A stretch of 64,000 nucleotides of DNA from assembly GCA_017889545.1 (NCBI GenBank), contig JAGFZV010000007.1, positions 82,435-146,434 on the forward strand, given 5' to 3'. Below, in pieces: positions 1 through 64,000 of the stretch. The position numbers were made by a program, and so were the translations under genes. The DNA is from Bacillota bacterium. Lineage in GTDB: Bacteria; Bacillota; Negativicutes; CTSoil-072. The notes under the pieces were generated by a model, which saw only the letters and a list, made by a program, of their open reading frames with translations, was not told the origin of the DNA and ran no database searches. Each line of letters starts with the position of its first letter. The stretch's first letter is position 1.

Positions 1-330
1 CGTATCGAATTCCTGGATGTGCGCACTGTCCGGCAGCATGATACCCGCCAACTCCGTGGTGACTTTGGTAGCATAAATTTCGCCCTTAAAGCCTTCTTTG
101 CAAAGCTTAGGCAACAATCCACTGTGGTCAATGTGCGAGTGAGTCAAAAGTACGCAATCAATCTCAGCAGGATTAAATAAGAACCCTCGTTTATTCAATA
201 AGACCACAGCTTTGGATCCCTGAAACATGCCGCAATCGATCAAAATTTTCTTATTATCCGCTTCCAGCAAATAAGATGATCCGGTAACCATCATCGTTGC
301 TCCCAGAAAAGTCAACCGCATAGAGCCACA
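1..330 (-). CDS. MBL-fold metallo-hydrolase (beta-CASP-like), N-terminal part; the gene runs off the window start
   Basis: Reverse translation from 330 gives [20 protein letters not shown]...[15 protein letters not shown]. The HxHxDH metallo-beta-lactamase motif is present. No stop codon occurs before position 1. Confidence 0.6.
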
Positions 331-336
331 TCCTTT

Positions 337-1272
337 TCAATGATCGGATTCTTCTCCCAAAACACGCACTTCCGGCTGTAATAGTACCCCAAACTGGTTC
401 TGCACCCGACGTTGAACCTCCTGAATGAGAGTCAGTACGTCTTGCGCAGTCGCTCCTCCGGCATTCACAACAAAGCCGGCATGTTTGCCCGACACTTGCG
501 CGCCGCCGATTTTAAATCCTTTGAGTCCGGCCTGATCAATTAATGTGCCGGCAAATTGGCCGGGCGGCCGTTTAAACGTGCTGCCCGCACTTGGCAGTTC
601 AATGGGCTGTTTGCTTTCCCGACGAAGAGTTAATTCGTTCATTTTTTGGCAAATATGATTATTTTCGCCTTTTTGTAAATCAATTTCCACTTCGCAAACC
701 ACGTAATGATTTTCTTGAAAAACACTATGCCGGTAACGAAAAGCAATGTCCTGGCGGGAAAATCGCCTTATCTCGCCTAAAGGCGATACAGCCGTTACAG
801 AATTGACGACACAACTCATGTCGCTTTCATACGCTCCGGCATTCATAAACACTGCACCACCGACACTGCCAGGAATGCCGATTGCAAATTCAAACCCCGT
901 TAACCCTTGTTTTGAAGCATAAGTGGATACATCAGACAATAATGCGCCTGCGCCGGCAACAATTCGGGCGCCTTCATGGCGGATGCCGGCAAAATCCTTG
1001 TCAAATTTCAACACAATGCCCCGTATTCCGCCATCCAAAACAAGTACATTGGATCCATTTCCCAATATTGTTAGAGGAACCTGCTGTTCATTCGTTAGAG
1101 ATAGTACAGTCGCAACATCTTGAACGGAAGACGGAAAAATAATACAATCAGCAGGCCCGCCAATTTTAAACGTCGTATATTTTGCCAGCGGTTCCGAAAA
1201 TAGCATGCGGGTTGATGGTAAACTTTTTTGTATTTCCTGTAAAACCGCTCGTGAACATTTATTTTTTTCCAA
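337..1272 (-). CDS. murB: UDP-N-acetylenolpyruvoylglucosamine reductase
   Basis: 311 aa. KYTTFKIGGPAD FAD-binding N-terminus. GNGSNVL and the C-terminal MurB domain (SAGSTFKRP, GGAQVS) are present. Confidence 0.9.
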   Translation of the reverse strand: MEKNKCSRAVLQEIQKSLPSTRMLFSEPLAKYTTFKIGGPADCIIFPSSVQDVATVLSLTNEQQVPLTILGNGSNVLVLDGGIRGIVLKFDKDFAGIRHEGARIVAGAGALLSDVSTYASKQGLTGFEFAIGIPGSVGGAVFMNAGAYESDMSCVVNSVTAVSPLGEIRRFSRQDIAFRYRHSVFQENHYVVCEVEIDLQKGENNHICQKMNELTLRRESKQPIELPSAGSTFKRPPGQFAGTLIDQAGLKGFKIGGAQVSGKHAGFVVNAGGATAQDVLTLIQEVQRRVQNQFGVLLQPEVRVLGEESDH

Positions 1273-1615
1273 GAATATCTAGTCCTTCAGCTACCGATTC
1301 GGCAATAATTTTCGAAATATCATTCATAACCATTTGGAAACGTCCCTGCGCTTGTATATAGTCCAGTGCAGTTTTATTATAGCGGATCAATTCAATCATC
1401 TTCTGTAATTGCTCTTTCTTGTCCTTATCCTCAGGCGCGCCGGATAACGCTGCATACTCAACTTCCATTTGTTTGGCAAAAAAATCATTCACCATTTTTT
1501 TTGCGGCAGGGTCGGCAGCAAGCGGTTGCTTGGCTTTCAAAACAGCCTGATATTCGTCGGAAGTATTCAACGCCTTTGCCAGATCATGAGCCTTATCATG
1601 AATATTCATATTCAT
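1259..1615 (-). CDS. YlbF/YmcA-family (UPF0342) regulatory protein
   Basis: 118 aa, MNIHDKAHDLAKALNTSDEYQAVLKAKQPL..., the typical helical YlbF/YheA pattern. The true start may be the 3rd Met. Confidence 0.6.
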   Translation of the reverse strand: MNMNIHDKAHDLAKALNTSDEYQAVLKAKQPLAADPAAKKMVNDFFAKQMEVEYAALSGAPEDKDKKEQLQKMIELIRYNKTALDYIQAQGRFQMVMNDISKIIAESVAEGLDILGKK

Positions 1616-1754
1616 TCCACCTTATCTTATATAATACTTATTTCCTTACTTCTACTTTCAACAGTACGTTGATATTGCTTCCATGGCAATCCTTAAAAAT
1701 CCTGCTTGATAAAATTTCCGTTTCATTATTCCGAGGAAATAAGCCAACTCTTTG

Positions 1755-2213
1755 TTAGCGCAATGAAAGAAAATTCATTTGCCGCAAGGCTTCATACGCC
1801 ACAACGGCGACTGCATTGGAAAGATTCAGCGATCGGGCGTCTTCCAACATTGGAACCCGGATGCAATGCGTTTCATTAGCCGCAAGCAAATCTTCCGGCA
1901 AGCCTGCTGTTTCTTTGCCAAAAACCAGAAAATCATCCTGCGAAAAAGAAATATCCGTATATTTTTTTTGCGCTTTTGTCGTATTAAAATAAAAAGCATG
2001 ACCGGCGTATTGCTCGGCCAATTCAGGAAAACTATCGTGGCAGTGAACTGTAACCAAATGCCAATAATCAAGCCCGGCTCGTTTCAAATAACGGTCCTCA
2101 ATCGAAAAGCCCAACGGACGAACCAAATGCAATTCGAAACCCGTAGCCGCACATAAGCGGGCAATATTCCCAGTGTTGCCGGGAATTTCGGGTTCTACCA
2201 AAACAATATGCAT
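1755..2213 (-). CDS. trmL: tRNA (cytidine/uridine-2'-O)-methyltransferase, SpoU/TrmL family
   Basis: MHIVLVEPEIPGNTGNIARLCAATGFELHLVRPLGF...RAGLDYW is the classic TrmL N-terminus. The start is taken at the internal Met (ORF-track start 2228). Confidence 0.8.
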   Translation of the reverse strand: MHIVLVEPEIPGNTGNIARLCAATGFELHLVRPLGFSIEDRYLKRAGLDYWHLVTVHCHDSFPELAEQYAGHAFYFNTTKAQKKYTDISFSQDDFLVFGKETAGLPEDLLAANETHCIRVPMLEDARSLNLSNAVAVVAYEALRQMNFLSLR

Positions 2214-2214
2214 C

Positions 2215-3126
2215 TCAACTACCCCCAATATCCGGTTTAGATTTAAAATTCAATTGCAGCAAAATAACCGCAATAACAACCAATGCACCGCCAGCCATTT
2301 GCAAAACGCTCATTGTTTCCCCTAATACCCAATAAGCAACCAATGACGCCCAAACAGGTTCCATACAAGCGGTTACCCCTACGTTAGTCGGCGGCAAAAA
2401 ACGCATTCCTATGAAATACAACAAAAATGGTATAATTGTAGAAAATATGACGACATACGACAACATCCCCAAATGAGCAGCTGTGATCCCTTCGCTTTCC
2501 CAGCCATGAGGAAGGATAACCCACCAAAACAAAGCTCCAAAACCAATCGAATAAAGCAGTGCCGTAACAGGCTGATATTGACGGACTGCCCGCTGGCCAA
2601 AAATAGTATTAAAGGCCATGAATACAGCTGACAAAAGTCCGCTGGCCACTCCCATCATACTGATTGATGCCAAATCTCCCGTTCCCAGCAAAATCAGCAA
2701 CCCGCCAAACGTAGCCAAAAAAACCGCCCCGCCGCGAAACCAGCCAAGAGAAACTTTTTGCCAAAGAACAGCATAGGCAGCCATAAACACAGGTGCTAAA
2801 TACTCCAGAAAAACCGCCGTCGCCACATTTGTGGACAAGATTGTAAAGTAATAAAAAAAATTGACCGCCGACATGCCGAAGATCCCCAAAATTGCAAAAT
2901 AGCCAATATCCCGCTTAGAAATTTTCAACAATTCCGGCTTGTAAAAATACAAGCCTACCGCCAACACCAAAAAAGACAATGAGAGCCGTAACTTTACAAG
3001 CAAAAAAGGACTCATCGCCTGATTAAACATTAATTTTGCAACAGATCCGCCAACGCCCCACAAAACTGCTGCGACGGCCACTGCCATATATCCCCGGATT
3101 TCATCGCGCAAAAAAAAATCACCCAT
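2215..3126 (-). CDS. EamA/DMT-family membrane transporter
   Basis: 303 aa, about 10 predicted TM helices, two EamA-like halves. Confidence 0.7.
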   Translation of the reverse strand: MGDFFLRDEIRGYMAVAVAAVLWGVGGSVAKLMFNQAMSPFLLVKLRLSLSFLVLAVGLYFYKPELLKISKRDIGYFAILGIFGMSAVNFFYYFTILSTNVATAVFLEYLAPVFMAAYAVLWQKVSLGWFRGGAVFLATFGGLLILLGTGDLASISMMGVASGLLSAVFMAFNTIFGQRAVRQYQPVTALLYSIGFGALFWWVILPHGWESEGITAAHLGMLSYVVIFSTIIPFLLYFIGMRFLPPTNVGVTACMEPVWASLVAYWVLGETMSVLQMAGGALVVIAVILLQLNFKSKPDIGGS

Positions 3127-3171
3127 TCCATTATTTCATTTCCATGCATCAACATTATATCATTCCACAGA

Positions 3172-3206
3172 TTAAAAAAAAATCCTACCCCGAAAGGCAG
3201 GATTAA
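3172..3206 (-). terminator. Rho-independent terminator between the M20 gene and the EamA gene
   Basis: Minus strand reads aatcctgcctttcggggtaggatt followed by T9 (plus strand shows an A-run, then the hairpin). Confidence 0.6.
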
Positions 3207-3245
3207 AAACGAACTATATAAGATGATGTGGTCCGTATCACGTTT

Positions 3246-4415
3246 TTAGGATAAGAGTTTTAGTGCTGTTCTGGCCATCACTTCTACTCCGTTTGCCAAC
3301 GCCTTTTCATCCATATCAAATTTGGGGTGATGGTGAGGATAAACAATCCCTTTTTCCGGATTGCCAATTCCAACAAAAATAAATGCTCCCGGAACTTTTT
3401 CCTGAAAATAGGAAAAATCCTCTCCGCCCATGGATGGTTGAATTTGAGTCACACCTTGATTCCCCAATACTTCGGCGCCAACTTCGGCAAAAGTTTTAGT
3501 AATCGCCAAATCATTGATCACCGGCGGGAACCCGAAGATTTTATCAACGGAATAGGTTGCGCCGGCTGCTTCACAGATCCCTTTGGTGATCTGTTCAATT
3601 CGTTCAAATACCTTTAGCCTGACTTGCTGTTCAAATGACCGTACAGTCCCTTTCATGACAGCAGTATCAGGGATAATATTGAACACTTCGCCCGAATGGA
3701 AGGAACCGATTGACAATACCGCTGCTTCCAGCGGATCGACACTCAGACTGGTCACAGAACTGAGTGCAGTGGCGATTTGTGCAGCAACCAGTAATGCGCT
3801 GACGGTTTGATGAGGCATTGAACCGTGTCCTCCACGGCCTTTTACAGTAATGGCAAACTCATCGGGCGCCGCCATCATTCTTCCGTAGGCAATCCCGATT
3901 GCATCAATTGGAACGGGCTGCCACAGATGAGCGCCGATAATCATATCCACGCCGTCCAATGCGCCCTCTGCAATGAGAGATAACGCTCCGCCGGGAAATT
4001 TTTCTTCCGTCGGCTGAAACAAAAAACGGACATTACCGGCCAACTCTTCTTTCATTTCGGTTAATACCTTGGCAACACCCAGCAGCATGGCAATGTGCCC
4101 GTCATGACCGCAGGCATGGCACACGCCATGATTTTGCGACTGATACGATTGCTCACACTCATCCTGGATCGGCAGTGCATCTATATCAGCACGAATTGCC
4201 AAAGTAGGGCCCTGTTTCGCGCCCTCTAATTCGGCAATGACGCCTGTGTTGGCTATCGGCCGCGGTTTCAGACCCAGCGCTGTCAGTTCTGCCATAATTC
4301 TTTTCTGGGTATTGAATTCTTGGGTGCTTAATTCGGGATACATGTGGAAATAGCGCCGTAAGGCTACCACCGCTTCATGTTGTTCCTGTACCAGCTGTTT
4401 GACGTCTTTCTTCAA
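3246..4415 (-). CDS. M20D-family amidohydrolase (N-acyl-L-amino acid amidohydrolase / hippurate hydrolase-like)
   Basis: 389 aa. Metal-binding motifs HACGHDGH and ...GGEDF.. are present. HHHPKFD at the C-terminal side. Confidence 0.8.
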   Translation of the reverse strand: MKKDVKQLVQEQHEAVVALRRYFHMYPELSTQEFNTQKRIMAELTALGLKPRPIANTGVIAELEGAKQGPTLAIRADIDALPIQDECEQSYQSQNHGVCHACGHDGHIAMLLGVAKVLTEMKEELAGNVRFLFQPTEEKFPGGALSLIAEGALDGVDMIIGAHLWQPVPIDAIGIAYGRMMAAPDEFAITVKGRGGHGSMPHQTVSALLVAAQIATALSSVTSLSVDPLEAAVLSIGSFHSGEVFNIIPDTAVMKGTVRSFEQQVRLKVFERIEQITKGICEAAGATYSVDKIFGFPPVINDLAITKTFAEVGAEVLGNQGVTQIQPSMGGEDFSYFQEKVPGAFIFVGIGNPEKGIVYPHHHPKFDMDEKALANGVEVMARTALKLLS

Positions 4416-4490
4416 TTTGATGACCCCTCTCTAATTTCGCACACATAAATTGTGATTGCTGGGAAACTTGATCTTTTAGTACATTAGCGG

Positions 4491-5684
4491 CTAATCAGCA
4501 AAATCCTGCAAGTAATCCAACGTTAATTGGGATAAAGCTGCCGCCCCATAGGGCAATGCACCTTCATCAATGTCAAATTTCGGATGGTGCCACTGTAAAT
4601 CCATTCCGATTGACTGGCTGCCGGTACCAAGCCAAAAATAAACTCCCGGCGTCTGTTGCTGATAGATGGCAAAATCTTCACCGCCCATACAAGGGAATGC
4701 TGCAACCAATCCTTCGGCGCCGACTACTTTTTCCAATGATTGCCGGCAAAATTTTTGCAAATTCTCCGGATTAATCACGGCAGGCAGGTCGTGGCGATAC
4801 ATCATATCGACTTCTGTATTCATCGCAGCGGCAATGTGAGTGACCATCGAACGGAGACGTTCCGGCATCCCGCTTCGCAGCTGCGGACAAAAAGTTCGCA
4901 CGGTACCCCATATTTCGACTTTTTCCGGGATCACATTATTGGCTTCACCGCCATGAATACTGCCAAAAGAAATAACAACAGCATCCAACGGATTTACCTG
5001 TCTGCTGACAATGGTCTGCGCGCCCTGAATAATAGCCGCGGCCGCGACAATTGGATCAAGGGTTGTATGCGGCATGGCGCCATGCCCGCCCTTTCCCTGT
5101 ACTGTAATACGAATAACATCCACGGCTGCCATCAATGGACCGGATTTAAAGGCAATTTTGCCAACCGGAATATCCGGTTTCGTATGCAGACCAAAAATCA
5201 CATCCACTTTGGGTGCAGCAAGTACTCCTTGATCAATCAACGACTGCGCCCCGCCAAAAAGCTCCTCCGCCGGCTGAAAAAGCAACTTCACTGTCCCTTT
5301 CAGTTCGTTCCGACGCTGCACTAACAAGCGGGCTGCTCCCAGCAAACAGGCAATGTGCGCATCGTGACCGCAAGCATGCATCACACCGGGGGTCTGTGAT
5401 TGGTAAGATACGTCGTTTTCCTCCTGGACAGGCAGCGCGTCTATATCCGCCCGCAATGCGACAACTTTTCCCGGCTGTTTTCCTTCAATAATTCCAACAA
5501 CGCCTGTTTCCTTGTTTAATGGGAGAATCTCTACGCCATAACTTTGCAATATAGTACGGATTAACTGGGATGTTCGGTGTTCCTGAAATCCGATTTCCGG
5601 ATAGCGGTGAATGGCGCGACGGATTTCAATTAGCGAATGATGCATCGTCTTTGCTTGTGAAATGAGCGGTTCCATAACATACAA
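4491..5684 (-). CDS. M20D-family amidohydrolase, tandem paralogue of the preceding gene
   Basis: 397 aa. MHACGHDAH, GGEDFA and WHHPKFDIDE motifs. Collinear similarity to 3246..4415 over the full length. Confidence 0.8.
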   Translation of the reverse strand: MYVMEPLISQAKTMHHSLIEIRRAIHRYPEIGFQEHRTSQLIRTILQSYGVEILPLNKETGVVGIIEGKQPGKVVALRADIDALPVQEENDVSYQSQTPGVMHACGHDAHIACLLGAARLLVQRRNELKGTVKLLFQPAEELFGGAQSLIDQGVLAAPKVDVIFGLHTKPDIPVGKIAFKSGPLMAAVDVIRITVQGKGGHGAMPHTTLDPIVAAAAIIQGAQTIVSRQVNPLDAVVISFGSIHGGEANNVIPEKVEIWGTVRTFCPQLRSGMPERLRSMVTHIAAAMNTEVDMMYRHDLPAVINPENLQKFCRQSLEKVVGAEGLVAAFPCMGGEDFAIYQQQTPGVYFWLGTGSQSIGMDLQWHHPKFDIDEGALPYGAAALSQLTLDYLQDFAD

Positions 5685-5710
5685 GTCCTTTCCCGTTTAA
5701 ATAATTTCGT

Positions 5711-6334
5711 TTAACTGCCAATGCTCCAAAATACCAGGACCCCAAATAAAAAGAGAATGAGCCCCGATAGTTTGTTCACTAACACGAGCCATTTCGGACT
5801 AAGCCGTATTTGGAAAAAGCTAATACCGGCACTAAGAAAAAACCACCAAATTGCAGAGCCGGTAAACACCCCCAAAACCATAATAACAGCGGAAAAATAG
5901 TTTTTTCCGGCATCGGCCAACCCCAATCCGGCAAAAATCATTACATAAGCAATGATTGTCAGCGGATTAGTCAAAGTTAATGCAAATGTGGACAGATACG
6001 CTCCCAGCAATCCATTGCTGGACACATCGATCGAGGTTTCTCCCTGCAAAGGTTTGCTTAAAAACGCCCTAATCCCAAGCCAACAAAGAAAAATGCCACC
6101 CGCAATGGATAGCCGCAGTTTTTGGCTGATCATAAAATCGGAAATAAAAGTAAGTCCAAAGGCAGCGATTCCTCCATATATTGCATCGGCCGTCGCCGCT
6201 CCCAAACCGGAGTAAAATCCATAGGCCCGGCCCTTGGCAAAGGTACGGCGAATACATAGAATGCCGATCGGCCCTACCGGAGCGGCAATAGAAAATCCAA
6301 CAAGAATCCCCTTAAAAAACAAAAACAGCTCCAC
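5711..6334 (-). CDS. LysE/RhtB-family amino-acid exporter
   Basis: 207 aa, 6 TM helices. N-terminus MELFLFFKGILVGFSIAAPVGPIGILCIRR is typical of LysE translocators. Confidence 0.7.
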   Translation of the reverse strand: MELFLFFKGILVGFSIAAPVGPIGILCIRRTFAKGRAYGFYSGLGAATADAIYGGIAAFGLTFISDFMISQKLRLSIAGGIFLCWLGIRAFLSKPLQGETSIDVSSNGLLGAYLSTFALTLTNPLTIIAYVMIFAGLGLADAGKNYFSAVIMVLGVFTGSAIWWFFLSAGISFFQIRLSPKWLVLVNKLSGLILFLFGVLVFWSIGS

Positions 6335-6559
6335 GCCCCATACTCCTCCGTTGCTTTCTATTTATAGACAATCAGAAGGATCATTCCTTTAGTATACTTA
6401 TTTGCCTTTCAAGCCGTCAACTCCTGCCCCTGCACAGATTAAGTTGTTATCCTTCAGCAAAGTGCAAATTGCAGGATTTTTTAATGTATTGTATAATAAC
6501 ATCACTCATGAAAGAATAACCGGACAGGCAGGTTCGCTTCTCAAAGGAGGATTCATTCA

Positions 6560-6832
6560 ATGTCCAAAAGGATTGGCGTAATTGGGATTGTTCTTAATAA
6601 TCCGCATGCTGTCGCCGACAAAGTGAATAGTATTATTAGTGGATACGGTCAAATCATCATTGGCCGGATGGGAATTCCTAAACAGGAAGAAAATGTCGGG
6701 TTGATTGCGCTTCTAATTGAGGGCAGCACCGATGAGGTTGGCGCACTAACCGGCAAACTTGGCAACATTCCTGGTGTTATCGTTAAATCTGCACTTACTT
6801 CCCGGCAGCCGGCAAACAAAACAAATGCCTGA
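6560..6832 (+). CDS. Small conserved ACT-like protein. It may belong to the TM1266-type 'iron-only hydrogenase system regulator' family; this is low-confidence recollection
   Basis: 90 aa. Strong RBS (AAAGGAGG, then 9 nt, then ATG). Preceded by an extended -10 (TGTATAAT, about 6490). Followed by a hairpin at about 6858-6890. Confidence 0.5.
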   Translation: MSKRIGVIGIVLNNPHAVADKVNSIISGYGQIIIGRMGIPKQEENVGLIALLIEGSTDEVGALTGKLGNIPGVIVKSALTSRQPANKTNA

Positions 6833-6941
6833 AATTGAAATTATCCTGTCAAAAAAAAACGAAAAGGGAATGGCCTTGCCTATCCCTTTTCTTCCCATTT
6901 TTGTCCAGAAAACAATATTGTTTGATTTAGCTATCTGACTC

Positions 6942-7757
6942 TTACAAAACAGACATATTATGGTCTTTCACGTCGCAAATAAACATGTGCCCAGGCGCAT
7001 GCGTAATCATCAATTCCGGTTTTACAGTCATGGCAACCGCTTGCGGCGTAACTCCACAAGCCCAAAATACCGGTACTTCACCTGGACGGATGGTAACGGG
7101 ATCGCCGAAATCGGGTTTTGCAATATCCTTAATGCCGATGGCTTCCGGATCACCCAAATGGATCGGTGCACCATGCACTGCCGGAAACCGTGATGTGATC
7201 TGTACCGCACGGATAACCATTGCTTGGGGGATCGGCCGCATGCTAACCACAACAGGACCATGAAATACGCCTGCCCTCTGGCATTCAATATTCGTGATGT
7301 ACATCGGAACATTACAGTTCTCTTCAATATGACGGATCGGAATATCGGCGTCCAGAAGCGGCGTTTCAAAAGTAAAACTGCAGCCTAATAAAAAAGCGAC
7401 CAAATCATCACGCCAATATTTTGCCAAATCCAAAACTTCCTCCACCAACTCACCATGACGATAAATTCGATATTTCGGGATATCGAACCGCAAATCCGCT
7501 CCAGGCGCCATCAAGCGAGGTTCAGCTGAACCCATTTCAGTGACATCAAGTACCGGACATGGTTTGGGATTACGTTGGGCAAACAGTAAGAAATCAAAGG
7601 CCAGTTCACGTGGTAAGATGGCCAGATTGGCTTGCGTAAAGCCTTTTGCCATTCCCGAGGTTGGCCGAACTAATTTGTTGGCCCGGAATAATTTGCGTAT
7701 TTCTTGGGGCGGCATGTTTGCATATTCCGACATCAAAATCCCTCCGCATCTTTTCAC
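6942..7757 (-). CDS. DUF1445 / UPF0317 putative hydro-lyase (D-glutamate cyclase-like)
   Basis: 271 aa (start possibly at MSEYANMPP, 7733). Conserved blocks [32 protein letters not shown]. Confidence 0.65.
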
Positions 7758-7951
7758 AAAACTTTAGAAAACCCGGCTTGCGCCGAACTTTTATAGCGAC
7801 GGCGGAAGCCGTTGGTTGCACTTATGTACACCAGATAAAAAAAATTTATACTTTCTGGTGTACTAAAAAAGGAATTCGCCATAAACAGCGCAATTCCTTT
7901 TCATTCAGTGAGCCTTAGGCTGTTAACGAAGATAAAGAAGGTGAACTTAGC

Positions 7952-9571
7952 ATGAAGCGCTTTATTTCTACCCTCATCGCTGTCTTGCTGATCGCTGTCA
8001 TCAGTTTTGAAAGCAGCCTGTTCTTCGGTGTGCTCGATTACAAACCAGACCTTGAAGTCACCGAGCAAAGCAATGAATATCTTCTCACTTGGACAAAATT
8101 CCTCTTACCGGTTCATTACGAAGTAGAAATATTAAGTACGCCTCCTGTCAGTGATCAGAAAAAAATGCCAAAGTCCAAAATCATCGCCAAATATAGCACC
8201 TGGGATAAAACCCTGATTATTAACCAGAGCTTCCCTTTTCGTACCTATTGGCGGGTTTCGGCGCGCGGTTTATTTAATAACCCGATTGGTTCTTTTTCCG
8301 ATGCGGTTAATTTAGCAGAAGTCATGAAAGTCACTCCGAAAGACTTTGCCCAGGTAAAACCGCAACTGCTTTCAAAATATCCTGCAGAATCTCCTGCTCC
8401 GGAACAGCCTATGCTTGCATGGAGCGTAGTACAGGGCGCCGTATTTTATGAAATTGAATTGCTAAGTCAACCGCCGGAAAATCCGAATGATATTGAGCCT
8501 TCCATGTACCGCATAGCCACCTCGCGCGAAATATTCAATAACGGCTTTAACGCCAGTTTGGAAAATCATGCCGGCAATCATTTTTACTGGCGGGTGAGGG
8601 CTCTGGATTATACGGGTTCGCCGATGGGCGTTTTTTCTGATGCCGGGGAAATTTTTATTGACCGTTCAATCAAACGGCCGCTTAAACCGCTTCTCAATAC
8701 CACCTTTAATCAAAACGGCATGCCGACGCCGCTTTACCCGGCTTATTCCTGGATCCCCATTCGCGGGGCCACCCGCTATGAAGTGGAGATTACTTCTTCG
8801 CCGCCCGAAAACCCGAACGGCACTGCACCCTCCGTCCATCGGATATGGAGTAAGCAAGTCATTGCGTTTGACTGTTACGATGATGAAGCTAGGATCATAC
8901 CGGGAATTTATTATTGGCGAGTGCGCGGATTGGATAATGACGGACAGACTGTGGGCATTTTTTCGGATGCACAGCCTTTTGTGGTCGATCTGAGCAAAGG
9001 CAACTATTCTGCGTGTTACGGCGATAGTATCACCCACGGCGGGGGTGCAATCTCATATTCCCCATCAGATTGGGAATATAGTTTTCAAACTTATTTAAAT
9101 TTCCCAACCGTTAATCTAGGTCGAAGCGGTGACACGTCCGAAACAATGGTGGACCGTTTCGAAGAAGAAGTGCTGCCATTTCATCCGAAATATTTGATTA
9201 TTCTCGGAGGGACAAACAGCCTTCGCGGCGGAGCTGCCCCTTCGCAAGTGATAAAAGATCTTACCATCGTGCGCGAAAAATGTCTCGCGAACGGAATTCG
9301 GCCGATTTTTATGACATTGCCGCCCATAAACCCTGAATTCATTCTTCGCGCTTTCAATGAAGAAACCGTCCCCGATTGGCGCGAACGGTTTGATATTGTA
9401 AACCGGTTTATTCGGCAACAACGTTATGTGATCGACCTCGAACCATATTTTATGGATCCCGATCGCAGCCTGCCGGATCATTTTGCCGTCGATGGCCTGC
9501 ATCTCGATATTGAAGGGAAAAAATTAATGGCGCAAATTATTAACGCACAGTGGAGCAAAGTGACCCGCTGA
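7952..9571 (+). CDS. Secreted or membrane-anchored SGNH/GDSL hydrolase with three N-terminal tandem beta-sandwich-like repeats
   Basis: N-terminal hydrophobic signal/anchor. Three repeats of about 85-95 aa, each containing YE(V/I)E(I/L)xSxPP...YWRVxAxx..G...G(S/V/I)FSDA. The C-terminal domain carries SGNH blocks CYGDSITHGG, ILGGTNS and DGLHLD. Confidence 0.75.
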   Translation: MKRFISTLIAVLLIAVISFESSLFFGVLDYKPDLEVTEQSNEYLLTWTKFLLPVHYEVEILSTPPVSDQKKMPKSKIIAKYSTWDKTLIINQSFPFRTYWRVSARGLFNNPIGSFSDAVNLAEVMKVTPKDFAQVKPQLLSKYPAESPAPEQPMLAWSVVQGAVFYEIELLSQPPENPNDIEPSMYRIATSREIFNNGFNASLENHAGNHFYWRVRALDYTGSPMGVFSDAGEIFIDRSIKRPLKPLLNTTFNQNGMPTPLYPAYSWIPIRGATRYEVEITSSPPENPNGTAPSVHRIWSKQVIAFDCYDDEARIIPGIYYWRVRGLDNDGQTVGIFSDAQPFVVDLSKGNYSACYGDSITHGGGAISYSPSDWEYSFQTYLNFPTVNLGRSGDTSETMVDRFEEEVLPFHPKYLIILGGTNSLRGGAAPSQVIKDLTIVREKCLANGIRPIFMTLPPINPEFILRAFNEETVPDWRERFDIVNRFIRQQRYVIDLEPYFMDPDRSLPDHFAVDGLHLDIEGKKLMAQIINAQWSKVTR

Positions 9572-9579
9572 ATAATTTG

Positions 9580-10461
9580 TTAATCGCTGTTCTCAGGCAA
9601 ACAAGCCAACAATTCATCTCTTCTCATTTTCGCATTATGGAAAAAAGCATGTACGGCCTGACGGTCTCCTCTACGAATTTTTTCGTTCAACCCTTGCAGC
9701 ATGATTTGCATCTTCTCTAAACTATCACTGATTGCTTCTTGGTTGGTCATACAAATATCGGCCCACATATCGGCATTGGAGGAGGCAATCCGCGTCGTAT
9801 CGCGAAAACCGCCTCCGGCCAACTGCCGGCCATGACCCGGATCGGGACACTCTTCGAGTAAATTCACCAACGCAGCAGCCGCCAGGTGCGGAACATGACT
9901 GAGAACAGCCGTACACCGGTCATGCGTTCCGGTATCCATGGTAGTGAGGATTGCGCCGGTTGAAGAAATCAGTTCCTCTAATAATGCGATAGCCTGTGAA
10001 GAAGCTTTTGCACCCGACATGAGGATGTACCATTTATTGCGAAAAAGATCTTTATCCGCGGCCGTAATGCCGCTTTTTTCTTTGCCAGCCATCGGATGAC
10101 CGCCAATATAATGAATGTGATTGGGCAATATTTTTGTCAATTCTTCCTGCAAATATTGTTTGGTACTTCCCACATCGGAAAGAATAGCGCCTTGTTTAAG
10201 ATGTGGAGCGATTTTTTCTACCAACGGGACGATTTGCAAAACGGGTGTACACAGAAATACAAGATCCGCATCCCGTACACTGTCACAAACATCCTCGACC
10301 ACAATATCCACGATCTGTAATTTCACAGCTTGTTCTCGGGTCAGCCTGTCCGCATCTGTTCCGGTTACTTGAAGGCAGCCTTTATTATTCTGCCGAAAAG
10401 CCAGCGCCAAAGATCCGCCGATCAAACCTAATCCAATAATGGTGATGTGCAATTTTTTCAT
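9580..10461 (-). CDS. tyrA: Prephenate dehydrogenase
   Basis: 293 aa. [14 protein letters not shown] Rossmann motif and the TyrA family pattern (HPMAG). Confidence 0.85.
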
Positions 10462-11474
10462 ACTAATGTTCTTCCCATCACATGGGCAATTGCAGCAAGA
10501 TCTTTCATCAGTAGATTAAACTTTTTCGGAGTTAGTGATTGTTTACCGTCAGATAATGCCACTGCCGGATTAGGATGGACTTCAATCATTAATCCGTCTG
10601 CACCGGCTGCCACAGCAGCCCGCGCCATCGGGCCAACCAACTTCCATACGCCGGTACCATGGCTGGGATCTACAATAACCGGCAAATGGCTAATCATTTT
10701 AATTGCGGCCACTGCGCTTAGATCCAAGGTGTTGCGTGTATAGTCTTCAAAAGTCCTTATTCCGCGTTCACATAAAATGACGTTATAATTTCCTTCATTC
10801 ATAATGTATTCTGCGGCGTTCAGCCATTCATTCAGGGTGGCTGCCATTCCCCGTTTCAGCAGTACTGGCTTATTTATTCTGCCCACTGATTTTAATAATT
10901 GGAAATTTTGCATATTCCGGGCGCCAATTTGCAGAATATCTGCACAATCCGCTACGATTGCAACAGATTGAACGTCCATCACTTCCGTAACAATCTTTAA
11001 TCCTGTTTTTTCGCGGGCTTCAGCTAATAACTCAAGTCCTTTTTCTTCTAATCCCTGGAATGCATAGGGGGACGTCCGCGGTTTAAAAGCACCGCCGCGC
11101 AAAAATTGCGCGCCGCCGGCTTTGACTATCCGCGCTGATTCGAGCAGCTGTTCACGGCTTTCTACCGCGCATGGTCCAGCCATAACTACTAGATTTTCTC
11201 CGCCTATCAGAACTCCGCCTATGTCAATTACCGTATCTTCCTGTTTAAATTCACGCGTAACCAATTTATAACTTTCGGTCACTTCTACAACTTTTTCCAC
11301 ACCATCCATCGCTTCAAGCGGCAATTCCGCCATTAACTTCTTCTCCCCTATCACGCCAATGATCGTTCTCACACGTCCTTCCGACAAATGAACTTTACAA
11401 TTGGCTGCTTCGACCCTATCTATCACTTGCTGCAATTCTTCTTTGCTCGCTTGCGGACTCATCACAATAATCAT
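10458..11474 (-). CDS. aroF: 3-deoxy-7-phosphoheptulonate (DAHP) synthase, type I-beta with an N-terminal ferredoxin-like regulatory domain
   Basis: 338 aa. AGPCAVES...KPRTSPY...GARNMQNF...DPSHG motifs of KDOPS/DAHPS Ibeta. A 4-nt overlap with tyrA implies an operon. Confidence 0.85.
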
Positions 11475-11539
11475 GTTCTATTCCTCCTGCTTTTTGCTAC
11501 AATTTGCTGAATAACATGCTGGAAATCACAAGTGAGAAA

Positions 11540-11865
11540 CCCGGTCGAGCATACAAAAATCCCGCCCCTGAAATCAGGGACGGGATAGATAAACCCGCGG
11601 TACCACCCTGCTTGCATTGCAAGCCGCTCGTATTTCGGGTACAGAACGTGCACATTCGATACCCTATCCTCTGCTAACGGTGGCAGTCCGGCGCGGTCTA
11701 CTCGACAAGCTTTCAACCTGCTGCTCATGGGTGTATTTCAGCCAGCCCATCTACCGGGTCTCACCCCCCCCCGGCTCTCTGAAAGACGTTTCCGACTTAC
11801 TTATCCCAATCATTGCATTTCCTGCTATATTATTGACTCTACTTTAACAAAAGCAAATCCGCCTG
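11540..11865 (-). promoter_or_regulatory. Promoter plus T-box riboswitch leader (probable tyrosine specifier UAC) controlling aroF-tyrA
   Basis: The minus strand contains AGCAGGGTGGTACCGCGGG (T-box consensus, plus 11595-11610). A downstream terminator hairpin cccgtccctgatttcaggggcggg plus T5 (plus 11556-11586). An upstream GAAAUACA specifier-loop candidate (UAC at plus 11733-11735). AGAGAG and AGUAGA stem-I elements. Promoter TTGACA-17-TAAAGT (plus 11864-11869 and 11841-11846). Confidence 0.75.
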
Positions 11866-11887
11866 TCAAGTAATTTTTCCACCTTAT

Positions 11888-12403
11888 TTAATGGCGGGCG
11901 CATTCGCTGGCTTGACCCTTCATAATCGCCAGACCATGTTCCAATGCTGGCAAGACAACCTCCAAACATTCCTCTACGCCGCGCGGACTTCCCGGCAAAT
12001 TAATAATCAACGTTCGTCCGCGTACGCCGGCTACAGCACGAGACAGCATCGCTCTTGACGTTTTTTCCAAGGATTTTGCTCTAATCGCTTCCGGTATCCC
12101 TGGTACTAAACGGTCAATGACCGCTAACGTAGCCTCAGGCGTAACGTCGCGCGGCCCTAATCCGGTTCCACCGGTCGTCAAAATCAAATCGATACCGCAT
12201 TCGTCAGCCATGCGAACGATTTCCTGACTGATCAATTCCTGCACATCAGGCACCACAGTATATTCCTTCGTTGTCCCAATGTCTTTCAACAGTCGGGCAA
12301 TCGTTTTCCCGCTGATATCCTCCCGCTCGCCTCGCGCCCCTTTATCACTGGCAGTGATAATTCCAATCGTAAACATAGCCATATTATCTTCATTATTATG
12401 CAT
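11888..12403 (-). CDS. mogA: Molybdenum cofactor biosynthesis protein MogA/MoaB (molybdopterin adenylyltransferase)
   Basis: 171 aa. TASDKG...GGTG..PRD motifs of the MogA/MoaB fold. Confidence 0.8.
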   Translation of the reverse strand: MHNNEDNMAMFTIGIITASDKGARGEREDISGKTIARLLKDIGTTKEYTVVPDVQELISQEIVRMADECGIDLILTTGGTGLGPRDVTPEATLAVIDRLVPGIPEAIRAKSLEKTSRAMLSRAVAGVRGRTLIINLPGSPRGVEECLEVVLPALEHGLAIMKGQASECARH

Positions 12404-12419
12404 AAATATTCATACCCTC

Positions 12420-12899
12420 CTACTCGTCCTTGCGGACAAAAGTTCCGCTCTTTCCGCCAGATTTAGCCATTAAGCGGACATATTCAATTGTCATGCTGCG
12501 ATCAACGGCTTTACACATGTCATAAATAGTCAAAGCTGCTGCAGAAACGCCGGTAAGCGCTTCCATTTCCACTCCGGTCTTTCCTGTTGTGCTTACTGTC
12601 GCACGAATTTCTACGGCATTTATCTCGCTATTGATATGAAACTCAATATTAACGCCGGTCAAAAGCAAAGGATGACACATCGGAATCAGATCCCATGTTT
12701 TCTTCGCAGCCATGATCCCACCCACTTGGGCAACTCCCAAAACATCCCCTTTGCCTAATGCTCCTTGTTGTATCAATGCCAAGGTTTCCGGTTTCATGGA
12801 AATTCTTCCTTCGGCAACAGCTTCGCGGACAGTGTCGTCCTTCACTGTAACATCGACCATATGGGCTTTACCTGCTTCGTTAAAATGCGTCAACTTCAT
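12420..12899 (-). CDS. moaC: Cyclic pyranopterin monophosphate synthase accessory protein
   Basis: 159 aa. [25 protein letters not shown] are highly conserved MoaC motifs. Confidence 0.9.
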
Positions 12900-12917
12900 A
12901 CGATCTCCCCCTTCAAT

Positions 12918-13148
12918 TTAATATTCAGGCGGATATAAGGCAAGCCGGTCTCCATCTTTTAAACTTTGCTTCAACTGCGAATTTTTCCCGTTGACCGTAA
13001 TGGTCCAGACTTTGGCATGGTCAATTTCCAGTTCCGCAAGCAAGTCTAAGACAGTAATATCATCCAACACATCCACCGTCAAAACTCCGCTTGAACCGTT
13101 CGGCATATGCCGATTTAGTATTCCATGCATACTCACTTCTATTACCAT
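12918..13148 (-). CDS. MoaD/ThiS-like beta-grasp protein lacking a C-terminal Gly-Gly
   Basis: About 76 aa from MVIEVSMHG. The ubiquitin-like pattern (VNGK...L.DGD.L.L.PP) is present, but the protein ends ...LYPPEY rather than GG. Confidence 0.5.
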   Translation of the reverse strand: MVIEVSMHGILNRHMPNGSSGVLTVDVLDDITVLDLLAELEIDHAKVWTITVNGKNSQLKQSLKDGDRLALYPPEY

Positions 13149-13168
13149 GCGCCCGTATCCTTCCCACA

Positions 13169-15106
13169 TCAGCGAGTGATTATTATTTTGCCTGAAGAGG
13201 ATAAATCATACCCCCCCAAACCCTCTACCTCGCGACGAAAATCAGCTGACTTCAATATATTGATGATCAAGCTTAAACGAGGATCATCGGGTAAGAAATT
13301 CAGCAACAGATCGTATTGTTCGTGCGCTATTGGAATAAATTCCAAGCCAAATGCTTTCGCAGCGGCCTGAATACCCATTCCGGCATCAACAACGCCATCA
13401 GAAATCATTGCAGCAACCGCCATATGAGTCCCTGCTTCTTTATCGTACCCAGAAATTTTGTCCGCGCCAACGCCTGCTTTTTTCAGTTGGTAATCCAGAA
13501 GCAGCCTGGTCCCTGAACCACGCTGCCGATTAACAAACTCGACTTCGGGCTGTACCAGATCCTCTAATGTTCGAATATTTTTCGGATTGCCGGGAGCTAC
13601 CATGAGACCTTGTTCCCGCATGGCCAAATGAACTAAATGCCATCGTCCGCCTGCCAAATATTTTTTGACAGCAGAAATATTATATTCGCCGGTATCCGGA
13701 TCAAGGATGTGAACGCCTGCAATATGAGCTTCATTATTGCGGATCGCCATAATTCCTCCCATGCTGCCTACATTCGCACAGGACAGATTTAATCCGGCTT
13801 GCCGCCGGAGAGATACCGACAAAATATCCAGCGACAGATCATGGCTGCCTACCGCCAGCAACGCATCAGTAACCGGCTCCTCGGTCAATAACGTGACGTT
13901 CACCAAAGCGCCTGCCGCTAACCCGGAAACTTCCGCAGGGATTCGAATCACGCCTCGGGCTTTTGTTAATGTGGAAATTAATCCTGCGCCTCTGTTCAAA
14001 GGGGCGGCTACGGTGTGTCCCTGTACATCGCCTAAGGATACTCTAACATATTCTTCAACCCCGATAGGGGAATACACTTGCCGGGCCAATGTCGCTGAAA
14101 TTTGCGGCGGGGAGGGCAGCGGACGCTTTTGCCTTGCATACAACGTATCCCGCAAAAATAATTCTGCAGTTAACATCGCTGAAACAGGATACCCTGGCAG
14201 GCCAATGACCGGTTTCCCCTTGCATATTGCCAATATAACCGGTTTTCCGGGTCGGGTGGCAACTCCATGCACCAATACCTGTCCCAATTCCGCTAACACT
14301 TGCGAGGTAAAATCCTCCGTACCGGCCGATGTCCCGGCGTTTGTCACAACCATATCGCAATGTTCAAGACACTCTTCAACAGCTTGCCGTAAAGACGTAT
14401 GGTCATCGTATACAATTCCATGGCGTTCAGGCAAACCGCCCCAATTGGAAATTTGCGCGGAAAGCATATGTGAATTCACATCCAGGATTTTCCCCGGACT
14501 TAATTCCTTCCATGATGAGACCAGCTCCGTTCCCGTCGGGATGATCGCCACGCGCGGACGGCAAATTACTTCCACTTCATCCAGCCCTGACGCCATTAAA
14601 GCGGCAATATCCGGCGGAGTAATTTTGTGGTTTTCCGGCAAAACCATTTCACCTGCGGCGATGTCCTCGCCAACAATGCGAACGTGCTGCCATGGAGCGG
14701 CGGCAGCTATGATTTCAATCGTTTCACCTTGTTGGTGAGTATCTTCGACCATAATCACTGCATTCGTTCCCGCAGGCAATACGTCACCTGTATCGACAAT
14801 ATAGCATCCGCCGGCAACGAGAGGCGTTCCTGCAGACAATATCGTCAGTTTTATGGGAGCAATTTCCGTAGCGTCAAACGTGTCTTGAGCCCGAACGGCT
14901 ATGCCATCCATTGCCGATCCATTGTAATGAGGCACAGACCGTCCTGCAAAAATACATTTGGCAGATACGCGGTTTAGCGCATCCGGCACAGCGATTATTT
15001 CCGATGGAACGTTTTGAAAATACCCGCAATCTTCTAATTTATTCCACCATAGCTGCACAGCCTTTTCCCGGGGCAAACACTGCAGATATGAATTTACCTT
15101 TCGCAA
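13169..15106 (-). CDS. moeA: Molybdopterin molybdenumtransferase MoeA fused to a C-terminal periplasmic-binding-protein-like (molybdate/oxyanion-binding type) domain
   Basis: 645 aa. The N-terminal 400 aa form a MoeA fold (SAMDGIAV, GGVSMG-like TNAGTSAGTEDF, GLPGYPVSA). The C-terminal 230 aa resemble a PBP-like substrate-binding domain. Confidence 0.8.
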   Translation of the reverse strand: MRKVNSYLQCLPREKAVQLWWNKLEDCGYFQNVPSEIIAVPDALNRVSAKCIFAGRSVPHYNGSAMDGIAVRAQDTFDATEIAPIKLTILSAGTPLVAGGCYIVDTGDVLPAGTNAVIMVEDTHQQGETIEIIAAAAPWQHVRIVGEDIAAGEMVLPENHKITPPDIAALMASGLDEVEVICRPRVAIIPTGTELVSSWKELSPGKILDVNSHMLSAQISNWGGLPERHGIVYDDHTSLRQAVEECLEHCDMVVTNAGTSAGTEDFTSQVLAELGQVLVHGVATRPGKPVILAICKGKPVIGLPGYPVSAMLTAELFLRDTLYARQKRPLPSPPQISATLARQVYSPIGVEEYVRVSLGDVQGHTVAAPLNRGAGLISTLTKARGVIRIPAEVSGLAAGALVNVTLLTEEPVTDALLAVGSHDLSLDILSVSLRRQAGLNLSCANVGSMGGIMAIRNNEAHIAGVHILDPDTGEYNISAVKKYLAGGRWHLVHLAMREQGLMVAPGNPKNIRTLEDLVQPEVEFVNRQRGSGTRLLLDYQLKKAGVGADKISGYDKEAGTHMAVAAMISDGVVDAGMGIQAAAKAFGLEFIPIAHEQYDLLLNFLPDDPRLSLIINILKSADFRREVEGLGGYDLSSSGKIIITR

Positions 15107-15135
15107 AATGGACCCCCCATTCTAAAATTCAGGCA

Positions 15136-16359
15136 TTAAATCAATTCTACTATAACCGGATCACCGGCATACAGCCCGCCACAATCTGTATCGATATGAA
15201 CAATGCCATCGGCCTGCAGCATTGTGCTGATCAAGCCGGATTTCCCCAAGATTGGTTCCGCTTCGTATCCGTCTTGCTTCCATAGTAAGCGAACTCGCAA
15301 AAAGTCGTCCCGCCCAGGCGCCGAAGCAATATTGCGTGAAATGCGAGCCGGAACCGCTCGTCCCCGAAACGATTCACTTCGACCAAGTAATCGTCCGATT
15401 ACCGGTTTGACTAATTGCTCACAAATCGTCATTGCCGATACAGGATGCCCTGGCAATCCAAATACCGGTACCTGACCAATCAAACCATAAATTGTCGGTT
15501 TACCGGGTTTTACTGCAATGCCATGCAACAAAACTCCAGGCGTCCCAAGCTCCGCTATCGCTTGAACAGCATAGTCCCTCGTTCCAACCGAACTGCCGCC
15601 GGATACGAGCACCATATCAGTTTCATTCACAGCTTTCCTCAAGGCCAATAATACCTGCTGATAATCATCGGGAATGATTCCATAACGAATTGTTGAACAG
15701 CCGATCGCTTCCAACATGGCCGCTAATGCGTATGAATTGATATCACGGACTTGTCCGCCTCCCGGCTTCGACCCAATATCAACAACTTCATCACCGGTCG
15801 AAAGGATGCCGATTCGCGGTTGCTTGCGCACAGAAATTTCTGCAAACCCGCACGCCGCCAAAGCGCCGATCTGAGCCACGCCAATTCTCTCGCCTCGATG
15901 AACAATCACCGTTCCTGATTTCATATCTTCCCCTTTGGCAATGACATTTTCACCGGGAGCGACCGGCTTTACCACCAGGACGGTCTTCTCGTCCGGTTTT
16001 TCCGTATATTCAATCATGACAACGGCATCCGCGCCAATTGGCAGCATTCCCCCTGTGGGAATGCTGGCCGCCTGCCCAGGCGCCAAGGTCAGTTCCGTCG
16101 TCCTTCCCATAAAAATTTCGCCAATATTATCCAATACCACAGGGATTCCTTCACCGGCTACAAATAGTTCACTACTGCGCACAGCAAAGCCATCCACCGT
16201 TGACCGGCTAAAAGAAGGAAGATCTTCCTCCATCACATGGTCGTTCGCAATAATTCTTCCTAAGGACTTAGACAATGCTATCTTTTCCGCTTCCAAGACA
16301 TAACCGTCTAAGCTTTTAAACAAAATTTCCTGTGCTTCATTTAAAGCTTTTGCTTTCAT
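15136..16359 (-). CDS. moeA: Molybdopterin molybdenumtransferase MoeA (second paralogue)
   Basis: About 407 aa. STVDGFAV, VSGGSSVGTRD, GLPGHPVSA. Confidence 0.85.
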   Translation of the reverse strand: MKAKALNEAQEILFKSLDGYVLEAEKIALSKSLGRIIANDHVMEEDLPSFSRSTVDGFAVRSSELFVAGEGIPVVLDNIGEIFMGRTTELTLAPGQAASIPTGGMLPIGADAVVMIEYTEKPDEKTVLVVKPVAPGENVIAKGEDMKSGTVIVHRGERIGVAQIGALAACGFAEISVRKQPRIGILSTGDEVVDIGSKPGGGQVRDINSYALAAMLEAIGCSTIRYGIIPDDYQQVLLALRKAVNETDMVLVSGGSSVGTRDYAVQAIAELGTPGVLLHGIAVKPGKPTIYGLIGQVPVFGLPGHPVSAMTICEQLVKPVIGRLLGRSESFRGRAVPARISRNIASAPGRDDFLRVRLLWKQDGYEAEPILGKSGLISTMLQADGIVHIDTDCGGLYAGDPVIVELI

Positions 16360-16425
16360 AAATTCCATTTTTTCATTCCCCTTATCGCGGGATGTTCTGT
16401 ATTACCAATTGTCTTTCCTAAAGAT

Positions 16426-16452
16426 AGCCCGACTGGTATTGCCAGTCGGGCT
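16426..16452. other. Perfect 11-bp stem-loop between moaA and moeA
   Basis: agcccgactgg-tattg-ccagtcgggct. No adjacent U-tract on either strand. Confidence 0.5.
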
Positions 16453-16606
16453 AAAGCTGTTGAAAAAGGTTAATCTGCGGCGTCACAACTGCGTTTACTT
16501 GCTTACGTACGTTGAGTACGCAACGCATCGCAAGCCTCCTTGTTCCTGGCATCTCAGCCTTTTTGAACAGCTCGTTCATTGGTTGAAAAGGTTAATCCGG
16601 AACATT

Positions 16607-17587
16607 TTAACCGCCAATTTGCGACATGCGCCGGTCAACCTCAGAATGCTTGTCAGTCGGACACAAATTATGTCCGGATGGTTTGGCACGAACTGCTTGC
16701 AGAAAAAGCTGCTTGATTTCCTCGTCAGTCGCCCCGGATCGCAACGCTGTTTTTACATCAATTTCTGTATTCGATAATAGGCAGGGCTTAAATTTACCAT
16801 CTGCAGTTAAACGCAATCGGTTGCACTGTCCACAAAAATGTTCTGAAATCGGGGTAATAAACCCAAAACTTCCTAAGGCTCCCGGCAAACGGTAATAGCG
16901 AGCCGGTCCATTGCCCGTATCCAACGCAATCGGCTGCAATAACCCTTTTCCCAGCTTATGAATCCTTTCTTTGACCGCCGCAACGCTGTATCCCCTTCCT
17001 GCCTTGTCGGCGCCAATCGGCATATATTCAATAAAGCGAACAGCAACAGGCAGGCGATAAATTAAATCAACAAAATAGATCAAGTCATCATCCGTAAAAT
17101 GTTCTGACAGGACGACATTGAGCTTCACCGGCGTAAGACCGGCAGCCAACGCATTTTTAATTCCTGATAACGTTTCTTCCAACCGCCCCCGTCTGGTTAT
17201 AAGAGCGAACTTTTCCGGATTGGCCGTATCAAGACTAATATTAACTCGCTGTAATCCCGCCTTCTTCAATTCTTGCGCCATGCCGGACAACAAACTCCCA
17301 TTTGTTGTCATCGACAGATCAGTAATTATATTTAGTGCAGTTAAACGACTGATAAAGCCGGTTATTCCTTTACGAACCAAAGGCTCTCCTCCGGTCAAGC
17401 GGACCTTTCTGACGCCAAGATGACCGACAATACGAATCATACGTAATATTTCTTCGTAAGATAATATTTCCGCATGCGGCAAAGGCGATACGCCTTCATC
17501 CGGCATGCAGTAAGTACAGCGAAAATTGCAACGGTCGGTCACAGATACCCGCAGATAGTCAATAGCCCGGTTAAAGGAATCAATCAT
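16607..17587 (-). CDS. moaA: GTP 3',8-cyclase (radical SAM)
   Basis: 326 aa. CNFRCTYCMP radical-SAM motif and the C-terminal auxiliary cluster CGQCNRLRLTADGKFKPCL. Confidence 0.9.
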   Translation of the reverse strand: MIDSFNRAIDYLRVSVTDRCNFRCTYCMPDEGVSPLPHAEILSYEEILRMIRIVGHLGVRKVRLTGGEPLVRKGITGFISRLTALNIITDLSMTTNGSLLSGMAQELKKAGLQRVNISLDTANPEKFALITRRGRLEETLSGIKNALAAGLTPVKLNVVLSEHFTDDDLIYFVDLIYRLPVAVRFIEYMPIGADKAGRGYSVAAVKERIHKLGKGLLQPIALDTGNGPARYYRLPGALGSFGFITPISEHFCGQCNRLRLTADGKFKPCLLSNTEIDVKTALRSGATDEEIKQLFLQAVRAKPSGHNLCPTDKHSEVDRRMSQIGG

Positions 17588-17599
17588 GCCTATCGTCCT

Positions 17600-18088
17600 C
17601 TACTTTCCCAATACCTTCTTTACCAAAAAATCAGCCATCGGCGCCGGGTCCTCCAAGCTAAAAGTTGGCACATCATCATATAATACAACATCGGAAGCCA
17701 TAGCCAAAAGTTCTGTATTTGCGCAAAGCGGGCTATCGCAAGCAGCTTTTCGGAAAACTTCTATTCGCGTTTTCGCTTCCCGCTTGTAGCCTTCGGTAAA
17801 AATGATGTCCACGCCATCGATATATTGGATAACTTCTTCCAATTTCAATTCTTCATCCACTTTTTTAATCATCGCCATTTTTTGCGGAGAAGAAATACAG
17901 ACCACGTCTGCACCGGCTTGAGCATGACGCCAAGTATCTTTTCCCGGCTTATCAATTTCAAAACCATGAACGTCATGTTTGACGATAGCTACTTTGAAAT
18001 TACGAAGCTTCAATTCTCGGATTAACTTTTCCAAATAAGTTGTTTTTCCGCAATCCGATCTACCAACAAAAGAAATAACCGGAATCAT
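17600..18088 (-). CDS. mobB: Molybdopterin-guanine dinucleotide biosynthesis adapter protein
   Basis: 162 aa. Walker A GRSDCGKTT...KHD pattern of MobB. Confidence 0.8.
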   Translation of the reverse strand: MIPVISFVGRSDCGKTTYLEKLIRELKLRNFKVAIVKHDVHGFEIDKPGKDTWRHAQAGADVVCISSPQKMAMIKKVDEELKLEEVIQYIDGVDIIFTEGYKREAKTRIEVFRKAACDSPLCANTELLAMASDVVLYDDVPTFSLEDPAPMADFLVKKVLGK

Positions 18089-18249
18089 AATACCCCTCCA
18101 TATAAAAAATTATAACTTATATAAAAATTCTCCACAAGACCGCTTTGCCCTGCTAAAAAGATCAGAAAACAAAAAATAAAGGGACTCGGGCGTTATGCGC
18201 GAATATTTTACTTAATAATCAGAATAATCTTGTTTGAGGAGGCTTTCTC

Positions 18250-18921
18250 ATGACACAATTGCATTACTATGGACACTCTTGTTTTCAAGTGATTCACAAT
18301 GGCGTAAGTTTGTTATTTGATCCTTTTTTTACGAATAATCCGCTCAACACCGCTAATCCGAAAAAAATCGACTGCAATTTCATCTTAGTATCTCATGCCC
18401 ATGGCGATCACCTGGGAGATACTTTGGATATCGCGCAAAGAAGCAAGGCCGTGGTGATTTCTACTGCCGAAATCGCAAACCTATGTGCACAGCAAGGCTG
18501 CAGTTCACACGCCATGCATCTGGGCGGAAAACACAAATTCGACTTTGGTTCTGTGCGGATCACCCCTGCTTTTCATGGGTCAGGAATTCCCGGCGGGCAT
18601 GCTTGCGGATTTATCGTCGACTTCTTCGGCATCGTTATTTACTTTGCCGGTGACACCGGTTTGTTTGGCGACATGGAACTATTGGGACGTCTGGAAAAAA
18701 TTGATTATGCGCTTCTGCCAATTGGCGATAACTTCACCATGGGACCGGAAGACGCTGCAGAAGCGGCGGGAATGTTAAAACCACGAATCGTGGTTCCTAT
18801 GCATTACAACACTTGGCCGCTCATAGCGCAATCACCGGAAGCATTTAAGTCAGCGGTCGAAAGCCGGTTTAAAATACCGGTTCAAATTGTATCGCCAGGA
18901 ACAAAGCTGACATTAGCATAG
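18250..18921 (+). CDS. UPF0173-family metal-dependent hydrolase (MBL fold)
   Basis: 223 aa. MTQLHYYGHSCFQV...VSHAHGDHLGD. RBS GAGGAGG. Confidence 0.8.
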   Translation: MTQLHYYGHSCFQVIHNGVSLLFDPFFTNNPLNTANPKKIDCNFILVSHAHGDHLGDTLDIAQRSKAVVISTAEIANLCAQQGCSSHAMHLGGKHKFDFGSVRITPAFHGSGIPGGHACGFIVDFFGIVIYFAGDTGLFGDMELLGRLEKIDYALLPIGDNFTMGPEDAAEAAGMLKPRIVVPMHYNTWPLIAQSPEAFKSAVESRFKIPVQIVSPGTKLTLA

Positions 18922-21900
18922 CGACTGACTACCTGGACAAAACGCAGTAAATTCACAGAAACAGCACCACTGTGAATTACATAAATAATCCGCCTCATCA
19001 TGATGGTCGGCAATGTAGGTGCAGGCGTTTGTAAGTTCCTGTTGGATATTCAACAACTGTTCATTTCCAACAGGAACTTCTGCGGTTTTGTCCAGCCGGA
19101 CAAAATACAGACGGGCATCCTTTACCGGCCGCTTATGTACAGCCTCCGCAGCCAGTGCATACAGCCCAAGCTGCCAGCGATATTCTTCCACTTTGGCAGC
19201 AAAGCCGGCCGAGTCGACAAGATCGGTTTTGTAATCGACAATGCCTAGCGTTCCATCCGGGTAAGCCAACAAACAATCTACACTGCCGGTAAACGAAAAT
19301 TGATTTAAATAATAGTTGAAACGCCATTCCCGACGCCAAATACGCTCCGTAATTCCGCGAAAAAAATCACTGCGGCGACATTGCAGCGCCAAAGGAACAG
19401 AAACCTTCGCCACTTCATCAACCCACTCCGCGGGCACCGCCTCGCGCGCCGCTGACATGAGCCGCTCCATTAAGTCGTCTTCCGGCCGCACAGTCTCATA
19501 AAAACGGTGAATTGCCAAACCCACCAAATGGGCAGGCGCACTTGCTCCCGGAGATGAAGCTGGCAAATGGGTGTCCAATGCTGGCATTCCTGCCACATAA
19601 CGATAGAAAAAAGCACGCGGGCAATGCCGGTATAATTGCAGCGAACTGGCTGAAAAAAAACGGACCGTATCCGGTTTTTGTTCTCTCACCGGTTTGAGCG
19701 CAGCTATGAAATCGCTGATTTCGCCAGGATCCGGAACAGCAATGTTTTGAATGCTGTCTTCCGGATCCATCGTTATGTCTGATAAGGAAACAGTCTCCGG
19801 TGCATCGCGATAAACAAGAATTTTCCCCTTTCCCGGCTGCAAAGCATCCGGCAAGGAATCAGCGTCTTCAAAACCGCAGATTTTCCCTAACCATTTAAAG
19901 AAGGTATTTAATTCCAGAAAGTCTTTTTGTACGGTGATTTTACTGGTTTCCATAATCGTATATAAAACCAAATAATCTTGGGCCCTGGTAACCGCTACAT
20001 AAAACAACCGTTTCATTTCTAAAAACGAGTATTTGCGTTCCCGCGCAGCAGCATCCTGGTATAAGCGGGTCGGCGCAATAGCCCCGGCACTATCCGGAAC
20101 TTTCAACCCAATACCCTGGGAGGGATCAAAGATCGCCAATGCCGTATCTTCATGAAAACGGCGCTGCAGCTCCGGCAAAAACACGACGGGAAACTGCAGG
20201 CCCTTTGCTTTGTGCACAGTCATCAGTTTGACCGTATCGCCGGCTTCGCTCTCAATCTGTTCTGCGCCTTCATCCGCTTGCTGACTTGCCAGTGTTTCAA
20301 TATATTGCAAAAAGTCGTTCAGTGTCGCAAAATCTTCTGCATGAAACTCTTCGGCAATCGCAATCAGTTTGTAAATGTTTGCATAAACTTGCAGCCCCAT
20401 AAACTCTGTCAGCGCCAATTCGGCATACCCGGTCTCCGCCAAAGCAAGTTTCAGCAAATCAGCCACTTTTACAAAACCGCAAAGATGACGCAATTTACTG
20501 ATCGTCTGCCAGGCCAAATGAGCAGCATTTTGTTGTTCCTCAGGCAATACTTGATTGCTTTTGACTTCTTTCAACCCTTGCCAGAGTGCTCCCCCTTGCA
20601 TTTTTAGATACAATAGAGTCTCGTCCGACAGCATAAAAAACGGGGAACGCAATACGCCGACAAGCGCCGTTTCGTTGTAGCAATTGTCTACAACCCGCAT
20701 AAGATTCAGCATATCGCAAATTTCCTGGCAGCGATAAAATCCCCGGCCGCCAAAAATATAATAGGGGATACGATTACGCTGCAGAGCAGCTTCGTATACC
20801 GGCATAGTTGCACTGGCAGAAAATAAAATCGCGATGTCACGGAAAGAAACCGGTCCTGTTTTTTCGCCTTGCCGGATAACGTTCTCGCGCCGATCAACCA
20901 TGGCCCGAATCCGCTGCGCCAGCGCCTCAGCTTGTTTTTCCACCCCTTCGTCCTCCGGGGCAAGGGAACCTTTGTCGATCACACGCAATTCAACACACGG
21001 AAGATCCTCCGAACAAAACCGGTGCGCCTGCAGATTGTTAAATTTCACCAAATCATCGCTCGTACCCATCAAATCCGCGAATACATCATTGAATACTTCC
21101 AGCAAGCCCGCAACCGATCGAAAATTAGTATCTAAATCCAGCAGCATCCCGCCGCCGGCGGCAATATCCCGGCAAACGCGGTCAAAAACGCTTACGTCCG
21201 CTCCCCGAAACCGGTAAATGGACTGTTTGGGATCGCCGACTACAAAGAGCTTTTCACCATACAGGATCTCAGCATCCCCGCCACAAAGCAAATACACAAT
21301 CTGTCGCTGCAAGTCGTTCGTATCCTGAAACTCATCGACCATCATGTGATGAATGCGTTCTTGATATTTTCGGCACACAGTTTTATTGTCATATAATAAT
21401 TTCCATGTTCGTTGTTCTAGATCATTATAGGTAAGCGCATGAAGACTGTTCTTCTTTTTGGCAAAATTCTCACTGATCTCCAGCAAATAATGATGAAGTG
21501 CCGGCATTAATTTTAAAGCGGTTTGCGTTAAGGCAAGCTGCTTCAAGTCTTCGTATCGTATCTGAATTTCTGCAACAATCTCCTTGTCCTTGGCACGGGT
21601 GGTCAAGCTGCCGAGATACTGTTCCAATGTATGCTCCGCCGACTGGCTATCATCACTATTGCCATACCGGTCAATCGCAGCCTCGACTTCCATCCAGTGT
21701 TCCCTTATATTCTCAACCGTCATGGCATGCAAAGTCTTTTTTCCATTGCCGGAATTTGCCGCAAGCAGATCCTGGCATGCTGTTTTTAGTTTTTCTTTAA
21801 TTGATGCTTCTTGGTTCAGACCCTGCCGATAAGGCGTTAATAAGCTTTCCAGATCGAATTGTTGCAACGCGATTTGCAATTCGCATTTTTTATATAAAGT

Positions 21901-22413
21901 TACAAACGCACCCGATAAGCTTTTTTTGCCATAAGAATAAGCGAGCTTATCCAACCATTCTGCGCCGGTGTTGGCTCCCCGCCGTAAAACGTCATTGACT
22001 GTTTCCTTCAGCAATAAATCCGCCTGCACCTCATCCAATACGCTAAAATTCGGATCAAGTACCGCCTCTACGGGATTATCCCGCAAAATTCGCCCGCACA
22101 AACTATGGATTGTCGAAATCGGCGCATACTCAAGCTGTTGTTTGGTTTTTTCCAAAAACACCTGTTCATTGCCGCTGTGAGAATCCTTCAACAAAATTTT
22201 AATCTGGTCCCGAATTCTCTCTTTCATTTCTTTGGCCGCTTTATTCGTAAAAGTAACCGCAAAAATATTATCGCAGTTTGATTTTTGGGTGCGTAAAATA
22301 TGAACGTATCGTTCTACTAATACCCTGGTTTTCCCTGAACCGGCACCGGCAGCCAAAGCCATATTGCCAATATAAGTAATTGCTGTTTGTTGCACAGGTG
22401 TATAATTATTCAT
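18913..22413 (-). CDS. addA: ATP-dependent helicase/nuclease subunit A (AddA/RexA; UvrD-like helicase plus C-terminal RecB-family nuclease)
   Basis: Start at MNNYTPVQQTAI (22413), overlapping addB by 8 nt. GAGSGKT Walker A, UvrD motifs, C-terminal IVDYKTD nuclease motif. Ends with a Cys-rich tail CNSQWCCFCEFTAFCPGSQSLC. Confidence 0.85.
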   Translation of the reverse strand: MNNYTPVQQTAITYIGNMALAAGAGSGKTRVLVERYVHILRTQKSNCDNIFAVTFTNKAAKEMKERIRDQIKILLKDSHSGNEQVFLEKTKQQLEYAPISTIHSLCGRILRDNPVEAVLDPNFSVLDEVQADLLLKETVNDVLRRGANTGAEWLDKLAYSYGKKSLSGAFVTLYKKCELQIALQQFDLESLLTPYRQGLNQEASIKEKLKTACQDLLAANSGNGKKTLHAMTVENIREHWMEVEAAIDRYGNSDDSQSAEHTLEQYLGSLTTRAKDKEIVAEIQIRYEDLKQLALTQTALKLMPALHHYLLEISENFAKKKNSLHALTYNDLEQRTWKLLYDNKTVCRKYQERIHHMMVDEFQDTNDLQRQIVYLLCGGDAEILYGEKLFVVGDPKQSIYRFRGADVSVFDRVCRDIAAGGGMLLDLDTNFRSVAGLLEVFNDVFADLMGTSDDLVKFNNLQAHRFCSEDLPCVELRVIDKGSLAPEDEGVEKQAEALAQRIRAMVDRRENVIRQGEKTGPVSFRDIAILFSASATMPVYEAALQRNRIPYYIFGGRGFYRCQEICDMLNLMRVVDNCYNETALVGVLRSPFFMLSDETLLYLKMQGGALWQGLKEVKSNQVLPEEQQNAAHLAWQTISKLRHLCGFVKVADLLKLALAETGYAELALTEFMGLQVYANIYKLIAIAEEFHAEDFATLNDFLQYIETLASQQADEGAEQIESEAGDTVKLMTVHKAKGLQFPVVFLPELQRRFHEDTALAIFDPSQGIGLKVPDSAGAIAPTRLYQDAAARERKYSFLEMKRLFYVAVTRAQDYLVLYTIMETSKITVQKDFLELNTFFKWLGKICGFEDADSLPDALQPGKGKILVYRDAPETVSLSDITMDPEDSIQNIAVPDPGEISDFIAALKPVREQKPDTVRFFSASSLQLYRHCPRAFFYRYVAGMPALDTHLPASSPGASAPAHLVGLAIHRFYETVRPEDDLMERLMSAAREAVPAEWVDEVAKVSVPLALQCRRSDFFRGITERIWRREWRFNYYLNQFSFTGSVDCLLAYPDGTLGIVDYKTDLVDSAGFAAKVEEYRWQLGLYALAAEAVHKRPVKDARLYFVRLDKTAEVPVGNEQLLNIQQELTNACTYIADHHDEADYLCNSQWCCFCEFTAFCPGSQSLC

Positions 22414-25400
22414 ATTTTCCTTCCTCCCGCGACTTGGCAGCCATCCGGTATTTATCATAACGACAGATGTCTTTCGCCGGGCAATAATTCGAACATGATC
22501 GTCCCGGCAATACCGGAAAGCAAGCTGCACGAATGTTGTTTGCATATTGTACGGCATACGATATGACAGCCGTTTGCAAATCATTCCAGCCGTCTTCATC
22601 CAAATCACCGCTGCGTTTTTTCTTGCGAAAAGCCATCCCGGAAGTCATTTCTTTTCTCCACATGCCGCCATCTTTCTTACACCCTTCAATCGAATAATAA
22701 CCGCCGCCGGCAGTTTTTCTGCCGGTTTTAGTCCCTAATTGACGTTCAACAGCCAAAATATATAGAGCAATCTGTAAATCCACCCCTGCTTTCAGGTCAC
22801 TAAAACCAGGGCAGCGGCTTCGTTTATAATCGGTAACGACGTAGGTCCCATCGCAAAGATCAATTCGGTCAATCTTCCCCCTGACAGTCACCGTTCCGGC
22901 AGCCGCATTCAGTTCCAAAGATTCAAAATCCCATTCCAAACAGTGCGGCCTGCCCACAGCTCCTTCCGCTGTTTGCTCCGCAATTTCAAAGTCCAGCCAA
23001 CGTCTTACTACTTCCGTAAAATGATGCTGATCATATTTCCACAAATCTCCATAAACCATTTTCCCTTGTTTAATCAATCTGTCATAAGAAACTCTTAATA
23101 AATCATCCAGTTCCTGATGATACTCATCAATTTTTACCGGATTCAGCAGTTCATCACGATGCAATTGCATGAATTCCGCTAAAACCGCATGATAGAGGGT
23201 GCCTTCCACATCAAGCCCCAATTCTTCGTCTTGTTCCTCCCATCCATCCAGTTGCAGCAAATACTGGGCGAAATAAGCAAAAGGGCATTTGGCATATGAT
23301 TCCAACGCAGAAATACTGAACGATCCTTTGGTTTCGACGATCTGTCGACAAGCAGCGGTTATTTCCTCAGTTTTCAACACCCCATCATATTCGGAAAAAT
23401 GCGAACTGCGACGAACCAGCATTACCGCAAATCTTCGTTTAAACTCTTCACTCAGACAATGATGCCAAACAAATCCTACCGCTTCTTTGGGCACGGTTGA
23501 ACGCGAACCCGGCGCAGCGAAAAATTCCGTCAACGTTTTGCCAATCAATTCCTCTCGGCTGCCGATTTTTTTGTAATCCGCAGTAAACCATTCATTTAAA
23601 TCAAATTTAGTAACCGGCACGCTTCCATCAGCAAATAGACGCACCACTTCCTCAAGATAAGGCGATGGCAATCGATCCTGGTCTTCCAGGCAACTGAGAA
23701 CCAACCGTTCATCAGCCATCGCAACTGAGATGGCAAAATAAAGGTCTTCCTGTGCTCGCTGCAGACTTTCAGTAGACATCGTAATGCCCAAATCAACAAG
23801 CTGACGGCGTTCCGCTTCATTATAAAGCCAATTTTCACGCTGATGTTGGGGAAATTCACCTTCCGTAAGGCCGAGAACGAATACGACTGGAAAACGCACG
23901 CCTCTCACAGCCGTTGGACTCACAACCTGTACCCCGCTGGAATCCCGATGTTCCAAGCGAACATTCCGCCCCCCGACTGCCTGTTGAAAAAACCGTAAAA
24001 AATCAGTAATCGTTATCGCATCTTGTTCTTTTCCTAACAATTCAAATCCATGAACCAGATCGTCAAGAGCGGTTTCAACTTCCACAATGGTCTGCAGTTC
24101 CGCTTTAAGCAACGATAAAGGCAAAACTCCTTCCCGATACAACGAACCCATTTTTTCCGGGAGTGATAAGGCTCTTATCAGCGTTTTTACGGAATTTGCA
24201 AAGACAGCACAAGAACCCTTGCCGGGCAACCCCGTCGCTAATTTTTGCAGCTGCATAAATTTGTTCTTGTAATCCGCTCCCGCATCTCCGGGGAAAGTTT
24301 CCTGTATATTTTTTATCCATTCGCTCCAATTTCGAATCACTTTTGTCAACAGCCTGCATTCCAGCATATCGGCGTCCAGTCCCAAACAGACCGGCGCCAA
24401 CGGCGACTTCAAAAGATTTTTTACCGTGTGACGTTCCCCGCCGTTTATCTGAGCGACAAAACAATTCAAGATAAATTGCACCAATGGCCGGCCAATCACC
24501 GTTTCATCCCATGATATGCTGACAGGCACGCCAACCCGGTCGAATGCGGTTCGCAGATCATGGTACATATTCGGATCGCGAACTACCGCAGCGATGTCTT
24601 GGGGACGGTATTTTCCGGTTTGCAAAAGCATTTTTATCTGATTAGCCACTTCGAACATTTCTTTTCCCCGTCTTGGGCTGCTGAGTGCTGCAACACGGCC
24701 GTCTGCCCCTGCAATAGGCGATCGTCCGGAAAATAAATGTTCTCGAATATAATCAAGCACAGACTTCCCTGCTTGCGCTTGCACATAGTTGGCGGTAAAA
24801 CCATTGCCAATCAGTGTATTTACTGTGTCCTCGGCCGCAGTGTACAACCGGGAACGGTTTTTTTCATAAAGTAATGCAATATCCACCGGTATGCTGTGGC
24901 TTAATTGCAGCAATACTTTAATCTGCAGTGACGTAAGAATATAAAATTCACTCACATACAAATGCCTGTAGGACAACGTGACTGTTCCGGTTTCTAAAGC
25001 TTCGGCAGCCAAAAGGTACATCTCCTCTAAATCAGCAAGATCCAGCGCAGTCAACGCTTGCTGGTAGGCTGCATAGATTAGCGCCACTTCCTGGTCCTTT
25101 TCTGTCATTCCCTTAGCTTCAACTGCTCCACGAAACTCTTGCGGCGAAGTCCCTGATCGTTTTATTTCGCCCAGTAAATCAGTTACGGTGCTAATATATC
25201 CGGGAAAAGCAGCAATGTTGCTAAAATACGGCAATTGATTTTGTTCTGCCAAGACACTTAAGATATGTCCGACCAGCATCTCTTGCGTTAACCGGTCTAC
25301 CCGTACCCGCCGTATACCGGCTTGCCGCAAAATATCGGATACTAACTCATCAAAAGATAATAATTTCAACTGCTCATGACCAACGCAGCAAGCGCTCATC

Positions 25401-25519
25401 TTTTCCCGGACTTGATTTAGCAAAAAGGAACTGGGCAGCAAAAATACCGAATGATGATAATCAAGAATAAATTGATCCCTTCTGCTGTCTCCCAGTGGTA
25501 AACAATGCAACTTCAGCAT
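22406..25519 (-). CDS. addB: Helicase/nuclease subunit B (AddB/RexB-like) with an iron-staple nuclease domain; the N-terminal Walker A is apparently degenerate
   Basis: 1037 aa. C-terminal VTDYKRS nuclease motif flanked by Cys residues (SYAKCPFAYF ... CSNYCPAKDIC), the AddB Fe-S staple arrangement. No GxGK[ST] in the first 100 aa. Confidence 0.75.
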   Translation of the reverse strand: MLKLHCLPLGDSRRDQFILDYHHSVFLLPSSFLLNQVREKMSACCVGHEQLKLLSFDELVSDILRQAGIRRVRVDRLTQEMLVGHILSVLAEQNQLPYFSNIAAFPGYISTVTDLLGEIKRSGTSPQEFRGAVEAKGMTEKDQEVALIYAAYQQALTALDLADLEEMYLLAAEALETGTVTLSYRHLYVSEFYILTSLQIKVLLQLSHSIPVDIALLYEKNRSRLYTAAEDTVNTLIGNGFTANYVQAQAGKSVLDYIREHLFSGRSPIAGADGRVAALSSPRRGKEMFEVANQIKMLLQTGKYRPQDIAAVVRDPNMYHDLRTAFDRVGVPVSISWDETVIGRPLVQFILNCFVAQINGGERHTVKNLLKSPLAPVCLGLDADMLECRLLTKVIRNWSEWIKNIQETFPGDAGADYKNKFMQLQKLATGLPGKGSCAVFANSVKTLIRALSLPEKMGSLYREGVLPLSLLKAELQTIVEVETALDDLVHGFELLGKEQDAITITDFLRFFQQAVGGRNVRLEHRDSSGVQVVSPTAVRGVRFPVVFVLGLTEGEFPQHQRENWLYNEAERRQLVDLGITMSTESLQRAQEDLYFAISVAMADERLVLSCLEDQDRLPSPYLEEVVRLFADGSVPVTKFDLNEWFTADYKKIGSREELIGKTLTEFFAAPGSRSTVPKEAVGFVWHHCLSEEFKRRFAVMLVRRSSHFSEYDGVLKTEEITAACRQIVETKGSFSISALESYAKCPFAYFAQYLLQLDGWEEQDEELGLDVEGTLYHAVLAEFMQLHRDELLNPVKIDEYHQELDDLLRVSYDRLIKQGKMVYGDLWKYDQHHFTEVVRRWLDFEIAEQTAEGAVGRPHCLEWDFESLELNAAAGTVTVRGKIDRIDLCDGTYVVTDYKRSRCPGFSDLKAGVDLQIALYILAVERQLGTKTGRKTAGGGYYSIEGCKKDGGMWRKEMTSGMAFRKKKRSGDLDEDGWNDLQTAVISYAVQYANNIRAACFPVLPGRSCSNYCPAKDICRYDKYRMAAKSREEGKYE

Positions 25520-25644
25520 GATGCGCCTCCTGACCTAAAAAGCCAATTCTGTTATAGTATATTATCCTCCAAAACCGCATGGTCCTGCCAAAACGAAAAA
25601 ATAACCCCTGCCCGAGTAACCGGTCAGAGGCGTTTTGCAAAAGC

Positions 25645-26106
25645 TCACGAATTAGGCAATATCTTCACCATGGCAATTTCATCACAATTAGGGAATTTAG
25701 CACAATTGATACATTCTTTCCAAACTTTGTGCGACAAAGTTTCTTTAGGCTTTTCAACAAACCCCAATTTCGCAAAAAAACCTGGCTGATATGTCAACGC
25801 ATACAAAGTTACAACACCAATCGCCAGAGCTTCTTCTGTCAGTTTCTCTACGATCATTCTGCCAATACCGGTTCGCGCCATAGAAGGCGCTACCGCCAGC
25901 GCTCGTATTTCTCCCAGTTCGTCCCAACAGGTATGCAGAGCGCCAACTCCAACAATTACGCCATTTTCTTCCGCCAAGGTGAACTCGCGAAGACTTTCAT
26001 ACAGCGTATTTCTTGACCTGGCTAACATTAGTCCTTTGTCGGCATAATCATTAATTAAAGCATATATCGCTTCCACATCGCTGAATTTGGCTTTGCGAAG
26101 GATCAT
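25645..26106 (-). CDS. GNAT-family N-acetyltransferase (short NAGS-like)
   Basis: About 153 aa. GVGALH...RTGIGRMIVEKL acetyl-CoA binding motif. C-terminal CINCAKFPNC. Confidence 0.65.
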   Translation of the reverse strand: MILRKAKFSDVEAIYALINDYADKGLMLARSRNTLYESLREFTLAEENGVIVGVGALHTCWDELGEIRALAVAPSMARTGIGRMIVEKLTEEALAIGVVTLYALTYQPGFFAKLGFVEKPKETLSHKVWKECINCAKFPNCDEIAMVKILPNS

Positions 26107-26153
26107 ATTCATCACTCCTATCGTCATGAATAATTATAACATTATATAAATAT

Positions 26154-26849
26154 TTATACAATATCATGTTGTTTCATTTTCACTGAAAAACCATATTCTG
26201 CAGCGCTTGGACATAGCGTATTGACGGGGCAGACAGAACATTGAGGATTTCTAGCCTTGCAAATCTTCCGGCCATGCCAAATTAACCAGTGGTGTGCATC
26301 TCCCCATTTTTCTTGAGGAATAATCTTCATCAAATCTTCTTCAACAAGCCGCGGTGTTTTGCCCGAAGCCAGCTGCAACCGATTGGCGACACGAAAAACG
26401 TGGGTATCCACAGCAATAGCAGGAACATGAAATAATTGACTTAAAACGACGTTCGCAGTCTTCCGGCCAACACCCGGCAAGGCAATCAATTCCGAAAAGG
26501 CAGCAGGAACCCGGCCTGCATATTCTTCACTGATCTTCCGGCAAGCCGCCAGAATATTGCGGGCTTTGCTGCGGTAAAGACCGCAATCCCGAATGGCTTC
26601 CTCCAATTGTTCCTGTGTTAAGGTCAACATTTTTTCCGGAGAATCATAAACCGGAAATAACCGTGGAGTGATCATATTCACCCGCGTATCTGTGCATTGC
26701 GCCGACAAAATTACGGCAATCAATAATTCGAAAGGGCTCGAATATGCAAGCCCAGTCGTCGATCCTTCATAATACTTTTCCAAAATAAGCAATATTTTTT
26801 CTTTCGTTATTGAAGTGATCATCGTCATTTCTCCACTGACAGTTTCCAA
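26154..26849 (-). CDS. nth: Endonuclease III (DNA-(apurinic/apyrimidinic site) lyase)
   Basis: HhH-GPD motif LPGVGRKTANVV. C-terminal 4Fe-4S loop C-x6-C-x2-C-x5-C (CKARNPQCSVCPVNTLC). True start probably at MITSITKE (about 26822). Confidence 0.85.
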   Translation of the reverse strand: METVSGEMTMITSITKEKILLILEKYYEGSTTGLAYSSPFELLIAVILSAQCTDTRVNMITPRLFPVYDSPEKMLTLTQEQLEEAIRDCGLYRSKARNILAACRKISEEYAGRVPAAFSELIALPGVGRKTANVVLSQLFHVPAIAVDTHVFRVANRLQLASGKTPRLVEEDLMKIIPQEKWGDAHHWLIWHGRKICKARNPQCSVCPVNTLCPSAAEYGFSVKMKQHDIV

Positions 26850-26855
26850 GTCCGC

Positions 26856-27896
26856 CTATTTGCCGAACGGACAAACAGGATAGGTGCAAGGTTTGCAATT
26901 CAAACACAAACCGCCATAGCCCATCGAGGCAAAATCAAGTTTTGACAGCCATTCTCCCGCCAATACGCGCGGAAATACGAAATCAAACACAGTAATCTTG
27001 GCATACATGCCGCAGCCCGGCATGCCCATGATGACAGTATCACCGTGATATGCAAGCATAAACATTGCCCCGGGCAATACCGGCGTCCCATAGGTAACGA
27101 CTTGCGCACCCGTAGCCCGGATCGCATCCGGCGTAACATCGTCAGGATCAACGGACATTCCACCGGTAGCAATAATGACATCCATTCCGCGTTTTTTGAA
27201 TTCCATAATGGAATCCCGGATACGATCACGATCATCGGGCTGAAAAACAATATCAACCATTGTTGCCCCGTATGACGCTACTTTGTCCGCAAAAACCGGC
27301 GCATACCGATCTTTGATACGGCCATAATATACTTCATTCCCAGTTATAATCGCGCCGACTTTCAAGTTGCGAAGCGGTTTCACGGAAATAATTCCCGTAT
27401 ATTGGTCCGCAATGTTTTCAACAGATAACACGACGGTTTTATCCACTACCAGAGGAACAACCTTAATGCCCGCCAGCAAATCGCCGCGCTTGACCAATAT
27501 ATTATCATGGCGCGTGGATACTACTGCATTTTCAACCGTGTTAATTGCCGTGACTGCGTGACGGTTTACTTTTAATAAACCGTCGATTTGCGCCTTGATA
27601 TTGATCCGGCCTTCCGACGGTTCCGTCAGCAGAACATTTTCACCGGCCACCGCTTGAGCTATTCGGGCTATCGCATCATTTTCGTGCATTTGACCGGGCA
27701 GAAGATCAATCAGATAAATGTGATCTTTGCCGATGTTTTTTAAATGCGGAATATCTTCATCACAAATAACATGCCCTTTCTTAAACAAGGGCCCTTTATA
27801 TTCCCCCGGTACAATTTTGGATAAATCATGTCCAATAATCATACCTACAGCATCTTCTGTCCGCACTTTCCGTATAGTCACTGACAATCCCTCCAT
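26856..27896 (-). CDS. Molybdopterin-binding (MoCF-biosynthesis/CinA-type fold) domain protein with a C-terminal Cys cluster
   Basis: 346 aa. C-terminal half has the MoeA/MogA-like motif VIIATGGMSVDPDDVTPDA. Ends with CLNCKPCTYPVCPFGK. Confidence 0.55.
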   Translation of the reverse strand: MEGLSVTIRKVRTEDAVGMIIGHDLSKIVPGEYKGPLFKKGHVICDEDIPHLKNIGKDHIYLIDLLPGQMHENDAIARIAQAVAGENVLLTEPSEGRINIKAQIDGLLKVNRHAVTAINTVENAVVSTRHDNILVKRGDLLAGIKVVPLVVDKTVVLSVENIADQYTGIISVKPLRNLKVGAIITGNEVYYGRIKDRYAPVFADKVASYGATMVDIVFQPDDRDRIRDSIMEFKKRGMDVIIATGGMSVDPDDVTPDAIRATGAQVVTYGTPVLPGAMFMLAYHGDTVIMGMPGCGMYAKITVFDFVFPRVLAGEWLSKLDFASMGYGGLCLNCKPCTYPVCPFGK

Positions 27897-27910
27897 GACT
27901 AAGCAAACAT

Positions 27911-29269
27911 TTAGTTCGTTAAACTGCGTATCGGTGCAGGAATTCTTCCTCCCCGGGCGATAAAATCCTCCGCTTTGAATGGATTCACTTTTAAAATCGG
28001 ACTATAGCCCAGCAAACCGCCAAATTCAACACTATCGCCAACTTTTTTGCCGGGTACTGGGATAATGCGAACCGCGGTTGTCTTATTATTAATCATGCCG
28101 ATTGCCGCTTCGTCGGCAATAATTCCCGAAATCGTCGCCGCCGAAGTATCGCCGGGAACGGCAATCATGTCTAACCCAACGGAGCAGACACACGTCATCG
28201 CTTCCAATTTTTCAAGACTGAGACTGCCGCATTCAACAGCGGCAATCATGCCCGCATCTTCGCTGACAGGAATAAACGCACCGCTTAATCCGCCAACAAA
28301 CGAAGAGGCCATCAATCCGCCTTTTTTCACCGCATCGTTCAACAGCGCCAATGCCGCCGTTGTTCCCGGTGCGCCGCAGCTCTCCAAACCCATCTCCTCA
28401 AGGATGTGGGCAACGCTGTCTCCTACTGCCGGAGTCGGCGCGAGGGAAAGATCAATGATCCCAAAAGGGACGCCCATCCGCCGTGAAGCTTCCTGCGCCA
28501 CCAATTGTCCAACGCGGGTTATTTTGAAGGCGGTCCGTTTAATCATCTCGGCTACTACGCCAAAGTCTTTGCCTTTCACATCTTCCAATGCTCTTTTTAC
28601 AACACCGGGGCCGCTAACACCAACATTGATCGCCGTTTCTGCTTCGCCGACGCCATGAAAAGCGCCTGCCATAAACGGATTGTCTTCCGGAACATTCGCA
28701 AAAACGACAAGTTTTGCGCAGCCGATTGCATCCCTATCACGGGTTAATTCAGCAATTCGTTTGATTGTTTCTCCCATTTCACGAACACAGTCCATATTGA
28801 TGCCGGCCTTCGTAGATGCAAGATTAACGGAAGCGCATACCCTGTCTGTTTGCGCCAATGCTTCCGGCAAGGATGCAATCAGAACCCGATCGCCTTTTGT
28901 ATAGCCTTTTTCTACCAAGGCGCTGAAACCGCCGATAAAGTTTACTCCGACGGTTTTCGCTGCTCGATCCAGTGCCTGAGCCACAGGAACATAACTGTCC
29001 GTACGGCAGCTTTCCGCTGCAATCGCAATGGGAGTCACTGAAATTCGCTTATTAATAATTGGTATGCCATACTCCGCCTCAATGTCTTCGCCTACACGCA
29101 CCAGGTGTTCAGCTGTTCTGGTTATTTTGTCATATATATTGCGACAGAAAATATCTGTATCAGGGTGGGCGCAATCCCGCAAACTGATTCCCAGCGTGAT
29201 CGTCCGGACATCCAGCTTATTTTCTTCAATCATCCGGTTTGTTTCTAAAATATCTTGGATCGTCGACAT
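27911..29269 (-). CDS. UPF0210 (DUF711, PFL-like) family protein
   Basis: 452 aa. Conserved UPF0210 blocks ([37 protein letters not shown]). Followed immediately by its usual ACT-domain partner. Confidence 0.8.
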
Positions 29270-29296
29270 AATATCCTCCTTTTCACGCTTGTTAAA

Positions 29297-29566
29297 CTAT
29301 ATTCGATGCATAATTTCAAAAATCGCTTCGTGCTGCACCTTAATATCCAGTCCCATTTCATTGCCCTTCTCACTCAAAATGCGCTGCAATTCTTTTAAAC
29401 TGACTTGCGCATTCGACATATCGGCAATCATAACCATATTAAAAAATCCATCAACAATATTTTGATTGATATTTAAAATATTAATCTTATTTTCCGCCAG
29501 CACATTGCTCGCCATCGCAATGATTCCCACCCTATCCTGACCAACAATTGTTATTACGACTTTCAT
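29297..29566 (-). CDS. UPF0237 ACT-domain protein (partner of UPF0210)
   Basis: About 89 aa from MKVVITIVGQDRVGIIA, an ACT fold. Confidence 0.75.
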   Translation of the reverse strand: MKVVITIVGQDRVGIIAMASNVLAENKINILNINQNIVDGFFNMVMIADMSNAQVSLKELQRILSEKGNEMGLDIKVQHEAIFEIMHRI

Positions 29567-29653
29567 ACGATCACGCTCCATCGAAAATTCTCCTTCTTTA
29601 AAGGATTATCAGTAATCATACCATATTCAGATCGTAAAACCAAGTCTGCATCA

Positions 29654-29689
29654 CGTTATTTCCGTTATTTCCGTTATTTCCGTTCTTTG
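29654..29689. repeat. Tandem 9-mer repeat (CGTTATTTC x3, plus one degenerate copy)
   Basis: Read directly: cgttatttc cgttatttc cgttatttc cgttctttg. Sits just upstream of the TTGACA-17-TACGAT promoter at 29718-29746. Confidence 0.8.
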
Positions 29690-29784
29690 CCTGTTGTCTT
29701 CGCATAATTGCTCTTCGTTGACATGATAGTCATAATTTGATACGATTTGCTCAAGAAAATAAGTTGAAAGCAGGTAACAGAATC

Positions 29785-30006
29785 ATGATTACAGCGGAAA
29801 ATATTGCCCGTATCAATGAGTTGGCGCGCAAAAGCCGCGAGACAGGGCTAACGGCTGAAGAGCTCACCGAGCAAGCCATGCTCCGGCGTCTCTATATCGA
29901 TCACATGAAAGCGCAGGTAAAAGCCCAGCTTGACACGATCAAACCTGAACATCACCATGACAACTGCAGTTGCGGATGTCACCATGACAAAAATGACCGT
30001 TCATGA
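29785..30006 (+). CDS. DUF896 / UPF0291 (YnzC-like) protein with a C-terminal His/Cys-rich tail
   Basis: MITAENIARINELARKSRETGLTAEELTEQAMLRRLYID matches the UPF0291 core. The tail EHHHDNCSCGCHHDKNDRS is unusual. Confidence 0.65.
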   Translation: MITAENIARINELARKSRETGLTAEELTEQAMLRRLYIDHMKAQVKAQLDTIKPEHHHDNCSCGCHHDKNDRS

Positions 30007-31180
30007 TAAAAACGACGCGATAGTTTCACAACCAAATAACCGCTGCACATCTCAAATGATTTTGTTAACCCTAGGTCACTTTTTTAGTGATTTCTACAAT
30101 AATTTTTTACCCGGCTTGCTGCCAACAGTCATAGCCGCTTTAGGGATGTCGCTGACTACCAGCGGACTTCTTGTCATGGTGTATGCCATCACATCAAGTA
30201 TTCTTCAACCTTTTTTTGGTTATTATATTGATAAAAGCGGTTATTCCTGGCTAGTATTGATTACCTTGCCCATCAGCGCCGTTTTTATCTGTACGGCAGG
30301 GTTAGCGCCTACTATCTCGGCGCTTTTTTTGTTTATCACGTTCGCCGGGCTGGGTTCAGCTCTTTTTCACCCGCTTGGTTCCAGTATGATGGGCAAAATC
30401 ACGCCGCTTGAACATAAAGGACTTGCGATGGCAATGTTCATTGGCGGCGGGAATATCGGCGTGGCCATTGCGCCGGCTATTGTTATCTATCTTATCTTTC
30501 ATTACGGCGTAAACAGTTTACCGTGGATGATCCTGCCCGCACTTGCTTTGACCATCGCTTATTATGCGTACAATACGCATCGCATCCCCATTGCCGCTCC
30601 ACAAATGGATCTCGATCCCAATGCTCCGGCCTGGTATAGATCCGTAGGCATTCTCAAGCTAAATGCGGTCATGGGACTTCGTTCCTGGGCGCAAGTGGCG
30701 ATCCCGACTTTCTTGCCGGTTTGGGTTGTCCAACAAGGTCAAGCTCCCACGGTGGCCGCAACCATGATCACAATTTTCCTCTTCGGGGGAGCCATCGGCA
30801 GCGTTGCCGGGGGCTATATCGGCGACCATTTCGGACGCAAAAACTGCATTTTATGGTCCCTGGTCTTCTGTTTGCCGACACTATACCTATTCCTGACGAG
30901 CAGCGAAATCTCAGCACTCACTTGGTTTCTGTTGTTTTTCAGCGGCGCTGCCTTGCAAAGCGCGTTGCCGGCTTCCATTATCTGGGCTCAGGAAATGATC
31001 CCGAACAACGCCGCAATGGCCTCAGGGATGATGCTCGGTCTCTCATTCGGCCTTGGCGGTCTGGGTGCGGCGATTACCGGGGCAATGGCTGATGTAATTG
31101 GCCTGCAGTCCGCGCTTGTATTCTCTTTGCTTCCTTTGGCACTGTCCATCCCTTTGACGTATAGTATTTCAGAAAAATAA
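29984..31180 (+). CDS. MFS transporter
   Basis: 12 TM helices. GHFFSDFYNNFLPGLLP and GxLxDRxGRK-like (GYIGDHFGRKN) MFS motifs. The start is ambiguous (29930/29984/30056) and overlaps the preceding gene. Confidence 0.7.
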   Translation: MTKMTVHDKNDAIVSQPNNRCTSQMILLTLGHFFSDFYNNFLPGLLPTVIAALGMSLTTSGLLVMVYAITSSILQPFFGYYIDKSGYSWLVLITLPISAVFICTAGLAPTISALFLFITFAGLGSALFHPLGSSMMGKITPLEHKGLAMAMFIGGGNIGVAIAPAIVIYLIFHYGVNSLPWMILPALALTIAYYAYNTHRIPIAAPQMDLDPNAPAWYRSVGILKLNAVMGLRSWAQVAIPTFLPVWVVQQGQAPTVAATMITIFLFGGAIGSVAGGYIGDHFGRKNCILWSLVFCLPTLYLFLTSSEISALTWFLLFFSGAALQSALPASIIWAQEMIPNNAAMASGMMLGLSFGLGGLGAAITGAMADVIGLQSALVFSLLPLALSIPLTYSISEK

Positions 31181-31208
31181 TGATTGAATAATCCTGCTGG
31201 AGATTCGG

Positions 31209-31260
31209 AGTTGTTTGGAAACAAACAATCTTCCGGATCTTTTTATATATTTTCACAAAA
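31209..31260 (+). terminator. Probable terminator after the MFS gene
   Basis: Imperfect hairpin agattcggag...cttccggatct followed by TTTTTATATATTTT. Confidence 0.45.
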
Positions 31261-31349
31261 CCGGTCAAATTTGAAATATTGGTTGATGAGTACTATAATA
31301 AAGAGAGACATGAAAATATTACCACTTTCTATCTTGGGAGGCGATTGCA

Positions 31350-33104
31350 ATGTCTTCTTTAGCACAGATTAAAGATGTCGTGCAACAATTCGCAGAAGCT
31401 TTCAGTGCAACGCTAAAAGTCAATGTGGAAGTCTTTGACCAGATCGAACGGATTGCCGGAACAGGAACTGCCAAGCAATTAATAGGATGGCCGCTGCTGC
31501 CAACCGGAATTGTTAGAAAGCGAATATATGAAGATGGATTAAAAAAATTTATATTTGACAATCCTGGTCAGGATATTTCCTGTCAGCCTTGTCCCCGCCG
31601 AAACTGCTGCCATTATAAAAAGGCAGTACATGCCGCTTTGGAACATAATAACAAAATTATCGGCATCATCGGTATTGTAGCCGAAAATGATGAACAAGAA
31701 AAATTGATTGAATATAATAATTATTCCATGCTCAATCTTGTTGATAAAATAGCGAATTTAATAACGGCCAAAGTCGAAGAGCATCAAATATTAAAACAGG
31801 TTAAAACCTATGCAGAACTTATGCACGTGGCAACAAATGCCATTGATAAGGGTATGCTTATGCTTGACAATGAACTTCGAATTATCGATATAAATGATTA
31901 TTTGATCAATAAATTAGTGTTACAAAGAAAATTCGTATTACACCAGCATGTGCGTACCATATTGCCGTCATTAATACTTTATAAAAACGCTTCAGCGCAG
32001 TTGAATATTGAACAACAGGAAATCGTATATTCTGTCAACAACAAATACATCTATCTTATCTGCACTTTGAAGCCCATTAGCATCAACAATGAATTAACTG
32101 GCTGCCTCTGCTTAATTGAAGACTATAAAGACACCACAGAACGGGCATACGCCACTATTACAAAGCAGCAGCCGATCTACTTGAGTGATATTATTGGTTT
32201 AGACCAACAATTCACCGATTTCAAAAATACTGTCAAGAATGTGTCCTTAAACGGTTCAACCATTTTACTCACAGGAGAGACCGGCACCGGCAAAGAATTG
32301 TTTGCCAGAGCCATACATTCAGAAAGTTCTAGAAGTAACGGTCCTTTTGTTACAATTAATTGCGGCGGAATTCCAGAGACATTGTTAGAAAGTGAATTGT
32401 TCGGATATGAAAAAGGGGCTTTTACCGGAGCAAACAGTATGGGTAAACACGGAAAATTTTTTATGGCTAACAAAGGTACATTATTTCTTGATGAAATTGA
32501 AGCCCTGCCTCTTTATCTCCAGCCAAAACTGCTGCGTGTAATCGAAAGCAAAGAGATCGAAAGGATCGGCGGAGTGCGAACCATTCCGATCGACGTCCGA
32601 ATTGTTGCCGCAACAAATGTTATGTTGGATGAAATGGTGCAGAAAAAGGAATTTAGGGAAGATTTATTTTACCGACTCAATGTCGTTGCTTTATTTATTC
32701 CGCCATTGCGAGACCGAAAAACGGATATTCTCGTATTAACTGAACATTTTATAAAAAAATTTTCAGCTAAATTCAATAAAAATATTATTGGATTGAGCGA
32801 TCCTGTAAATCATATATTTTGTACTTATCATTGGCCTGGAAATGTACGAGAATTGCAAAATGCAATTGAGTATGCGATCAATATGGAACAAAGCCATTAT
32901 ATAACAGTTGAAAATCTACCGATGCAATTGAAAAATAGACAAAAAGAAGATCATGCACATACATTGCATGGAATGGAACTGGATAATCTCAAGCAAGCAT
33001 TAGATCGATTTGGCTGGACAGAAGCTGGAAAAATCGAAGCCGCAAACTATTTAGGAATCAGTCGTTCCACTATCTATCGAAAAATAAAAAAATTTAATTT
33101 GTAA
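31350..33104 (+). CDS. Sigma-54-dependent transcriptional activator (bEBP) with an N-terminal Cys-containing sensor region, an AAA+ domain and a C-terminal Fis-type HTH
   Basis: 584 aa. GETGTGKELFARAIH Walker A. GAFTGA sigma-54 contact motif (GYEKGAFTGA). C-terminal HTH AANYLGISRSTIYRKIKK. N-terminal region carries CQPCPRRNCCH. Confidence 0.9.
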   Translation: MSSLAQIKDVVQQFAEAFSATLKVNVEVFDQIERIAGTGTAKQLIGWPLLPTGIVRKRIYEDGLKKFIFDNPGQDISCQPCPRRNCCHYKKAVHAALEHNNKIIGIIGIVAENDEQEKLIEYNNYSMLNLVDKIANLITAKVEEHQILKQVKTYAELMHVATNAIDKGMLMLDNELRIIDINDYLINKLVLQRKFVLHQHVRTILPSLILYKNASAQLNIEQQEIVYSVNNKYIYLICTLKPISINNELTGCLCLIEDYKDTTERAYATITKQQPIYLSDIIGLDQQFTDFKNTVKNVSLNGSTILLTGETGTGKELFARAIHSESSRSNGPFVTINCGGIPETLLESELFGYEKGAFTGANSMGKHGKFFMANKGTLFLDEIEALPLYLQPKLLRVIESKEIERIGGVRTIPIDVRIVAATNVMLDEMVQKKEFREDLFYRLNVVALFIPPLRDRKTDILVLTEHFIKKFSAKFNKNIIGLSDPVNHIFCTYHWPGNVRELQNAIEYAINMEQSHYITVENLPMQLKNRQKEDHAHTLHGMELDNLKQALDRFGWTEAGKIEAANYLGISRSTIYRKIKKFNL

Positions 33105-33142
33105 GCCACCGATCTATCTTCACAATTAGAAAAACGTTATTT

Positions 33143-33182
33143 GCCTGATTGATTCAATCAGGCAAATGACGTTTTTCTTTTT
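33143..33182 (+). terminator. Perfect 12-bp inverted repeat just after the activator gene; possible terminator or operator
   Basis: TTGCCTGATTGA-T-TCAATCAGGCAA. A T-rich tract (gtttttcttttt) starts 8 nt downstream. Confidence 0.4.
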
Positions 33183-33195
33183 CATCACAACCCAT

Positions 33196-33262
33196 GATAT
33201 GAGATGGTATCTCATATCAATATGACATGTCATCTCATGTCGCGTTGACATGAGATGACATA
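33196..33262. promoter_or_regulatory. Cluster of inverted repeats; candidate upstream activator sites for the sigma-54 activator
   Basis: ATATGAGAT-ggt-ATCTCATAT (33197-33217). ATGTCATCTCATGTC-gcgttg-ACATGAGATGACAT (33227-33261). Shared TGAGAT/ATCTCA core, positioned about 100-160 nt upstream of the -24/-12 element. Confidence 0.6.
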
Positions 33263-33356
33263 ATTTGCACACTAAATTTTTGTTCATGGAACTTATTTTC
33301 CTCGCAAACCTTGAAGAACAACGGTATTATTTGTATTTTTTGAAAATTCATTTATT

Positions 33357-33373
33357 TGGCACATAATATGCAT
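33357..33373 (+). promoter_or_regulatory. Sigma-54 (-24/-12) promoter of the CoA-transferase operon
   Basis: TTGGCACATAATATGCAT matches TGGCAC-N5-TTGCA with correct GG/GC spacing. Lies about 50 nt upstream of the RBS AAAGGAGG. Confidence 0.8.
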
Positions 33374-33421
33374 TACTAACAAGTGATTGTATATAACATT
33401 CATTGTAAAGGAGGTTTTTGG

Positions 33422-34993
33422 ATGGCAAAGTTTATGACCGCCGAAGAAGCCGTACAACTCATAAAAAATGCTGATACGGTAGCCATCTCTGGATTTTTAG
33501 GCATGGGCCACCCAGAAGAAATTTCATTGGCAGTCGAAAAAAAATTTTTAGAAACCGGCACCCCACACGATCTTACTCTGACCTTTGGCGCCAGTCAGAA
33601 TGACGGCAAAGGAAATTGGGGACTCAACCGCTGGGGAAAAGAAGGATTGGTCAAACGCATCATAGCCGGTCATTGGGGTTTGCAACCCGACATGGTAAAA
33701 CTGGCAACGGAAAACAAAGTTGAAGCCTATAATTTCCCTCAGGGTGTAATGATGCATCTATATCGGGCCATTTCCGGTAAAAAACCAGGAATTTTAACTC
33801 ATGTTGGTCTAAAAACATTTGTTGATCCACGGGAAAAAGGCGGAAAATTGAATGACAAAACAATAGACGATTATGTCAGCGTTATGAAAATAGACGGAAA
33901 AGACTATTTATTCTACAAGTCATTCCCTATTGATGTTACGATCATTCGAGGAACAACAGCGGATGAAAAAGGAAATATTACGATCGAAAAAGAAGGAATT
34001 GCACTTGAATTTTTAACTTTGGCGCTGGCAGCGCGGGCATGCGGCGGCATTGTTATTGCCCAAGTAGAAAGAGTAGTAAAATCCGGAACGTTAGACGCGA
34101 TGCAAGTGAAGGTTCCCGGCATCATGGTAGACGCCATTGTCGTTGCTGCACCTGAGAACCATTGGCAGTCTACCGCAGAACCCTATGATCCGGCCTTGTC
34201 GGGAAATATCAAGATCCCTTTGGACAGCATACCGCCATTATCATTGAACGAACGAAAAATCATCTGCCGCCGGTGCGCAATGGAACTGATGCCAAATTCA
34301 GTTGTCAATTTAGGTATTGGCATGCCGGAGGGCGTTGGGTCAGTTGCAGCGGAAGAAGGTTTTTGCGACTCCCTCACTATGTCGGTTGAGCCTGGTGTAA
34401 TTGGCGGCGTCCCGCAAGGTGGAAAGCGTTTTGGCTGTTCAGTAAATCCAGAAGCGATCATTGATCATCCCTATAGCTTCGATTTTTATGATGGCGGCGG
34501 TTTAGATCTGACGGTGCTTGGCATGGCGGAAATGGATCAAAAAGGAAACGTAAATGTCAGTAAATTCGGACCGAAAATTGCCGGTGCCGGAGGATTTATC
34601 AACATCACCCAAAGTACAAATAACGTCATTTTCTGTGGAACAATGACTGCCGGTGGATTAAAGCTGGGCGTAAGAGATGGAAAACTTTTAATTTTACAGG
34701 AGGGAAAAATTAAAAAGCTGGTCAACGAAGTTGAACAAATTACCTTCAGCGGCGATTACGGCAGAGAAAGCGGCCAAAAAATTCTTTATGTAACAGAAAG
34801 AGCAGTGTTTGAACTACGGCCAGAAGGCGTAACCCTGACTGAAATAGCCCCTGGTATTGATTTGGAAAAAGATGTTTTAGGTCAAATCAATTTTCGACCT
34901 AAAATTTCATCAACGCTTGCAATAATGGATCCACGGATTTTCCAGGACGAACCAATGCAGCTCAAAAATGATATTATGGCAAAAATTGAATAA
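33422..34993 (+). CDS. Acyl-CoA:carboxylate CoA-transferase, propionate CoA-transferase (Pct/YdiF) family
   Basis: Start at MAKFMTAEEAV (RBS GGAGG). Strong resemblance to Pct-type enzymes (SGF.G.G.PE, GHW, FINITQ). Catalytic-Glu region EMDQKGNVNVS. Confidence 0.8.
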   Translation: MAKFMTAEEAVQLIKNADTVAISGFLGMGHPEEISLAVEKKFLETGTPHDLTLTFGASQNDGKGNWGLNRWGKEGLVKRIIAGHWGLQPDMVKLATENKVEAYNFPQGVMMHLYRAISGKKPGILTHVGLKTFVDPREKGGKLNDKTIDDYVSVMKIDGKDYLFYKSFPIDVTIIRGTTADEKGNITIEKEGIALEFLTLALAARACGGIVIAQVERVVKSGTLDAMQVKVPGIMVDAIVVAAPENHWQSTAEPYDPALSGNIKIPLDSIPPLSLNERKIICRRCAMELMPNSVVNLGIGMPEGVGSVAAEEGFCDSLTMSVEPGVIGGVPQGGKRFGCSVNPEAIIDHPYSFDFYDGGGLDLTVLGMAEMDQKGNVNVSKFGPKIAGAGGFINITQSTNNVIFCGTMTAGGLKLGVRDGKLLILQEGKIKKLVNEVEQITFSGDYGRESGQKILYVTERAVFELRPEGVTLTEIAPGIDLEKDVLGQINFRPKISSTLAIMDPRIFQDEPMQLKNDIMAKIE

Positions 34994-35005
34994 GGAGGAC
35001 AAATC

Positions 35006-36142
35006 GTGAATTTCACTTTCACAGAAGATCAGGAACTCATCCGAGCTATGGTTCGGGAATTTGCTCAGGCAGAAATTGCACCGAGATCAGCCCATCTGGA
35101 CGAAACCGGAGAATTTCCTGCTGACACCATGCAACGACTAGCTGAGCTAGACCTTACCGGAATGCCTTATCCGCAGATATATGGCGGTGCTGCCGCAGAT
35201 TATGTCAGTTACGCCATTGTTATCGAAGAAATTTCACGCGCCTGTTCGTCTACCGGGGTCATTCTTGCCGTTCATACTTTGGCCGGAATTCCGATTTATC
35301 AATTCGGGACGGAGGAACAAAAACAACTCTGGCTGCCGAAGCTCATTGGGTACCAGGCCTTAGGAGCGTTTGCCATCACTGAACCCGCAGCAGGCAGCGA
35401 TGCCGGCTCACTGCAAACAACGGCAGTGCCGGCTGGAGATAGCTATATATTAAACGGCACCAAGACATTTATCACAAACGGCGCTGAAGCAGGAATATTC
35501 ATCGTCATGGCTTTGACCAAAACCGGTATTGGAACAAAAGGAATTAGTGCTTTTATTGTCGAGAAAGGCACGCCCGGATTTACTATCGGTAAGCATGAAA
35601 GAAAGATGGGCATCCGTGGCAGCAGTACTACCGAACTGATTTTTGCCAACTGCCGGATCCCAAGCGCAAATCGGATAGGGAAAGAAGGTGACGGCTTTAA
35701 AATTGCAATGGCTGCTCTCGACGGCGGTCGCATCAGCATTTCCGCCCAGTCAACAGGGATTGCGCAGGCCTGTTTGGATGAAGCAATTGCTTATTCCAAA
35801 GAACGCGTACAATTTAACCGGCCGATTTCGTCCAATCAGGCCATTCAGTGGATGCTGGCAGAGATGGCTGCCGACATCAGCGCAGGCAGACTATTAACCT
35901 ACAAAGCGGCTTACCTGAAGCAAATCGGCAAACCGTTCACTATGGAGGCAGCCATGGCCAAACTATTCGCATCCCAAATGGCGGTGCGCTGTGCCACAAA
36001 GGCAGTACAAATTCATGGCGGCTACGGCTATATTAAAGATTTTAAAGTAGAACGTCTTTATCGGGATGCGCGCATTCTCGAGATTTACGAAGGTACTTCC
36101 GAGGTGCAAAAAATGGTTATTGCCGGCAACCTCTTGCGGTGA
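35006..36142 (+). CDS. Acyl-CoA dehydrogenase (short-chain/butyryl-CoA dehydrogenase-like)
   Basis: 378 aa. Acyl-CoA DH fold with catalytic-base region YEGTSEVQ and an FAD-binding pattern. Confidence 0.85.
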   Translation: MNFTFTEDQELIRAMVREFAQAEIAPRSAHLDETGEFPADTMQRLAELDLTGMPYPQIYGGAAADYVSYAIVIEEISRACSSTGVILAVHTLAGIPIYQFGTEEQKQLWLPKLIGYQALGAFAITEPAAGSDAGSLQTTAVPAGDSYILNGTKTFITNGAEAGIFIVMALTKTGIGTKGISAFIVEKGTPGFTIGKHERKMGIRGSSTTELIFANCRIPSANRIGKEGDGFKIAMAALDGGRISISAQSTGIAQACLDEAIAYSKERVQFNRPISSNQAIQWMLAEMAADISAGRLLTYKAAYLKQIGKPFTMEAAMAKLFASQMAVRCATKAVQIHGGYGYIKDFKVERLYRDARILEIYEGTSEVQKMVIAGNLLR

Positions 36143-36175
36143 TACATAAATTAAATTAACAGGAGGAGAAAAGTT

Positions 36176-37786
36176 ATGGCATTGAAAACAAAAGAACAGT
36201 ATCAGGAGAGCATCCGAAATCGAAAACCGATGGACGTTTGGTTTCTCGGCGAAAAGGTTGACGATGTGACTACCTTCCCCCCGTTGGCGGCCAGCTTTGC
36301 AGCCATATCAAAAGTATATGAGTTAACTGGCGACCCTGGTTGGAAGGATATGCTCACAACAACGTCGCACCTTACCGGCGAAACCGTCAGTATTTACAAT
36401 GCACCGCTGCAATCGGCAGAGCAAGCCAATAACAAAACCCGCGCAGCGCGTGCTTTAGCCGAGGTAATCGGTTGCTGTACACATCGTTGTACCGGTTCGG
36501 AAGGGTTTGCCGGTTTAGGTCCCTGTACCTATGACATGGACCATGATTTGGGAACAAATTATTTCGAACGTTTTACCAAATTTATGGAATATGTACAATC
36601 GAATGATTACAGCTGCACTGTCACCGTAACTGACGTAAAAGGGCTGCGCACCTTGCCTCCGAATAAGCAGCCGGATCGGGATATGTATGTTCATATCGAT
36701 GAATATCGCAAGGACGGAATTGTTATCAGCGGTTATAAAGCAAATCAAACCGGAATTTTATTTGCTCATGAAGTAATTATTGTTCCCACAACAGCCATGA
36801 AACCGGAAGATAAGGATTTTGCTGTAGCGTGTGCAATTCCTGCTGATGCTCCCGGAATTACCTATGTATTGGGCCGTACTCCGCAAGACAAACGTTTCTT
36901 TGAAGTAAACGAAGATATTGAAGGCATTGACCTTGGAAAAATGTACGCTGACCATCAAGCACTTGCTTATTTTGATCATGTATTTGTTCCAAACGAAAGA
37001 GTGTTTTTATGCGGTGAAACCGAATATGTCGGCCGTCTGTTAAATTACTTTACGGCTGTTCATCGTTTGACGGCTGGTGGCTGCAAGGCTGGCGGCTGCT
37101 CGGCATTAGCCGGTGCAACCAGCCTAATTTCCGACATGATTGGGGTTAATAAAGCCGGCCATATTAAAGAAAAATTATCAGAAATGGCAATGACGGCAGA
37201 AACATGCTACGGTCTTTCTCTGGCTGCCGGGACTGAAGGCTTTAAACATCCCAGCGGATTTTGGATCCCCAATCCATTGCTTGCCCATACCACAAAATTC
37301 ACATGCACCTCAGCGCCCTTCAATGCAGTCCGTACTGCACGCGAAATTATCGCCGGAACCGGCGAAACTGCCTGTTCCGAATTAGACATGCGTAATCCGA
37401 CAATCGGCAAAATGGTTCAAAAAGCATTCAATCCCGGCAATCCTGCATATGACGCCTTTGACCGTTTAAGAGCCACCCGTTTTGTAGAACATATGGTTCG
37501 AGGATCCAACTGGACAGCGATGGCCTTGCATGGCGGCGGCAACTCCGAAGCTGCTCGTATGATGGCTGGCCGCTTTACTGATTGGAAACATTTGCAGGAC
37601 ATGGTTAAAGTAGCTACCGGAATTGAAAAAGACCCCATCTTTTGCAAAGATGTGTTGGATTCCATCGGCAGGCGCGCGGGACGAATTGATACTACACTGG
37701 ATCTGCCTACTATGAGTGACGTACCCGTTGAAAGTAAAAAAGTAGTTTTTGAAAAAAGAGAGCTTGTGGGATCCGGAAAAAAATAA
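36176..37786 (+). CDS. 4-hydroxybutyryl-CoA dehydratase / vinylacetyl-CoA delta-isomerase (AbfD) family protein
   Basis: 536 aa. CCTHRC (C-x3-C) and H-x6-C (HRLTAGGCKAGGC) match the [4Fe-4S] ligand pattern of AbfD. HpaB-like fold. Confidence 0.7.
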   Translation: MALKTKEQYQESIRNRKPMDVWFLGEKVDDVTTFPPLAASFAAISKVYELTGDPGWKDMLTTTSHLTGETVSIYNAPLQSAEQANNKTRAARALAEVIGCCTHRCTGSEGFAGLGPCTYDMDHDLGTNYFERFTKFMEYVQSNDYSCTVTVTDVKGLRTLPPNKQPDRDMYVHIDEYRKDGIVISGYKANQTGILFAHEVIIVPTTAMKPEDKDFAVACAIPADAPGITYVLGRTPQDKRFFEVNEDIEGIDLGKMYADHQALAYFDHVFVPNERVFLCGETEYVGRLLNYFTAVHRLTAGGCKAGGCSALAGATSLISDMIGVNKAGHIKEKLSEMAMTAETCYGLSLAAGTEGFKHPSGFWIPNPLLAHTTKFTCTSAPFNAVRTAREIIAGTGETACSELDMRNPTIGKMVQKAFNPGNPAYDAFDRLRATRFVEHMVRGSNWTAMALHGGGNSEAARMMAGRFTDWKHLQDMVKVATGIEKDPIFCKDVLDSIGRRAGRIDTTLDLPTMSDVPVESKKVVFEKRELVGSGKK

Positions 37787-37916
37787 AGAAATTTTTCCTG
37801 TAATATAAAATGCTTCTCTTAGGAGGAACGACTATCGTAAGCCGTTCCTCCTAATGCACTCACATAAAAAAACAGTATCACTTGCAGTCTTAAAAATTCT
37901 TGAATGGGGGGATAAA

Positions 37917-39239
37917 ATGGACAAGGTTGCAACTAACCCTAAAGGTCTCGATACTACATTGGTTGCACAAATGCTCCGGCTTCGGTGGTACATTTATGGA
38001 ATATTGTGTCTAGGCTATTTTTTGGTCTATTTTCACAGAGTTTCTACTGCCGTAGTAGCACCCGAATTAACTGAGGCATTTGGATTAACTGCAGCTAGCC
38101 TGGGACTGCTAAGTTCTGCTTATTTTTATCCTTATGCATTGGCACAAATTCCTTCAGGAATATTAACTGATTATTTAGGTCCAAGAAAAACAGTTACGTT
38201 TTTTATTCTTGTTGCTGCAATTGGCGCTTTTCTCTTTGGTACAGCCTCAACATATTCTTGGGCTATTGTGGGCCGGTCATTAGTGGGTCTCGGTGTTGCT
38301 TTCATCTATATTCCGGTTATGAAGATTCTTGCTGAATGGTTTCGCCAGCATGAGTTTGCAACACTCACCGGTCTGCTGTTATCCGTCGGCAATATTGGCG
38401 CTCTTTCGGCCGCTGCGCCGCTCAGCCTGCTGGTTGGAGCGGCCGGATGGCGAAATTCATTTATTTATATTGGAGCAGTTACTGTAATATTGGCCATTGG
38501 TTGTTGGTTAATTATTCGTAACAAGCCGCAAGATATGGGCTTGCCGACTGTCTACGACATAGACGGATCTGCACCTCCGGCAGGTTCTACAGATTCACTG
38601 ACACTCAAAGAATCCATGAAGCTTATTGTCAGCAACCGAAATTTTTGGCTGTTATCTCTATGGTATTTCGTATTTTATGGTACGGTAATGGGTTTTCAAG
38701 GCTTATGGGCCACACCGTATCTTATCGACACGCAATCGTTAGCCAAACCAGCGGCAATACAAATTTTAACTTACATCGCATTAGGAATGATTTGCGGATG
38801 CCCTCTCTCTGGTTATCTGTCTGACCGTGTGCTGCATTCCCGTAAAAAAGTACTAATCATTGGCACTGTCTTATATACTTTTTCTTGGTTGCTTCTTATA
38901 GTCATATCCAACTCACAGCCCGCCTTCATCCCCTATCTCTTTTTTGCTATGGGCTTCTTCGGCGGTTTTTTTGTCGTAATTTATGCTTGGTTTAAAGAAT
39001 TGATGCCTTCAAAAATCGTTGGTACTGCAATTGGCGCAATGAACTTCTTTCCGTTTGTCGGCGGAGCTATTTTCCAACAAATAATGGGCAGTATTATTGG
39101 CTCTTATCAACGCATCAACGGCGCCTATCCATTGGATGCATATATTAATTCTTTTTGGTTCTGTTTTGCTTCTTTGGCAATCGTTACCATCGCGATACCC
39201 TTTGCTTCGGAAAATCAGAGTTTAAAACGGAAAGCTTGA
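37917..39239 (+). CDS. MFS transporter (probably a carboxylate/organic-acid porter) ending the sigma-54 operon
   Basis: Start at MDKVATNPKGL after RBS GGGGGG. 12 TM helices. The ORF-track start is 37854. Confidence 0.7.
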   Translation: MDKVATNPKGLDTTLVAQMLRLRWYIYGILCLGYFLVYFHRVSTAVVAPELTEAFGLTAASLGLLSSAYFYPYALAQIPSGILTDYLGPRKTVTFFILVAAIGAFLFGTASTYSWAIVGRSLVGLGVAFIYIPVMKILAEWFRQHEFATLTGLLLSVGNIGALSAAAPLSLLVGAAGWRNSFIYIGAVTVILAIGCWLIIRNKPQDMGLPTVYDIDGSAPPAGSTDSLTLKESMKLIVSNRNFWLLSLWYFVFYGTVMGFQGLWATPYLIDTQSLAKPAAIQILTYIALGMICGCPLSGYLSDRVLHSRKKVLIIGTVLYTFSWLLLIVISNSQPAFIPYLFFAMGFFGGFFVVIYAWFKELMPSKIVGTAIGAMNFFPFVGGAIFQQIMGSIIGSYQRINGAYPLDAYINSFWFCFASLAIVTIAIPFASENQSLKRKA

Positions 39240-39250
39240 TCATCTGTTAA

Positions 39251-39310
39251 TAAAAATAATGCAGCGAACCGGCTAATTTGATTAAAAGCCGGTTCGCTGC
39301 ATTATTTTTA
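39251..39310. terminator. Bidirectional rho-independent terminator
   Basis: aatgcagcgaaccggct...agccggttcgctgcatt, a 17-bp stem flanked by an A-run and a T-run. Confidence 0.8.
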
Positions 39311-39322
39311 TACATTTGATCC

Positions 39323-40294
39323 TTATTTTACTGTTGCAATCATGCTGCGAATATCGATTGGTTTCGTCAGCATCCCGTTTTGTTTCAGAAATTCCTGAGT
39401 TTTTTCCAAATCTATGATGTCACTTTCCTTAATGGTTGGATCAAAATCATATAATCCAACCATGTTTTTCACCTGCTCTAAAGAAAGCCCGGTTTCTTGT
39501 GCCGTCATGCCATAAATCTCTTCGGGATGATCCTTCATATACTGCAAGCTTGCTGTATGAACATTCAAGTATCGCTTTACTAAATCCGGATATTTTGCCA
39601 AAAAATCTTCACGCACGGCAATCACAATTGTCGCGTCCAACAGCCCTTCGCCAGTAGTAACAATATGCGCGCCCGCTTCGATTGCTTTCGATACTGCCGG
39701 TCCTGCGATTAATGCCGCTTCGACATTGCCATTCAGCATTGCCGTCATCGCCGGAGGGATACCCATGTTTATGAAAGCAACATCATCTGCTTTCAGGCCT
39801 TCTTTCGCTTGCGCAGCTAACAGCAATTGATGAAGTATAGTCCCTTTCGGACCGGCTACTTGCTTTCCTTTTAAATCCGCAACGGTTTTAATCGCCGGGT
39901 CTTTTGCCATGAGTGTAAATGCCTTCGGCGCCCTGCTGTACATACCGATGACTTTTAATTTTACTCCGTTTGATGCCGCCAATATGGCTGAAGTACCGCC
40001 TAAAGCATTGGAAAAATCTAAGGAGCCTGCTGCCATCGCTTCCGTCATTTTAGGTCCTTCGGTAATTTCAGGAAAAACTACTTTTATATTGTCTTTCCCG
40101 AATTCCTTTTCGAATAAGTTCAGCTTCTTTTCCACTATGGAAGGGACATTCAGCGGTAATTTTACATATGAAATATTGATCGTGTCTGCTTTGGGCGCAG
40201 CGGCCGGCTGGTCCTTCTTCCCTTGCCCTCCGCAACCTGCCGTTATCATTGCCGCAAGAAGAATCGGCACAAGAAATTTTCCAATCACTTTCAT
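39323..40294 (-). CDS. ABC transporter substrate-binding lipoprotein, NitT/TauT (SsuA/NMT1-like) family
   Basis: Lipobox LAAMITAGC. SsuA/TauA-like periplasmic binding fold. Confidence 0.7.
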   Translation of the reverse strand: MKVIGKFLVPILLAAMITAGCGGQGKKDQPAAAPKADTINISYVKLPLNVPSIVEKKLNLFEKEFGKDNIKVVFPEITEGPKMTEAMAAGSLDFSNALGGTSAILAASNGVKLKVIGMYSRAPKAFTLMAKDPAIKTVADLKGKQVAGPKGTILHQLLLAAQAKEGLKADDVAFINMGIPPAMTAMLNGNVEAALIAGPAVSKAIEAGAHIVTTGEGLLDATIVIAVREDFLAKYPDLVKRYLNVHTASLQYMKDHPEEIYGMTAQETGLSLEQVKNMVGLYDFDPTIKESDIIDLEKTQEFLKQNGMLTKPIDIRSMIATVK

Positions 40295-40326
40295 TTTACA
40301 CATCTCCTTTTCCTAATTGGGAAACT

Positions 40327-41070
40327 CTAATCACTCATAATGGTATTCATAATATCTTCACGCAAAAGGAAGAAAGCTTGTTCCGTTATGATGCGCGGGT
40401 AGTCAAGCGGAATTTCGACTTCCCGGACCACCCGTCCGGAATCCAGAATCACCGTTTTCTGGCCCAAAAAAACAGCTTCATCGACATCATGGGTAACAAA
40501 AACAATCGTTTTTCGCTGATATTGGAAAATATCAACCATTTCCCTTTGTAAATTTCGCCGCGTAAATGCGTCCAATGCACCCAATGGCTCGTCCATTAAG
40601 ATCAAATCCGGATCATAACATAACGTTCTGCCGACTGCAACCCGCTGCGCCATGCCGCCGGAAATCTGCCGGGGATATGCATCCTTGAACCGTTTCAGAC
40701 CAAGCATGGAGAGGAACCGTTCCACTGTTGCCTGCACTTTTTTGCTGTCCGGTTCATGGATAAGAGCCATCGCCATATTTTGTTCCACTGTCAACCAGGG
40801 CATTAAGCGAGGCTCCTGAAAAACCATACTGATCCTCTGCTCTTCACGGCTTTTCACTTTGCCTTCAACAGTAAACGTGATATTTCCGGATGTCAATGGT
40901 TCTAAATCGCATATCAGACGTAATAATGTGCTTTTTCCGCAGCCGCTTTTCCCCACAACAGTTACAAAACTGCCATCAGCAATCGACAGATTTACATTAG
41001 ACAAGGCATGGACCGGAACTCCTTTGATATAATAAACTTTTGTCGCTCCCCGAATTTCAACCCCTGCCAT
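40327..41070 (-). CDS. ABC transporter ATP-binding protein (NitT/TauT family)
   Basis: GKSGCGKST Walker A. LSGGMAQRVAVGR signature. ILMDEPLGALD Walker B. Confidence 0.85.
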   Translation of the reverse strand: MAGVEIRGATKVYYIKGVPVHALSNVNLSIADGSFVTVVGKSGCGKSTLLRLICDLEPLTSGNITFTVEGKVKSREEQRISMVFQEPRLMPWLTVEQNMAMALIHEPDSKKVQATVERFLSMLGLKRFKDAYPRQISGGMAQRVAVGRTLCYDPDLILMDEPLGALDAFTRRNLQREMVDIFQYQRKTIVFVTHDVDEAVFLGQKTVILDSGRVVREVEIPLDYPRIITEQAFFLLREDIMNTIMSD

Positions 41071-41821
41071 AGTCCACCTGCCTGTCTTCCCACGGCATAA
41101 AATAATCCGTAAGTTTTAAGAAGCCATAATCAATACAATAGCCAAAAACACCAATCGTGATAATACCAACGAAGATAATATCCGGACGGGAAATCTGCTC
41201 CGCATCAATAATCATGTAGCCAATGCCGGAGGATGCCGCAATCAATTCAGCACCGATCAGAGACCGCCAACTGTATCCCAGTCCAAGACGCATTCCCAAA
41301 ATAATCGATGGCAAAGCGGAAGGAAGAATAATTTTCCGAAATCGTTCTAATGCAGTAAACTCGAAAACCTGGCCCACCTCAAGGAGTTTTTTGTCGCATC
41401 CTAACACACCGTTCAACGTGTTCAAAAAAACAGGAAAAAATGTGGCCAGCATAATAATCGCTATTTTGGGAGGCTCACCAATACCAAACCACAAAATCAA
41501 TATGGGAATGCAGGCCAATGGCGGCACATGCCGGATAAAATCCAAAATCGGATCAAAATAATCATTCCACTTTTTGTTCATTCCGAGGATAACCGCCAGC
41601 GGAAATGCCAGCATAAACGTTAAGGCAAACCCAAATAAAACGCGATATAAACTGATGCCGATATGCTTAAACAATACTCCGGTTTCAATAAGGCTGGACA
41701 TCGTACCGGCAATCGTAACCGGCGAAGGCAAAAGATAACTATTGAAAAAACCGGTTAGGGAACCGAAAAGCCATAACAACACGATCACAAGGGGGATGAT
41801 TATTCCTTTGATCAGTTTCAT
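41057..41821 (-). CDS. ABC transporter permease (NitT/TauT family)
   Basis: 254 aa, 6 TM helices, EAA-like loop. 14-nt overlap with the ATPase gene. Confidence 0.8.
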   Translation of the reverse strand: MKLIKGIIIPLVIVLLWLFGSLTGFFNSYLLPSPVTIAGTMSSLIETGVLFKHIGISLYRVLFGFALTFMLAFPLAVILGMNKKWNDYFDPILDFIRHVPPLACIPILILWFGIGEPPKIAIIMLATFFPVFLNTLNGVLGCDKKLLEVGQVFEFTALERFRKIILPSALPSIILGMRLGLGYSWRSLIGAELIAASSGIGYMIIDAEQISRPDIIFVGIITIGVFGYCIDYGFLKLTDYFMPWEDRQVDYGRG

Positions 41822-41993
41822 TGTTCCTCCTAGAATGAATAAGGGCCTTTTCCTTTATAGAAAAAGGCCCCGCTTTCTAATTCGCGCAGCATTCCTTTTT
41901 CCTCCCGCTCAGGACAACAATTCCCCTGCTATCAGAAAAATATACCATTACCTTGGTAAAATCATTATATCACTACCAATTTTTGTTGGTCAA
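41822..41993 (-). promoter_or_regulatory. Sigma-70-type promoter and 135-nt leader with a hairpin abutting the RBS (SsuABC-like operon)
   Basis: Minus strand TTGACC-18-TATAAT (plus 41988-41993 and 41964-41969). Leader hairpin GGGCCTTTT-n10-AAAAGGCCC (plus 41844-41872) sits directly 5' of AGGAGG. Confidence 0.55.
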
Positions 41994-42081
41994 TCTAATT
42001 TATCTTGCACAGCGGCAGGAAATATCAGCCATTTCAAAGAAATAACGGCTCATACAGTATCTTAAGACAGGGGGTTCCGCT

Positions 42082-43686
42082 TTGAATTGGAAAAATATTC
42101 TTTTTAGCATTTTCCTCATTGCGATAACCGGTTCTTTGCTAACGGGCTGCCTAACCGCTCAAAAATCATCTAAAAATGCATTACGCTATTCAGCCGGCGC
42201 TGAACCGCAAACCTTGGACCCAAGGAAATCAACCGGCCTGCCGGAAGCAAATATCGAGGCGCAAATTTTCGAGGGACTTACTACCATCGGTCCTAATGGG
42301 CAACCTTTGCCTGCCGTCGCAGAATATTGGACAATTTCCGCTGATGGCTTGCATTACAAATTTTTTCTACGGAAAAATGCCCGCTGGTCGAACGGTGATC
42401 CTGTGATCGCCAAGGATTTTGAATATGCCTGGAAATCAGCGTTAAATCCTAAACTGGCGAGTGAATATGCCTATCAGTTGTATTATTTAAAAAATGGCGA
42501 AGCGTATAACAAAGGCTTTACCGACGAAACTCAAGTAGGCGTAAATGCATTGGACGCTCATACGTTGGAAATCGATTTGGAGCAGCCTACGGCATATTTT
42601 CTTTCCCTCCTGGCCTTTCATACTTATTACCCCGTTCATCTTCAGACTGTTCAAAACAACGACCTTTGGGCAACAGAACCAAAAACATTGGTCGGTAACG
42701 GGCCTTTTAAAATAACAAATTGGATCCATAACAGCAAAATAGAGTTCAGTCAAAATGACTTTTATTGGGACATTGATAAAGTGAAAATTAAGAGTCTTGA
42801 ATTCATCTTGACAGAAAGCAGCGCGGCCGAGTTGGCAATGTTCGAAAATAAACAAATCGATGTCGGAGAAAACATTCCTGTTTCCGAATATCCCCGATTG
42901 TTGGATGCCGGCGTTTTAAAAATCAATCCTTTTCTGGGAACGTATTTCTTCTGTTTTAATACAACAAAGCCTCCTCTCGATAACCCGAAAGTAAGAAAGG
43001 CGCTATCTCTGGCTATCAATCGTGAAGAACTAATACAGCATGTTACCAAAGGCGGTCAAAAACCTGCTTTAGCCTGGGTTCCCTATGGTTTAGCCGATGC
43101 AGCCGGAACTGCCGATTTCCGATTGGTTGGCGGCAGCTATCTGCAAGATAACGATATTGCCACAGCCCGCCGTCTCCTGGCGGAAGCCGGATATCCGGAA
43201 GGACAAGGGTTACCGGTCATCGCTCTCTTGTACAATACGAATGAAATGCATAAAGCGATTGCCGAAGCAGTCCAGGAAATGTGGAAAAAAAATTTAGGCA
43301 TTTCAGTCAATTTAACAAACCAGGAATGGAAGGTTTTCCTCAACTCACGCCACAAAGGCGACTACCAAATTGCCCGCCATGGCTGGATCGGCGATTACGC
43401 CGACCCCATGACCTTTATCGACATGTTTATGTCCGATAGCGGCAACAATGACGCCCAGTATAAAAATCCCGAATATGATCGTTTGGTGAAAGCTGCCAAA
43501 TCGGCTTCCGATCCCAGACTGCGAATGCAGATAATGCATGCTGCTGAACAGCTATTATTTGACGATGCAGTACTTGCTCCAGTATATTTTTATACTCGCC
43601 CCTTATTAATTCGGCCGTCAATAAAAGGAGTTCTTCACTCTGTACTGGGCGTCATCTATTTTAAAGAAGCTTATATTGAGCAATAG
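42082..43686 (+). CDS. oppA: Peptide/nickel ABC transporter substrate-binding lipoprotein (family 5, OppA/DppA-like)
   Basis: Probable TTG start after GGGGG. Lipobox LLTGC. SBP_bac_5 fold. Confidence 0.8.
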   Translation: MNWKNILFSIFLIAITGSLLTGCLTAQKSSKNALRYSAGAEPQTLDPRKSTGLPEANIEAQIFEGLTTIGPNGQPLPAVAEYWTISADGLHYKFFLRKNARWSNGDPVIAKDFEYAWKSALNPKLASEYAYQLYYLKNGEAYNKGFTDETQVGVNALDAHTLEIDLEQPTAYFLSLLAFHTYYPVHLQTVQNNDLWATEPKTLVGNGPFKITNWIHNSKIEFSQNDFYWDIDKVKIKSLEFILTESSAAELAMFENKQIDVGENIPVSEYPRLLDAGVLKINPFLGTYFFCFNTTKPPLDNPKVRKALSLAINREELIQHVTKGGQKPALAWVPYGLADAAGTADFRLVGGSYLQDNDIATARRLLAEAGYPEGQGLPVIALLYNTNEMHKAIAEAVQEMWKKNLGISVNLTNQEWKVFLNSRHKGDYQIARHGWIGDYADPMTFIDMFMSDSGNNDAQYKNPEYDRLVKAAKSASDPRLRMQIMHAAEQLLFDDAVLAPVYFYTRPLLIRPSIKGVLHSVLGVIYFKEAYIEQ

Positions 43687-43704
43687 TGAAAGGAGCTGTG
43701 TTAC

Positions 43705-44637
43705 GTGATGCACTTTCTGATCCATCGGCTGGCCTCCATGTTTCTTGTCTTATTTGTGATCATCACCGCAACCTTTCTGCTGATGCACGCTATTCCAGGC
43801 GGTCCTTTTACCACGGAAAAGAATTTGCCGGAAGCAATTCAAAAAAATATGGAAGAACGCTATCACCTGAACGACCCCTTATGGAAACAATATGCAGATT
43901 ATTTAGCTCATGTCGCAAGCGGCGATCTAGGTCCTTCTTTTAAGTATGAAAACCGTTCTGTCAATGACCTGATCCGGGAAAGTTTTCCTGTATCCGCGGA
44001 ATTAGGAGTAATCGCCATATTTTGGGCCATTTGTTTGGGGATACCGGCCGGAATCATTGCCGCAGTTTACCATAATCGCTGGCCTGATTATATTGCTATG
44101 TTTTTAACTACAATAGGAATATCCGTTCCGGGTTTTATTCTTGCCGCCTTGCTCATTTTTGTCTTTGCTCTGCAGTTGGGCTGGCTTCCGGCCGCATTAT
44201 GGGAAGGTCCTTCATCAACTGTATTGCCGGCTCTGGCTTTGACAGGATTGCCCACCGCTTTTATTGCCCGCCTGACTCGTTCCGGGATGCTGGAAGTTCT
44301 TAACCAGGATTACATTCGGACCGTTCGCGCTAAAGGCTTGTCTCAATATACTATTTTAACCCGTCATGCACTTAAGAACGCTCTGATCCCGGTGGTTACG
44401 TATTTAGGGCCTCTCATTGCCGGGATCCTTACCGGCAGTTTTGTGATTGAAACCATTTTTGCCATTCCCGGGCTGGGACGCCACTTCGTTACCAGTATTT
44501 ATAACCGCGATTATACCGTAATCCTGGGCATCACGATATTTTACAGCGCTTTGCTTGTCACCTTGAACCTCTTGGTGGATATCGTTTATGCGCTGTTAGA
44601 TCCGCGAATAAAGTTAAATGAAGGAAAGGATGATTAA
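43705..44637 (+). CDS. oppB: Oligopeptide ABC transporter permease
   Basis: 310 aa. OppB/DppB pattern with an EAA loop (IRTVRAKGLSQ). Confidence 0.85.
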   Translation: MMHFLIHRLASMFLVLFVIITATFLLMHAIPGGPFTTEKNLPEAIQKNMEERYHLNDPLWKQYADYLAHVASGDLGPSFKYENRSVNDLIRESFPVSAELGVIAIFWAICLGIPAGIIAAVYHNRWPDYIAMFLTTIGISVPGFILAALLIFVFALQLGWLPAALWEGPSSTVLPALALTGLPTAFIARLTRSGMLEVLNQDYIRTVRAKGLSQYTILTRHALKNALIPVVTYLGPLIAGILTGSFVIETIFAIPGLGRHFVTSIYNRDYTVILGITIFYSALLVTLNLLVDIVYALLDPRIKLNEGKDD

Positions 44638-45553
44638 TATGCACATCACTCCTTCAGCCTTTCATCGGACACCTTTTCCGCAAGAACCGCTCTCAACCGC
44701 TTCAGCAACAGGCACGTCATACTGGCAAGATGCATGGCGTCGACTGCAAAACAATAAGCTTGCCATAGCCGGACTAATTTTTATCCTGCTAATCACTTTA
44801 GCGGCGATTGCAGGTCCCCATTTTTCCGGTTATTCTTACGCAGACCAAAATCTTCCAGAAGCAAACCAACCTCCGTCTTCCATGCATTGGTTCGGGACCG
44901 ACAACCTCGGTAGAGATCTGATGACCAGAGTTTTGTACGGCGCCCGTATTTCTCTATCGATCGGGATCGCTGCCAGTCTCATCAATCTCACAGTCGGTGT
45001 CCTGTATGGCGGAATAGCCGGCTATGCCGGCGGCCGTATTGATAATATCATGATGCGAATTGTTGACATCCTTTACGGCATCCCGCTTCTTCTTTACGTC
45101 ATATTATTAATGGTTGTTCTCGGGCCGGGCTTACTGAATATTTTTCTGGCTCTTGGATTGGTATATTGGTTGGGCATGGCTCGAATTGTACGGGGACAAA
45201 TCTTAACGATTAAAAAACAAGAATATGTATTAGCCGCGCGTCTAACCGGCGCCAGCTCTGCCAGAATACTGCTCCGGCATTTAATTCCCAACAGCATAGG
45301 TCCAATTCTAATCACAACAACACTTGCTATTCCAGAAGCAATTTTCACTGAAGCGTTCCTCAGTTTCATCGGCTTGGGCGTTTCTGCCCCCATGGCAAGC
45401 TGGGGCGTTCTGGCCTCAGAAGGGGTTGTCAGTTTGCGGTCATACCCGTTTCAACTCTTGTACCCTGCTTTAGCAATCAGCATTACCATGTTATCTTTTA
45501 ACTTTCTCGGGGATGGTCTGCGGGATTCGCTTGACCCAAGAATGCGCAAATAA
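44618..45553 (+). CDS. oppC: Oligopeptide ABC transporter permease
   Basis: 311 aa. OppC/DppC pattern (LAARLTGASSARIL). Start may be 44630 or 44639. Confidence 0.85.
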   Translation: MKERMINMHITPSAFHRTPFPQEPLSTASATGTSYWQDAWRRLQNNKLAIAGLIFILLITLAAIAGPHFSGYSYADQNLPEANQPPSSMHWFGTDNLGRDLMTRVLYGARISLSIGIAASLINLTVGVLYGGIAGYAGGRIDNIMMRIVDILYGIPLLLYVILLMVVLGPGLLNIFLALGLVYWLGMARIVRGQILTIKKQEYVLAARLTGASSARILLRHLIPNSIGPILITTTLAIPEAIFTEAFLSFIGLGVSAPMASWGVLASEGVVSLRSYPFQLLYPALAISITMLSFNFLGDGLRDSLDPRMRK

Positions 45554-45565
45554 GGAGTTGTCGGT

Positions 45566-46579
45566 ATGCCGGTACTATTAGATGTACAAAACCTTTCTGT
45601 CATTTTTCACACATATGCTGGGACCGTTCGGGCTGTCAATAACGTCAGTTTCACAGTAAACCAAGGTAAAATCATAGGCATCGTTGGTGAATCGGGCTGC
45701 GGCAAAAGTGCGACAGCACAGGCGATCATGGGGATACTTCCACAACCGCCCGCCGAAATGATCAGTGGCGGAATTTACCTTGATGCAGCAGAACTGACTG
45801 CCTTGTCGGAAAAAGAGTTGCAACATATCCGCGGCAAAAAAATGAGTATGATTTTTCAAGATCCAATGACTGCCTTAAACCCGGTACTGACAATTGGCCT
45901 GCAAATCGCAGAAATGTTTATGCACCATCAACACTTAGCTTATAAAGATGCATTACTGCAAGCGGAAAAAGCGTTGTATTCCGTTGACATTCCAGCTCCC
46001 AAGGCCCGTCTTGAACAATATCCGCACCAATTAAGCGGAGGCATGCGCCAACGGGTAATGATTGCGATGGCATTGGCTTGTCAACCGAAACTGATCATCG
46101 CTGACGAGCCGACGACTGCACTTGATGTAACGATACAAGCGCAAATCATCGATTTGCTGCGATCAAAAAACCAAAAATTAGGCACTTCTATTATTTTAAT
46201 TTCTCATGATTTAGGCGTCATAGCCAGTCTTTGCCAGCGAGTTCTTGTCATGTATGCTGGTGAAATCATCGAAGCCGCCCCAGCCGCTGATCTATATCGT
46301 CTGCCAGCTCACCCTTATACTTACGGATTACTGCAATCAGTCCCACGGCCTGACCGCAAAAACCATGGTTTGCTCTCTATTGCCGGTCAACCGCCAAATC
46401 TCCTAAAAATTTCTTCTGGGTGTTCTTTTGGCCCGCGCTGTTCTTATTCCATGGAAATTTGCCGGCAAAAACCGCCTCTGCTGTCCGTTGGCGAACAACA
46501 TGCTACCCGTTGCTGGCTGGCTCACACAGATTCACCGCACCGGCAAATGCTCTTGCAAGGAGGGCTATTGATCAAATGA
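45566..46579 (+). CDS. oppD: Oligopeptide ABC transporter ATP-binding protein
   Basis: GESGCGKS. LSGGMRQRVMIA. C-terminal oligopeptide-ABC Cys motif (CSFGPRC...C). Confidence 0.85.
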   Translation: MPVLLDVQNLSVIFHTYAGTVRAVNNVSFTVNQGKIIGIVGESGCGKSATAQAIMGILPQPPAEMISGGIYLDAAELTALSEKELQHIRGKKMSMIFQDPMTALNPVLTIGLQIAEMFMHHQHLAYKDALLQAEKALYSVDIPAPKARLEQYPHQLSGGMRQRVMIAMALACQPKLIIADEPTTALDVTIQAQIIDLLRSKNQKLGTSIILISHDLGVIASLCQRVLVMYAGEIIEAAPAADLYRLPAHPYTYGLLQSVPRPDRKNHGLLSIAGQPPNLLKISSGCSFGPRCSYSMEICRQKPPLLSVGEQHATRCWLAHTDSPHRQMLLQGGLLIK

Positions 46580-47553
46580 ACACAACGATTTTATCTGTCG
46601 ATCGTCTCAGCAAATTTTTTGTCTTAAACCGGACTTTTTTAGGAAACGCTGCTGCAACCGTTAAAGCGGTAGATACTGTAAGCTTTAGTATATTTCCAGG
46701 GGAAACGTTAGGTTTGGTGGGTGAAACAGGCTGCGGAAAATCAACTCTTGCCCGAACAATTGCCGGCCTATATTCACCGACGGAGGGAAAAGTTCTGTTT
46801 AAAGGGCAAAACATTCACTGTGACCATGGAAAAGAAACGAACATGCTGTTCAAGCGCCAAATACAAATGATCTTTCAAGATCCCTATTCATCACTAAACC
46901 CCCGGATGACCATTCATGATATTATTGAAGAGCCGCTTAACATTCACAAACTCGCAAAAGGAAAAGAAAAAGAAGCGCGAATTTCATCTCTTTTGCTTCA
47001 AGTGGGATTAAACCCGGAATATGGCAGCCGTTTCCCGCATGAGTGCAGCGGCGGGCAAAGGCAAAGGGTCGGAATTGCACGTGCCTTGGCAGTAAGTCCG
47101 GAATTGATTGTCTGTGACGAACCAATTTCCGCATTGGATGTATCCATTCAGGCGCAAATTATCAACTTATTAGAACAACTGCAAACCGAGTTAAGATTGA
47201 CATACTTATTCATAGCACACGATTTATCAATGGTTCGCCATATCAGCACGCGTGTTGCTGTGATGTATCTTGGTTCATTAGTGGAATTGGCGTCAACAGA
47301 AGAACTATATTCTCATCCTTTGCATCCTTACACGCAAGCATTGCTTTCTGCCATTCCCATTCCTGATCCGGCTATTGAGTCTCACCGGAAACGAATACTG
47401 TTGCCTGGTGATATTCCCAGCCCCCTTGATCCGCCATCCGGATGCAAATTCCACAGCAGGTGCCATTATGCAATGCCAATTTGCCAAAAATCTCCTCCGG
47501 AACTAACCGCAACGGATCTCAATCACTATACAGCCTGTCATTTGGTAAAGTAA
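46576..47553 (+). CDS. oppF: Oligopeptide ABC transporter ATP-binding protein
   Basis: Start MNTTILSV with ATGA overlap onto oppD. GETGCGKST. CSGGQRQRVGIA. C-terminal CKFHSRC. Confidence 0.85.
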   Translation: MNTTILSVDRLSKFFVLNRTFLGNAAATVKAVDTVSFSIFPGETLGLVGETGCGKSTLARTIAGLYSPTEGKVLFKGQNIHCDHGKETNMLFKRQIQMIFQDPYSSLNPRMTIHDIIEEPLNIHKLAKGKEKEARISSLLLQVGLNPEYGSRFPHECSGGQRQRVGIARALAVSPELIVCDEPISALDVSIQAQIINLLEQLQTELRLTYLFIAHDLSMVRHISTRVAVMYLGSLVELASTEELYSHPLHPYTQALLSAIPIPDPAIESHRKRILLPGDIPSPLDPPSGCKFHSRCHYAMPICQKSPPELTATDLNHYTACHLVK

Positions 47554-47628
47554 GGCGTTACCAAAAAATTATTACCTATCCTCCTGTAGGGAAATATATA
47601 CACGATAGCTAATATAATCATTATACAA

Positions 47629-49038
47629 TTGAAAAAACGAGGTGATCAAATGCCTGGACAACCCTCTTCTCTGGACATCCGTCCCCGCATCCTGTATCAG
47701 GTTGCAAAAGCAGCCTGGGAGGGGCAATTGTTTGACCGGCGGGAAGAGATCTGTCAACTGGTTCTTACTGAATTCCAAGACAAAGCCAGCCGCCGCCAAG
47801 TAGCGAATCAAATCCGGATTGCAATGGGCTTAAATCCGCATGATTCCGACACAGTAATTGCAGAAAGTGATGAAGAGGCCTTGATGGGCTTGGGCAGCGA
47901 GCCTGTTATCGTCGCTAATACAGCTGCCTGTGAACGTTGTCCTGAAAACAACAGAAATTGTGAAAACATTTGTCCGCTTGGCGCCATCAGTAAAGATGAG
48001 TATGGAATACTGAAAATCGACCATGATCGGTGCCTGGGAGAAGGCGACTGCATATCAGCTTGTTCTTTTGGCGCGCTGGCGGAAAAATCCCAGTTTGTTC
48101 CTCTCATCCACTTGCTGCAACAAAAGACAAATCCGGTTTATGTTTCTCTTGCTCCTGCTTTTGTAGGACAATTTGGACCGGAAGTCTCACCTGGCAAACT
48201 AAGATCCGCACTATTGCGTCTGGGTTTCACGGATGTAGTGGAAACGGCCCTGTACGCCGACTTGATTACGATCAAGGAAGCCTTTGAATTTGATGATCAT
48301 GTTAAAACAACAGATGACTTCATGATCACCAGCTGTTGTTGCCCGGTATGGATAAAACTCATTGAAAACAAATTCCCTGAATTAATGCCGCATATCTCAC
48401 CTTCCGTTTCTCCCATGGTGGCATCCGCCCGTGTAATCAAAACGCTCGTTCCAGATGCCAAAGTGGTCTTTATCGGTCCTTGCATAGCAAAGAAAACAGA
48501 AGCCACTTTGCCGGACTTGCAAGGCGCAGTCGATTATGTACTGACGTTTCAGGAGCTGCAGGCGATCTTCGCTGCTGCCGCCATCTCACCTGCAGAACAA
48601 CCGGATGAAGAAAATCCGCAAGCATCTTGGAGCGGCCGGATTTACGCCCGTACAGGCGGCGTAAGCGAAGCAGTTGCCACCACCCTGCAAAAATTGGTTC
48701 CCCGCAGAGCATTAACGTTAATGCCGGTGAAAGTGGATGGAATACCTGACTGTCAAAAAATACTTGACCAAATTAAGCAAGGGCAGCTGTCCGCCAACTT
48801 CGTGGAAGGAATGGCTTGCAAAGGCGGCTGCGTTGGCGGCCCGGGACGAATAATTCCACCTGCCGAAGCCACCCTCCTTACAAACGAATACGGCAATCAG
48901 GCTAAATCCCAGACCCCTGTGGAAAATCCCGAAGTGTATACAATCCTTGCCCAGCTCGGTCAAGACCAAAAGATGCCGGCATTAACCGGGCAAAGTCCGA
49001 TGGGCTTGATTTTGGCACGGAAACTTGCTAAGAAGTAA
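47629..49038 (+). CDS. [FeFe]-hydrogenase H-domain protein with a non-canonical N-terminal Cys-rich region
   Basis: H-cluster motifs L1 TSCCCPVW, L2 GPCIAKKTE, L3 EGMACKGGCVGGPG. N-terminus has C-x2-C-x6-C-x3-CP and C-x5-C-x3-C instead of standard 2x[4Fe-4S] ferredoxin motifs, and a roughly 90-aa unrecognised leader. Probable start is the ATG at about 47650 (RBS AGGTGA). Confidence 0.75.
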   Translation: MKKRGDQMPGQPSSLDIRPRILYQVAKAAWEGQLFDRREEICQLVLTEFQDKASRRQVANQIRIAMGLNPHDSDTVIAESDEEALMGLGSEPVIVANTAACERCPENNRNCENICPLGAISKDEYGILKIDHDRCLGEGDCISACSFGALAEKSQFVPLIHLLQQKTNPVYVSLAPAFVGQFGPEVSPGKLRSALLRLGFTDVVETALYADLITIKEAFEFDDHVKTTDDFMITSCCCPVWIKLIENKFPELMPHISPSVSPMVASARVIKTLVPDAKVVFIGPCIAKKTEATLPDLQGAVDYVLTFQELQAIFAAAAISPAEQPDEENPQASWSGRIYARTGGVSEAVATTLQKLVPRRALTLMPVKVDGIPDCQKILDQIKQGQLSANFVEGMACKGGCVGGPGRIIPPAEATLLTNEYGNQAKSQTPVENPEVYTILAQLGQDQKMPALTGQSPMGLILARKLAKK

Positions 49039-49167
49039 ATCCTTTTATACCATTCCAAATATTCCATTTTTTGCGTATTTTGTATACTTTATGCTATTGC
49101 ATTCTCTGCCAAATCGTTCTACAATGAATCATACCAATGAACAAAATCAATCGCGAAGGGTGATTAA

Positions 49168-50535
49168 ATGACCATTGTTAAGAAACCTGTTAAAATTGTA
49201 GAAACTGTTCTTCGGGACGGACACCAATCACTAGCCGCAACTAGAATGAGAACATCAGATATGATCCCAATGCTGGAACAACTTGATGAAGCAGGTTTCT
49301 TCGCCTTGGAAGCCTGGGGCGGCGCAACGTTTGACAGTTGCCTGCGTTTTTTAAACGAGGACCCCTGGGAACGTCTCCGTACCTTGAAAAAACATTTAAA
49401 GAAAACACCCATTCAGATGCTGCTGCGCGGTCAGAACGTGTTAGGTTACAATCACTATGCCGACGATGTTGTAAAAGAGTTCGTCAAACGGGCCGTTGGC
49501 AACGGGATTGGTGTGATCCGTATTTTTGATGCCTTAAATGATCCCCGTAACCTGGAAGTTGCCATGCATGCCGCAAAAGAATCCGGAGCTCATGTTCAGG
49601 GCTGTTTCGTCTACACGATTAGCCCCTATCATACAACGGAATCTTATATTACCTTGGCAAAGGAACTGGTTCAACGCGGTGCTGATTCAATCTGCATAAA
49701 AGATATGGCCGGGCTTTTGACCCCATATGCAGGGTACGACTTAATCAAAGCATTGAAACAAGAAATTGCGGTCCCGCTAGACCTTCATACGCATTACACC
49801 AGTGGGTTGGCATCCATGACCTACTTAAAAGCGATTGAAGCCGGCGTCGATATTGTTGATTGTGCGCTTTCCCCATTTTCCATGGGTTCTTCGCAACCAG
49901 CCACAGAAACAATGATTGCGGCGTTAAAAGGTACTCCATATGACACCGGTATCAATAATGATATTTTATTGCCAATTGCTGATTATTTCCGCGAAATCAA
50001 AAAGAATTTGACGGCTAGCTTCAATCTTACCAACGATATTAATGTCGATACCCGGGTGCTGACATCACAAATCCCCGGCGGAATGATGTCTAACCTGCTC
50101 AATCAACTAAAAGAACAAGGCATGGCTGATAAATTTAACGAATTATCCACAGAAATGCCGCGTGTCCGGGCCGAACTCGGCTATCCGCCCCTAGTTACTC
50201 CTACCAGCCAAATTGTCGGATCAATGGCTGCTTTTAATGTAATTCTTGGGCAGCGTTATAAAGTTGTTCCCCGTGAAGTGAAGGATTTGGCACGAGGCAA
50301 GTATGGCCGGACGCCGGTTCCCGTAGATCCGGAATTTCTCAAATCGATTATTGGCGATGAACAAGTGATTACGAGCAGACCGGCAGATCATATTCCGCCT
50401 CAGTTGGAAAGTTTGAAACAACAGTTAGCTGAAAATGGTTATCCGAACGCATCAATCGAGGATGTTCTGAGTTATGCATCCTTCCCCGAAGTTGCTTTGA
50501 ATTTTTTCCGTGAAAACCGAACCGTTTGTATGTGA
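49168..50535 (+). CDS. Carboxyltransferase 5S-type subunit (oxaloacetate decarboxylase alpha / pyruvate carboxylase B family) lacking a biotinyl domain
   Basis: 455 aa. N-terminal TIM barrel VETVLRDGHQS...DMAG. No C-terminal AMKM biotin attachment motif. Promoter TTGCAT-17-TACAAT upstream. Confidence 0.75.
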   Translation: MTIVKKPVKIVETVLRDGHQSLAATRMRTSDMIPMLEQLDEAGFFALEAWGGATFDSCLRFLNEDPWERLRTLKKHLKKTPIQMLLRGQNVLGYNHYADDVVKEFVKRAVGNGIGVIRIFDALNDPRNLEVAMHAAKESGAHVQGCFVYTISPYHTTESYITLAKELVQRGADSICIKDMAGLLTPYAGYDLIKALKQEIAVPLDLHTHYTSGLASMTYLKAIEAGVDIVDCALSPFSMGSSQPATETMIAALKGTPYDTGINNDILLPIADYFREIKKNLTASFNLTNDINVDTRVLTSQIPGGMMSNLLNQLKEQGMADKFNELSTEMPRVRAELGYPPLVTPTSQIVGSMAAFNVILGQRYKVVPREVKDLARGKYGRTPVPVDPEFLKSIIGDEQVITSRPADHIPPQLESLKQQLAENGYPNASIEDVLSYASFPEVALNFFRENRTVCM

Positions 50536-50540
50536 GCATG

Positions 50541-50592
50541 CAAAAAAAGATCCGTTGCCCCGTTTATTGGGCAACGGATCTTTTTTTTGTTT
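50541..50592. terminator. Bidirectional rho-independent terminator
   Basis: aagatccgttgccc...gggcaacggatctt, a 14-bp stem with an A7 run before and T9 after. Confidence 0.85.
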
Positions 50593-52287
50593 TTACCGAT
50601 AAAAGCATGACATGCCGATAAACTCTTTAAGAATGGAGTTTGGCGGCACATCCATGTCGTCGATGGAATGGAAATATTCCAGGAAATCCAGCAGTCGCTT
50701 TGCTTCAACATATTCCGGCTGGGTTACCCCCACTTTTTCCAATAATGGTTCCGCGTATTTTTTTAAAACGCCTAATTCATAAATCAACGCGGAATTAAAC
50801 ATCACATCCACTTCTTCCTGAAAAGGAAAAATGTTACGTTCTTCCCCCCGGCGTACCGAAGGCCAAATTTGCAATGTTTTGAGTGCATCATGAGACCGGA
50901 ACTGACTATCCCGAACAATGCGGCGAATCAAACGGGCATCTGTCGTCGATATTCGATTATGCGGATCAATCGATAATTGTGTCAACGGACTAATGTAAAT
51001 TTTAATCTTATTATCCCTCGCTACGGCTGACGTTAACCGTTCATTCAAGCCATGGATCCCCTCGATCAGCAACGGCTGGGTTTTGTCAACCTGGATGCTC
51101 TTACCATTATATTCCTGCTGTCCGGTAACAAAATTATACGAAGGAATTTGAACCTTTTCACCGTTGAGCAATCGGGTTAGGTGATCGTTAAATAACGATA
51201 AATCAATGGCTTCAATCGACTCAAAATCAGGTTTACCAAACTCATCACGCGGTGTATAACGCCGATCTACAAAATAATCATCAAGTGAAATAGGCACTGG
51301 CCGCAAAGCATTGACCCTGAGCTGAACATTCAAGCGTTGAGCAAACGTCGTTTTTCCGGATGACGACGGTCCTGCAATCATTACCAGCCGCACATCGCAG
51401 GCATGCTGTGTTATAAAATCCGCCAATTGGGCAACCTTTTTTTCATGCAACGCTTCTGCCACACGAATAATATCACTGAAATCCCCTGATTTGATCTTAT
51501 TATTCAAAGTCGCAACATAGGGACATTCAAGAATTTTTCCCCATCGCTCCGCTTCACGAAATACTTTGGCTAATTTCGGACGCTCTACAAAATCAGGCAA
51601 CACTCCAGGCTGTTCTTTTTCCGGAAACATCAGGACAAGTCCCGGCGCATAAAAATGTAATCCGAAAGTCGTTAAGTACCCGGTTGATGGTACCATAGTG
51701 CCGTAAAAATAATCGTATAATTCACCACAATAATAAATGCTAACCTTCTGCCGTTTCAGTTGCCGAAGCAGGCGAACTTTTTCCTCATTTCCCGAAGCCT
51801 CGAACAATTGTATCGCCGTAGCAGTAGACACAACCTTACGCTCAATCGGACGGTCTTGCTCTACAATCAGTCTCATGCGTTTTTCGATTGCTGAGACTTC
51901 TTCCGCTGACAAGGGAGCCGATTTATTGACTTCGCAATATAACCCCTTGCTGATGGAATGCTCCACAATCACCTCGCCATCCGGAAATAATTCCCGAACC
52001 GCCGCAATGAGCACAAAAGACAAACTGCGTTGATAAACCTTGCTGCCTGCATCCGTTGTCAAATCCAAAAAGTCAATTGAACAATTCTTTTCCAGGACAC
52101 TCGACAAATCCTTAATATCATTTTCGACTCTGACAGCAACAATTGGCGTAGCATAATCTTTCGCTAACTGACGGCTCACTTCCAATAACGTTGTACCACG
52201 TTCAACTGGCAAAGTTCGGCCATCAGAAAATTCAAGGGTGATTTTTTCCTGCATAGACAAGCCTCCTGCTGCTATATCAGCCTTCAA
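50593..52287 (-). CDS. Uridine-kinase-family nucleoside kinase fused to an N-terminal TGS/ThrRS-N-like domain
   Basis: 564 aa. C-terminal P-loop kinase IAGPSSSGKTTFAQRL with UDK-like layout. N-terminal 250 aa resemble the TGS plus second-additional domains of ThrRS. Confidence 0.65.
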   Translation of the reverse strand: MKADIAAGGLSMQEKITLEFSDGRTLPVERGTTLLEVSRQLAKDYATPIVAVRVENDIKDLSSVLEKNCSIDFLDLTTDAGSKVYQRSLSFVLIAAVRELFPDGEVIVEHSISKGLYCEVNKSAPLSAEEVSAIEKRMRLIVEQDRPIERKVVSTATAIQLFEASGNEEKVRLLRQLKRQKVSIYYCGELYDYFYGTMVPSTGYLTTFGLHFYAPGLVLMFPEKEQPGVLPDFVERPKLAKVFREAERWGKILECPYVATLNNKIKSGDFSDIIRVAEALHEKKVAQLADFITQHACDVRLVMIAGPSSSGKTTFAQRLNVQLRVNALRPVPISLDDYFVDRRYTPRDEFGKPDFESIEAIDLSLFNDHLTRLLNGEKVQIPSYNFVTGQQEYNGKSIQVDKTQPLLIEGIHGLNERLTSAVARDNKIKIYISPLTQLSIDPHNRISTTDARLIRRIVRDSQFRSHDALKTLQIWPSVRRGEERNIFPFQEEVDVMFNSALIYELGVLKKYAEPLLEKVGVTQPEYVEAKRLLDFLEYFHSIDDMDVPPNSILKEFIGMSCFYR

Positions 52288-53524
52288 CTGCGGCTATCGC
52301 TCTGGCAAATTTGGCTGCCATTCCTTTCATTTTGCGACAAGGTACTGCGCAGACGGCAATCCGGATCCCCTTATCCAAGGGAACTGCAAAAACATTCTCC
52401 TTCTTCAATTCTTCGCAAACTTCAACAGGATGCTGAACCGGCACCGAAAGGAAAAAGCCGGCAATATAAGGAAGTATTTTTAAGTTTATTTCTTTCGCTT
52501 CTTGTATGAAAATATCAGCGCGGGCACGTATTGTTCGAACATATTCTTCTCGCTCTTTTTCGACCTGAGCAAGAAGCTCCTTATCATTATAAATAATGCC
52601 TAATGTCTTCATACAGGCACGGCTGATGTTTGACCAAGTTGCCCGGTTTGTATATTGATTGATGTTAACAAATTCTGTGATCACATCCTCGCTGGAAGAG
52701 ATCCCGATCATGGCGCCGGTGCGCTGTCCATACATCGTAAAACCTTTGGACATGCTGAAGGCTACAATGGTCAGAATATTGTCCGGCAACCCGCCAAATT
52801 GTTTGAAAAATGACCGGCTGGCATTTTTTTCGCCGGCATAGTCCAAATACGCGGCATCTACCAAAAGAATAATCTTCTTGGTTTCGTCCTTCGCTTCTTC
52901 CTTCAATACAGCAAGCACATTAGTCCATTCACTATCTGTCAAACTGTAGCCGGTAGGATTATGCGCCGGAGCATTGATGATGATCAATAGATTATTTTGC
53001 TTTGCCAGCAGCGCCTTCACTTTTTCACTAAAATTCTTACTGTTGAAATGTTGTTCTTCATCAAATAAAGTATACGTGTCAATTTTGCGTAATGCATCTG
53101 TACACATTGTTTCGTACGGATCCCAGTACCAATCTGAAGTCAATACCGTATCCCCAAGTTCTGTATAGTTCCATATCGCATGGTGAAGTACACCCGAGCC
53201 TCCAGGAGTTGCAATAGCCTCAATATAAGCGTCGGGCTTATGGTCTGAAAAAGTAAGAGCGATGACCGCTTCCAAAAATTCCGGCAAACCGGCAATCGGA
53301 GCATAACCGACGATATCATTGGCCGGCAAAGTGCGAAATACCTTTTCCACTGTTGGCAGACAGCCCAATTTTTCATCCTCAGTCAAAAAAGCGCCCAACG
53401 TCGCATTCGCAACAGCTTCATTGCCATATTGAGCCGCGGCTTTCACTGCCGCAGCGTTAGCTCCAAAAATTGTATCCGTGGCAGATTTTCCTTTTGCATG
53501 AGATGCAGCTACACTATGTATCAT
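52277..53524 (-). CDS. Class I/II (aspartate/aromatic) aminotransferase
   Basis: 415 aa. PLP-lysine motif SMSKGFTMYGQRTG. NPTG motif. Confidence 0.8.
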   Translation of the reverse strand: MIHSVAASHAKGKSATDTIFGANAAAVKAAAQYGNEAVANATLGAFLTEDEKLGCLPTVEKVFRTLPANDIVGYAPIAGLPEFLEAVIALTFSDHKPDAYIEAIATPGGSGVLHHAIWNYTELGDTVLTSDWYWDPYETMCTDALRKIDTYTLFDEEQHFNSKNFSEKVKALLAKQNNLLIIINAPAHNPTGYSLTDSEWTNVLAVLKEEAKDETKKIILLVDAAYLDYAGEKNASRSFFKQFGGLPDNILTIVAFSMSKGFTMYGQRTGAMIGISSSEDVITEFVNINQYTNRATWSNISRACMKTLGIIYNDKELLAQVEKEREEYVRTIRARADIFIQEAKEINLKILPYIAGFFLSVPVQHPVEVCEELKKENVFAVPLDKGIRIAVCAVPCRKMKGMAAKFARAIAAVEG

Positions 53525-53590
53525 TTGTTTTCCTCCCTAGTATTTCTCTTGAATATAAGTTTTCCATGAATTGCATAATAGCATTCTTCC

Positions 53591-54052
53591 TCAGGGATCC
53601 ACGTTTTCTTTCCCGCTTATCGAAACAATATCGATAGCAACCACACAACAACCTGCTGCCAATTCTTCCGTTACATTCGCAAAAGCTGAGTCGCCGGCAA
53701 TATGAGCGATTAAGCGGTTCAGCGCCATTACTTTCTCCGCTTCATCCGAAACAATCCTGGCTGTGCCAAAGACCAAGACAGAAGTGTATCGAGTAGCGCA
53801 AGCGCATGCTTTTGCTCCAAAAACGGTTTTTTCCGTGTGGCTTACTTCAAAACATATTTTTCTGTTTGCCGCAATATTCATTAACTTTTGTCCTTCATGC
53901 GCGCAATGAAAATATATCTTTCCATCTTGATAAGCGTAGTGAAGAGGAGTGATATATGGCTGTCCTTCTGCGCTGCAAGTCGCCAATCGGCCGGTATTGC
54001 CCTGTTGCAAATAATCAACTGACTGTTGCTGTGAAAGATATTTTTGCGGCAT
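53591..54052 (-). CDS. Pyridoxamine 5'-phosphate oxidase-family (NimA-like) flavin-binding protein
   Basis: Start MPQKYL. Split-barrel FMN-binding pattern. Promoter TTTACA-17-TAGTAT overlaps the palindrome ACAACGACGTTGT (about 54150-54170). Confidence 0.65.
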   Translation of the reverse strand: MPQKYLSQQQSVDYLQQGNTGRLATCSAEGQPYITPLHYAYQDGKIYFHCAHEGQKLMNIAANRKICFEVSHTEKTVFGAKACACATRYTSVLVFGTARIVSDEAEKVMALNRLIAHIAGDSAFANVTEELAAGCCVVAIDIVSISGKENVDP

Positions 54053-54207
54053 ATAAAAAACCTCCCTTAAATTAACGGAATATGTATATAATTCTCGATA
54101 AAACACAATAATCCTATGCATAACAACAAAAAAATTAGAAAATCAGGTTTATACTAAGTTTTGACAACGTCGTTGTAAACATCAGAAAACATTACCCTTT
54201 CTTATGG

Positions 54208-54238
54208 CCAAAAAACCGGCTTTAATTGCCGGTTTTTT
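54208..54238 (-). terminator. Rho-independent terminator of prfC, overlapping its stop codon
   Basis: AAAACCGGC-tttaatt-GCCGGTTTT followed by a T-run on the minus strand. Confidence 0.7.
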
Positions 54239-55841
54239 CTGGAGGTACAACCAAAAATGTAATTTTGGGATTATTATCTACAGCCCACCGAAGAGCCCAT
54301 TCATTTGTAAACAATGCTACCAATCGTTGTTTATTATCACTAACAAGCATTCCCCGGTCCAAACCCTTAATCGATTTGGCGTCAATTTTTTCTCCGTCCA
54401 TCCATCTTGCTAATTCAAACGGCAAAAAATTCATCAGTATATCTACACCATACTCGTTTTTCAGACGATATTCCAATACTTCGAACTGCAAATTTCCAAC
54501 GGTGCCGACAATCACTGTTTCAGCGCCCGCATCGGCCTGAAAAAACACTTGTATGGCTCCTTCCTGCGTCAACTGGGTAATCCCCTTAATAAATTGCTTC
54601 CGTTTCATAGTATCTTTAGGCTGAACGCGGGCAAACCGTTCCGGTGGGAAGACCGGAAAATCTTCAAACGTAAAAGTTTCTCCCGGCATGCAAAGTGTAT
54701 CACCGATCCCAAAAACGCCCGGATCAAATAATCCGACAATGTCTCCGGGATATGCCTCTTCTATAATAGTCCGGTCCTGAGCTAAAAATTGCTGTGGTTG
54801 AGTCAATTTCAACAATTTCCCCGACCGAATATGGTGTACAGTCATGCCACGTTCAAATTTTCCGGAACAAATTCGAATAAAAGCCAGCCGGTCACGATGC
54901 GCCGGGTTCATATTCGCTTGTATCTTGAAGACAAAGGCCGAAAATTTTTCGTTATCCGGTTCAATAAGTCCTTCGGATGACATACGCGGAGCAGGCGGCG
55001 GGGCAAGTCTAAGAAACTCTTCCAAGAAGGGACGAACGCCAAAATTTGTCATCGCGCTGCCAAAAAAAATGGGAGTCAGTTCACCACGCATCACTTTTTC
55101 CAAATCAAAATGGTCGCCCGCCATATCCAACAAGCTGATATCGTCACATAAAGCATTGTGAATATCTGCGCCGATAATTTCCGTAAAAACGGGATCATCG
55201 ACACTGCCCTTAACGGAAGGCAACGCTAATTGACCATGCGACCCATCTTTTTCAAATAATTCAATTTGAGCCAATTGACGATTATATACACCCTGATAAT
55301 CTCCTTCAACGCCGATCGGCCAATTCATAGGATAACTGTTAATTCCCAGTACTTTTTCAATCTCTTCCATCAACTCAAACGGGTTTTTCCCATGCCGGTC
55401 AAGCTTATTGACAAACGTAAAAATTGGTATATTCCGTTGCTTACAGACTTTGAACAGTTTCTTGGTCTGCGCTTCGACCCCTTTTGCTGCATCGATGAGC
55501 ATAACAGCACTATCGACAGCCATAAGAGTCCGGTACGTGTCTTCACTGAAATCCTGGTGACCGGGCGTATCCAGAATATTAATTTGAAAGCCGTCATAAG
55601 AAAATTGCAAAACACTGGACGTAACAGAAATACCGCGCTGTTTCTCGATTTCCATCCAATCGGACACAGCATGTTTTTGGGCTTTACGCGACTTTACCGA
55701 ACCGGCCAAATGAATGGCGCCACCGTACAACAGTAACTTTTCCGTCAGTGTCGTTTTTCCAGCGTCCGGGTGCGAAATAATAGCAAATGTCCTGCGCCGT
55801 TCAATCTCTTGCCGCAAGTCACATGATTTCATATCTGCCAT
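54222..55841 (-). CDS. prfC: Peptide chain release factor 3 (GTPase)
   Basis: 539 aa. AIISHPDAGKTTLTEKLL G1 motif, DTPGH, NKLD. RF3 length. Confidence 0.9.
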   Translation of the reverse strand: MADMKSCDLRQEIERRRTFAIISHPDAGKTTLTEKLLLYGGAIHLAGSVKSRKAQKHAVSDWMEIEKQRGISVTSSVLQFSYDGFQINILDTPGHQDFSEDTYRTLMAVDSAVMLIDAAKGVEAQTKKLFKVCKQRNIPIFTFVNKLDRHGKNPFELMEEIEKVLGINSYPMNWPIGVEGDYQGVYNRQLAQIELFEKDGSHGQLALPSVKGSVDDPVFTEIIGADIHNALCDDISLLDMAGDHFDLEKVMRGELTPIFFGSAMTNFGVRPFLEEFLRLAPPPAPRMSSEGLIEPDNEKFSAFVFKIQANMNPAHRDRLAFIRICSGKFERGMTVHHIRSGKLLKLTQPQQFLAQDRTIIEEAYPGDIVGLFDPGVFGIGDTLCMPGETFTFEDFPVFPPERFARVQPKDTMKRKQFIKGITQLTQEGAIQVFFQADAGAETVIVGTVGNLQFEVLEYRLKNEYGVDILMNFLPFELARWMDGEKIDAKSIKGLDRGMLVSDNKQRLVALFTNEWALRWAVDNNPKITFLVVPPEKTGN

Positions 55842-55952
55842 TCAACGTTCCTCCAGTAATCATAATTACAAAACATTCTATTCACTGCATCTAAAATGAT
55901 TAGATGATAAAATGGGCAAATTATATTGTAACACATTTCAGAACAAAAATCA

Positions 55953-55988
55953 CAAACAAAAAAGAGAGCCCGAAAAATGAGCTCTCCT
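55953..55988 (-). terminator. Rho-independent terminator after lysC
   Basis: GAGAGC-n11-GCTCTC followed by TTTTTTGTTTG on the minus strand. Confidence 0.6.
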
Positions 55989-56000
55989 TGCACTTTTTTG

Positions 56001-57224
56001 CTATCTTTGTTTAAAAAAGCGGTTGTGGATCGCAGTAACAGCATCTTTCGCCTGATCTTTGCGGACAAGACATGAGATACTAATTTCGGAAGTACTGATT
56101 ACTTCGATATTAATTCCGGCATCGCCCAATGCCCCAAACATTTCAGCTGCAATACCGGGATTACCGAACATGCCGGCGCCGACAGCAGAAACTTTGGCAA
56201 CATCTTCATCAAATTCCAAACCGATTACACCGATTTCCTGACCGATCTTAGCCATAATTTCTTTTACTTGATCTAAATCCGGCTTGGCGATTGTGAACAC
56301 GATATCATTAATTTTTTTATCAGAATTACGAATGCTTTGAACAATCATATCCACAGCAATATGATCAGCCGCCAAGGCCGAAAATACTTTATAAGCAATG
56401 CCGGGCTTATCCGGAACTCCCAAAACAGCGATTTTTACGACATTATTATCTTGCGCAACTCCCCGAATGATAAATTCTTTTTCTTCCATCGTGTATTCCT
56501 CCCTGATAATTGTTCCTGAAGCGCTGGAAAAAGTGGAACGAACATGTATTGGAACCTGATATCGTTTACCCATTTCCACTGACCGCGGCTGCATAACAAC
56601 CGCCCCTAGCCGGGCCATCTCCAGCATTTCGTTATATGTAATTTCCTTCATCCGCCTTGCGGATGGGACCACACGCGGATCTGCTGAATAAACGCCATCA
56701 ACGTCTGTAAATATTTCACATACATCCGCATTTAGAGCGCCGGCAATTGCGACCGCAGTAGTGTCGGATCCACCCCGTCCCAAGGTTGTAATATCGTTTG
56801 TATGAGCAATTCCTTGAAATCCAGCCACCACAACCACTCGACCCTTTGCTAACTCAGCTTCGACTCTTGCTGGACAAATATCTAAAATACTGGCTTTCGT
56901 ATGTGCGTCGGAAGTTTTTATTCCGGCCTGTGGACCCGTTAATGAAATTGCGTCGCGTCCTTTCGCTTGAAACGCCATCGCCAATAAAGCGATCGATATT
57001 TGCTCGCCTGTTGCCAACAACATATCCATTTCACGAGTATTCCGATTAGCGCTGATCGCATTAGCCAAATTCATCAATTCATCCGTAGTATCTCCCATAG
57101 CGGAAACCACGATAACCACTTTATCTTCCGGACTGGTCTCACGCAAAACCCGATCGGCTACTGCTTTTATTTTTTCCGGTGTCGCCACCGAACTGCCGCC
57201 AAACTTTTTGACAATCAGCATCAT
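56001..57224 (-). CDS. lysC: Aspartate kinase (monofunctional, with tandem C-terminal ACT domains)
   Basis: 407 aa. KFGGSSV N-terminus, TLGRGGSD motif, two ACT repeats. Confidence 0.9.
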   Translation of the reverse strand: MMLIVKKFGGSSVATPEKIKAVADRVLRETSPEDKVVIVVSAMGDTTDELMNLANAISANRNTREMDMLLATGEQISIALLAMAFQAKGRDAISLTGPQAGIKTSDAHTKASILDICPARVEAELAKGRVVVVAGFQGIAHTNDITTLGRGGSDTTAVAIAGALNADVCEIFTDVDGVYSADPRVVPSARRMKEITYNEMLEMARLGAVVMQPRSVEMGKRYQVPIHVRSTFSSASGTIIREEYTMEEKEFIIRGVAQDNNVVKIAVLGVPDKPGIAYKVFSALAADHIAVDMIVQSIRNSDKKINDIVFTIAKPDLDQVKEIMAKIGQEIGVIGLEFDEDVAKVSAVGAGMFGNPGIAAEMFGALGDAGINIEVISTSEISISCLVRKDQAKDAVTAIHNRFFKQR

Positions 57225-57306
57225 ATTATTCCCCCTTTTCTACTGCTTTCACTAATGGCAATGGCAATTATTATTCTCCACATAAATACATATTCCTTCT
57301 CCCACA

Positions 57307-57351
57307 GGACATAAAAGAAGTTCCGGCAGGGCCGGAACTTCTTTTATGTCC
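57307..57351. terminator. Long perfect hairpin (about 20-bp stem), probable bidirectional terminator
   Basis: ggacataaaagaagttccggc-agg-gccggaacttcttttatgtcc. The inner GC stem is followed by TTTTATGT. Confidence 0.6.
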
Positions 57352-57357
57352 TTAGTC

Positions 57358-57753
57358 CTAACTTTCTACTGCAATCACTTGCGAACTTTCCCACAACCCA
57401 TGAATATTGCAATATGAGGCAGCCAGCAACGTACCTGAAATTCCTATTTTTATCGTTGCTTCTGCAACTGGGTCAACATAAACAGGACCTTTATTTGCGC
57501 CTTCTGTTGATTCCCCGTGGACGTCAAAAGTAAATGCAGCAAGGTCAAACGCAAATTTCCCATTATCCGGCTTAAAAAACAGTTTAATCCAGCGAATATG
57601 ATGTTCCGTCGTGTTCGGATGTGCAATTTCTTTCCCTACAGACAGTTTGACAACAAACTTTTCTCCCGCTTTAACAGCAGCCGGAGCCTCAATAACCGGA
57701 ACATGTTTCTCCGCTTTCCAATCGGCAGTTTGCACTACATCCGCAAATTTCAC
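57358..57753 (-). CDS. Superoxide reductase (1Fe neelaredoxin / desulfoferrodoxin domain II type)
   Basis: 131 aa. EKHVPVIE...H...CNIHGLWES ligands of the [Fe(His)4Cys] centre. Confidence 0.75.
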   Translation of the reverse strand: MKFADVVQTADWKAEKHVPVIEAPAAVKAGEKFVVKLSVGKEIAHPNTTEHHIRWIKLFFKPDNGKFAFDLAAFTFDVHGESTEGANKGPVYVDPVAEATIKIGISGTLLAASYCNIHGLWESSQVIAVES

Positions 57754-57984
57754 TACATATTCCTCCCCTTACTTTGCATTTTAAAAACAGCTTATCACAA
57801 TATATTATTCAGGTCTCTTTTTGAAATTCCTGCTTACTTTCTTATTTTTCATATCTTGTATTCATTTGTCATTCATCAAACTCTCATGGAAACTGATTAA
57901 ATTTTAAAATATCGTATAACATTTTTTCCAATACCTGGACAATCATAACGTTTCATGGTAAACTAAAATATAGTATGCCTTTAA

Positions 57985-58071
57985 TTTAGTCCAGCGAGGC
58001 TAGCAAGGTGGATATAGGGTCAAACTGCAGACCTACGAATTGCCTCTTGCTCCGGTAAGAGGTTTTATTAT
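57985..58071 (+). promoter_or_regulatory. PyrR-binding attenuator leader upstream of the uracil permease gene
   Basis: TTTAGTCCAGCGAGGCTAGCAAGG (57986-58008) matches the PyrR binding-loop consensus (UCCAGAGAGGCU.GCAAGG). Followed by terminator CCTCTTgctccggtAAGAGG plus TTTTATTAT (58044-58072) just before the RBS. Confidence 0.75.
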
Positions 58072-58102
58072 GCCCCAAAACAACAATACAGGAGGTATCC
58101 CA

Positions 58103-59359
58103 ATGAACAAACGCATTATCCAGGTCGATGAAAAGCTCCCTTTTTTACAAACCTTTCCCCTTAGTCTTCAGCATCTATTCGCGATGTTTGGCGCTACCGT
58201 TCTCGTCCCCATCTTATTTAAAGTAAATCCTGCCACTATTTTATTATTTAACGGAATTGGAACTCTTCTCTATTTATTTCTCTGCAAAGGAAAGATTCCC
58301 GCTTATCTCGGCTCCAGTTTTGCTTTCTTATCGCCTGTATTCCTTGTCCTTCCCCAGTACGGCTACGGGGCAGCGCTAGGCGGCTTTATTGTAGTCGGTG
58401 CAATTTTTTCATTAGTGGCTCTGAGTATTCGCCTGATTGGAACAAAATGGATTGACGTTGTTTTTCCGCCAGCCGCAATGGGAGCAATTGTTGCGGTTAT
58501 CGGTTTGGAATTGGCTCCAGTCGCTGCCGACATGGCCGGCCTCACTGCGAAAACCTTGGATCCAAAAATCATTACCGTTTCTATTTTCACGTTATTGGTC
58601 ACTGTGTTTGGTTCCGTACTGTTTCGCGGCTTTATGGCCATTATCCCGATCTTGCTCGGCGTTTTGGCGGGATATGCATTATCACTGGGAATGGGAATTG
58701 TTGATGTCAGCAAAGTTGGACAAGCGCCTTGGTTTGCATTGCCAACTTTCTACACACCGGAATTTAATTTCAGCGCCATCGCGATCATTGCCCCGGCTGC
58801 ATTGGTCGTTATTGCTGAACACATCGGTCATCTCCTGGTAACCGGCAACATTGTCGGCCGTGATTTGGCAAAAGACCCCGGATTGGACCGCTCGTTGCTG
58901 GGAAACGGATTATCGACTATGCTTTCCGGCTTTTTCGGATCCACCCCGAATACAACCTACGGTGAAAACATCGGGGTCATGGCAATTACAAAAGTCTATA
59001 GTGTATGGGTTATCGGCGGAGCAGCCGTACTTGCTATCATTCTTTCGTTCGTCGGAAAACTGGCAGCAGCCATCCAAAGTATCCCCGTTCCTGTTATGGG
59101 TGGAGTTTCGCTCTTGCTGTTTGGCGTTATCGCCGCATCCGGTATTCGGATGCTGGTAGATTCTAAAATCGATTATAGCAAGGCACGAAACCTAATTTTG
59201 ACTTCCATCGTATTGATCATTGGGGTCAGCGGTGCACACCTTACAATTGGAAGTGTAACAATGAAAGGAATGGCTCTCGCGACAATCACTTCGATTGTCT
59301 TCAGCCTATGCTTTAAACTCTTGGACAAATGCGGTCTTACCAATGACAATGACCAATAG
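58103..59359 (+). CDS. pyrP: Uracil permease (NCS2 family)
   Basis: Start MNKRIIQ after GGAGG. NCS2 motifs (QHLFAMFGATVLVP...). The ORF-track start 58040 is a TTG inside the attenuator. Confidence 0.85.
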   Translation: MNKRIIQVDEKLPFLQTFPLSLQHLFAMFGATVLVPILFKVNPATILLFNGIGTLLYLFLCKGKIPAYLGSSFAFLSPVFLVLPQYGYGAALGGFIVVGAIFSLVALSIRLIGTKWIDVVFPPAAMGAIVAVIGLELAPVAADMAGLTAKTLDPKIITVSIFTLLVTVFGSVLFRGFMAIIPILLGVLAGYALSLGMGIVDVSKVGQAPWFALPTFYTPEFNFSAIAIIAPAALVVIAEHIGHLLVTGNIVGRDLAKDPGLDRSLLGNGLSTMLSGFFGSTPNTTYGENIGVMAITKVYSVWVIGGAAVLAIILSFVGKLAAAIQSIPVPVMGGVSLLLFGVIAASGIRMLVDSKIDYSKARNLILTSIVLIIGVSGAHLTIGSVTMKGMALATITSIVFSLCFKLLDKCGLTNDNDQ

Positions 59360-59496
59360 AAAAAATACAACTCTCTCTTAACCAATCTGCCATCAGGATA
59401 AAAATAGTCCGTATCACTTTATAGCGTGGTACGGACTAACTTATTATTCAACTTATTATTATGTATTTACAGTTGACCTAGTAAATACTTTAATCC

Positions 59497-59991
59497 TCAA
59501 GACCGGAAATTCGTAAACTGAAGATCAATCGCAATATCAATCTGTCTCAACTTCGTCATCGCAGCCTGAAGATCGTCTTTGTTTTTTCCCGAAACCCTTA
59601 CTTGGTCGTCCATAATCTGAGCCTGTACTTTCAGTTTTAGTTCCTTAATTGCTGCGATCACTTCTTTCGCTTTTTCTGTACTGATCCCCCTTTGAATCGT
59701 GATGACTTGCCGCACAGTTCCCTGCGAGCCGGTTTCTATTTTTCCATAATCAAGACTCCTTAGCGAAATTCCCCGCTTAACGAGTTTGTTCTGCAAAATA
59801 TCAATTACATTCTTCAATTTAAAATCATCGTCGCTGACTACCTTGATCTTGTTATCCTCTACGGTCAAAGAGGATTTACTGCCCCGAAAATCGAACCGCT
59901 GTCCAATTTCTTTTGTGGCTTGATTTACCGCATTATCCACTTCTTGCATATCTACTTCTGACACAATATCGAAAGAACAATCCTTAGCCAT
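59497..59991 (-). CDS. yajQ: YajQ-family (UPF0234) nucleotide/c-di-GMP-binding protein
   Basis: 164 aa. [13 protein letters not shown]...[10 protein letters not shown]. Confidence 0.85.
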
Positions 59992-59993
59992 TT

Positions 59994-60287
59994 CTATTTA
60001 CCCTCCTTATTTATTATCTGTATTCGCACCCGGATTAACGTATAAAAAAAAGCAAAGGTACCACCGACAGTAAAGAAAAAAGCGACTGGCTTGACTATCA
60101 TCAATTCAGAAGTCGCAATAAGACATAGCAGCAATGCCGTCATATAAGCCAAAAACAACTCTCTGTACCGCGGGCTTGTTATACGCGGCGCGATAAATAA
60201 CCAAACCAAAAAGCCGGCAATAACAATATTGGTATTCTTTAAAAAATCCAAGCTTCCAATCCCCCCTTCAAAAGCATCTTCTGCCAA
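59994..60287 (-). CDS. Hypothetical small membrane protein
   Basis: 97 aa, 3 hydrophobic helices. 2-nt gap to yajQ. No clear RBS. Confidence 0.3.
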
Positions 60288-60307
60288 AGGAAAAGTGAAC
60301 AGTCCTG

Positions 60308-61219
60308 CTAAGCAGTGGACTGCACACCTTTGCTTGCTGTTGTCAGTCTTACACCGGTAATAATCAACCCTGCTCCAATAAGTTGCGGGCCAGTCAAAGT
60401 TTCACCTAACAATAACATTGCAAAAAGCATCCCGGATAAAGGAATGATGTTGATGAAAATGGCGGCCTTATTCGGCCCCACAACGGATACTCCATGGTTC
60501 CAAAAACAAAACGCCAGAAGACCACTGCCAATAATCATAAAGATCATGCTGCTCCAGCCTAAGGGAGATAATTTCACAGTACCGTCAAACCCTTGCCAAA
60601 CAGCAAGAAGCAATAAACAAATCGATCCAATGGCGCTGGACCATGCAGTTGCCGCCAATGCGGACATTTGACGCATTATTCCCCGGCCTAGAATAGAGTA
60701 GACGGACCAACTGACGCTGGCAACTACCAAAGAAATATCTCCTAAGTTGAAGCTCAATCCACTGATGACTTCCCATGACCCTTTCGTAACCACCGCTCCA
60801 ACACCAATAAAAGATATTCCAATCCCTAATAATTGTTTGAAGTTTAAACGTTCTTTCAAAAATACAGCACATAGAACAGCCGTAAAAACTGGCCCCCCGC
60901 CCACCAATAAGCTCGCATTTGCTGCCGTCGTATGTTGAATACCGTTAAAAAACAAAAAATTGTTTAAAAAAATGCCGGTCAAACCTAATAATATTATTCC
61001 TGGGATCTGTTTACGCGAAGGCAATGCTTTTTTCCCTTCAGAAAACCAGACAGCAATACCTAAAATAATACTAACGCTTCCAAAGCGCAAAAAAGCAGTG
61101 GTTACCGGCAATATTTCATTTACCACAAATTTTGCAGTCACAGCATTAATACCCCACAAAACATTGGTAATAATCAAAAGGATATACACGCCTTTATCTG
61201 TATAAAAAAAGCGATTCAC
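60308..61219 (-). CDS. EamA/DMT-family transporter
   Basis: 303 aa, 10 TM helices, two EamA repeats. Confidence 0.7.
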   Translation of the reverse strand: MNRFFYTDKGVYILLIITNVLWGINAVTAKFVVNEILPVTTAFLRFGSVSIILGIAVWFSEGKKALPSRKQIPGIILLGLTGIFLNNFLFFNGIQHTTAANASLLVGGGPVFTAVLCAVFLKERLNFKQLLGIGISFIGVGAVVTKGSWEVISGLSFNLGDISLVVASVSWSVYSILGRGIMRQMSALAATAWSSAIGSICLLLLAVWQGFDGTVKLSPLGWSSMIFMIIGSGLLAFCFWNHGVSVVGPNKAAIFINIIPLSGMLFAMLLLGETLTGPQLIGAGLIITGVRLTTASKGVQSTA

Positions 61220-61450
61220 AAATTCACTTCTTTCGCATGACCCATAAGGGCATCATCGCTATATATTATAATAATACATACTAATTCGCATTCTCTAAGA
61301 ATTTTACCACTTTATTGAACAGAAAGAAAGTTCTGCTAGCTCTGCAGTGTAAATTTTTCTTCGATGGAACATCTTGTATCATTTAGTCTGAAAGTTGGAG
61401 GGTTTTCCCTGCAAATATAGAAAGCTTATATATAAAGAAGGAGCAATAAA

Positions 61451-62344
61451 ATGCTAAAATTTAGCGTTCCAGGCAATATTGGACCGATCATGCTGCGTGA
61501 TTTTTTACGCAAACATATCAAACTTTCCCTTACCGTTTGGCGCAAGGTCAAAAGGGAAGGTACCATAGAAGTAAACGGTATGCAAGCTTTCCCGGGCTCA
61601 CTCGTATCTTCCGGCGATACCATTCATCTCAATTGGCGCCAAGAATGCAATATTCAGCCGATAAGCCTGCCACTTTCTATTCTGTATGAAGATGATTCCC
61701 TTCTGATCATCAATAAACCCACCGGCATCCTTGTTCATCCTGCTTGCGGCCATTCTGAACCTACGATCGCCAATGGTATCATTCAATATTACCGGAGCAA
61801 AAATTGCCAACATGGATTTCATCCTGTGCACCGCCTCGACCGAAATACTTCGGGTCTCTTGTTGATTGCCAAAACTGCTCATGTCCAACATTTATTGTCC
61901 CGCGGCCAAAATTTACAAATCACTCGACGCTACCTTGCCATTGTAACCGGCGTTCCTTTCCCTGCAGAGGGAAAAATTAATTTGCCGATTGGCCGTCGGC
62001 CGGGGAGTATTATCGAAAGGACCGTATGTCAGGAGGGAAAAGAAGCATTAACATTCTATCGCACTGTACGCAGTTTCCAAAATGCCGGTTTGTTGGAAAT
62101 GGAACTTCAAACCGGGCGAACCCACCAGATCCGAGTGCATCTGTCGCATCTTCAGCATCCTTTGCTCGGCGATGATCTGTACGGAGGCTCTTCCGTCTTC
62201 ATTAATCGTCCTGCGTTGCATTCCTGCCGCCTGGAACTGATTCATCCTATCCGGCAAGAAGCGATGTGTTTCTCTATCCCCTTGCCCGCTGATATGCAGA
62301 ACGTATTAGATGCACTTGAAAGCCAAACAGGTGATGATAACTAA
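61451..62344 (+). CDS. RluA-family pseudouridine synthase (RluC/RluD-like)
   Basis: HRLDRNTSGLLLIAKT catalytic-Asp motif. S4-like N-terminus. RBS AAGAAGGAG. Confidence 0.85.
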   Translation: MLKFSVPGNIGPIMLRDFLRKHIKLSLTVWRKVKREGTIEVNGMQAFPGSLVSSGDTIHLNWRQECNIQPISLPLSILYEDDSLLIINKPTGILVHPACGHSEPTIANGIIQYYRSKNCQHGFHPVHRLDRNTSGLLLIAKTAHVQHLLSRGQNLQITRRYLAIVTGVPFPAEGKINLPIGRRPGSIIERTVCQEGKEALTFYRTVRSFQNAGLLEMELQTGRTHQIRVHLSHLQHPLLGDDLYGGSSVFINRPALHSCRLELIHPIRQEAMCFSIPLPADMQNVLDALESQTGDDN

Positions 62345-62468
62345 TCAGAAAGCCTGATATCTTGGGACACTGACAGTAAATTTTTCTTTCGCTTTATATA
62401 TATTGTAATAACTGTAATTACAATATATATAATATAGATTATTAAAAATTACTATTAGGAGGGGTATT

Positions 62469-63398
62469 ATGCCTTTAGTCACTTCAAAAGAAATGTTTTC
62501 CAAGGCTTACGCCGGCAATTATGCAGTTGGCGCATTTAATGTAAACAATATGGAAATTATCCAAGGGATTGTCGATGCCGCCAAAGAAGAACAGGCGCCA
62601 CTCATTCTTCAAGTCTCTGCCGGCGCGCGAAAATATGCCAAACACGTTTATCTAATGAAACTGGTCGAGGCTGCAATAGAGGATAGCGGTCTTCCCATCT
62701 GTCTTCATCTTGATCATGGTGAAGATTTCGAAATCTGCAAAGCTTGTATTGATGGCGGCTTTACTTCTGTTATGATTGACGGATCCAAGTACTCATTCGA
62801 AGAAAACATTGCGCTTACCAGGCAAGTTGTTGAATACGCTCATCCGCGCGGCGTTGTGGTTGAAGCAGAGTTGGGCAGGTTGGCCGGCGTCGAAGATGCG
62901 GTGAAAGTAAATACCAAAGAAGCCACCTATACCGACCCAAAAGAAGCAGTCGAATTTGTTGAACGGACAGGCGTTGATTCCTTGGCAATTGCCATAGGAA
63001 CCAGTCATGGCGCTTACAAATTCAAAGGCGAACCTTCATTGGATATGGAACGCCTGGAAACCATCACAAAGCTATTGCCCGGTTTTCCTTTAGTTTTACA
63101 TGGCGCCTCCACCGTACTGCCTGAATTTGTAGATAAATGCAATCAATATGGCGGCCAAATCGCCGGCGCCAAAGGCGTTCCGGAAGAAATGCTGTTTGCA
63201 GCCGGAAAATTAGGGGTTTGCAAAATCAACATTGATACTGACCTTCGTCTTGCGATGACAGCATCAATCCGCGAATACCTCGCCTCCAACCCGGCAGATT
63301 TCGACCCACGCCAATACCTGCGCCCGGCACGGGATGCGATTAAAAACATGGTGAAACATAAAATCAACGCAGTTTTAAATTGCAGCGGAAAACTGTAA
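62469..63398 (+). CDS. fba: Fructose-bisphosphate aldolase, class II
   Basis: 309 aa. HLDHG zinc site and TSHGAYKF. Class IIB FBA length. Confidence 0.9.
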   Translation: MPLVTSKEMFSKAYAGNYAVGAFNVNNMEIIQGIVDAAKEEQAPLILQVSAGARKYAKHVYLMKLVEAAIEDSGLPICLHLDHGEDFEICKACIDGGFTSVMIDGSKYSFEENIALTRQVVEYAHPRGVVVEAELGRLAGVEDAVKVNTKEATYTDPKEAVEFVERTGVDSLAIAIGTSHGAYKFKGEPSLDMERLETITKLLPGFPLVLHGASTVLPEFVDKCNQYGGQIAGAKGVPEEMLFAAGKLGVCKINIDTDLRLAMTASIREYLASNPADFDPRQYLRPARDAIKNMVKHKINAVLNCSGKL

Positions 63399-63406
63399 TA
63401 CGCTCG

Positions 63407-63474
63407 CTGCAGTAAATGAAGAGGCTATGCCGGGAAGAAAAAATTCCGGCATAGCCTCTTCATTTACTGCAGCA
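63407..63474. repeat. 28-bp perfect inverted repeat (long hairpin) between convergent genes
   Basis: gctgcagtaaatgaagaggctatgccgg-n12-ccggcatagcctcttcatttactgcagc. No flanking U-tract. Confidence 0.7.
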
Positions 63475-63478
63475 CCGA

Positions 63479-64000
63479 TCACCACCGGCGGCTGGAACCG
63501 CCGCCGCCACCCGATCCGCCGCCATACCCGCCGCCGGAGCTTCCTCCTCCTCGGCCGCCCCGGAACATAGATAATATCAAGAACGTAATCCTTCCGCCAA
63601 AAAACATCCAATCAATCACTAATAATAATAAGCCGCCCACAATAATGAGTATCTGCATCCACCATGGCAGTTGATCCCACCAAGATTCGGCACTAACGGA
63701 AGGAGGCGCAACAGGTTTTGTTTCTGCTTTTAATTCCAGTTTATATTCCTTAGCTACTTCGTCCACAAGCGCTAAGTAACCATTTAAAATCCCTTTGTCA
63801 TAATCACCGTTCTGGAAATATGGAATCATATACATATCTTGAATACGGCCGGTCTTCGCATCGGGCAACGCCCCTTCAAGACCATAACCGACTTCGATGC
63901 GGGATTGACGATCCGAAACCGCGATCAGCATAACCAGGCCGTTATTCAAAGTCTTATCACCAATACCCCAAGTTCTCAGCACGGCCAAGGCATATTCAGA
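63479..64000 (-). CDS. TPM-domain (YgcG-like) membrane protein with a Gly-rich C-terminus; the 5' end lies beyond the window
   Basis: TPM phosphatase-like block (IAVSDRQSRIEVGYGLEG), then a TM helix and GGRGGGSSGGGYGGGSGGGGG. Confidence 0.7.
   Translation of the reverse strand, partial: SEYALAVLRTWGIGDKTLNNGLVMLIAVSDRQSRIEVGYGLEGALPDAKTGRIQDMYMIPYFQNGDYDKGILNGYLALVDEVAKEYKLELKAETKPVAPPSVSAESWWDQLPWWMQILIIVGGLLLLVIDWMFFGGRITFLILSMFRGGRGGGSSGGGYGGGSGGGGGSSRRW

Follow-up and report, generated by a model that had tools for sequence, protein, structure and literature searches.

Comparison with described systems

The 4-hydroxybutyryl-CoA dehydratases (AbfD) of C. aminobutyricum (PDB 1u8v) and N. 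maritimus (PDB 6vjr) have an HpaB/ACAD-like fold. For its dehydratase activity, the C. aminobutyricum enzyme reportedly depends on E257, Y296 and E455, with T190 (cited in bioRxiv 10.1101/2020.02.05.935528), and the E260Q exchange reduces activity of the N. maritimus enzyme (same source). Canonical AbfD is also a vinylacetyl-CoA isomerase (PMC3994512). Computational regulon predictions include a XanR regulon 'abfD-nifU-hyp-ach-golB' in Clostridium (Nie et al. 2019, PMC6615313) and sigma-54 regulation of COG2368, mainly in Clostridia (PMC12316311); both appear under 'butyrate/butanol synthesis', and active-site divergence is unremarked there. In PrdR-type systems, an activator gene, a terminator, palindromes and a -24/-12 promoter precede a catabolic operon.

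The locus described here lies in a 64-kb stretch of DNA, which was analysed as a whole and is called the window. It shares the PrdR-type layout: an activator gene, a terminator, two palindromes and a -24/-12 promoter are followed by four genes, encoding a YdiF/Pct-type CoA-transferase, a Bcd-like acyl-CoA dehydrogenase, an AbfD-like protein and an MFS carrier (Table 1). The XanR regulon, too, places an AbfD-family gene under a sigma-54 activator, alongside a gene of the acetyl-CoA hydrolase/transferase family and Fe-S assembly genes; one related locus (L053) runs activator, AbfD-like gene, NifS, NifU. However, XanR has a dual PAS sensor whereas the activator in the window has a GAF-Cys3 sensor, and the binding motif and transferase type also differ. 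We see about an even chance that the operon serves the sigma-54-dependent catabolism of a short-chain hydroxy-monocarboxylate, for which 4-hydroxybutyrate or a C5-C6 gamma-/delta-hydroxy analogue would be the likeliest candidates, with a mechanism or substrate unlike that of canonical AbfD.

Table 1. Features of the sigma-54-controlled locus (positions in the window)
Feature	Position	Strand	Basis
Sigma-70-like promoter candidate TTGAAA-17-TATAAT, ahead of activator gene	31271..31299	+	Consensus scan, 11/12 positions; pattern match only
Sigma-54 enhancer-binding activator, 584 aa: GAF-like Cys3 sensor, PAS, AAA+ with GAFTGA, HTH_8	31350..33104	+	Pfam
N-terminal sensor domain, aa 1-165, predicted GAF fold, CxxCx5C loop	31350..31844	+	HMMER, AF2, Foldseek
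Intrinsic terminator 3' of activator gene, 25-nt arms and T run	33128..33186	+	Scan; kept in L003
Palindrome 1, candidate activator site	33195..33219	.	Perfect 11-nt arms
Palindrome 2, candidate activator site	33227..33261	.	Perfect 15-nt arms
Sigma-54 -24/-12 promoter TGGCACATAATATGCA	33357..33372	+	Sole exact match in window
Family I CoA-transferase, YdiF/Pct/FadX type	33422..34993	+	PF01144, PDB 2ahu
Short-chain acyl-CoA dehydrogenase/enoyl-CoA reductase, Bcd- or AcrC-like	35006..36142	+	Three ACAD domains, PDB 5ol2_C
AbfD-family [4Fe-4S]/FAD protein (cofactors predicted), 'Q-A-M' subfamily, 536 aa	36176..37786	+	HpaB_N and HpaB, PDB 1u8v
Hairpin between AbfD-like and MFS genes	37819..37854	+	Sequence, RNA fold
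MFS carrier, organic-anion type	37854..39239	+	MFS_1
Bidirectional terminator hairpin, common to operon and convergent SsuA-like gene	39253..39309	.	Read from sequence; unlisted by terminator scan because its loop exceeds 8 nt

Promoter and palindromes

The initial annotation had proposed a full sigma-54 regulatory unit ahead of an acyl-CoA operon, and the activator domains, the upstream palindromes and the -24/-12 promoter are indeed all present where it had put them. The inverted repeats that it saw as clustered are two perfect palindromes at 33195-33261, TGATATGAGAT-N3-ATCTCATATCA and ATGTCATCTCATGTC-N5-GACATGAGATGACAT, predicted sites within the range of ~80-200 bp from the promoter. The promoter itself lies upstream of the operon with the correct GG-N10-GC spacing. 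Its description as a textbook element holds for location and spacing, but not for the -12 element, which reads ATGCA rather than the consensus TTGCW. When the 64 kb were scanned with TGGCAC-N5-WTGCW, this was the sole match with zero mismatches; one-mismatch matches were not more frequent than expected by chance.

In the closest relative (L003), the promoter is identical and lies inside a 45-nt conserved block, with diverged DNA on its flanks. Palindrome 2 is also kept there, with symmetric C>T and G>A changes in its arms, and palindrome 1 is not conserved. Equivalent promoters and palindromes occur in relatives in the gap that separates the activator gene from the first gene of the operon, and -24/-12 analogues were found in six other lineages (L006, L009, L010, L011, L022 and L023).

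These data bear on the reading that promoter and palindromes are fortuitous and that the genes are unlinked in function, as they would be if they had come together by chance or if the cluster were decaying. The frequency of one-mismatch promoter matches, and the lack of three of the four operon genes in L003, would fit such a history. Yet the exact match is unique and sits within a conserved block, and the operon genes are 12-70 nt apart on one strand, bounded by terminators at both ends, intact and under purifying selection. Moreover, the linkage of activator and enzyme recurs in ~20 other Bacillota genomes. A chance origin is already disfavoured by this evidence, and we regard it as very improbable.

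The activator and its sensor domain

In Pfam, the activator matches Sigma54_activat (E 6e-67), AAA_lid_14, HTH_8 and, weakly, PAS_9 (residues 168-258). Its translation shows the GAFTGA loop, the Walker A motif GETGTGKE and the sequence C78-Q-P-C81-P-R-R-N-C86-C87-H, and it ends in a C-terminal HTH. The PAS, AAA+ and HTH parts align with PrdR, one of the Firmicute sigma-54 activators with PAS sensors, which is the best NCBIfam match. The match covers residues 106-583 only, its score of 370.3 bits is far under the cut-off of 795, and the activator was accordingly not assigned to PrdR; ten homologues of the sensor domain likewise score below this cut-off. PrdR differs in that its model is without the N-terminal GAF-fold domain of ~160 residues with its invariant CxxCx5C.

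This sensor domain had been described as unrecognised. No Pfam model matches it in a Pfam search, but it is not an orphan: HMMER recovered 359 homologues among 1.84 billion representatives, and C78, C81 and C87 (nt 31581-31610) are invariant in 150 of 150 sensor sequences. The structural prediction that the initial annotation had suggested for the regulator N-terminus gave an AF2 model with a pLDDT of 95.5, for which Foldseek returned the GAF domains of SpoVT, CodY, Nlh2 and PtsP (probability 1.00, TM ~0.55-0.6). Hence, the N-terminal 165 residues are predicted to form a GAF-fold domain.

The AbfD-like enzyme

The AbfD-like protein contains HpaB_N (250.9 bits) and HpaB (139.7 bits) domains in Pfam, and resembles the solved AbfDs over its full length (1u8v, E 2.5e-95; 6vjr, E 1.2e-77). 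In line with the earlier claim, all Cys and His ligands of the [4Fe-4S] cluster are in place: in the alignment to 1u8v, C101, C105, H296 and C303 correspond to C99, C103, H292 and C299 of AbfD, and they are invariant in 115 of 115 aligned homologues. The equivalents of AbfD T190 and K300 are also kept, and the protein presumably contains FAD and an Fe-S cluster. As another likeness to AbfD, it stands in an acyl-CoA context with an adjoining CoA-transferase. The gene is under purifying selection, with 93% protein identity to L003 at 82% DNA identity.

The catalytic residues differ. E257, Y296 and E455 of AbfD are replaced by Q261, A300 and M449, and Q, A and M occupy these positions in 94 of 94 subfamily members, from Bacillota, Eisenbacteria and others, whereas the true AbfDs in the same 115-homologue alignment retain E/Y/E. 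AbfD A460 is replaced by G, and Q101 by H (or F). There are 18 subfamily-specific positions. The protein shares 33-44% identity with the E/Y/E group versus 45-100% inside the subfamily, and does not group with the characterised AbfDs. Judged from these alignments, it represents a distinct conserved subfamily of the AbfD family rather than an AbfD orthologue; our literature search found no paper on this 'Q-A-M' subfamily. Calling it an AbfD-type ketyl-radical enzyme, as had been done, is thus right for family and ligands but overstated for the active site. Because the Glu/Tyr/Glu set is lost, the substrate, the start of catalysis or both must differ from the canonical 4-hydroxybutyryl-CoA dehydratase, and gamma-dehydration of the canonical kind should not be taken for granted. 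This invariant replacement also weighs against the hydroxy-monocarboxylate reading. The setting departs from that of AbfD as well: the enzyme is under sigma-54 control, has no adjacent 4-hydroxybutyrate dehydrogenase, and its subfamily adjoins an EFR1 ferredoxin or Etf/FixCX in some genomes.

Alternatively, radical dehydration might have been lost altogether, leaving an isomerase that converts 3-enoyl-CoA to 2-enoyl-CoA, with beta,gamma-unsaturated acids, or intermediates like the 3-pentenoyl-CoA of the 5-aminovalerate route, as substrate. Against this, 3-enoic acids are seldom met as free substrates, whereas the module is common and brings a transporter and a transferase of its own. Also, the strict conservation of the Fe-S ligands, and the Fe-S assembly genes NifS/NifU and the Mrp-type ATPase that neighbour the enzyme in relatives, argue that the cluster is still needed. 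Loss of the Glu/Tyr/Glu set would nevertheless fit the loss of a redox-dependent half-reaction, vinylacetyl-CoA isomerase activity is known for canonical AbfD, and there is room for such an enzyme in 5-aminovalerate fermentation, where genes of the later steps are still unassigned (PMC13495136). All in all, we consider a pure isomerase unlikely.

Transferase, dehydrogenase and carrier

The reading frame of the CoA-transferase (33383-34993) opens with GTG at 33383, but the likely start is the ATG at 33422, after AAAGGAGG. The protein is a fused alpha/beta CoA_trans with the catalytic-Glu motif EXGXXG (SVEPGVIGG in the translation) and matches YdiF (2ahu) with E 1.2e-135 over residues 4-512, which upholds its earlier placement in the Pct family; its FadX score is 431 bits, below the cut-off of 750. 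The use of a Pct- rather than an AbfT-type transferase, to which the initial annotation drew attention, is true of the window but a local peculiarity, since most relatives use the AbfT type.

The dehydrogenase is a general member of the ACAD family by its domains and its YEGTSE motif, matches the acyl-CoA dehydrogenase 5ol2_C with E 2e-136, and is 57-61% identical to the Bcd-like dehydrogenases adjoining AbfD-like genes in L005, L010 and L047. With AcrC, its best NCBIfam match, it scores 520.7 bits, short of the cut-off of 640. Given this score and the lack of an Etf homologue in the window, assignment as an AcrC/Bcd equivalog was rejected. The genes etfAB and crotonase had been noted as lacking, and this is correct for the window: tblastn found no Etf, FixCX or AbfT homologue anywhere in the 64 kb, and neither a crotonase nor a ferredoxin gene was found there. 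A Bcd-type reductase normally needs ETF genes, and their absence from the window counts against the hydroxy-monocarboxylate reading.

The carrier matches MFS_1 (1.5e-55). Among NCBIfam subfamilies it scores highest with PgtP, D-galactonate and lactate carriers, without reaching any of their cut-offs. An alternative start, ATG 37917, follows a G-rich ribosome-binding site. In the hairpin ahead of this gene, AGGAGG is paired with its own complement, and the 134-nt spacer between the AbfD-like and MFS genes has an RNA fold of -28.2 kcal/mol (z = -2.1).

This set of genes recalls the acrylate pathway of C. propionicum and M. elsdenii (Pct, lactoyl-CoA dehydratase, acryloyl-CoA reductase), which likewise joins a Pct-family transferase, an AcrC-like dehydrogenase and a hydroxyacyl-CoA dehydratase, with CoA recycling and enoyl-CoA reduction. 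The enzyme might then catalyse a net redox reaction with electrons from a dedicated ferredoxin, for example one that reductively removes a gamma or alpha substituent, an acrylate-like conversion of lactate to propionate included. Besides the Pct-family transferase and the AcrC match, the lactate-type MFS in relatives and the EFR1-type flavodoxin-ferredoxin or Etf/FixCX adjoining the enzyme in Peptococcaceae and other loci speak for it. However, the AcrC score is below cut-off and the dehydrogenase is equally near to ordinary Bcd. Dehydration of alpha-hydroxyacyl-CoA requires an ATP-driven activator system, which accompanies the 2-hydroxyacyl-CoA dehydratase family of the acrylate pathway but is absent here, where the enzyme is of the AbfD family. 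Furthermore, no ferredoxin or ETF gene was found in the window, and relatives have AbfT-type transferases and C4 beta-oxidation genes, the context in L009 pointing to this C4 type. A net redox reaction of this kind thus seems quite unlikely.

Conserved neighbourhood

In ~20 other Bacillota genomes, the conserved unit consists of the activator, a 4-hydroxybutyrate (AbfT)-type CoA-transferase and the AbfD-like gene, in this order; it is seen in Megasphaera, Eubacterium, Oscillospiraceae, Heliobacteriaceae and Clostridia genomes; the transferase matches solved 4-hydroxybutyrate CoA-transferases (3eh7, E 5e-115). In some relatives the unit is extended by a Bcd-like dehydrogenase, by crotonase-Hbd-thiolase or by a monocarboxylate MFS, and therefore the product of the enzyme is probably a 2-enoyl-CoA. 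For instance, crotonase, 3-hydroxyacyl-CoA dehydrogenase and thiolase genes come next in the L009 operon, and both L009 and L010 have an inserted MFS gene whose product scores 450 bits with the SfMCT L-lactate MFS transporter model, above the cut-off of 320.

Other loci are arranged differently. In L003 the enzyme stands alone behind the promoter; the transferase segment and the MFS gene are absent, and transferase and dehydrogenase were lost by deletion. In distant phyla the AbfD-like gene lies among housekeeping genes, with no transferase. Neither arrangement is what the hydroxy-monocarboxylate reading would lead one to expect, nor is the EFR1-type or Etf/FixCX partner in several genomes, a pairing that may indicate a net transfer of electrons in place of a redox-neutral dehydration.

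The simplest use of the conserved unit would be plain 4-hydroxybutyrate utilization, with an isofunctional 4-hydroxybutyryl-CoA dehydratase/vinylacetyl-CoA isomerase that works through other residues, such as the subfamily-specific His103. This agrees with the pairing of AbfT-family transferases and enzyme in relatives, with the monocarboxylate MFS, crotonase-Hbd-thiolase and Bcd-like dehydrogenases of the context, and with retention of the cluster ligands, T190 and K300. An annotated 4-hydroxybutyryl-CoA dehydratase is also listed as expressed by Megasphaera in vivo in a chicken-gut study, a protein that may or may not belong to the 'Q-A-M' subfamily. Yet, across 94 sequences that span several phyla, all three non-ligand catalytic residues are invariantly replaced; proven AbfDs are no more than 33-44% identical, and no 4-hydroxybutyrate or succinate-semialdehyde dehydrogenase adjoins any locus inspected. 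We regard an isofunctional dehydratase as a serious but somewhat improbable alternative.

Proposed pathway

For the catabolism of a short-chain hydroxy-monocarboxylate, we propose the following sequence. A signal would be sensed by the GAF(Cys3)-PAS module of the activator, which would bind the palindromes ~140-175 bp upstream and, using ATP, open the -24/-12 promoter. The acid would be imported by the MFS carrier and activated to its acyl-CoA by the YdiF/Pct-type transferase, with another acyl-CoA as donor. The AbfD-family Fe-S flavoenzyme would convert this to a 2-enoyl-CoA by dehydration and/or a double-bond shift. Finally, the Bcd-like dehydrogenase may reduce the 2-enoyl-CoA to a saturated acyl-CoA, with CoA recycled via the transferase; alternatively, the enoyl-CoA may enter beta-oxidation. 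We agree with the initial annotation that the substrate itself is not deducible from the sequence. The key putative Fe-S flavoenzyme of this operon belongs to a widespread branch of the 4-hydroxybutyryl-CoA dehydratase family.

Active site of the AbfD-like enzyme

Radical dehydration without B12, SAM or ATP has its textbook example in AbfD, whose proposed start-up relies on Tyr296, Glu455 and Glu257. Our results show that the AbfD-like protein of the operon has kept the cluster ligands but none of these three residues. In an alignment of the query with 115 database homologues and C. aminobutyricum AbfD, the ligands C99, C103, H292 and C299 were invariant, as were T190 and K300. In contrast, E257, Y296 and E455 of AbfD were replaced by Q261, A300 and M449 in the query and its nearest homologues (94/94, with F for M in 4). 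Furthermore, A460 had changed to G, and Q101 to H in Bacillota and to F in other phyla. Among the aligned sequences, true AbfDs retained E/Y/E/A/Q, and a phmmer pairwise alignment gave identical residue pairing with high posterior support. Identity was 45–100% inside this Q-A-M group versus 33–44% to the E-Y-E group of true AbfDs, and 18 positions were group-specific. A third small subgroup of the family (P0103, P0104, P0107–P0109, P0115, P0116) has Cys/His/Ser at 257/296/455 and Gly at 460; it retains the cluster ligands and is 43–53% identical to true AbfDs.

The residues T190, E257, Y296 and E455 have been reported as important for dehydratase activity in C. aminobutyricum, and E260Q and T194V reduce the activity of the N. 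maritimus enzyme (bioRxiv 10.1101/2020.02.05.935528). The initial annotation described an AbfD-type enzyme with all ligands conserved. The ligand conservation stands, but with the catalytic set replaced the protein is, judged from its residues, not an AbfD orthologue. The names given to proteins of this group differ as well, being '4-hydroxyphenylacetate 3-hydroxylase N-terminal domain-containing protein' in the NCBI pipeline and AbfD at JGI. From the residue types alone, the changes Y>A, A>G and E>M would make the pocket larger and less polar. Accordant with the retained ligands, an isofunctional 4-hydroxybutyryl-CoA dehydratase ranks first among four alternative explanations, although it would have to work with all three start-up residues exchanged. 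An enzyme acting as an isomerase only, which would keep the cluster while lacking residues reported as important for dehydration, ranks second.

Organization of the operon

The five genes from the activator through the MFS carrier run in one direction, with intergenic distances of 12–70 nt in the operon.

Features of the operon and its surroundings (window coordinates unless stated otherwise)
Feature	Position	Strand	Remarks
Intergenic element	7764-7868		~75-105 nt; in relative L003 at 9485-9557 and 14325-14424
T-box leader	11573-11822	-	Rfam RF00230, 121 bits (gathering score 93); upstream of minus-strand genes 9580-11474
Second MFS gene	29930-31180	+	directly upstream of activator
Activator	31350-33104	+	Sigma54_activat AAA+ (E 6e-67), AAA lid, HTH_8, weak PAS (168-258)
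Strong terminator	33128-33186		after activator gene
Palindrome 1	33195-33219		perfect 11-nt arms
Palindrome 2	33227-33261		perfect 15-nt arms
Sigma-54 promoter	33357-33372		TGGCACATAATATGCA; sole exact TGGCAC-N5-WTGCW match in 64 kb
CoA-transferase	33383/33422-34993	+	fused family I; top solved relative E. coli YdiF (2ahu, E 1.2e-135)
Deletion junction	33385-33395 and 36128-36178		L003 9940-10003
Acyl-CoA dehydrogenase	35006-36142	+	short-chain type; nearest PDB 5ol2_C (E 2e-136)
AbfD-like protein	36176-37786	+	HpaB_N and HpaB; C. aminobutyricum AbfD 1u8v (E 2.5e-95), N. maritimus 4HBD 6vjr
Hairpin	37819-37854		12-bp perfect; TTAGGAGGAACG paired with its complement, without T run; between AbfD-like and MFS genes
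MFS carrier	37854/37917-39239	+	organic-anion type; alternative starts
Bidirectional hairpin	39253-39309		after MFS gene
SsuA/SsuB/SsuC-like transporter	39323-41821	-	aliphatic-sulfonate ABC type; converges on operon

The translated activator shows GAFTGA and Walker A motifs. The CoA-transferase scored under the cut-off of the NCBIfam FadX model, and the deposition title of the closest structure to the dehydrogenase is simply 'Acyl-CoA dehydrogenase'. Since the ATG at 37854, the start in the ORF list, lies inside the hairpin between the last two genes, ATG 37917 is the likelier MFS start. This hairpin may act in RNA processing or stability, or it may hide a sequence resembling a ribosome-binding site.

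A tblastn search of the 64-kb window found no homologues of Etf, FixCX, an AbfT-type transferase or an OFA-type MFS, which bears out the earlier remark that etfAB is absent.

Promoter and palindromes

The sigma-54 promoter lies ~50 nt upstream of the transferase AAAGGAGG-ATG and can be compared with the Clostridiales consensus TTGGCATNNNNNTTGCT (PMC6615313). One-mismatch matches occurred in the window at chance level. Both palindromes lie 100–175 nt upstream. In the closest relative, the uncultured Negativicutes MAG GCA_964446265.1 (loci L003 and L008; DNA identity ~78%), the promoter sits within a 45-nt block that is nearly identical, whereas its flanks have diverged. Palindrome 1 is not conserved in this relative. 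Palindrome 2 is retained, with C>T in one arm and G>A in the other, matched changes that a dimer-binding site would predict. The -24/-12 promoter and inverted repeats proposed initially are thus supported by a unique exact match, two perfect palindromes and conservation in the closest relative, and we regard these predicted regulatory elements as real.

Similar elements occur in other lineages, where the spacer between activator and operon contains TGGCAY-N5-TTGCT promoters and TGATGCA-N4-5-TGCATCA palindromes. In Megasphaera (loci L001 ~8620, L021 ~9930, L027 ~9940 and L028 ~8580), TGGCAT/TGGTAC/CGGCAC-N5-TTTCATAT precedes the module, with a conserved 'TTTCA' at -12 instead of the usual TTGCA/TTGCT.

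The sensor domain of the activator

The first 165 residues of the activator matched no Pfam model, and at 14–18% identity they are unrelated to the dual-PAS N-termini of other lineages. Word-indexed protein searches with this domain, as single sequence or profile, returned nothing; an exhaustive HMMER search yielded 359 representatives (103 at E <= 1e-10), the majority being activators of 580–600 aa with identical layout. Three cysteines, C78, C81 and C87 (CxxCx5C), were invariant in 150/150 sequences, and a D-x3-R-x-AGTG motif was likewise conserved; C86 of the window protein was not. AF2 modelled the N-terminus with a pLDDT of 32 from the single sequence and 95.5 with a 31-sequence alignment. 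Foldseek assigned this model to the GAF fold, matching the GAF domains of SpoVT, CodY, Nlh2 and PtsP. The cysteines lie between strands 66–69 and 91–99 of the model, where a metal or Fe-S site would be plausible.

Two other assignments were rejected. A CdaR-type 'diacid recognition' domain had no such Pfam match, and the fold search gave GAF. PrdR scored under its cut-off with the N-terminus uncovered, and 0/10 sensor homologues tested were PrdR equivalogs.

History of the locus

L003 is collinear with the window in the promoter region and across the AbfD-like gene. However, L003 lacks window 33390-36127 (transferase and dehydrogenase) and 37792-39251 (MFS), such that its AbfD-like gene immediately follows the same sigma-54 promoter. 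Just past this promoter, L003 keeps AATCTCTTGCGGTGA, which encodes NLLR-stop and corresponds to the final 15 nt of the dehydrogenase gene. This remnant indicates that L003 is a deletion derivative, with a clean loss of transferase and dehydrogenase, and hence that within this lineage the four-gene arrangement came first. The AbfD-like proteins of the two genomes are 93% identical, their genes 82%, which shows purifying selection on the enzyme.

In the relative, where the MFS of the operon itself is missing, the second MFS gene is found at the equivalent position. It may belong to the system, as judged from synteny between only two close genomes. The SsuABC-like transporter (SsuA_fam 181.9 bits, cut-off 163.5) is also syntenic in the relative. 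A link to the operon found no support: the two lie on opposite strands, and the conservation of the transporter amounts to synteny with a single close relative. Farther away, the intergenic element carries a GTACACCAGA...TCTGGTGTAC hairpin and matches two sites in the relative at 86–95% identity, versus ~78% for the surrounding DNA. It hit no Rfam family at gathering thresholds and is perhaps a small mobile repeat or an RNA.

Gene neighbourhoods in other genomes

We surveyed 41 species-level loci, supplemented by contig look-ups. In Bacillota, the core unit consists of an activator, an AcetylCoA_hydro-family transferase (~434 aa) and the AbfD-like gene, and the closest solved structures to its transferase are 4-hydroxybutyrate CoA-transferases (3eh7, E 5e-115). 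It is carried by Megasphaera paucivorans, M. sueciensis, M. hexanoica, Eubacterium, Oscillospiraceae, Heliobacteriaceae and Clostridia MAGs. The window differs from the surveyed loci in its activator, and shares its Pct/YdiF-type transferase with L020 only. Homologues of 50–56% identity in Eisenbacteria, Coatesbacteria and Ignavibacteria MAGs have housekeeping neighbours without a functional clue. A fortuitous cluster, against which the recurrence of the core unit across Bacillota speaks, ranks fourth of the four alternative explanations.

Several loci have additional genes. A Bcd-like dehydrogenase is present in L010, L005, L047 and the window (mutual identity 57–61%), and L009 adds a crotonase, a 3-hydroxyacyl-CoA dehydrogenase and a thiolase. 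L009 and L010 add an MFS passing the SfMCT L-lactate MFS transporter model, and L019 an acyl-CoA ligase. Most simply, the enzyme product would be a 2-enoyl-CoA that is then reduced or beta-oxidised. L053, L025 and L029 add NifS/NifU or an Mrp-type Fe-S ATPase; the Fe-S cluster presumably matters for the Q-A-M enzyme.

EtfBA, FixCX and an EFR1-family flavodoxin-ferredoxin occur near the AbfD-like gene in Dehalobacterium, Formimonas and other loci. In L004/L005/L047/L019, L012, L020 and L051/L052 (Peptococcaceae and some others), the gene is flanked by EtfBA-FixCX and accompanied by the EFR1-family protein (82.5 bits, cut-off 75). A small conserved 117-aa protein without family match adjoins it, and some of these loci have an extra membrane protein of 455–490 aa without Pfam match. 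This suggests a dedicated electron-transfer partner for the Q-A-M subfamily, and the recurrence of ferredoxin/ETF partners points to electron exchange between some members and external carriers. Such partners would suit a net reductive reaction, an acrylate-like route included, which ranks third of the four alternatives; among NCBIfam models the window dehydrogenase came closest to AcrC, at 520.7 bits and thus under the cut-off of 640.

The FixABCX context in Peptococcaceae also prompted the idea of gamma-butyrobetaine/carnitine-type chemistry. We discounted it, given the large distance between the dehydrogenase and CaiA (198 bits) and the presence of MFS carriers of anion type. GABA and 5-aminovalerate were set aside as direct CoA substrates on chemical grounds, because their amino-acyl-CoAs lactamise. 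None of the loci inspected showed an aminotransferase.

Proposed function

The best-supported reading of these genes is a sigma-54-controlled operon that turns a short hydroxy-monocarboxylate into a 2-enoyl-CoA. The acid would be taken up, activated with CoA and converted as its CoA ester to the 2-enoyl-CoA, which the Bcd-like enzyme would reduce. The context favours 4-hydroxybutyrate or a close C5–C6 analogue as substrate. The active site, in turn, indicates that either the substrate or the start of catalysis differs from AbfD.

A more far-reaching interpretation, which we put forward tentatively and at somewhat below even chances, is that the Q-A-M enzymes form a new Fe-S/flavin acyl-CoA class in the AbfD fold, with a substrate other than 4-hydroxybutyryl-CoA and/or a start without the Tyr/Glu relay. 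Candidate substrates would then be 4- or 5-hydroxyvaleryl-CoA or another gamma-substituted acyl-CoA, and catalysis might possibly start with an external EFR1-type ferredoxin. The switch in this Negativicutes lineage would be an undescribed GAF domain whose CxxCx5C binds a metal or Fe-S centre.

Relation to previous work and implications

Computational predictions have described a XanR regulon 'abfD-nifU-hyp-ach-golB' (PMC6615313) and sigma-54 control of COG2368 (PMC12316311) in Clostridia. The literature on AbfD paralogues, AbfD-like enzymes and 4-hydroxybutyrate use by Megasphaera yielded no treatment of the Q-A-M group. As far as we found, three features have not been described before, namely the loss of the AbfD catalytic set, which is conserved throughout the group, the compact three-gene module of gut and fermenter Bacillota, and the activator family with the three-cysteine GAF sensor. 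According to a 2026 study, C. viride has three annotated 4-hydroxybutyryl-CoA dehydratase genes, and the 5-hydroxyvalerate dehydrogenase of 5-aminovalerate fermentation is a genomic singleton (PMC13495136). Hence, the 5-aminovalerate pathway has no dedicated gene cluster, which together with the triple annotation leaves a slot that such paralogues might fill.

Our results thus point to a large conserved sister group of AbfD that has kept the cluster and lost all three start-up residues, and that is frequent among anaerobes of guts and fermenters (Megasphaera, Eubacterium, Oscillospiraceae). The module of activator, transferase and enzyme is present in cultured strains, and hence directly testable. 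The sensor family is a second, smaller lead. If Q-A-M enzymes dehydrate 4-hydroxybutyryl-CoA, the proposed AbfD mechanism needs rethinking. If they act otherwise, a new activity is currently named by annotation pipelines '4-hydroxybutyryl-CoA dehydratase' or '4-hydroxyphenylacetate hydroxylase domain protein', and counting these proteins as AbfD could distort metagenomic estimates of 4-aminobutyrate/succinate-to-butyrate conversion.

Follow-up and report, generated by a model that had tools for sequence, protein, structure and literature searches.

Gene content of the locus and translation start of the hydrogenase gene

The window (the whole 64,000-nucleotide stretch of DNA analyzed) contains an open reading frame at 47629..49038 (+), in which an earlier note had recognized a small [FeFe]-hydrogenase-like protein. 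The TTG at 47629 is an over-extension of this reading frame. Translation almost certainly starts at the ATG at 47650, because a ribosome-binding site read from the sequence, GAGGTG (47639..47644, +), lies 5 nt 5' of this codon and the orthologs begin with MPGQP and are about 462 residues long. The CDS, including the stop codon, spans 47650..49038 (+) and encodes a 462-aa protein, which we assign below to the group B (M2a/B2) [FeFe]-hydrogenases. Residue numbers refer to this 462-aa protein, and the ranges of Pfam and NCBIfam matches are quoted on the 469-aa ORF.

More than 120 full-length orthologs with 65–97% identity to the hydrogenase were found. Comparison with an 87% identical ortholog gave a pN of 0.075 and a pS of 0.72 (pN/pS of about 0.1, with dS saturated). 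As judged from these sequences, the gene is functional and under strong purifying selection, and the clade has inherited it vertically. Together with the Pfam match given below, these figures put the observation far outside chance.

The hydrogenase gene is preceded by an opp-type peptide ABC operon and followed by a gene for an OadA/PycB-like carboxyltransferase without a biotin-carrier domain (49168..50535, +; NCBIfam NF006761, 715.6 bits), as the earlier note had described. The carboxyltransferase gene also adjoins the hydrogenase gene in Pelosinus, in Thermosinus and on a contig of the sister clade, and is absent in two other relatives; like the opp operon, it is a common neighbor without being a universal one. 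In the synteny of the relatives, ferredoxin, PFOR and maturase genes are unlinked to the hydrogenase gene, and hydE, hydF and hydG are absent, as noted before, from the annotated ORFs of the window. The description of the gene as monocistronic could not be established: a promoter and terminator scan found neither a terminator-like site nor a convincing plus-strand promoter flanking the hydrogenase gene, and the gaps on the sister-clade contig are only 21 nt to oppF and 50 nt to the carboxyltransferase gene. An Rfam scan around the gene gave nothing informative. The previously noticed TM1266-like candidate at 6560..6832 (+) was confirmed as a TM1266-family putative iron-only hydrogenase system regulator by TIGR03959 (100.4 bits against a cut-off of 60.8). 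This gene lies about 41 kb from the hydrogenase gene, is unlinked to it and has unrelated neighbors of its own.

The catalytic domain has a complete H-cluster site

The catalytic, H-cluster-binding domain (H-domain) was delimited by Pfam, AF2 and Foldseek at 48130..48864 (+). The Pfam model Fe_hyd_lg_C matched residues 169–405 of the 469-aa ORF with 240.4 bits (cut-off 22.1, E 3e-71), the AF2 model has a pLDDT of mostly 85–98 over the domain, and Foldseek returned a probability of 1.00 for its comparison with CpI, DdH and CbA5H.

All three H-cluster signatures reported from the sequence (TSCCCPVW, GPCIAKKTE and EGMACKGGCVGGPG) were recovered. The L1/P1 motif TSCCCPVW (48328..48351, +; residues 227–234) is invariant in the orthologs. 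By analogy with C221, C222 and C223 of CpIII, on which the roles were modeled, C229 would correspond to the supernumerary Cys and C230 to the one that transfers protons, and C231 would ligate the [4Fe-4S]H subcluster. The L2/P2 motif FIGPCIAKKTE (48469..48501, +; residues 274–284) holds the H-cluster ligand C278; it has F274 and G276 in place of T351 and M353 of CpI, like CpIII (F266), and retains K281 and E284. The L3/P3 motif EGMACKGGCVGGPG (48805..48846, +; residues 386–399) holds M388, C390 and C394. The set of four Cys ligands of the H-cluster (C231, C278, C390 and C394) is complete. Using an alignment of CpI and CpIII to set residue equivalence, we found that C230, E210, E213 and S254 are the counterparts of C299, E279, E282 and S319 of CpI, and that the counterparts of K358, E361 and M497 are kept too. 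In 121 of 121 orthologs, C230, C231, C278, C390, C394, E210, E213, S254, K281, E284 and M388 are all invariant, and across more than 150 orthologs the H-cluster motifs are equally constant, as are the proton-transfer Cys and the residues of the proton pathway.

C394 is the last Cys of the protein. It is followed, beyond the H-domain, by a Cys-free C-terminal tail (48865..49035, +) with a conserved TPVENPxVY motif, in which neither an FeS motif nor a PAS domain is present.

These alignments show that the H-domain has a complete H-cluster site together with the proton pathway. The suggestion that a catalytic H-cluster is plausible was thereby borne out, with the four Cys ligands, the proton-transfer Cys and the proton pathway all invariant. 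The earlier note had named replacement of an H-cluster ligand or the proton-transfer Cys as the mark of a Nar1-like protein; the alignment has every one of these residues invariant. A pseudogene or a Nar1-like non-catalytic protein was ruled out by these invariant ligands and proton-pathway residues and by the pN/pS of about 0.1.

Assignment to group B, M2a/B2

The top NCBIfam match of the protein was TIGR04105, a group B model (376.6 bits), whereas no group A model exceeded 171 bits. In BLASTP searches, it shared 40% identity with CpIII over 398 aa (E 2e-99) and 45% identity over 340 aa (E 3e-101) with MeII, the M2a/B2 hydrogenase II of the Negativicute Megasphaera elsdenii. The best-matching PDB chain, a group A enzyme, reached only E 7e-36. 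The TSCCCP triad, the F/G pair of L2 and Ala170 of the APA motif all agree with CpIII. Three adjacent Cys residues in P1 (TSCCCP) define M2a/B2 (Fasano et al. 2023, bioRxiv 10.1101/2023.06.23.541094, and likewise the paper on ToHydA), and this triad (C229, C230 and C231) is invariant here.

Membership in the TIGR04105 family itself (FeFe_hydrog_B1, monomeric [FeFe] hydrogenase) was rejected, as the score of 376.6 bits is below the cut-off of 450 and the protein lacks the extra 2x[4Fe-4S] insertion. The alignment runs from 108 to 408 of the 469-aa ORF and from 163 to 459 of the model, leaving unmatched roughly the first 162 positions of the model, which span the extra 2x[4Fe-4S] region. The Bacteroides hydrogenase BfHydM and TIGR04105 share phylogenetic group B with the window protein, and enzymes of this kind are ferredoxin-linked H2 producers. 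Unlike the window protein, the B1 type has TSCCP and the extra insertion, giving four F-clusters.

The earlier note had considered a sensory or regulatory hydrogenase or a novel monomeric class. A HydS-like enzyme of group C or D, or a new class, is very improbable. The F/G pair of L2 does occur in sensory TmHydS and TamHydS, the gene is solitary, with no partner subunits, and a TM1266-family regulator is encoded in the same window. More broadly, the HydS enzymes (TmHydS in group C and TamHydS in group D) resemble the window protein in having an F/G or F/S substitution in L2 and an N-terminal two-cluster F-domain. However, they carry a C-terminal Cx2Cx4Cx16C domain, with or without a PAS domain, and an altered proton pathway. 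In the window protein, Pfam and inspection of the sequence found neither the Cx2Cx4Cx16C motif nor a PAS domain, and both the proton-transfer Cys and the Glu and Ser residues of the proton pathway are retained without exception. The conserved neighbors include no kinase, phosphatase or transcription factor, the nearest characterized relatives, CpIII and MeII, are catalytically active, and the full-length homologs form a known HydDB group. The idea of a sensor or a new class was therefore abandoned in favor of the known M2a/B2 subgroup, the marks of groups C and D being absent.

Taken together, the sequence comparisons make membership in group B highly likely. It is likely, with somewhat less assurance, that the gene, from a Sporomusaceae-type Negativicute, encodes a catalytic group B (M2a/B2, TSCCCP) [FeFe]-hydrogenase that is cytoplasmic and consists of a single subunit.

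The N-terminal extension and first Cys run are typical of M2a

Residues 1–93 (47650..47928, +) form an N-terminal extension that is mostly helical, with helices at 11–23, 31–41, 48–58 and 72–78 and a pLDDT of about 80–88 at residues 11–60. Its dN/dS is about 0.06. It aligns with residues 1–82 of CpIII and with at least nine M2a representatives. No Pfam model matched the 93-residue segment, and a search of the N-terminal 95 aa against PDB sequences gave no match at E <=10. The earlier remark that this segment of roughly 90 residues could not be assigned holds in that respect, but the segment is a known hallmark of M2a and is common to CpIII.

The extension is followed by the first Cys run, C94-x2-C97-x6-C104-x3-C108-P (47929..47976, +), with the stretched spacing typical of group B; for comparison, the first run of CpIII reads C83..C87..C96-x3-C100P. 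A long first Cys run and an N-terminal extension of 80–100 aa are described traits of group B, and the first run is published as variable throughout the group. The first Cys run binds the distal cluster. C94, C97 and C104, together with C138 of the second run, were assigned to the distal [4Fe-4S] cluster, and C108 to the proximal cluster. In the AF2 model, the secondary structure of residues 87–145 is compatible with a ferredoxin fold, with a pLDDT of only 50–70 for the F-domain.

The alignments show that both the helical extension at the N-terminus and the stretching of the first Cys run are normal M2a architecture. The N-terminal module had been called non-canonical. It aligns as an ordinary ferredoxin-type F-domain, an outcome that the earlier note itself had listed as refuting its reading, and the term is justified only in that one ligand of the proximal cluster has been lost.

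A carboxylate replaces a Cys ligand at the proximal F-cluster site

Both Cys runs listed in the earlier note, C-x2-C-x6-C-x3-CP and C-x5-C-x3-C, were found. The second run reads C128-L-G-E131-G-D-C134-I-S-A-C138 (48031..48063, +) and constitutes the proximal F-cluster site, in which Glu takes the place of the second Cys. The spacing from C128 to C134 is exactly that of CxxCxxC. Since the run reads C128-x2-E131-x2-C134-x3-C138, the position of the second proximal-site ligand is occupied by a carboxylate. The spacing of the reported C-x5-C-x3-C was correct, but the motif is really C-x2-[E/D]-x2-C-x3-C and represents a clade-specific loss of a ligand.

We then examined position 131 among the relatives. 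The 121 Sporomusaceae-type orthologs have either Glu (87) or Asp (34), and a metagenomic sister subclade has Glu in 32 of 33 members and Asp in the remaining one. No residue other than Glu or Asp thus occurs at position 131 in the 154 clade members, at a mean column identity of only 72%. By contrast, it is Cys in all intact sequences among the nearest 95 of about 2,400 family representatives at 50% identity (E<=1e-10), and in 92 of 98 sequences of the representative set. The F-domain has seven Cys residues, as against eight for two all-cysteine [4Fe-4S] F-clusters. This number is a deviation within M2a/B2 and no ground for exclusion from it. As far as the sequence comparison goes, the change of a proximal-cluster Cys to Glu or Asp in this lineage is the sole unusual feature of the enzyme.

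The same position separates the protein from its closest characterized relatives. CpIII (450 aa, against 462 aa here) shares TSCCCP, the F-x-G-P-C form of L2, the APA motif, the stretched first Cys run of the distal cluster and a helical N-terminal extension of about 82–93 aa. However, it has a canonical second run, C121-x2-C124-x2-C127-x3-C131-P, in which the window protein has Glu at C124 and Ser for the final Pro, and a non-Cys residue at the position equivalent to Cys35. MeII shares TSCCCP, FIGPC and the C-terminal TP(V/M)ENP, but its first Cys run is preceded by only about 45 aa and its second run, CVGCQACVDAC, is canonical. The O2-stable M2a enzyme ToHydA of Thermosediminibacter oceani is likened to the window protein by the defining motif of the TSCCCP subgroup and by its two F-clusters. 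In ToHydA, both of these have been demonstrated to be [4Fe-4S] clusters, with about 10.8 Fe in the apo-protein.

Possible ligation of the proximal cluster

The arrangement C128-x2-E131-x2-C134 with the remote C108-P109 has the pattern of a carboxylate-ligated or 3Fe-convertible site. The signature C-x2-[D/E]-x2-C...CP is a textbook mark of 3Fe/4Fe-convertible sites such as those of D. africanus Fd III and P. furiosus Fd, which bear it in a ferredoxin fold. These are free ferredoxins and use Asp, whereas the site here belongs to an H-cluster relay and mostly has Glu (87/121); Glu is rarer than Asp as a [4Fe-4S] ligand in the ferredoxin fold. We tentatively favor a proximal cluster ligated by the carboxylate of E/D131, a reading that we rate at somewhat below an even chance. 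On this model, C108, C128 and C134 together with E/D131 would hold an Asp/Glu-ligated [4Fe-4S] cluster like that of P. furiosus ferredoxin, which might easily convert to [3Fe-4S].

The favored ligation is complicated by Cys35 (codon 47752..47754, +), a candidate substitute ligand. Conserved without exception in the Glu/Asp131 clade, it offers an alternative fourth ligand. It is present in all 154 clade members, and the other M2a representatives have a non-Cys residue, mostly Pro or Ala. The proximal cluster may instead be an all-cysteine [4Fe-4S] cubane in which Cys35, on helix 2 of the N-terminal domain, replaces the lost Cys131. This arrangement would staple the N-terminal domain to the F-domain, with E/D131 kept, for example, for a hydrogen bond or for tuning of the potential. 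Because Cys35 is invariant in the clade and non-Cys in other M2a representatives, its gain coincides exactly with the loss of Cys131. The F-domain also offers only seven Cys residues for eight F-cluster positions unless Cys35 serves, and a MAG variant (L011) that lacks the whole first Cys run retains C35, C108, C128 and C134. However, the co-occurrence of the two changes is a single phylogenetic event and therefore does not amount to independent evidence, the strict restriction of position 131 to Glu or Asp is hard to explain if the residue is irrelevant, and the AF2 pLDDT of the F-domain is low (50–70). We regard such a ligand swap as rather unlikely. Also unlikely, and slightly more doubtful, is a proximal [3Fe-4S] cluster like those of 7Fe ferredoxins or the medial cluster of [NiFe]-hydrogenases, which would place a high-potential step beside the H-cluster and bias the enzyme to H2 oxidation or throttle it. 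The site pattern fits the 3Fe/4Fe-convertible signature, and LdpA_Fe-S-bd was the sole Fe-S Pfam model above its own threshold (28.5 against 27.6 bits). LdpA is a 7Fe-8S protein; our literature search gave no supporting paper. A further point in favor comes from CpII, in which the F-cluster potentials are known to tune the catalytic bias. Genuine 3Fe sites, however, usually vary at the substituted position, which is strictly a carboxylate here, and H2 evolution, as is typical of group B, would have to surmount an uphill step of about -100 mV lying between the H-cluster and a distal cluster at ferredoxin level.

With carboxylate ligation by E/D131 as the favored model, the most likely overall picture is a cytoplasmic, ferredoxin-linked, H2-evolving enzyme whose proximal cluster would be carboxylate-ligated, 3Fe or completed by Cys35. 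The clade may have rebuilt the relay next to the H-cluster by exchanging Cys for Glu or Asp and acquiring the new Cys35, so that the proximal F-cluster would be something other than an all-Cys ferredoxin cubane (carboxylate-ligated, 3Fe or cross-domain); we hold this to be about as probable as not, leaning slightly to the negative.

Proposed function and significance

By analogy with CpIII, MeII, ToHydA and the group B enzymes of Bacteroides, a low-potential ferredoxin or flavodoxin would be the electron-exchange partner of the hydrogenase, whose main role would be the disposal of reductant as H2. Since maturase and ferredoxin genes are not adjacent to it, the redox partner and the catalytic direction are assigned by analogy only. 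CpIII evolves H2 at 305 umol per min per mg and ToHydA at about 100, and Bacteroides group B enzymes produce H2. Electrons would pass from the distal F-cluster through the proximal F-cluster to the H-cluster. The TSCCCP loop probably allows a protective Hinact state to form reversibly; protection of this kind through the proton-transfer Cys, as in ToHydA, is expected here. Carboxylate ligation of the proximal cluster should shift its potential or spin state and, with it, the catalytic bias.

For annotation, the protein is best described as a known group B (M2a/B2) hydrogenase, neither a new class nor a sensor, most of its apparent oddities being the published signature of the subgroup. The finding raises no new biological question, and its use lies in hydrogenase enzymology, where current work on group B enzymes concerns O2 stability and catalytic bias. 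If the proposed change at the proximal site is real, the lineage would provide a natural hydrogenase with a shifted proximal potential and catalytic bias, whichever the ligation, and nature would already have carried out the outer-sphere and relay engineering that is being attempted on CpI and CaHydA1. With more than 150 sequence clusters and a single subunit of 462 aa, it would offer a natural, easily expressed test case for relating non-Cys proximal ligation to rate, bias and O2 tolerance. A literature search on the group B enzymes of Pelosinus and Sporomusa yielded a count at the genome level and no biochemistry. The one transcriptome paper found, on Sporomusa sphaeroides KIAC (PMC12456013), names five transcriptionally active hydrogenases, and the single group B enzyme of that strain is not listed with them, a point against the explanation favored here.

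The hydrogenase gene encodes a group B enzyme

The hydrogenase open reading frame was first listed at 47629..49038 (+). Its TTG start at 47629 is over-extended: a Shine-Dalgarno sequence, GAGGTG (47639-47644, +), lies 5 nt before ATG 47650, and ortholog proteins of about 462 aa begin with MPGQP at the equivalent Met. The frame proposed in the earlier note therefore stands, but its start codon does not. Residue numbers given here count from ATG 47650, in the resulting protein of 462 aa. Direct translation confirmed all the sequence features described there, namely the L1, L2 and L3 motifs (TSCCCPVW, residues 227-234; (FI)GPCIAKKTE, 274-284; EGMACKGGCVGGPG, 386-399) and two Cys runs, the first being C94-x2-C97-x6-C104-x3-C108-P and the second C128-x5-C134-x3-C138, both preceded by a segment of 93 residues. 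Of the 15 Cys in the protein, seven belong to the F-domain and six to the H-site region; the remaining two are C35 and C368, the latter shared with CpIII and MeII. In Pfam, Fe_hyd_lg_C spans the C-terminal two thirds (E 3e-71), residues 94-150 gave only weak ferredoxin-type matches, and the N-terminus had no match.

The TSCCCP triad occurs only in group B (0 of 955 group A or C sequences have it) and is the defining mark of the subgroup that Meyer named M2a and Calusinska B2 (Fasano et al. 2023, bioRxiv 10.1101/2023.06.23.541094). The characterised members, CpIII, Megasphaera MeII and ToHydA, are all active H2 catalysts, with rates of 305 (CpIII) and ~100 (ToHydA) umol H2 per min per mg. Using sequences rebuilt from the supplement of Fasano et al. 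2023, we found that the protein matches CpIII at 40% identity across 398 aa (E 2e-99) and MeII at 45% across 340 aa (E 3e-101). As in CpIII, the group B second-sphere signature is present: F274/G276 replace T351/M353 of the group A enzyme CpI (CpIII F266), and Ala170 of the APA motif corresponds to CpIII A162. The top NCBIfam model was TIGR04105 ('FeFe_hydrog_B1, monomeric [FeFe] hydrogenase'), at 376.6 bits, which is below its cut-off of 450 bits, with a match that begins only at the F-domain; group A models reached at most 171 bits. PDB sequence matches were all to group A (best E only 7e-36), and the AF2 model (pLDDT 84, pTM 0.87) aligned with group A chains at 22-24% identity and TM ~0.7; neither kind of matching found a close relative with a solved structure in the PDB copy searched. 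Judged by sequence, the gene encodes a typical group B M2a/B2 [FeFe]-hydrogenase, and the suggestion of a new or sensory class gives way to this known subgroup because of the TSCCCP triad and the similarity to CpIII and MeII.

The N-terminal region follows the M2a architecture

CpIII carries 82 residues ahead of its F-domain, and its first Cys run (C83..C87..C96-x3-C100-P) binds the distal cluster (Fasano et al. 2023 supplement, bioRxiv 10.1101/2023.06.23.541094). We searched 1.84 billion representatives exhaustively with HMMER and obtained 356 relatives at E<=1e-30. Several representatives from M2a aligned from query residue 9-18 onward, indicating that they have the N-terminal segment in common. 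Local alignment revealed a three-helix pattern common to the query, at least nine other M2a representatives and CpIII. AF2 placed helices at 11-23, 31-41, 48-58 and 72-78 (pLDDT ~80-88) and ferredoxin-like secondary structure at residues 87-145. Taken together, the CpIII architecture and the shared alignment place both the odd first run and the ~90 residues among the known features of M2a. The region thus comes close to aligning as an ordinary F-domain, the outcome that the earlier note had itself named as counting against its 'non-canonical N-terminal module'.

Within the query clade, the distal site is evolutionarily looser: position 94 is Tyr in Sporomusa acidovorans, and the whole first run is gone in one Pelosinus MAG. 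In the latter (Pelosinus sp. bin.460, contig L011, 4001-5317), the ortholog is 61% identical and lacks C94, C97 and C104, so that it presumably has no distal F-cluster; it retains C35, C108, C128, C134 and C138, with Thr at 131 and Asp at 130. It may represent a genuine variant with a single F-cluster, or it may be an artefact of MAG assembly.

A conserved carboxylate at the predicted proximal cluster

The spacing from C128 to C134 is exactly that of C-x2-C-x2-C, with Glu131 as the middle residue. One cluster of the ferredoxin fold is bound by the Cys-Pro of the first run together with three Cys of the second, namely its first three. Because the first run binds the distal cluster, we infer from this standard topology that Glu131 lies at the proximal cluster, adjoining the H-cluster. 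A set of 98 sequences was assembled from the query, CpIII, MeII and the 95 closest representatives that are 380 aa or longer. In this set, position 131 was Cys in 92 and Glu only in the query and P0121, the 63%-identical representative heading a metagenomic sister subclade; the other four were degenerate or fragmentary. Among the orthologs of the query clade, 87 of 121 had Glu and 34 Asp, with no other residue, and the cluster representatives of the P0121 subclade had Glu (32/33) or Asp (1/33). Cys35, in helix 2 of the N-terminal domain, occurs in these same 154 sequences and in no other representative; other M2a enzymes have non-Cys residues at this position, mostly Pro or Ala.

With seven Cys, the F-domain is one thiolate short unless C35 or a carboxylate completes the site. 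The strict conservation of Glu or Asp at position 131 favours a carboxylate-ligated [4Fe-4S] proximal cluster. Ligation by Cys35, which would likewise complete the site, is a live alternative, as is a [3Fe-4S] proximal cluster. As far as our searches show, the Cys-to-Glu/Asp substitution at the proximal F-cluster, with its co-occurring invariant Cys35, was previously unremarked in the literature searched, and the clade should be of modest interest to hydrogenase enzymologists.

Most members of the P0121 subclade (P0271-P0302) have two extra Cys together, C39, one helical turn beyond C35, and C103, adjoining C104 (query positions); both are missing in P0299-P0302. This pairing hints that helix 2 may contact the loop of the first Cys run.

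Catalytic residues and probable function

The H-cluster ligands were invariant in 121/121 orthologs, as were the proton-transfer Cys230, E210/E213/S254 (counterparts of CpI E279/E282/S319), K281, E284 and M388. Comparison with the 87%-identical ortholog gave pN 0.075 and pS 0.72, and the N-terminal segment was likewise constrained. A C-terminal Cys motif and a PAS domain are marks of sensory M2e/M2f (group D/C) enzymes; translation and Pfam revealed neither in the protein, which makes a sensory group C/D enzyme unlikely. For this reason, and by analogy with CpIII and Bacteroides group B enzymes, which carry out ferredoxin/flavodoxin-linked H2 evolution, the protein is most likely a cytoplasmic, ferredoxin- or flavodoxin-linked H2-evolving hydrogenase. 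The group B enzyme of Sporomusa sphaeroides is presumably its ortholog. In a multi-omics study of that species, there was one group B enzyme per genome, and it was absent from the list of five transcriptionally active hydrogenases (PMC12456013).

Gene neighbourhood

Orthologs came from Sporomusa, Pelosinus, Thermosinus, Lucifera, Methylomusa, Dendrosporobacter and Negativicutes MAGs, the closest in species-level genomes being only 70% identical; this spread points to a Negativicute of the Sporomusaceae type as the source. The gene belongs to a conserved housekeeping block in which it recurs alongside a 553-aa PRK/udk-like kinase, an aminotransferase and, in some genomes, a carboxyltransferase; aspartate kinase and RF3 are farther along in several genomes. 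In the window, as in Pelosinus, Thermosinus and a sister-clade contig, the OadA/PycB-like carboxyltransferase is 3' of the hydrogenase; it is missing in S. acidovorans and the 87% relative. Three of the six contexts have an opp operon 5' of the gene. None of the conserved neighbours across the contexts compared was a maturase, ferredoxin or regulator gene, and no hydEFG was found among annotated window ORFs. The flanking gaps measure 96 and 129 nt in the window, but the sister clade has gaps of only 21 and 50 nt, and neither a flanking terminator-like site nor a convincing + strand promoter was found; the label 'monocistronic' is unproven.

The second opp ATPase (46420-47553, +) was mechanically listed as a 377-aa ORF, over-extended to overlap the preceding gene by 160 nt; it probably starts near 46576, because the protein is 325-327 aa in relatives. 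The 87%-identical relative encodes, between the aminotransferase and RF3, a fusion hydrogenase of 1150 aa with Fer2_4, GltD-like Pyr_redox_2, Fe_hyd_lg_C and Fe_hyd_SSU domains (contig L001, 14837-18289; also L002 and L003). At the corresponding place, the window carries just a PNPOx-like ORF of 176 aa (53591-54121), indicating that the second [FeFe]-hydrogenase was gained or lost lineage-specifically.

Other loci in the window

The TM1266-family protein noticed earlier at 6560-6832 (+) is genuine but unlinked to the hydrogenase. This 'iron-only hydrogenase system regulator' is an orphan, with no hydE/F/G or hydrogenase gene nearby; around it lie genes for a LysE-type exporter and two M20 amidohydrolases, and an ORF of 271 aa (6942-7757, -).

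A T-box leader (11573-11822, -; Rfam RF00230, 121 bits, gathering score 93) precedes DAHP synthase (10458-11474, -) and prephenate dehydrogenase (9580-10461, -), and the three look like an aromatic-amino-acid T-box regulon. The block at 31350-39239 (+) looks like a sigma-54-controlled acyl-CoA catabolic operon: it opens with a sigma-54 activator (31350-33104, +) and continues with a CoA-transferase, an acyl-CoA dehydrogenase, a member of the HpaB family that may be related to 4-hydroxybutyryl-CoA dehydratase, and an MFS transporter. Molybdenum-cofactor genes occupy 13169-17587 (-), encoding MoaA (16607-17587, -), MoeA (15136-16368, -) and a fusion of MoeA with a PBP_like domain, which resembles periplasmic-binding proteins (13169-15106, -), and a further MoCF_biosynth protein is encoded at 26856-27896 (-).
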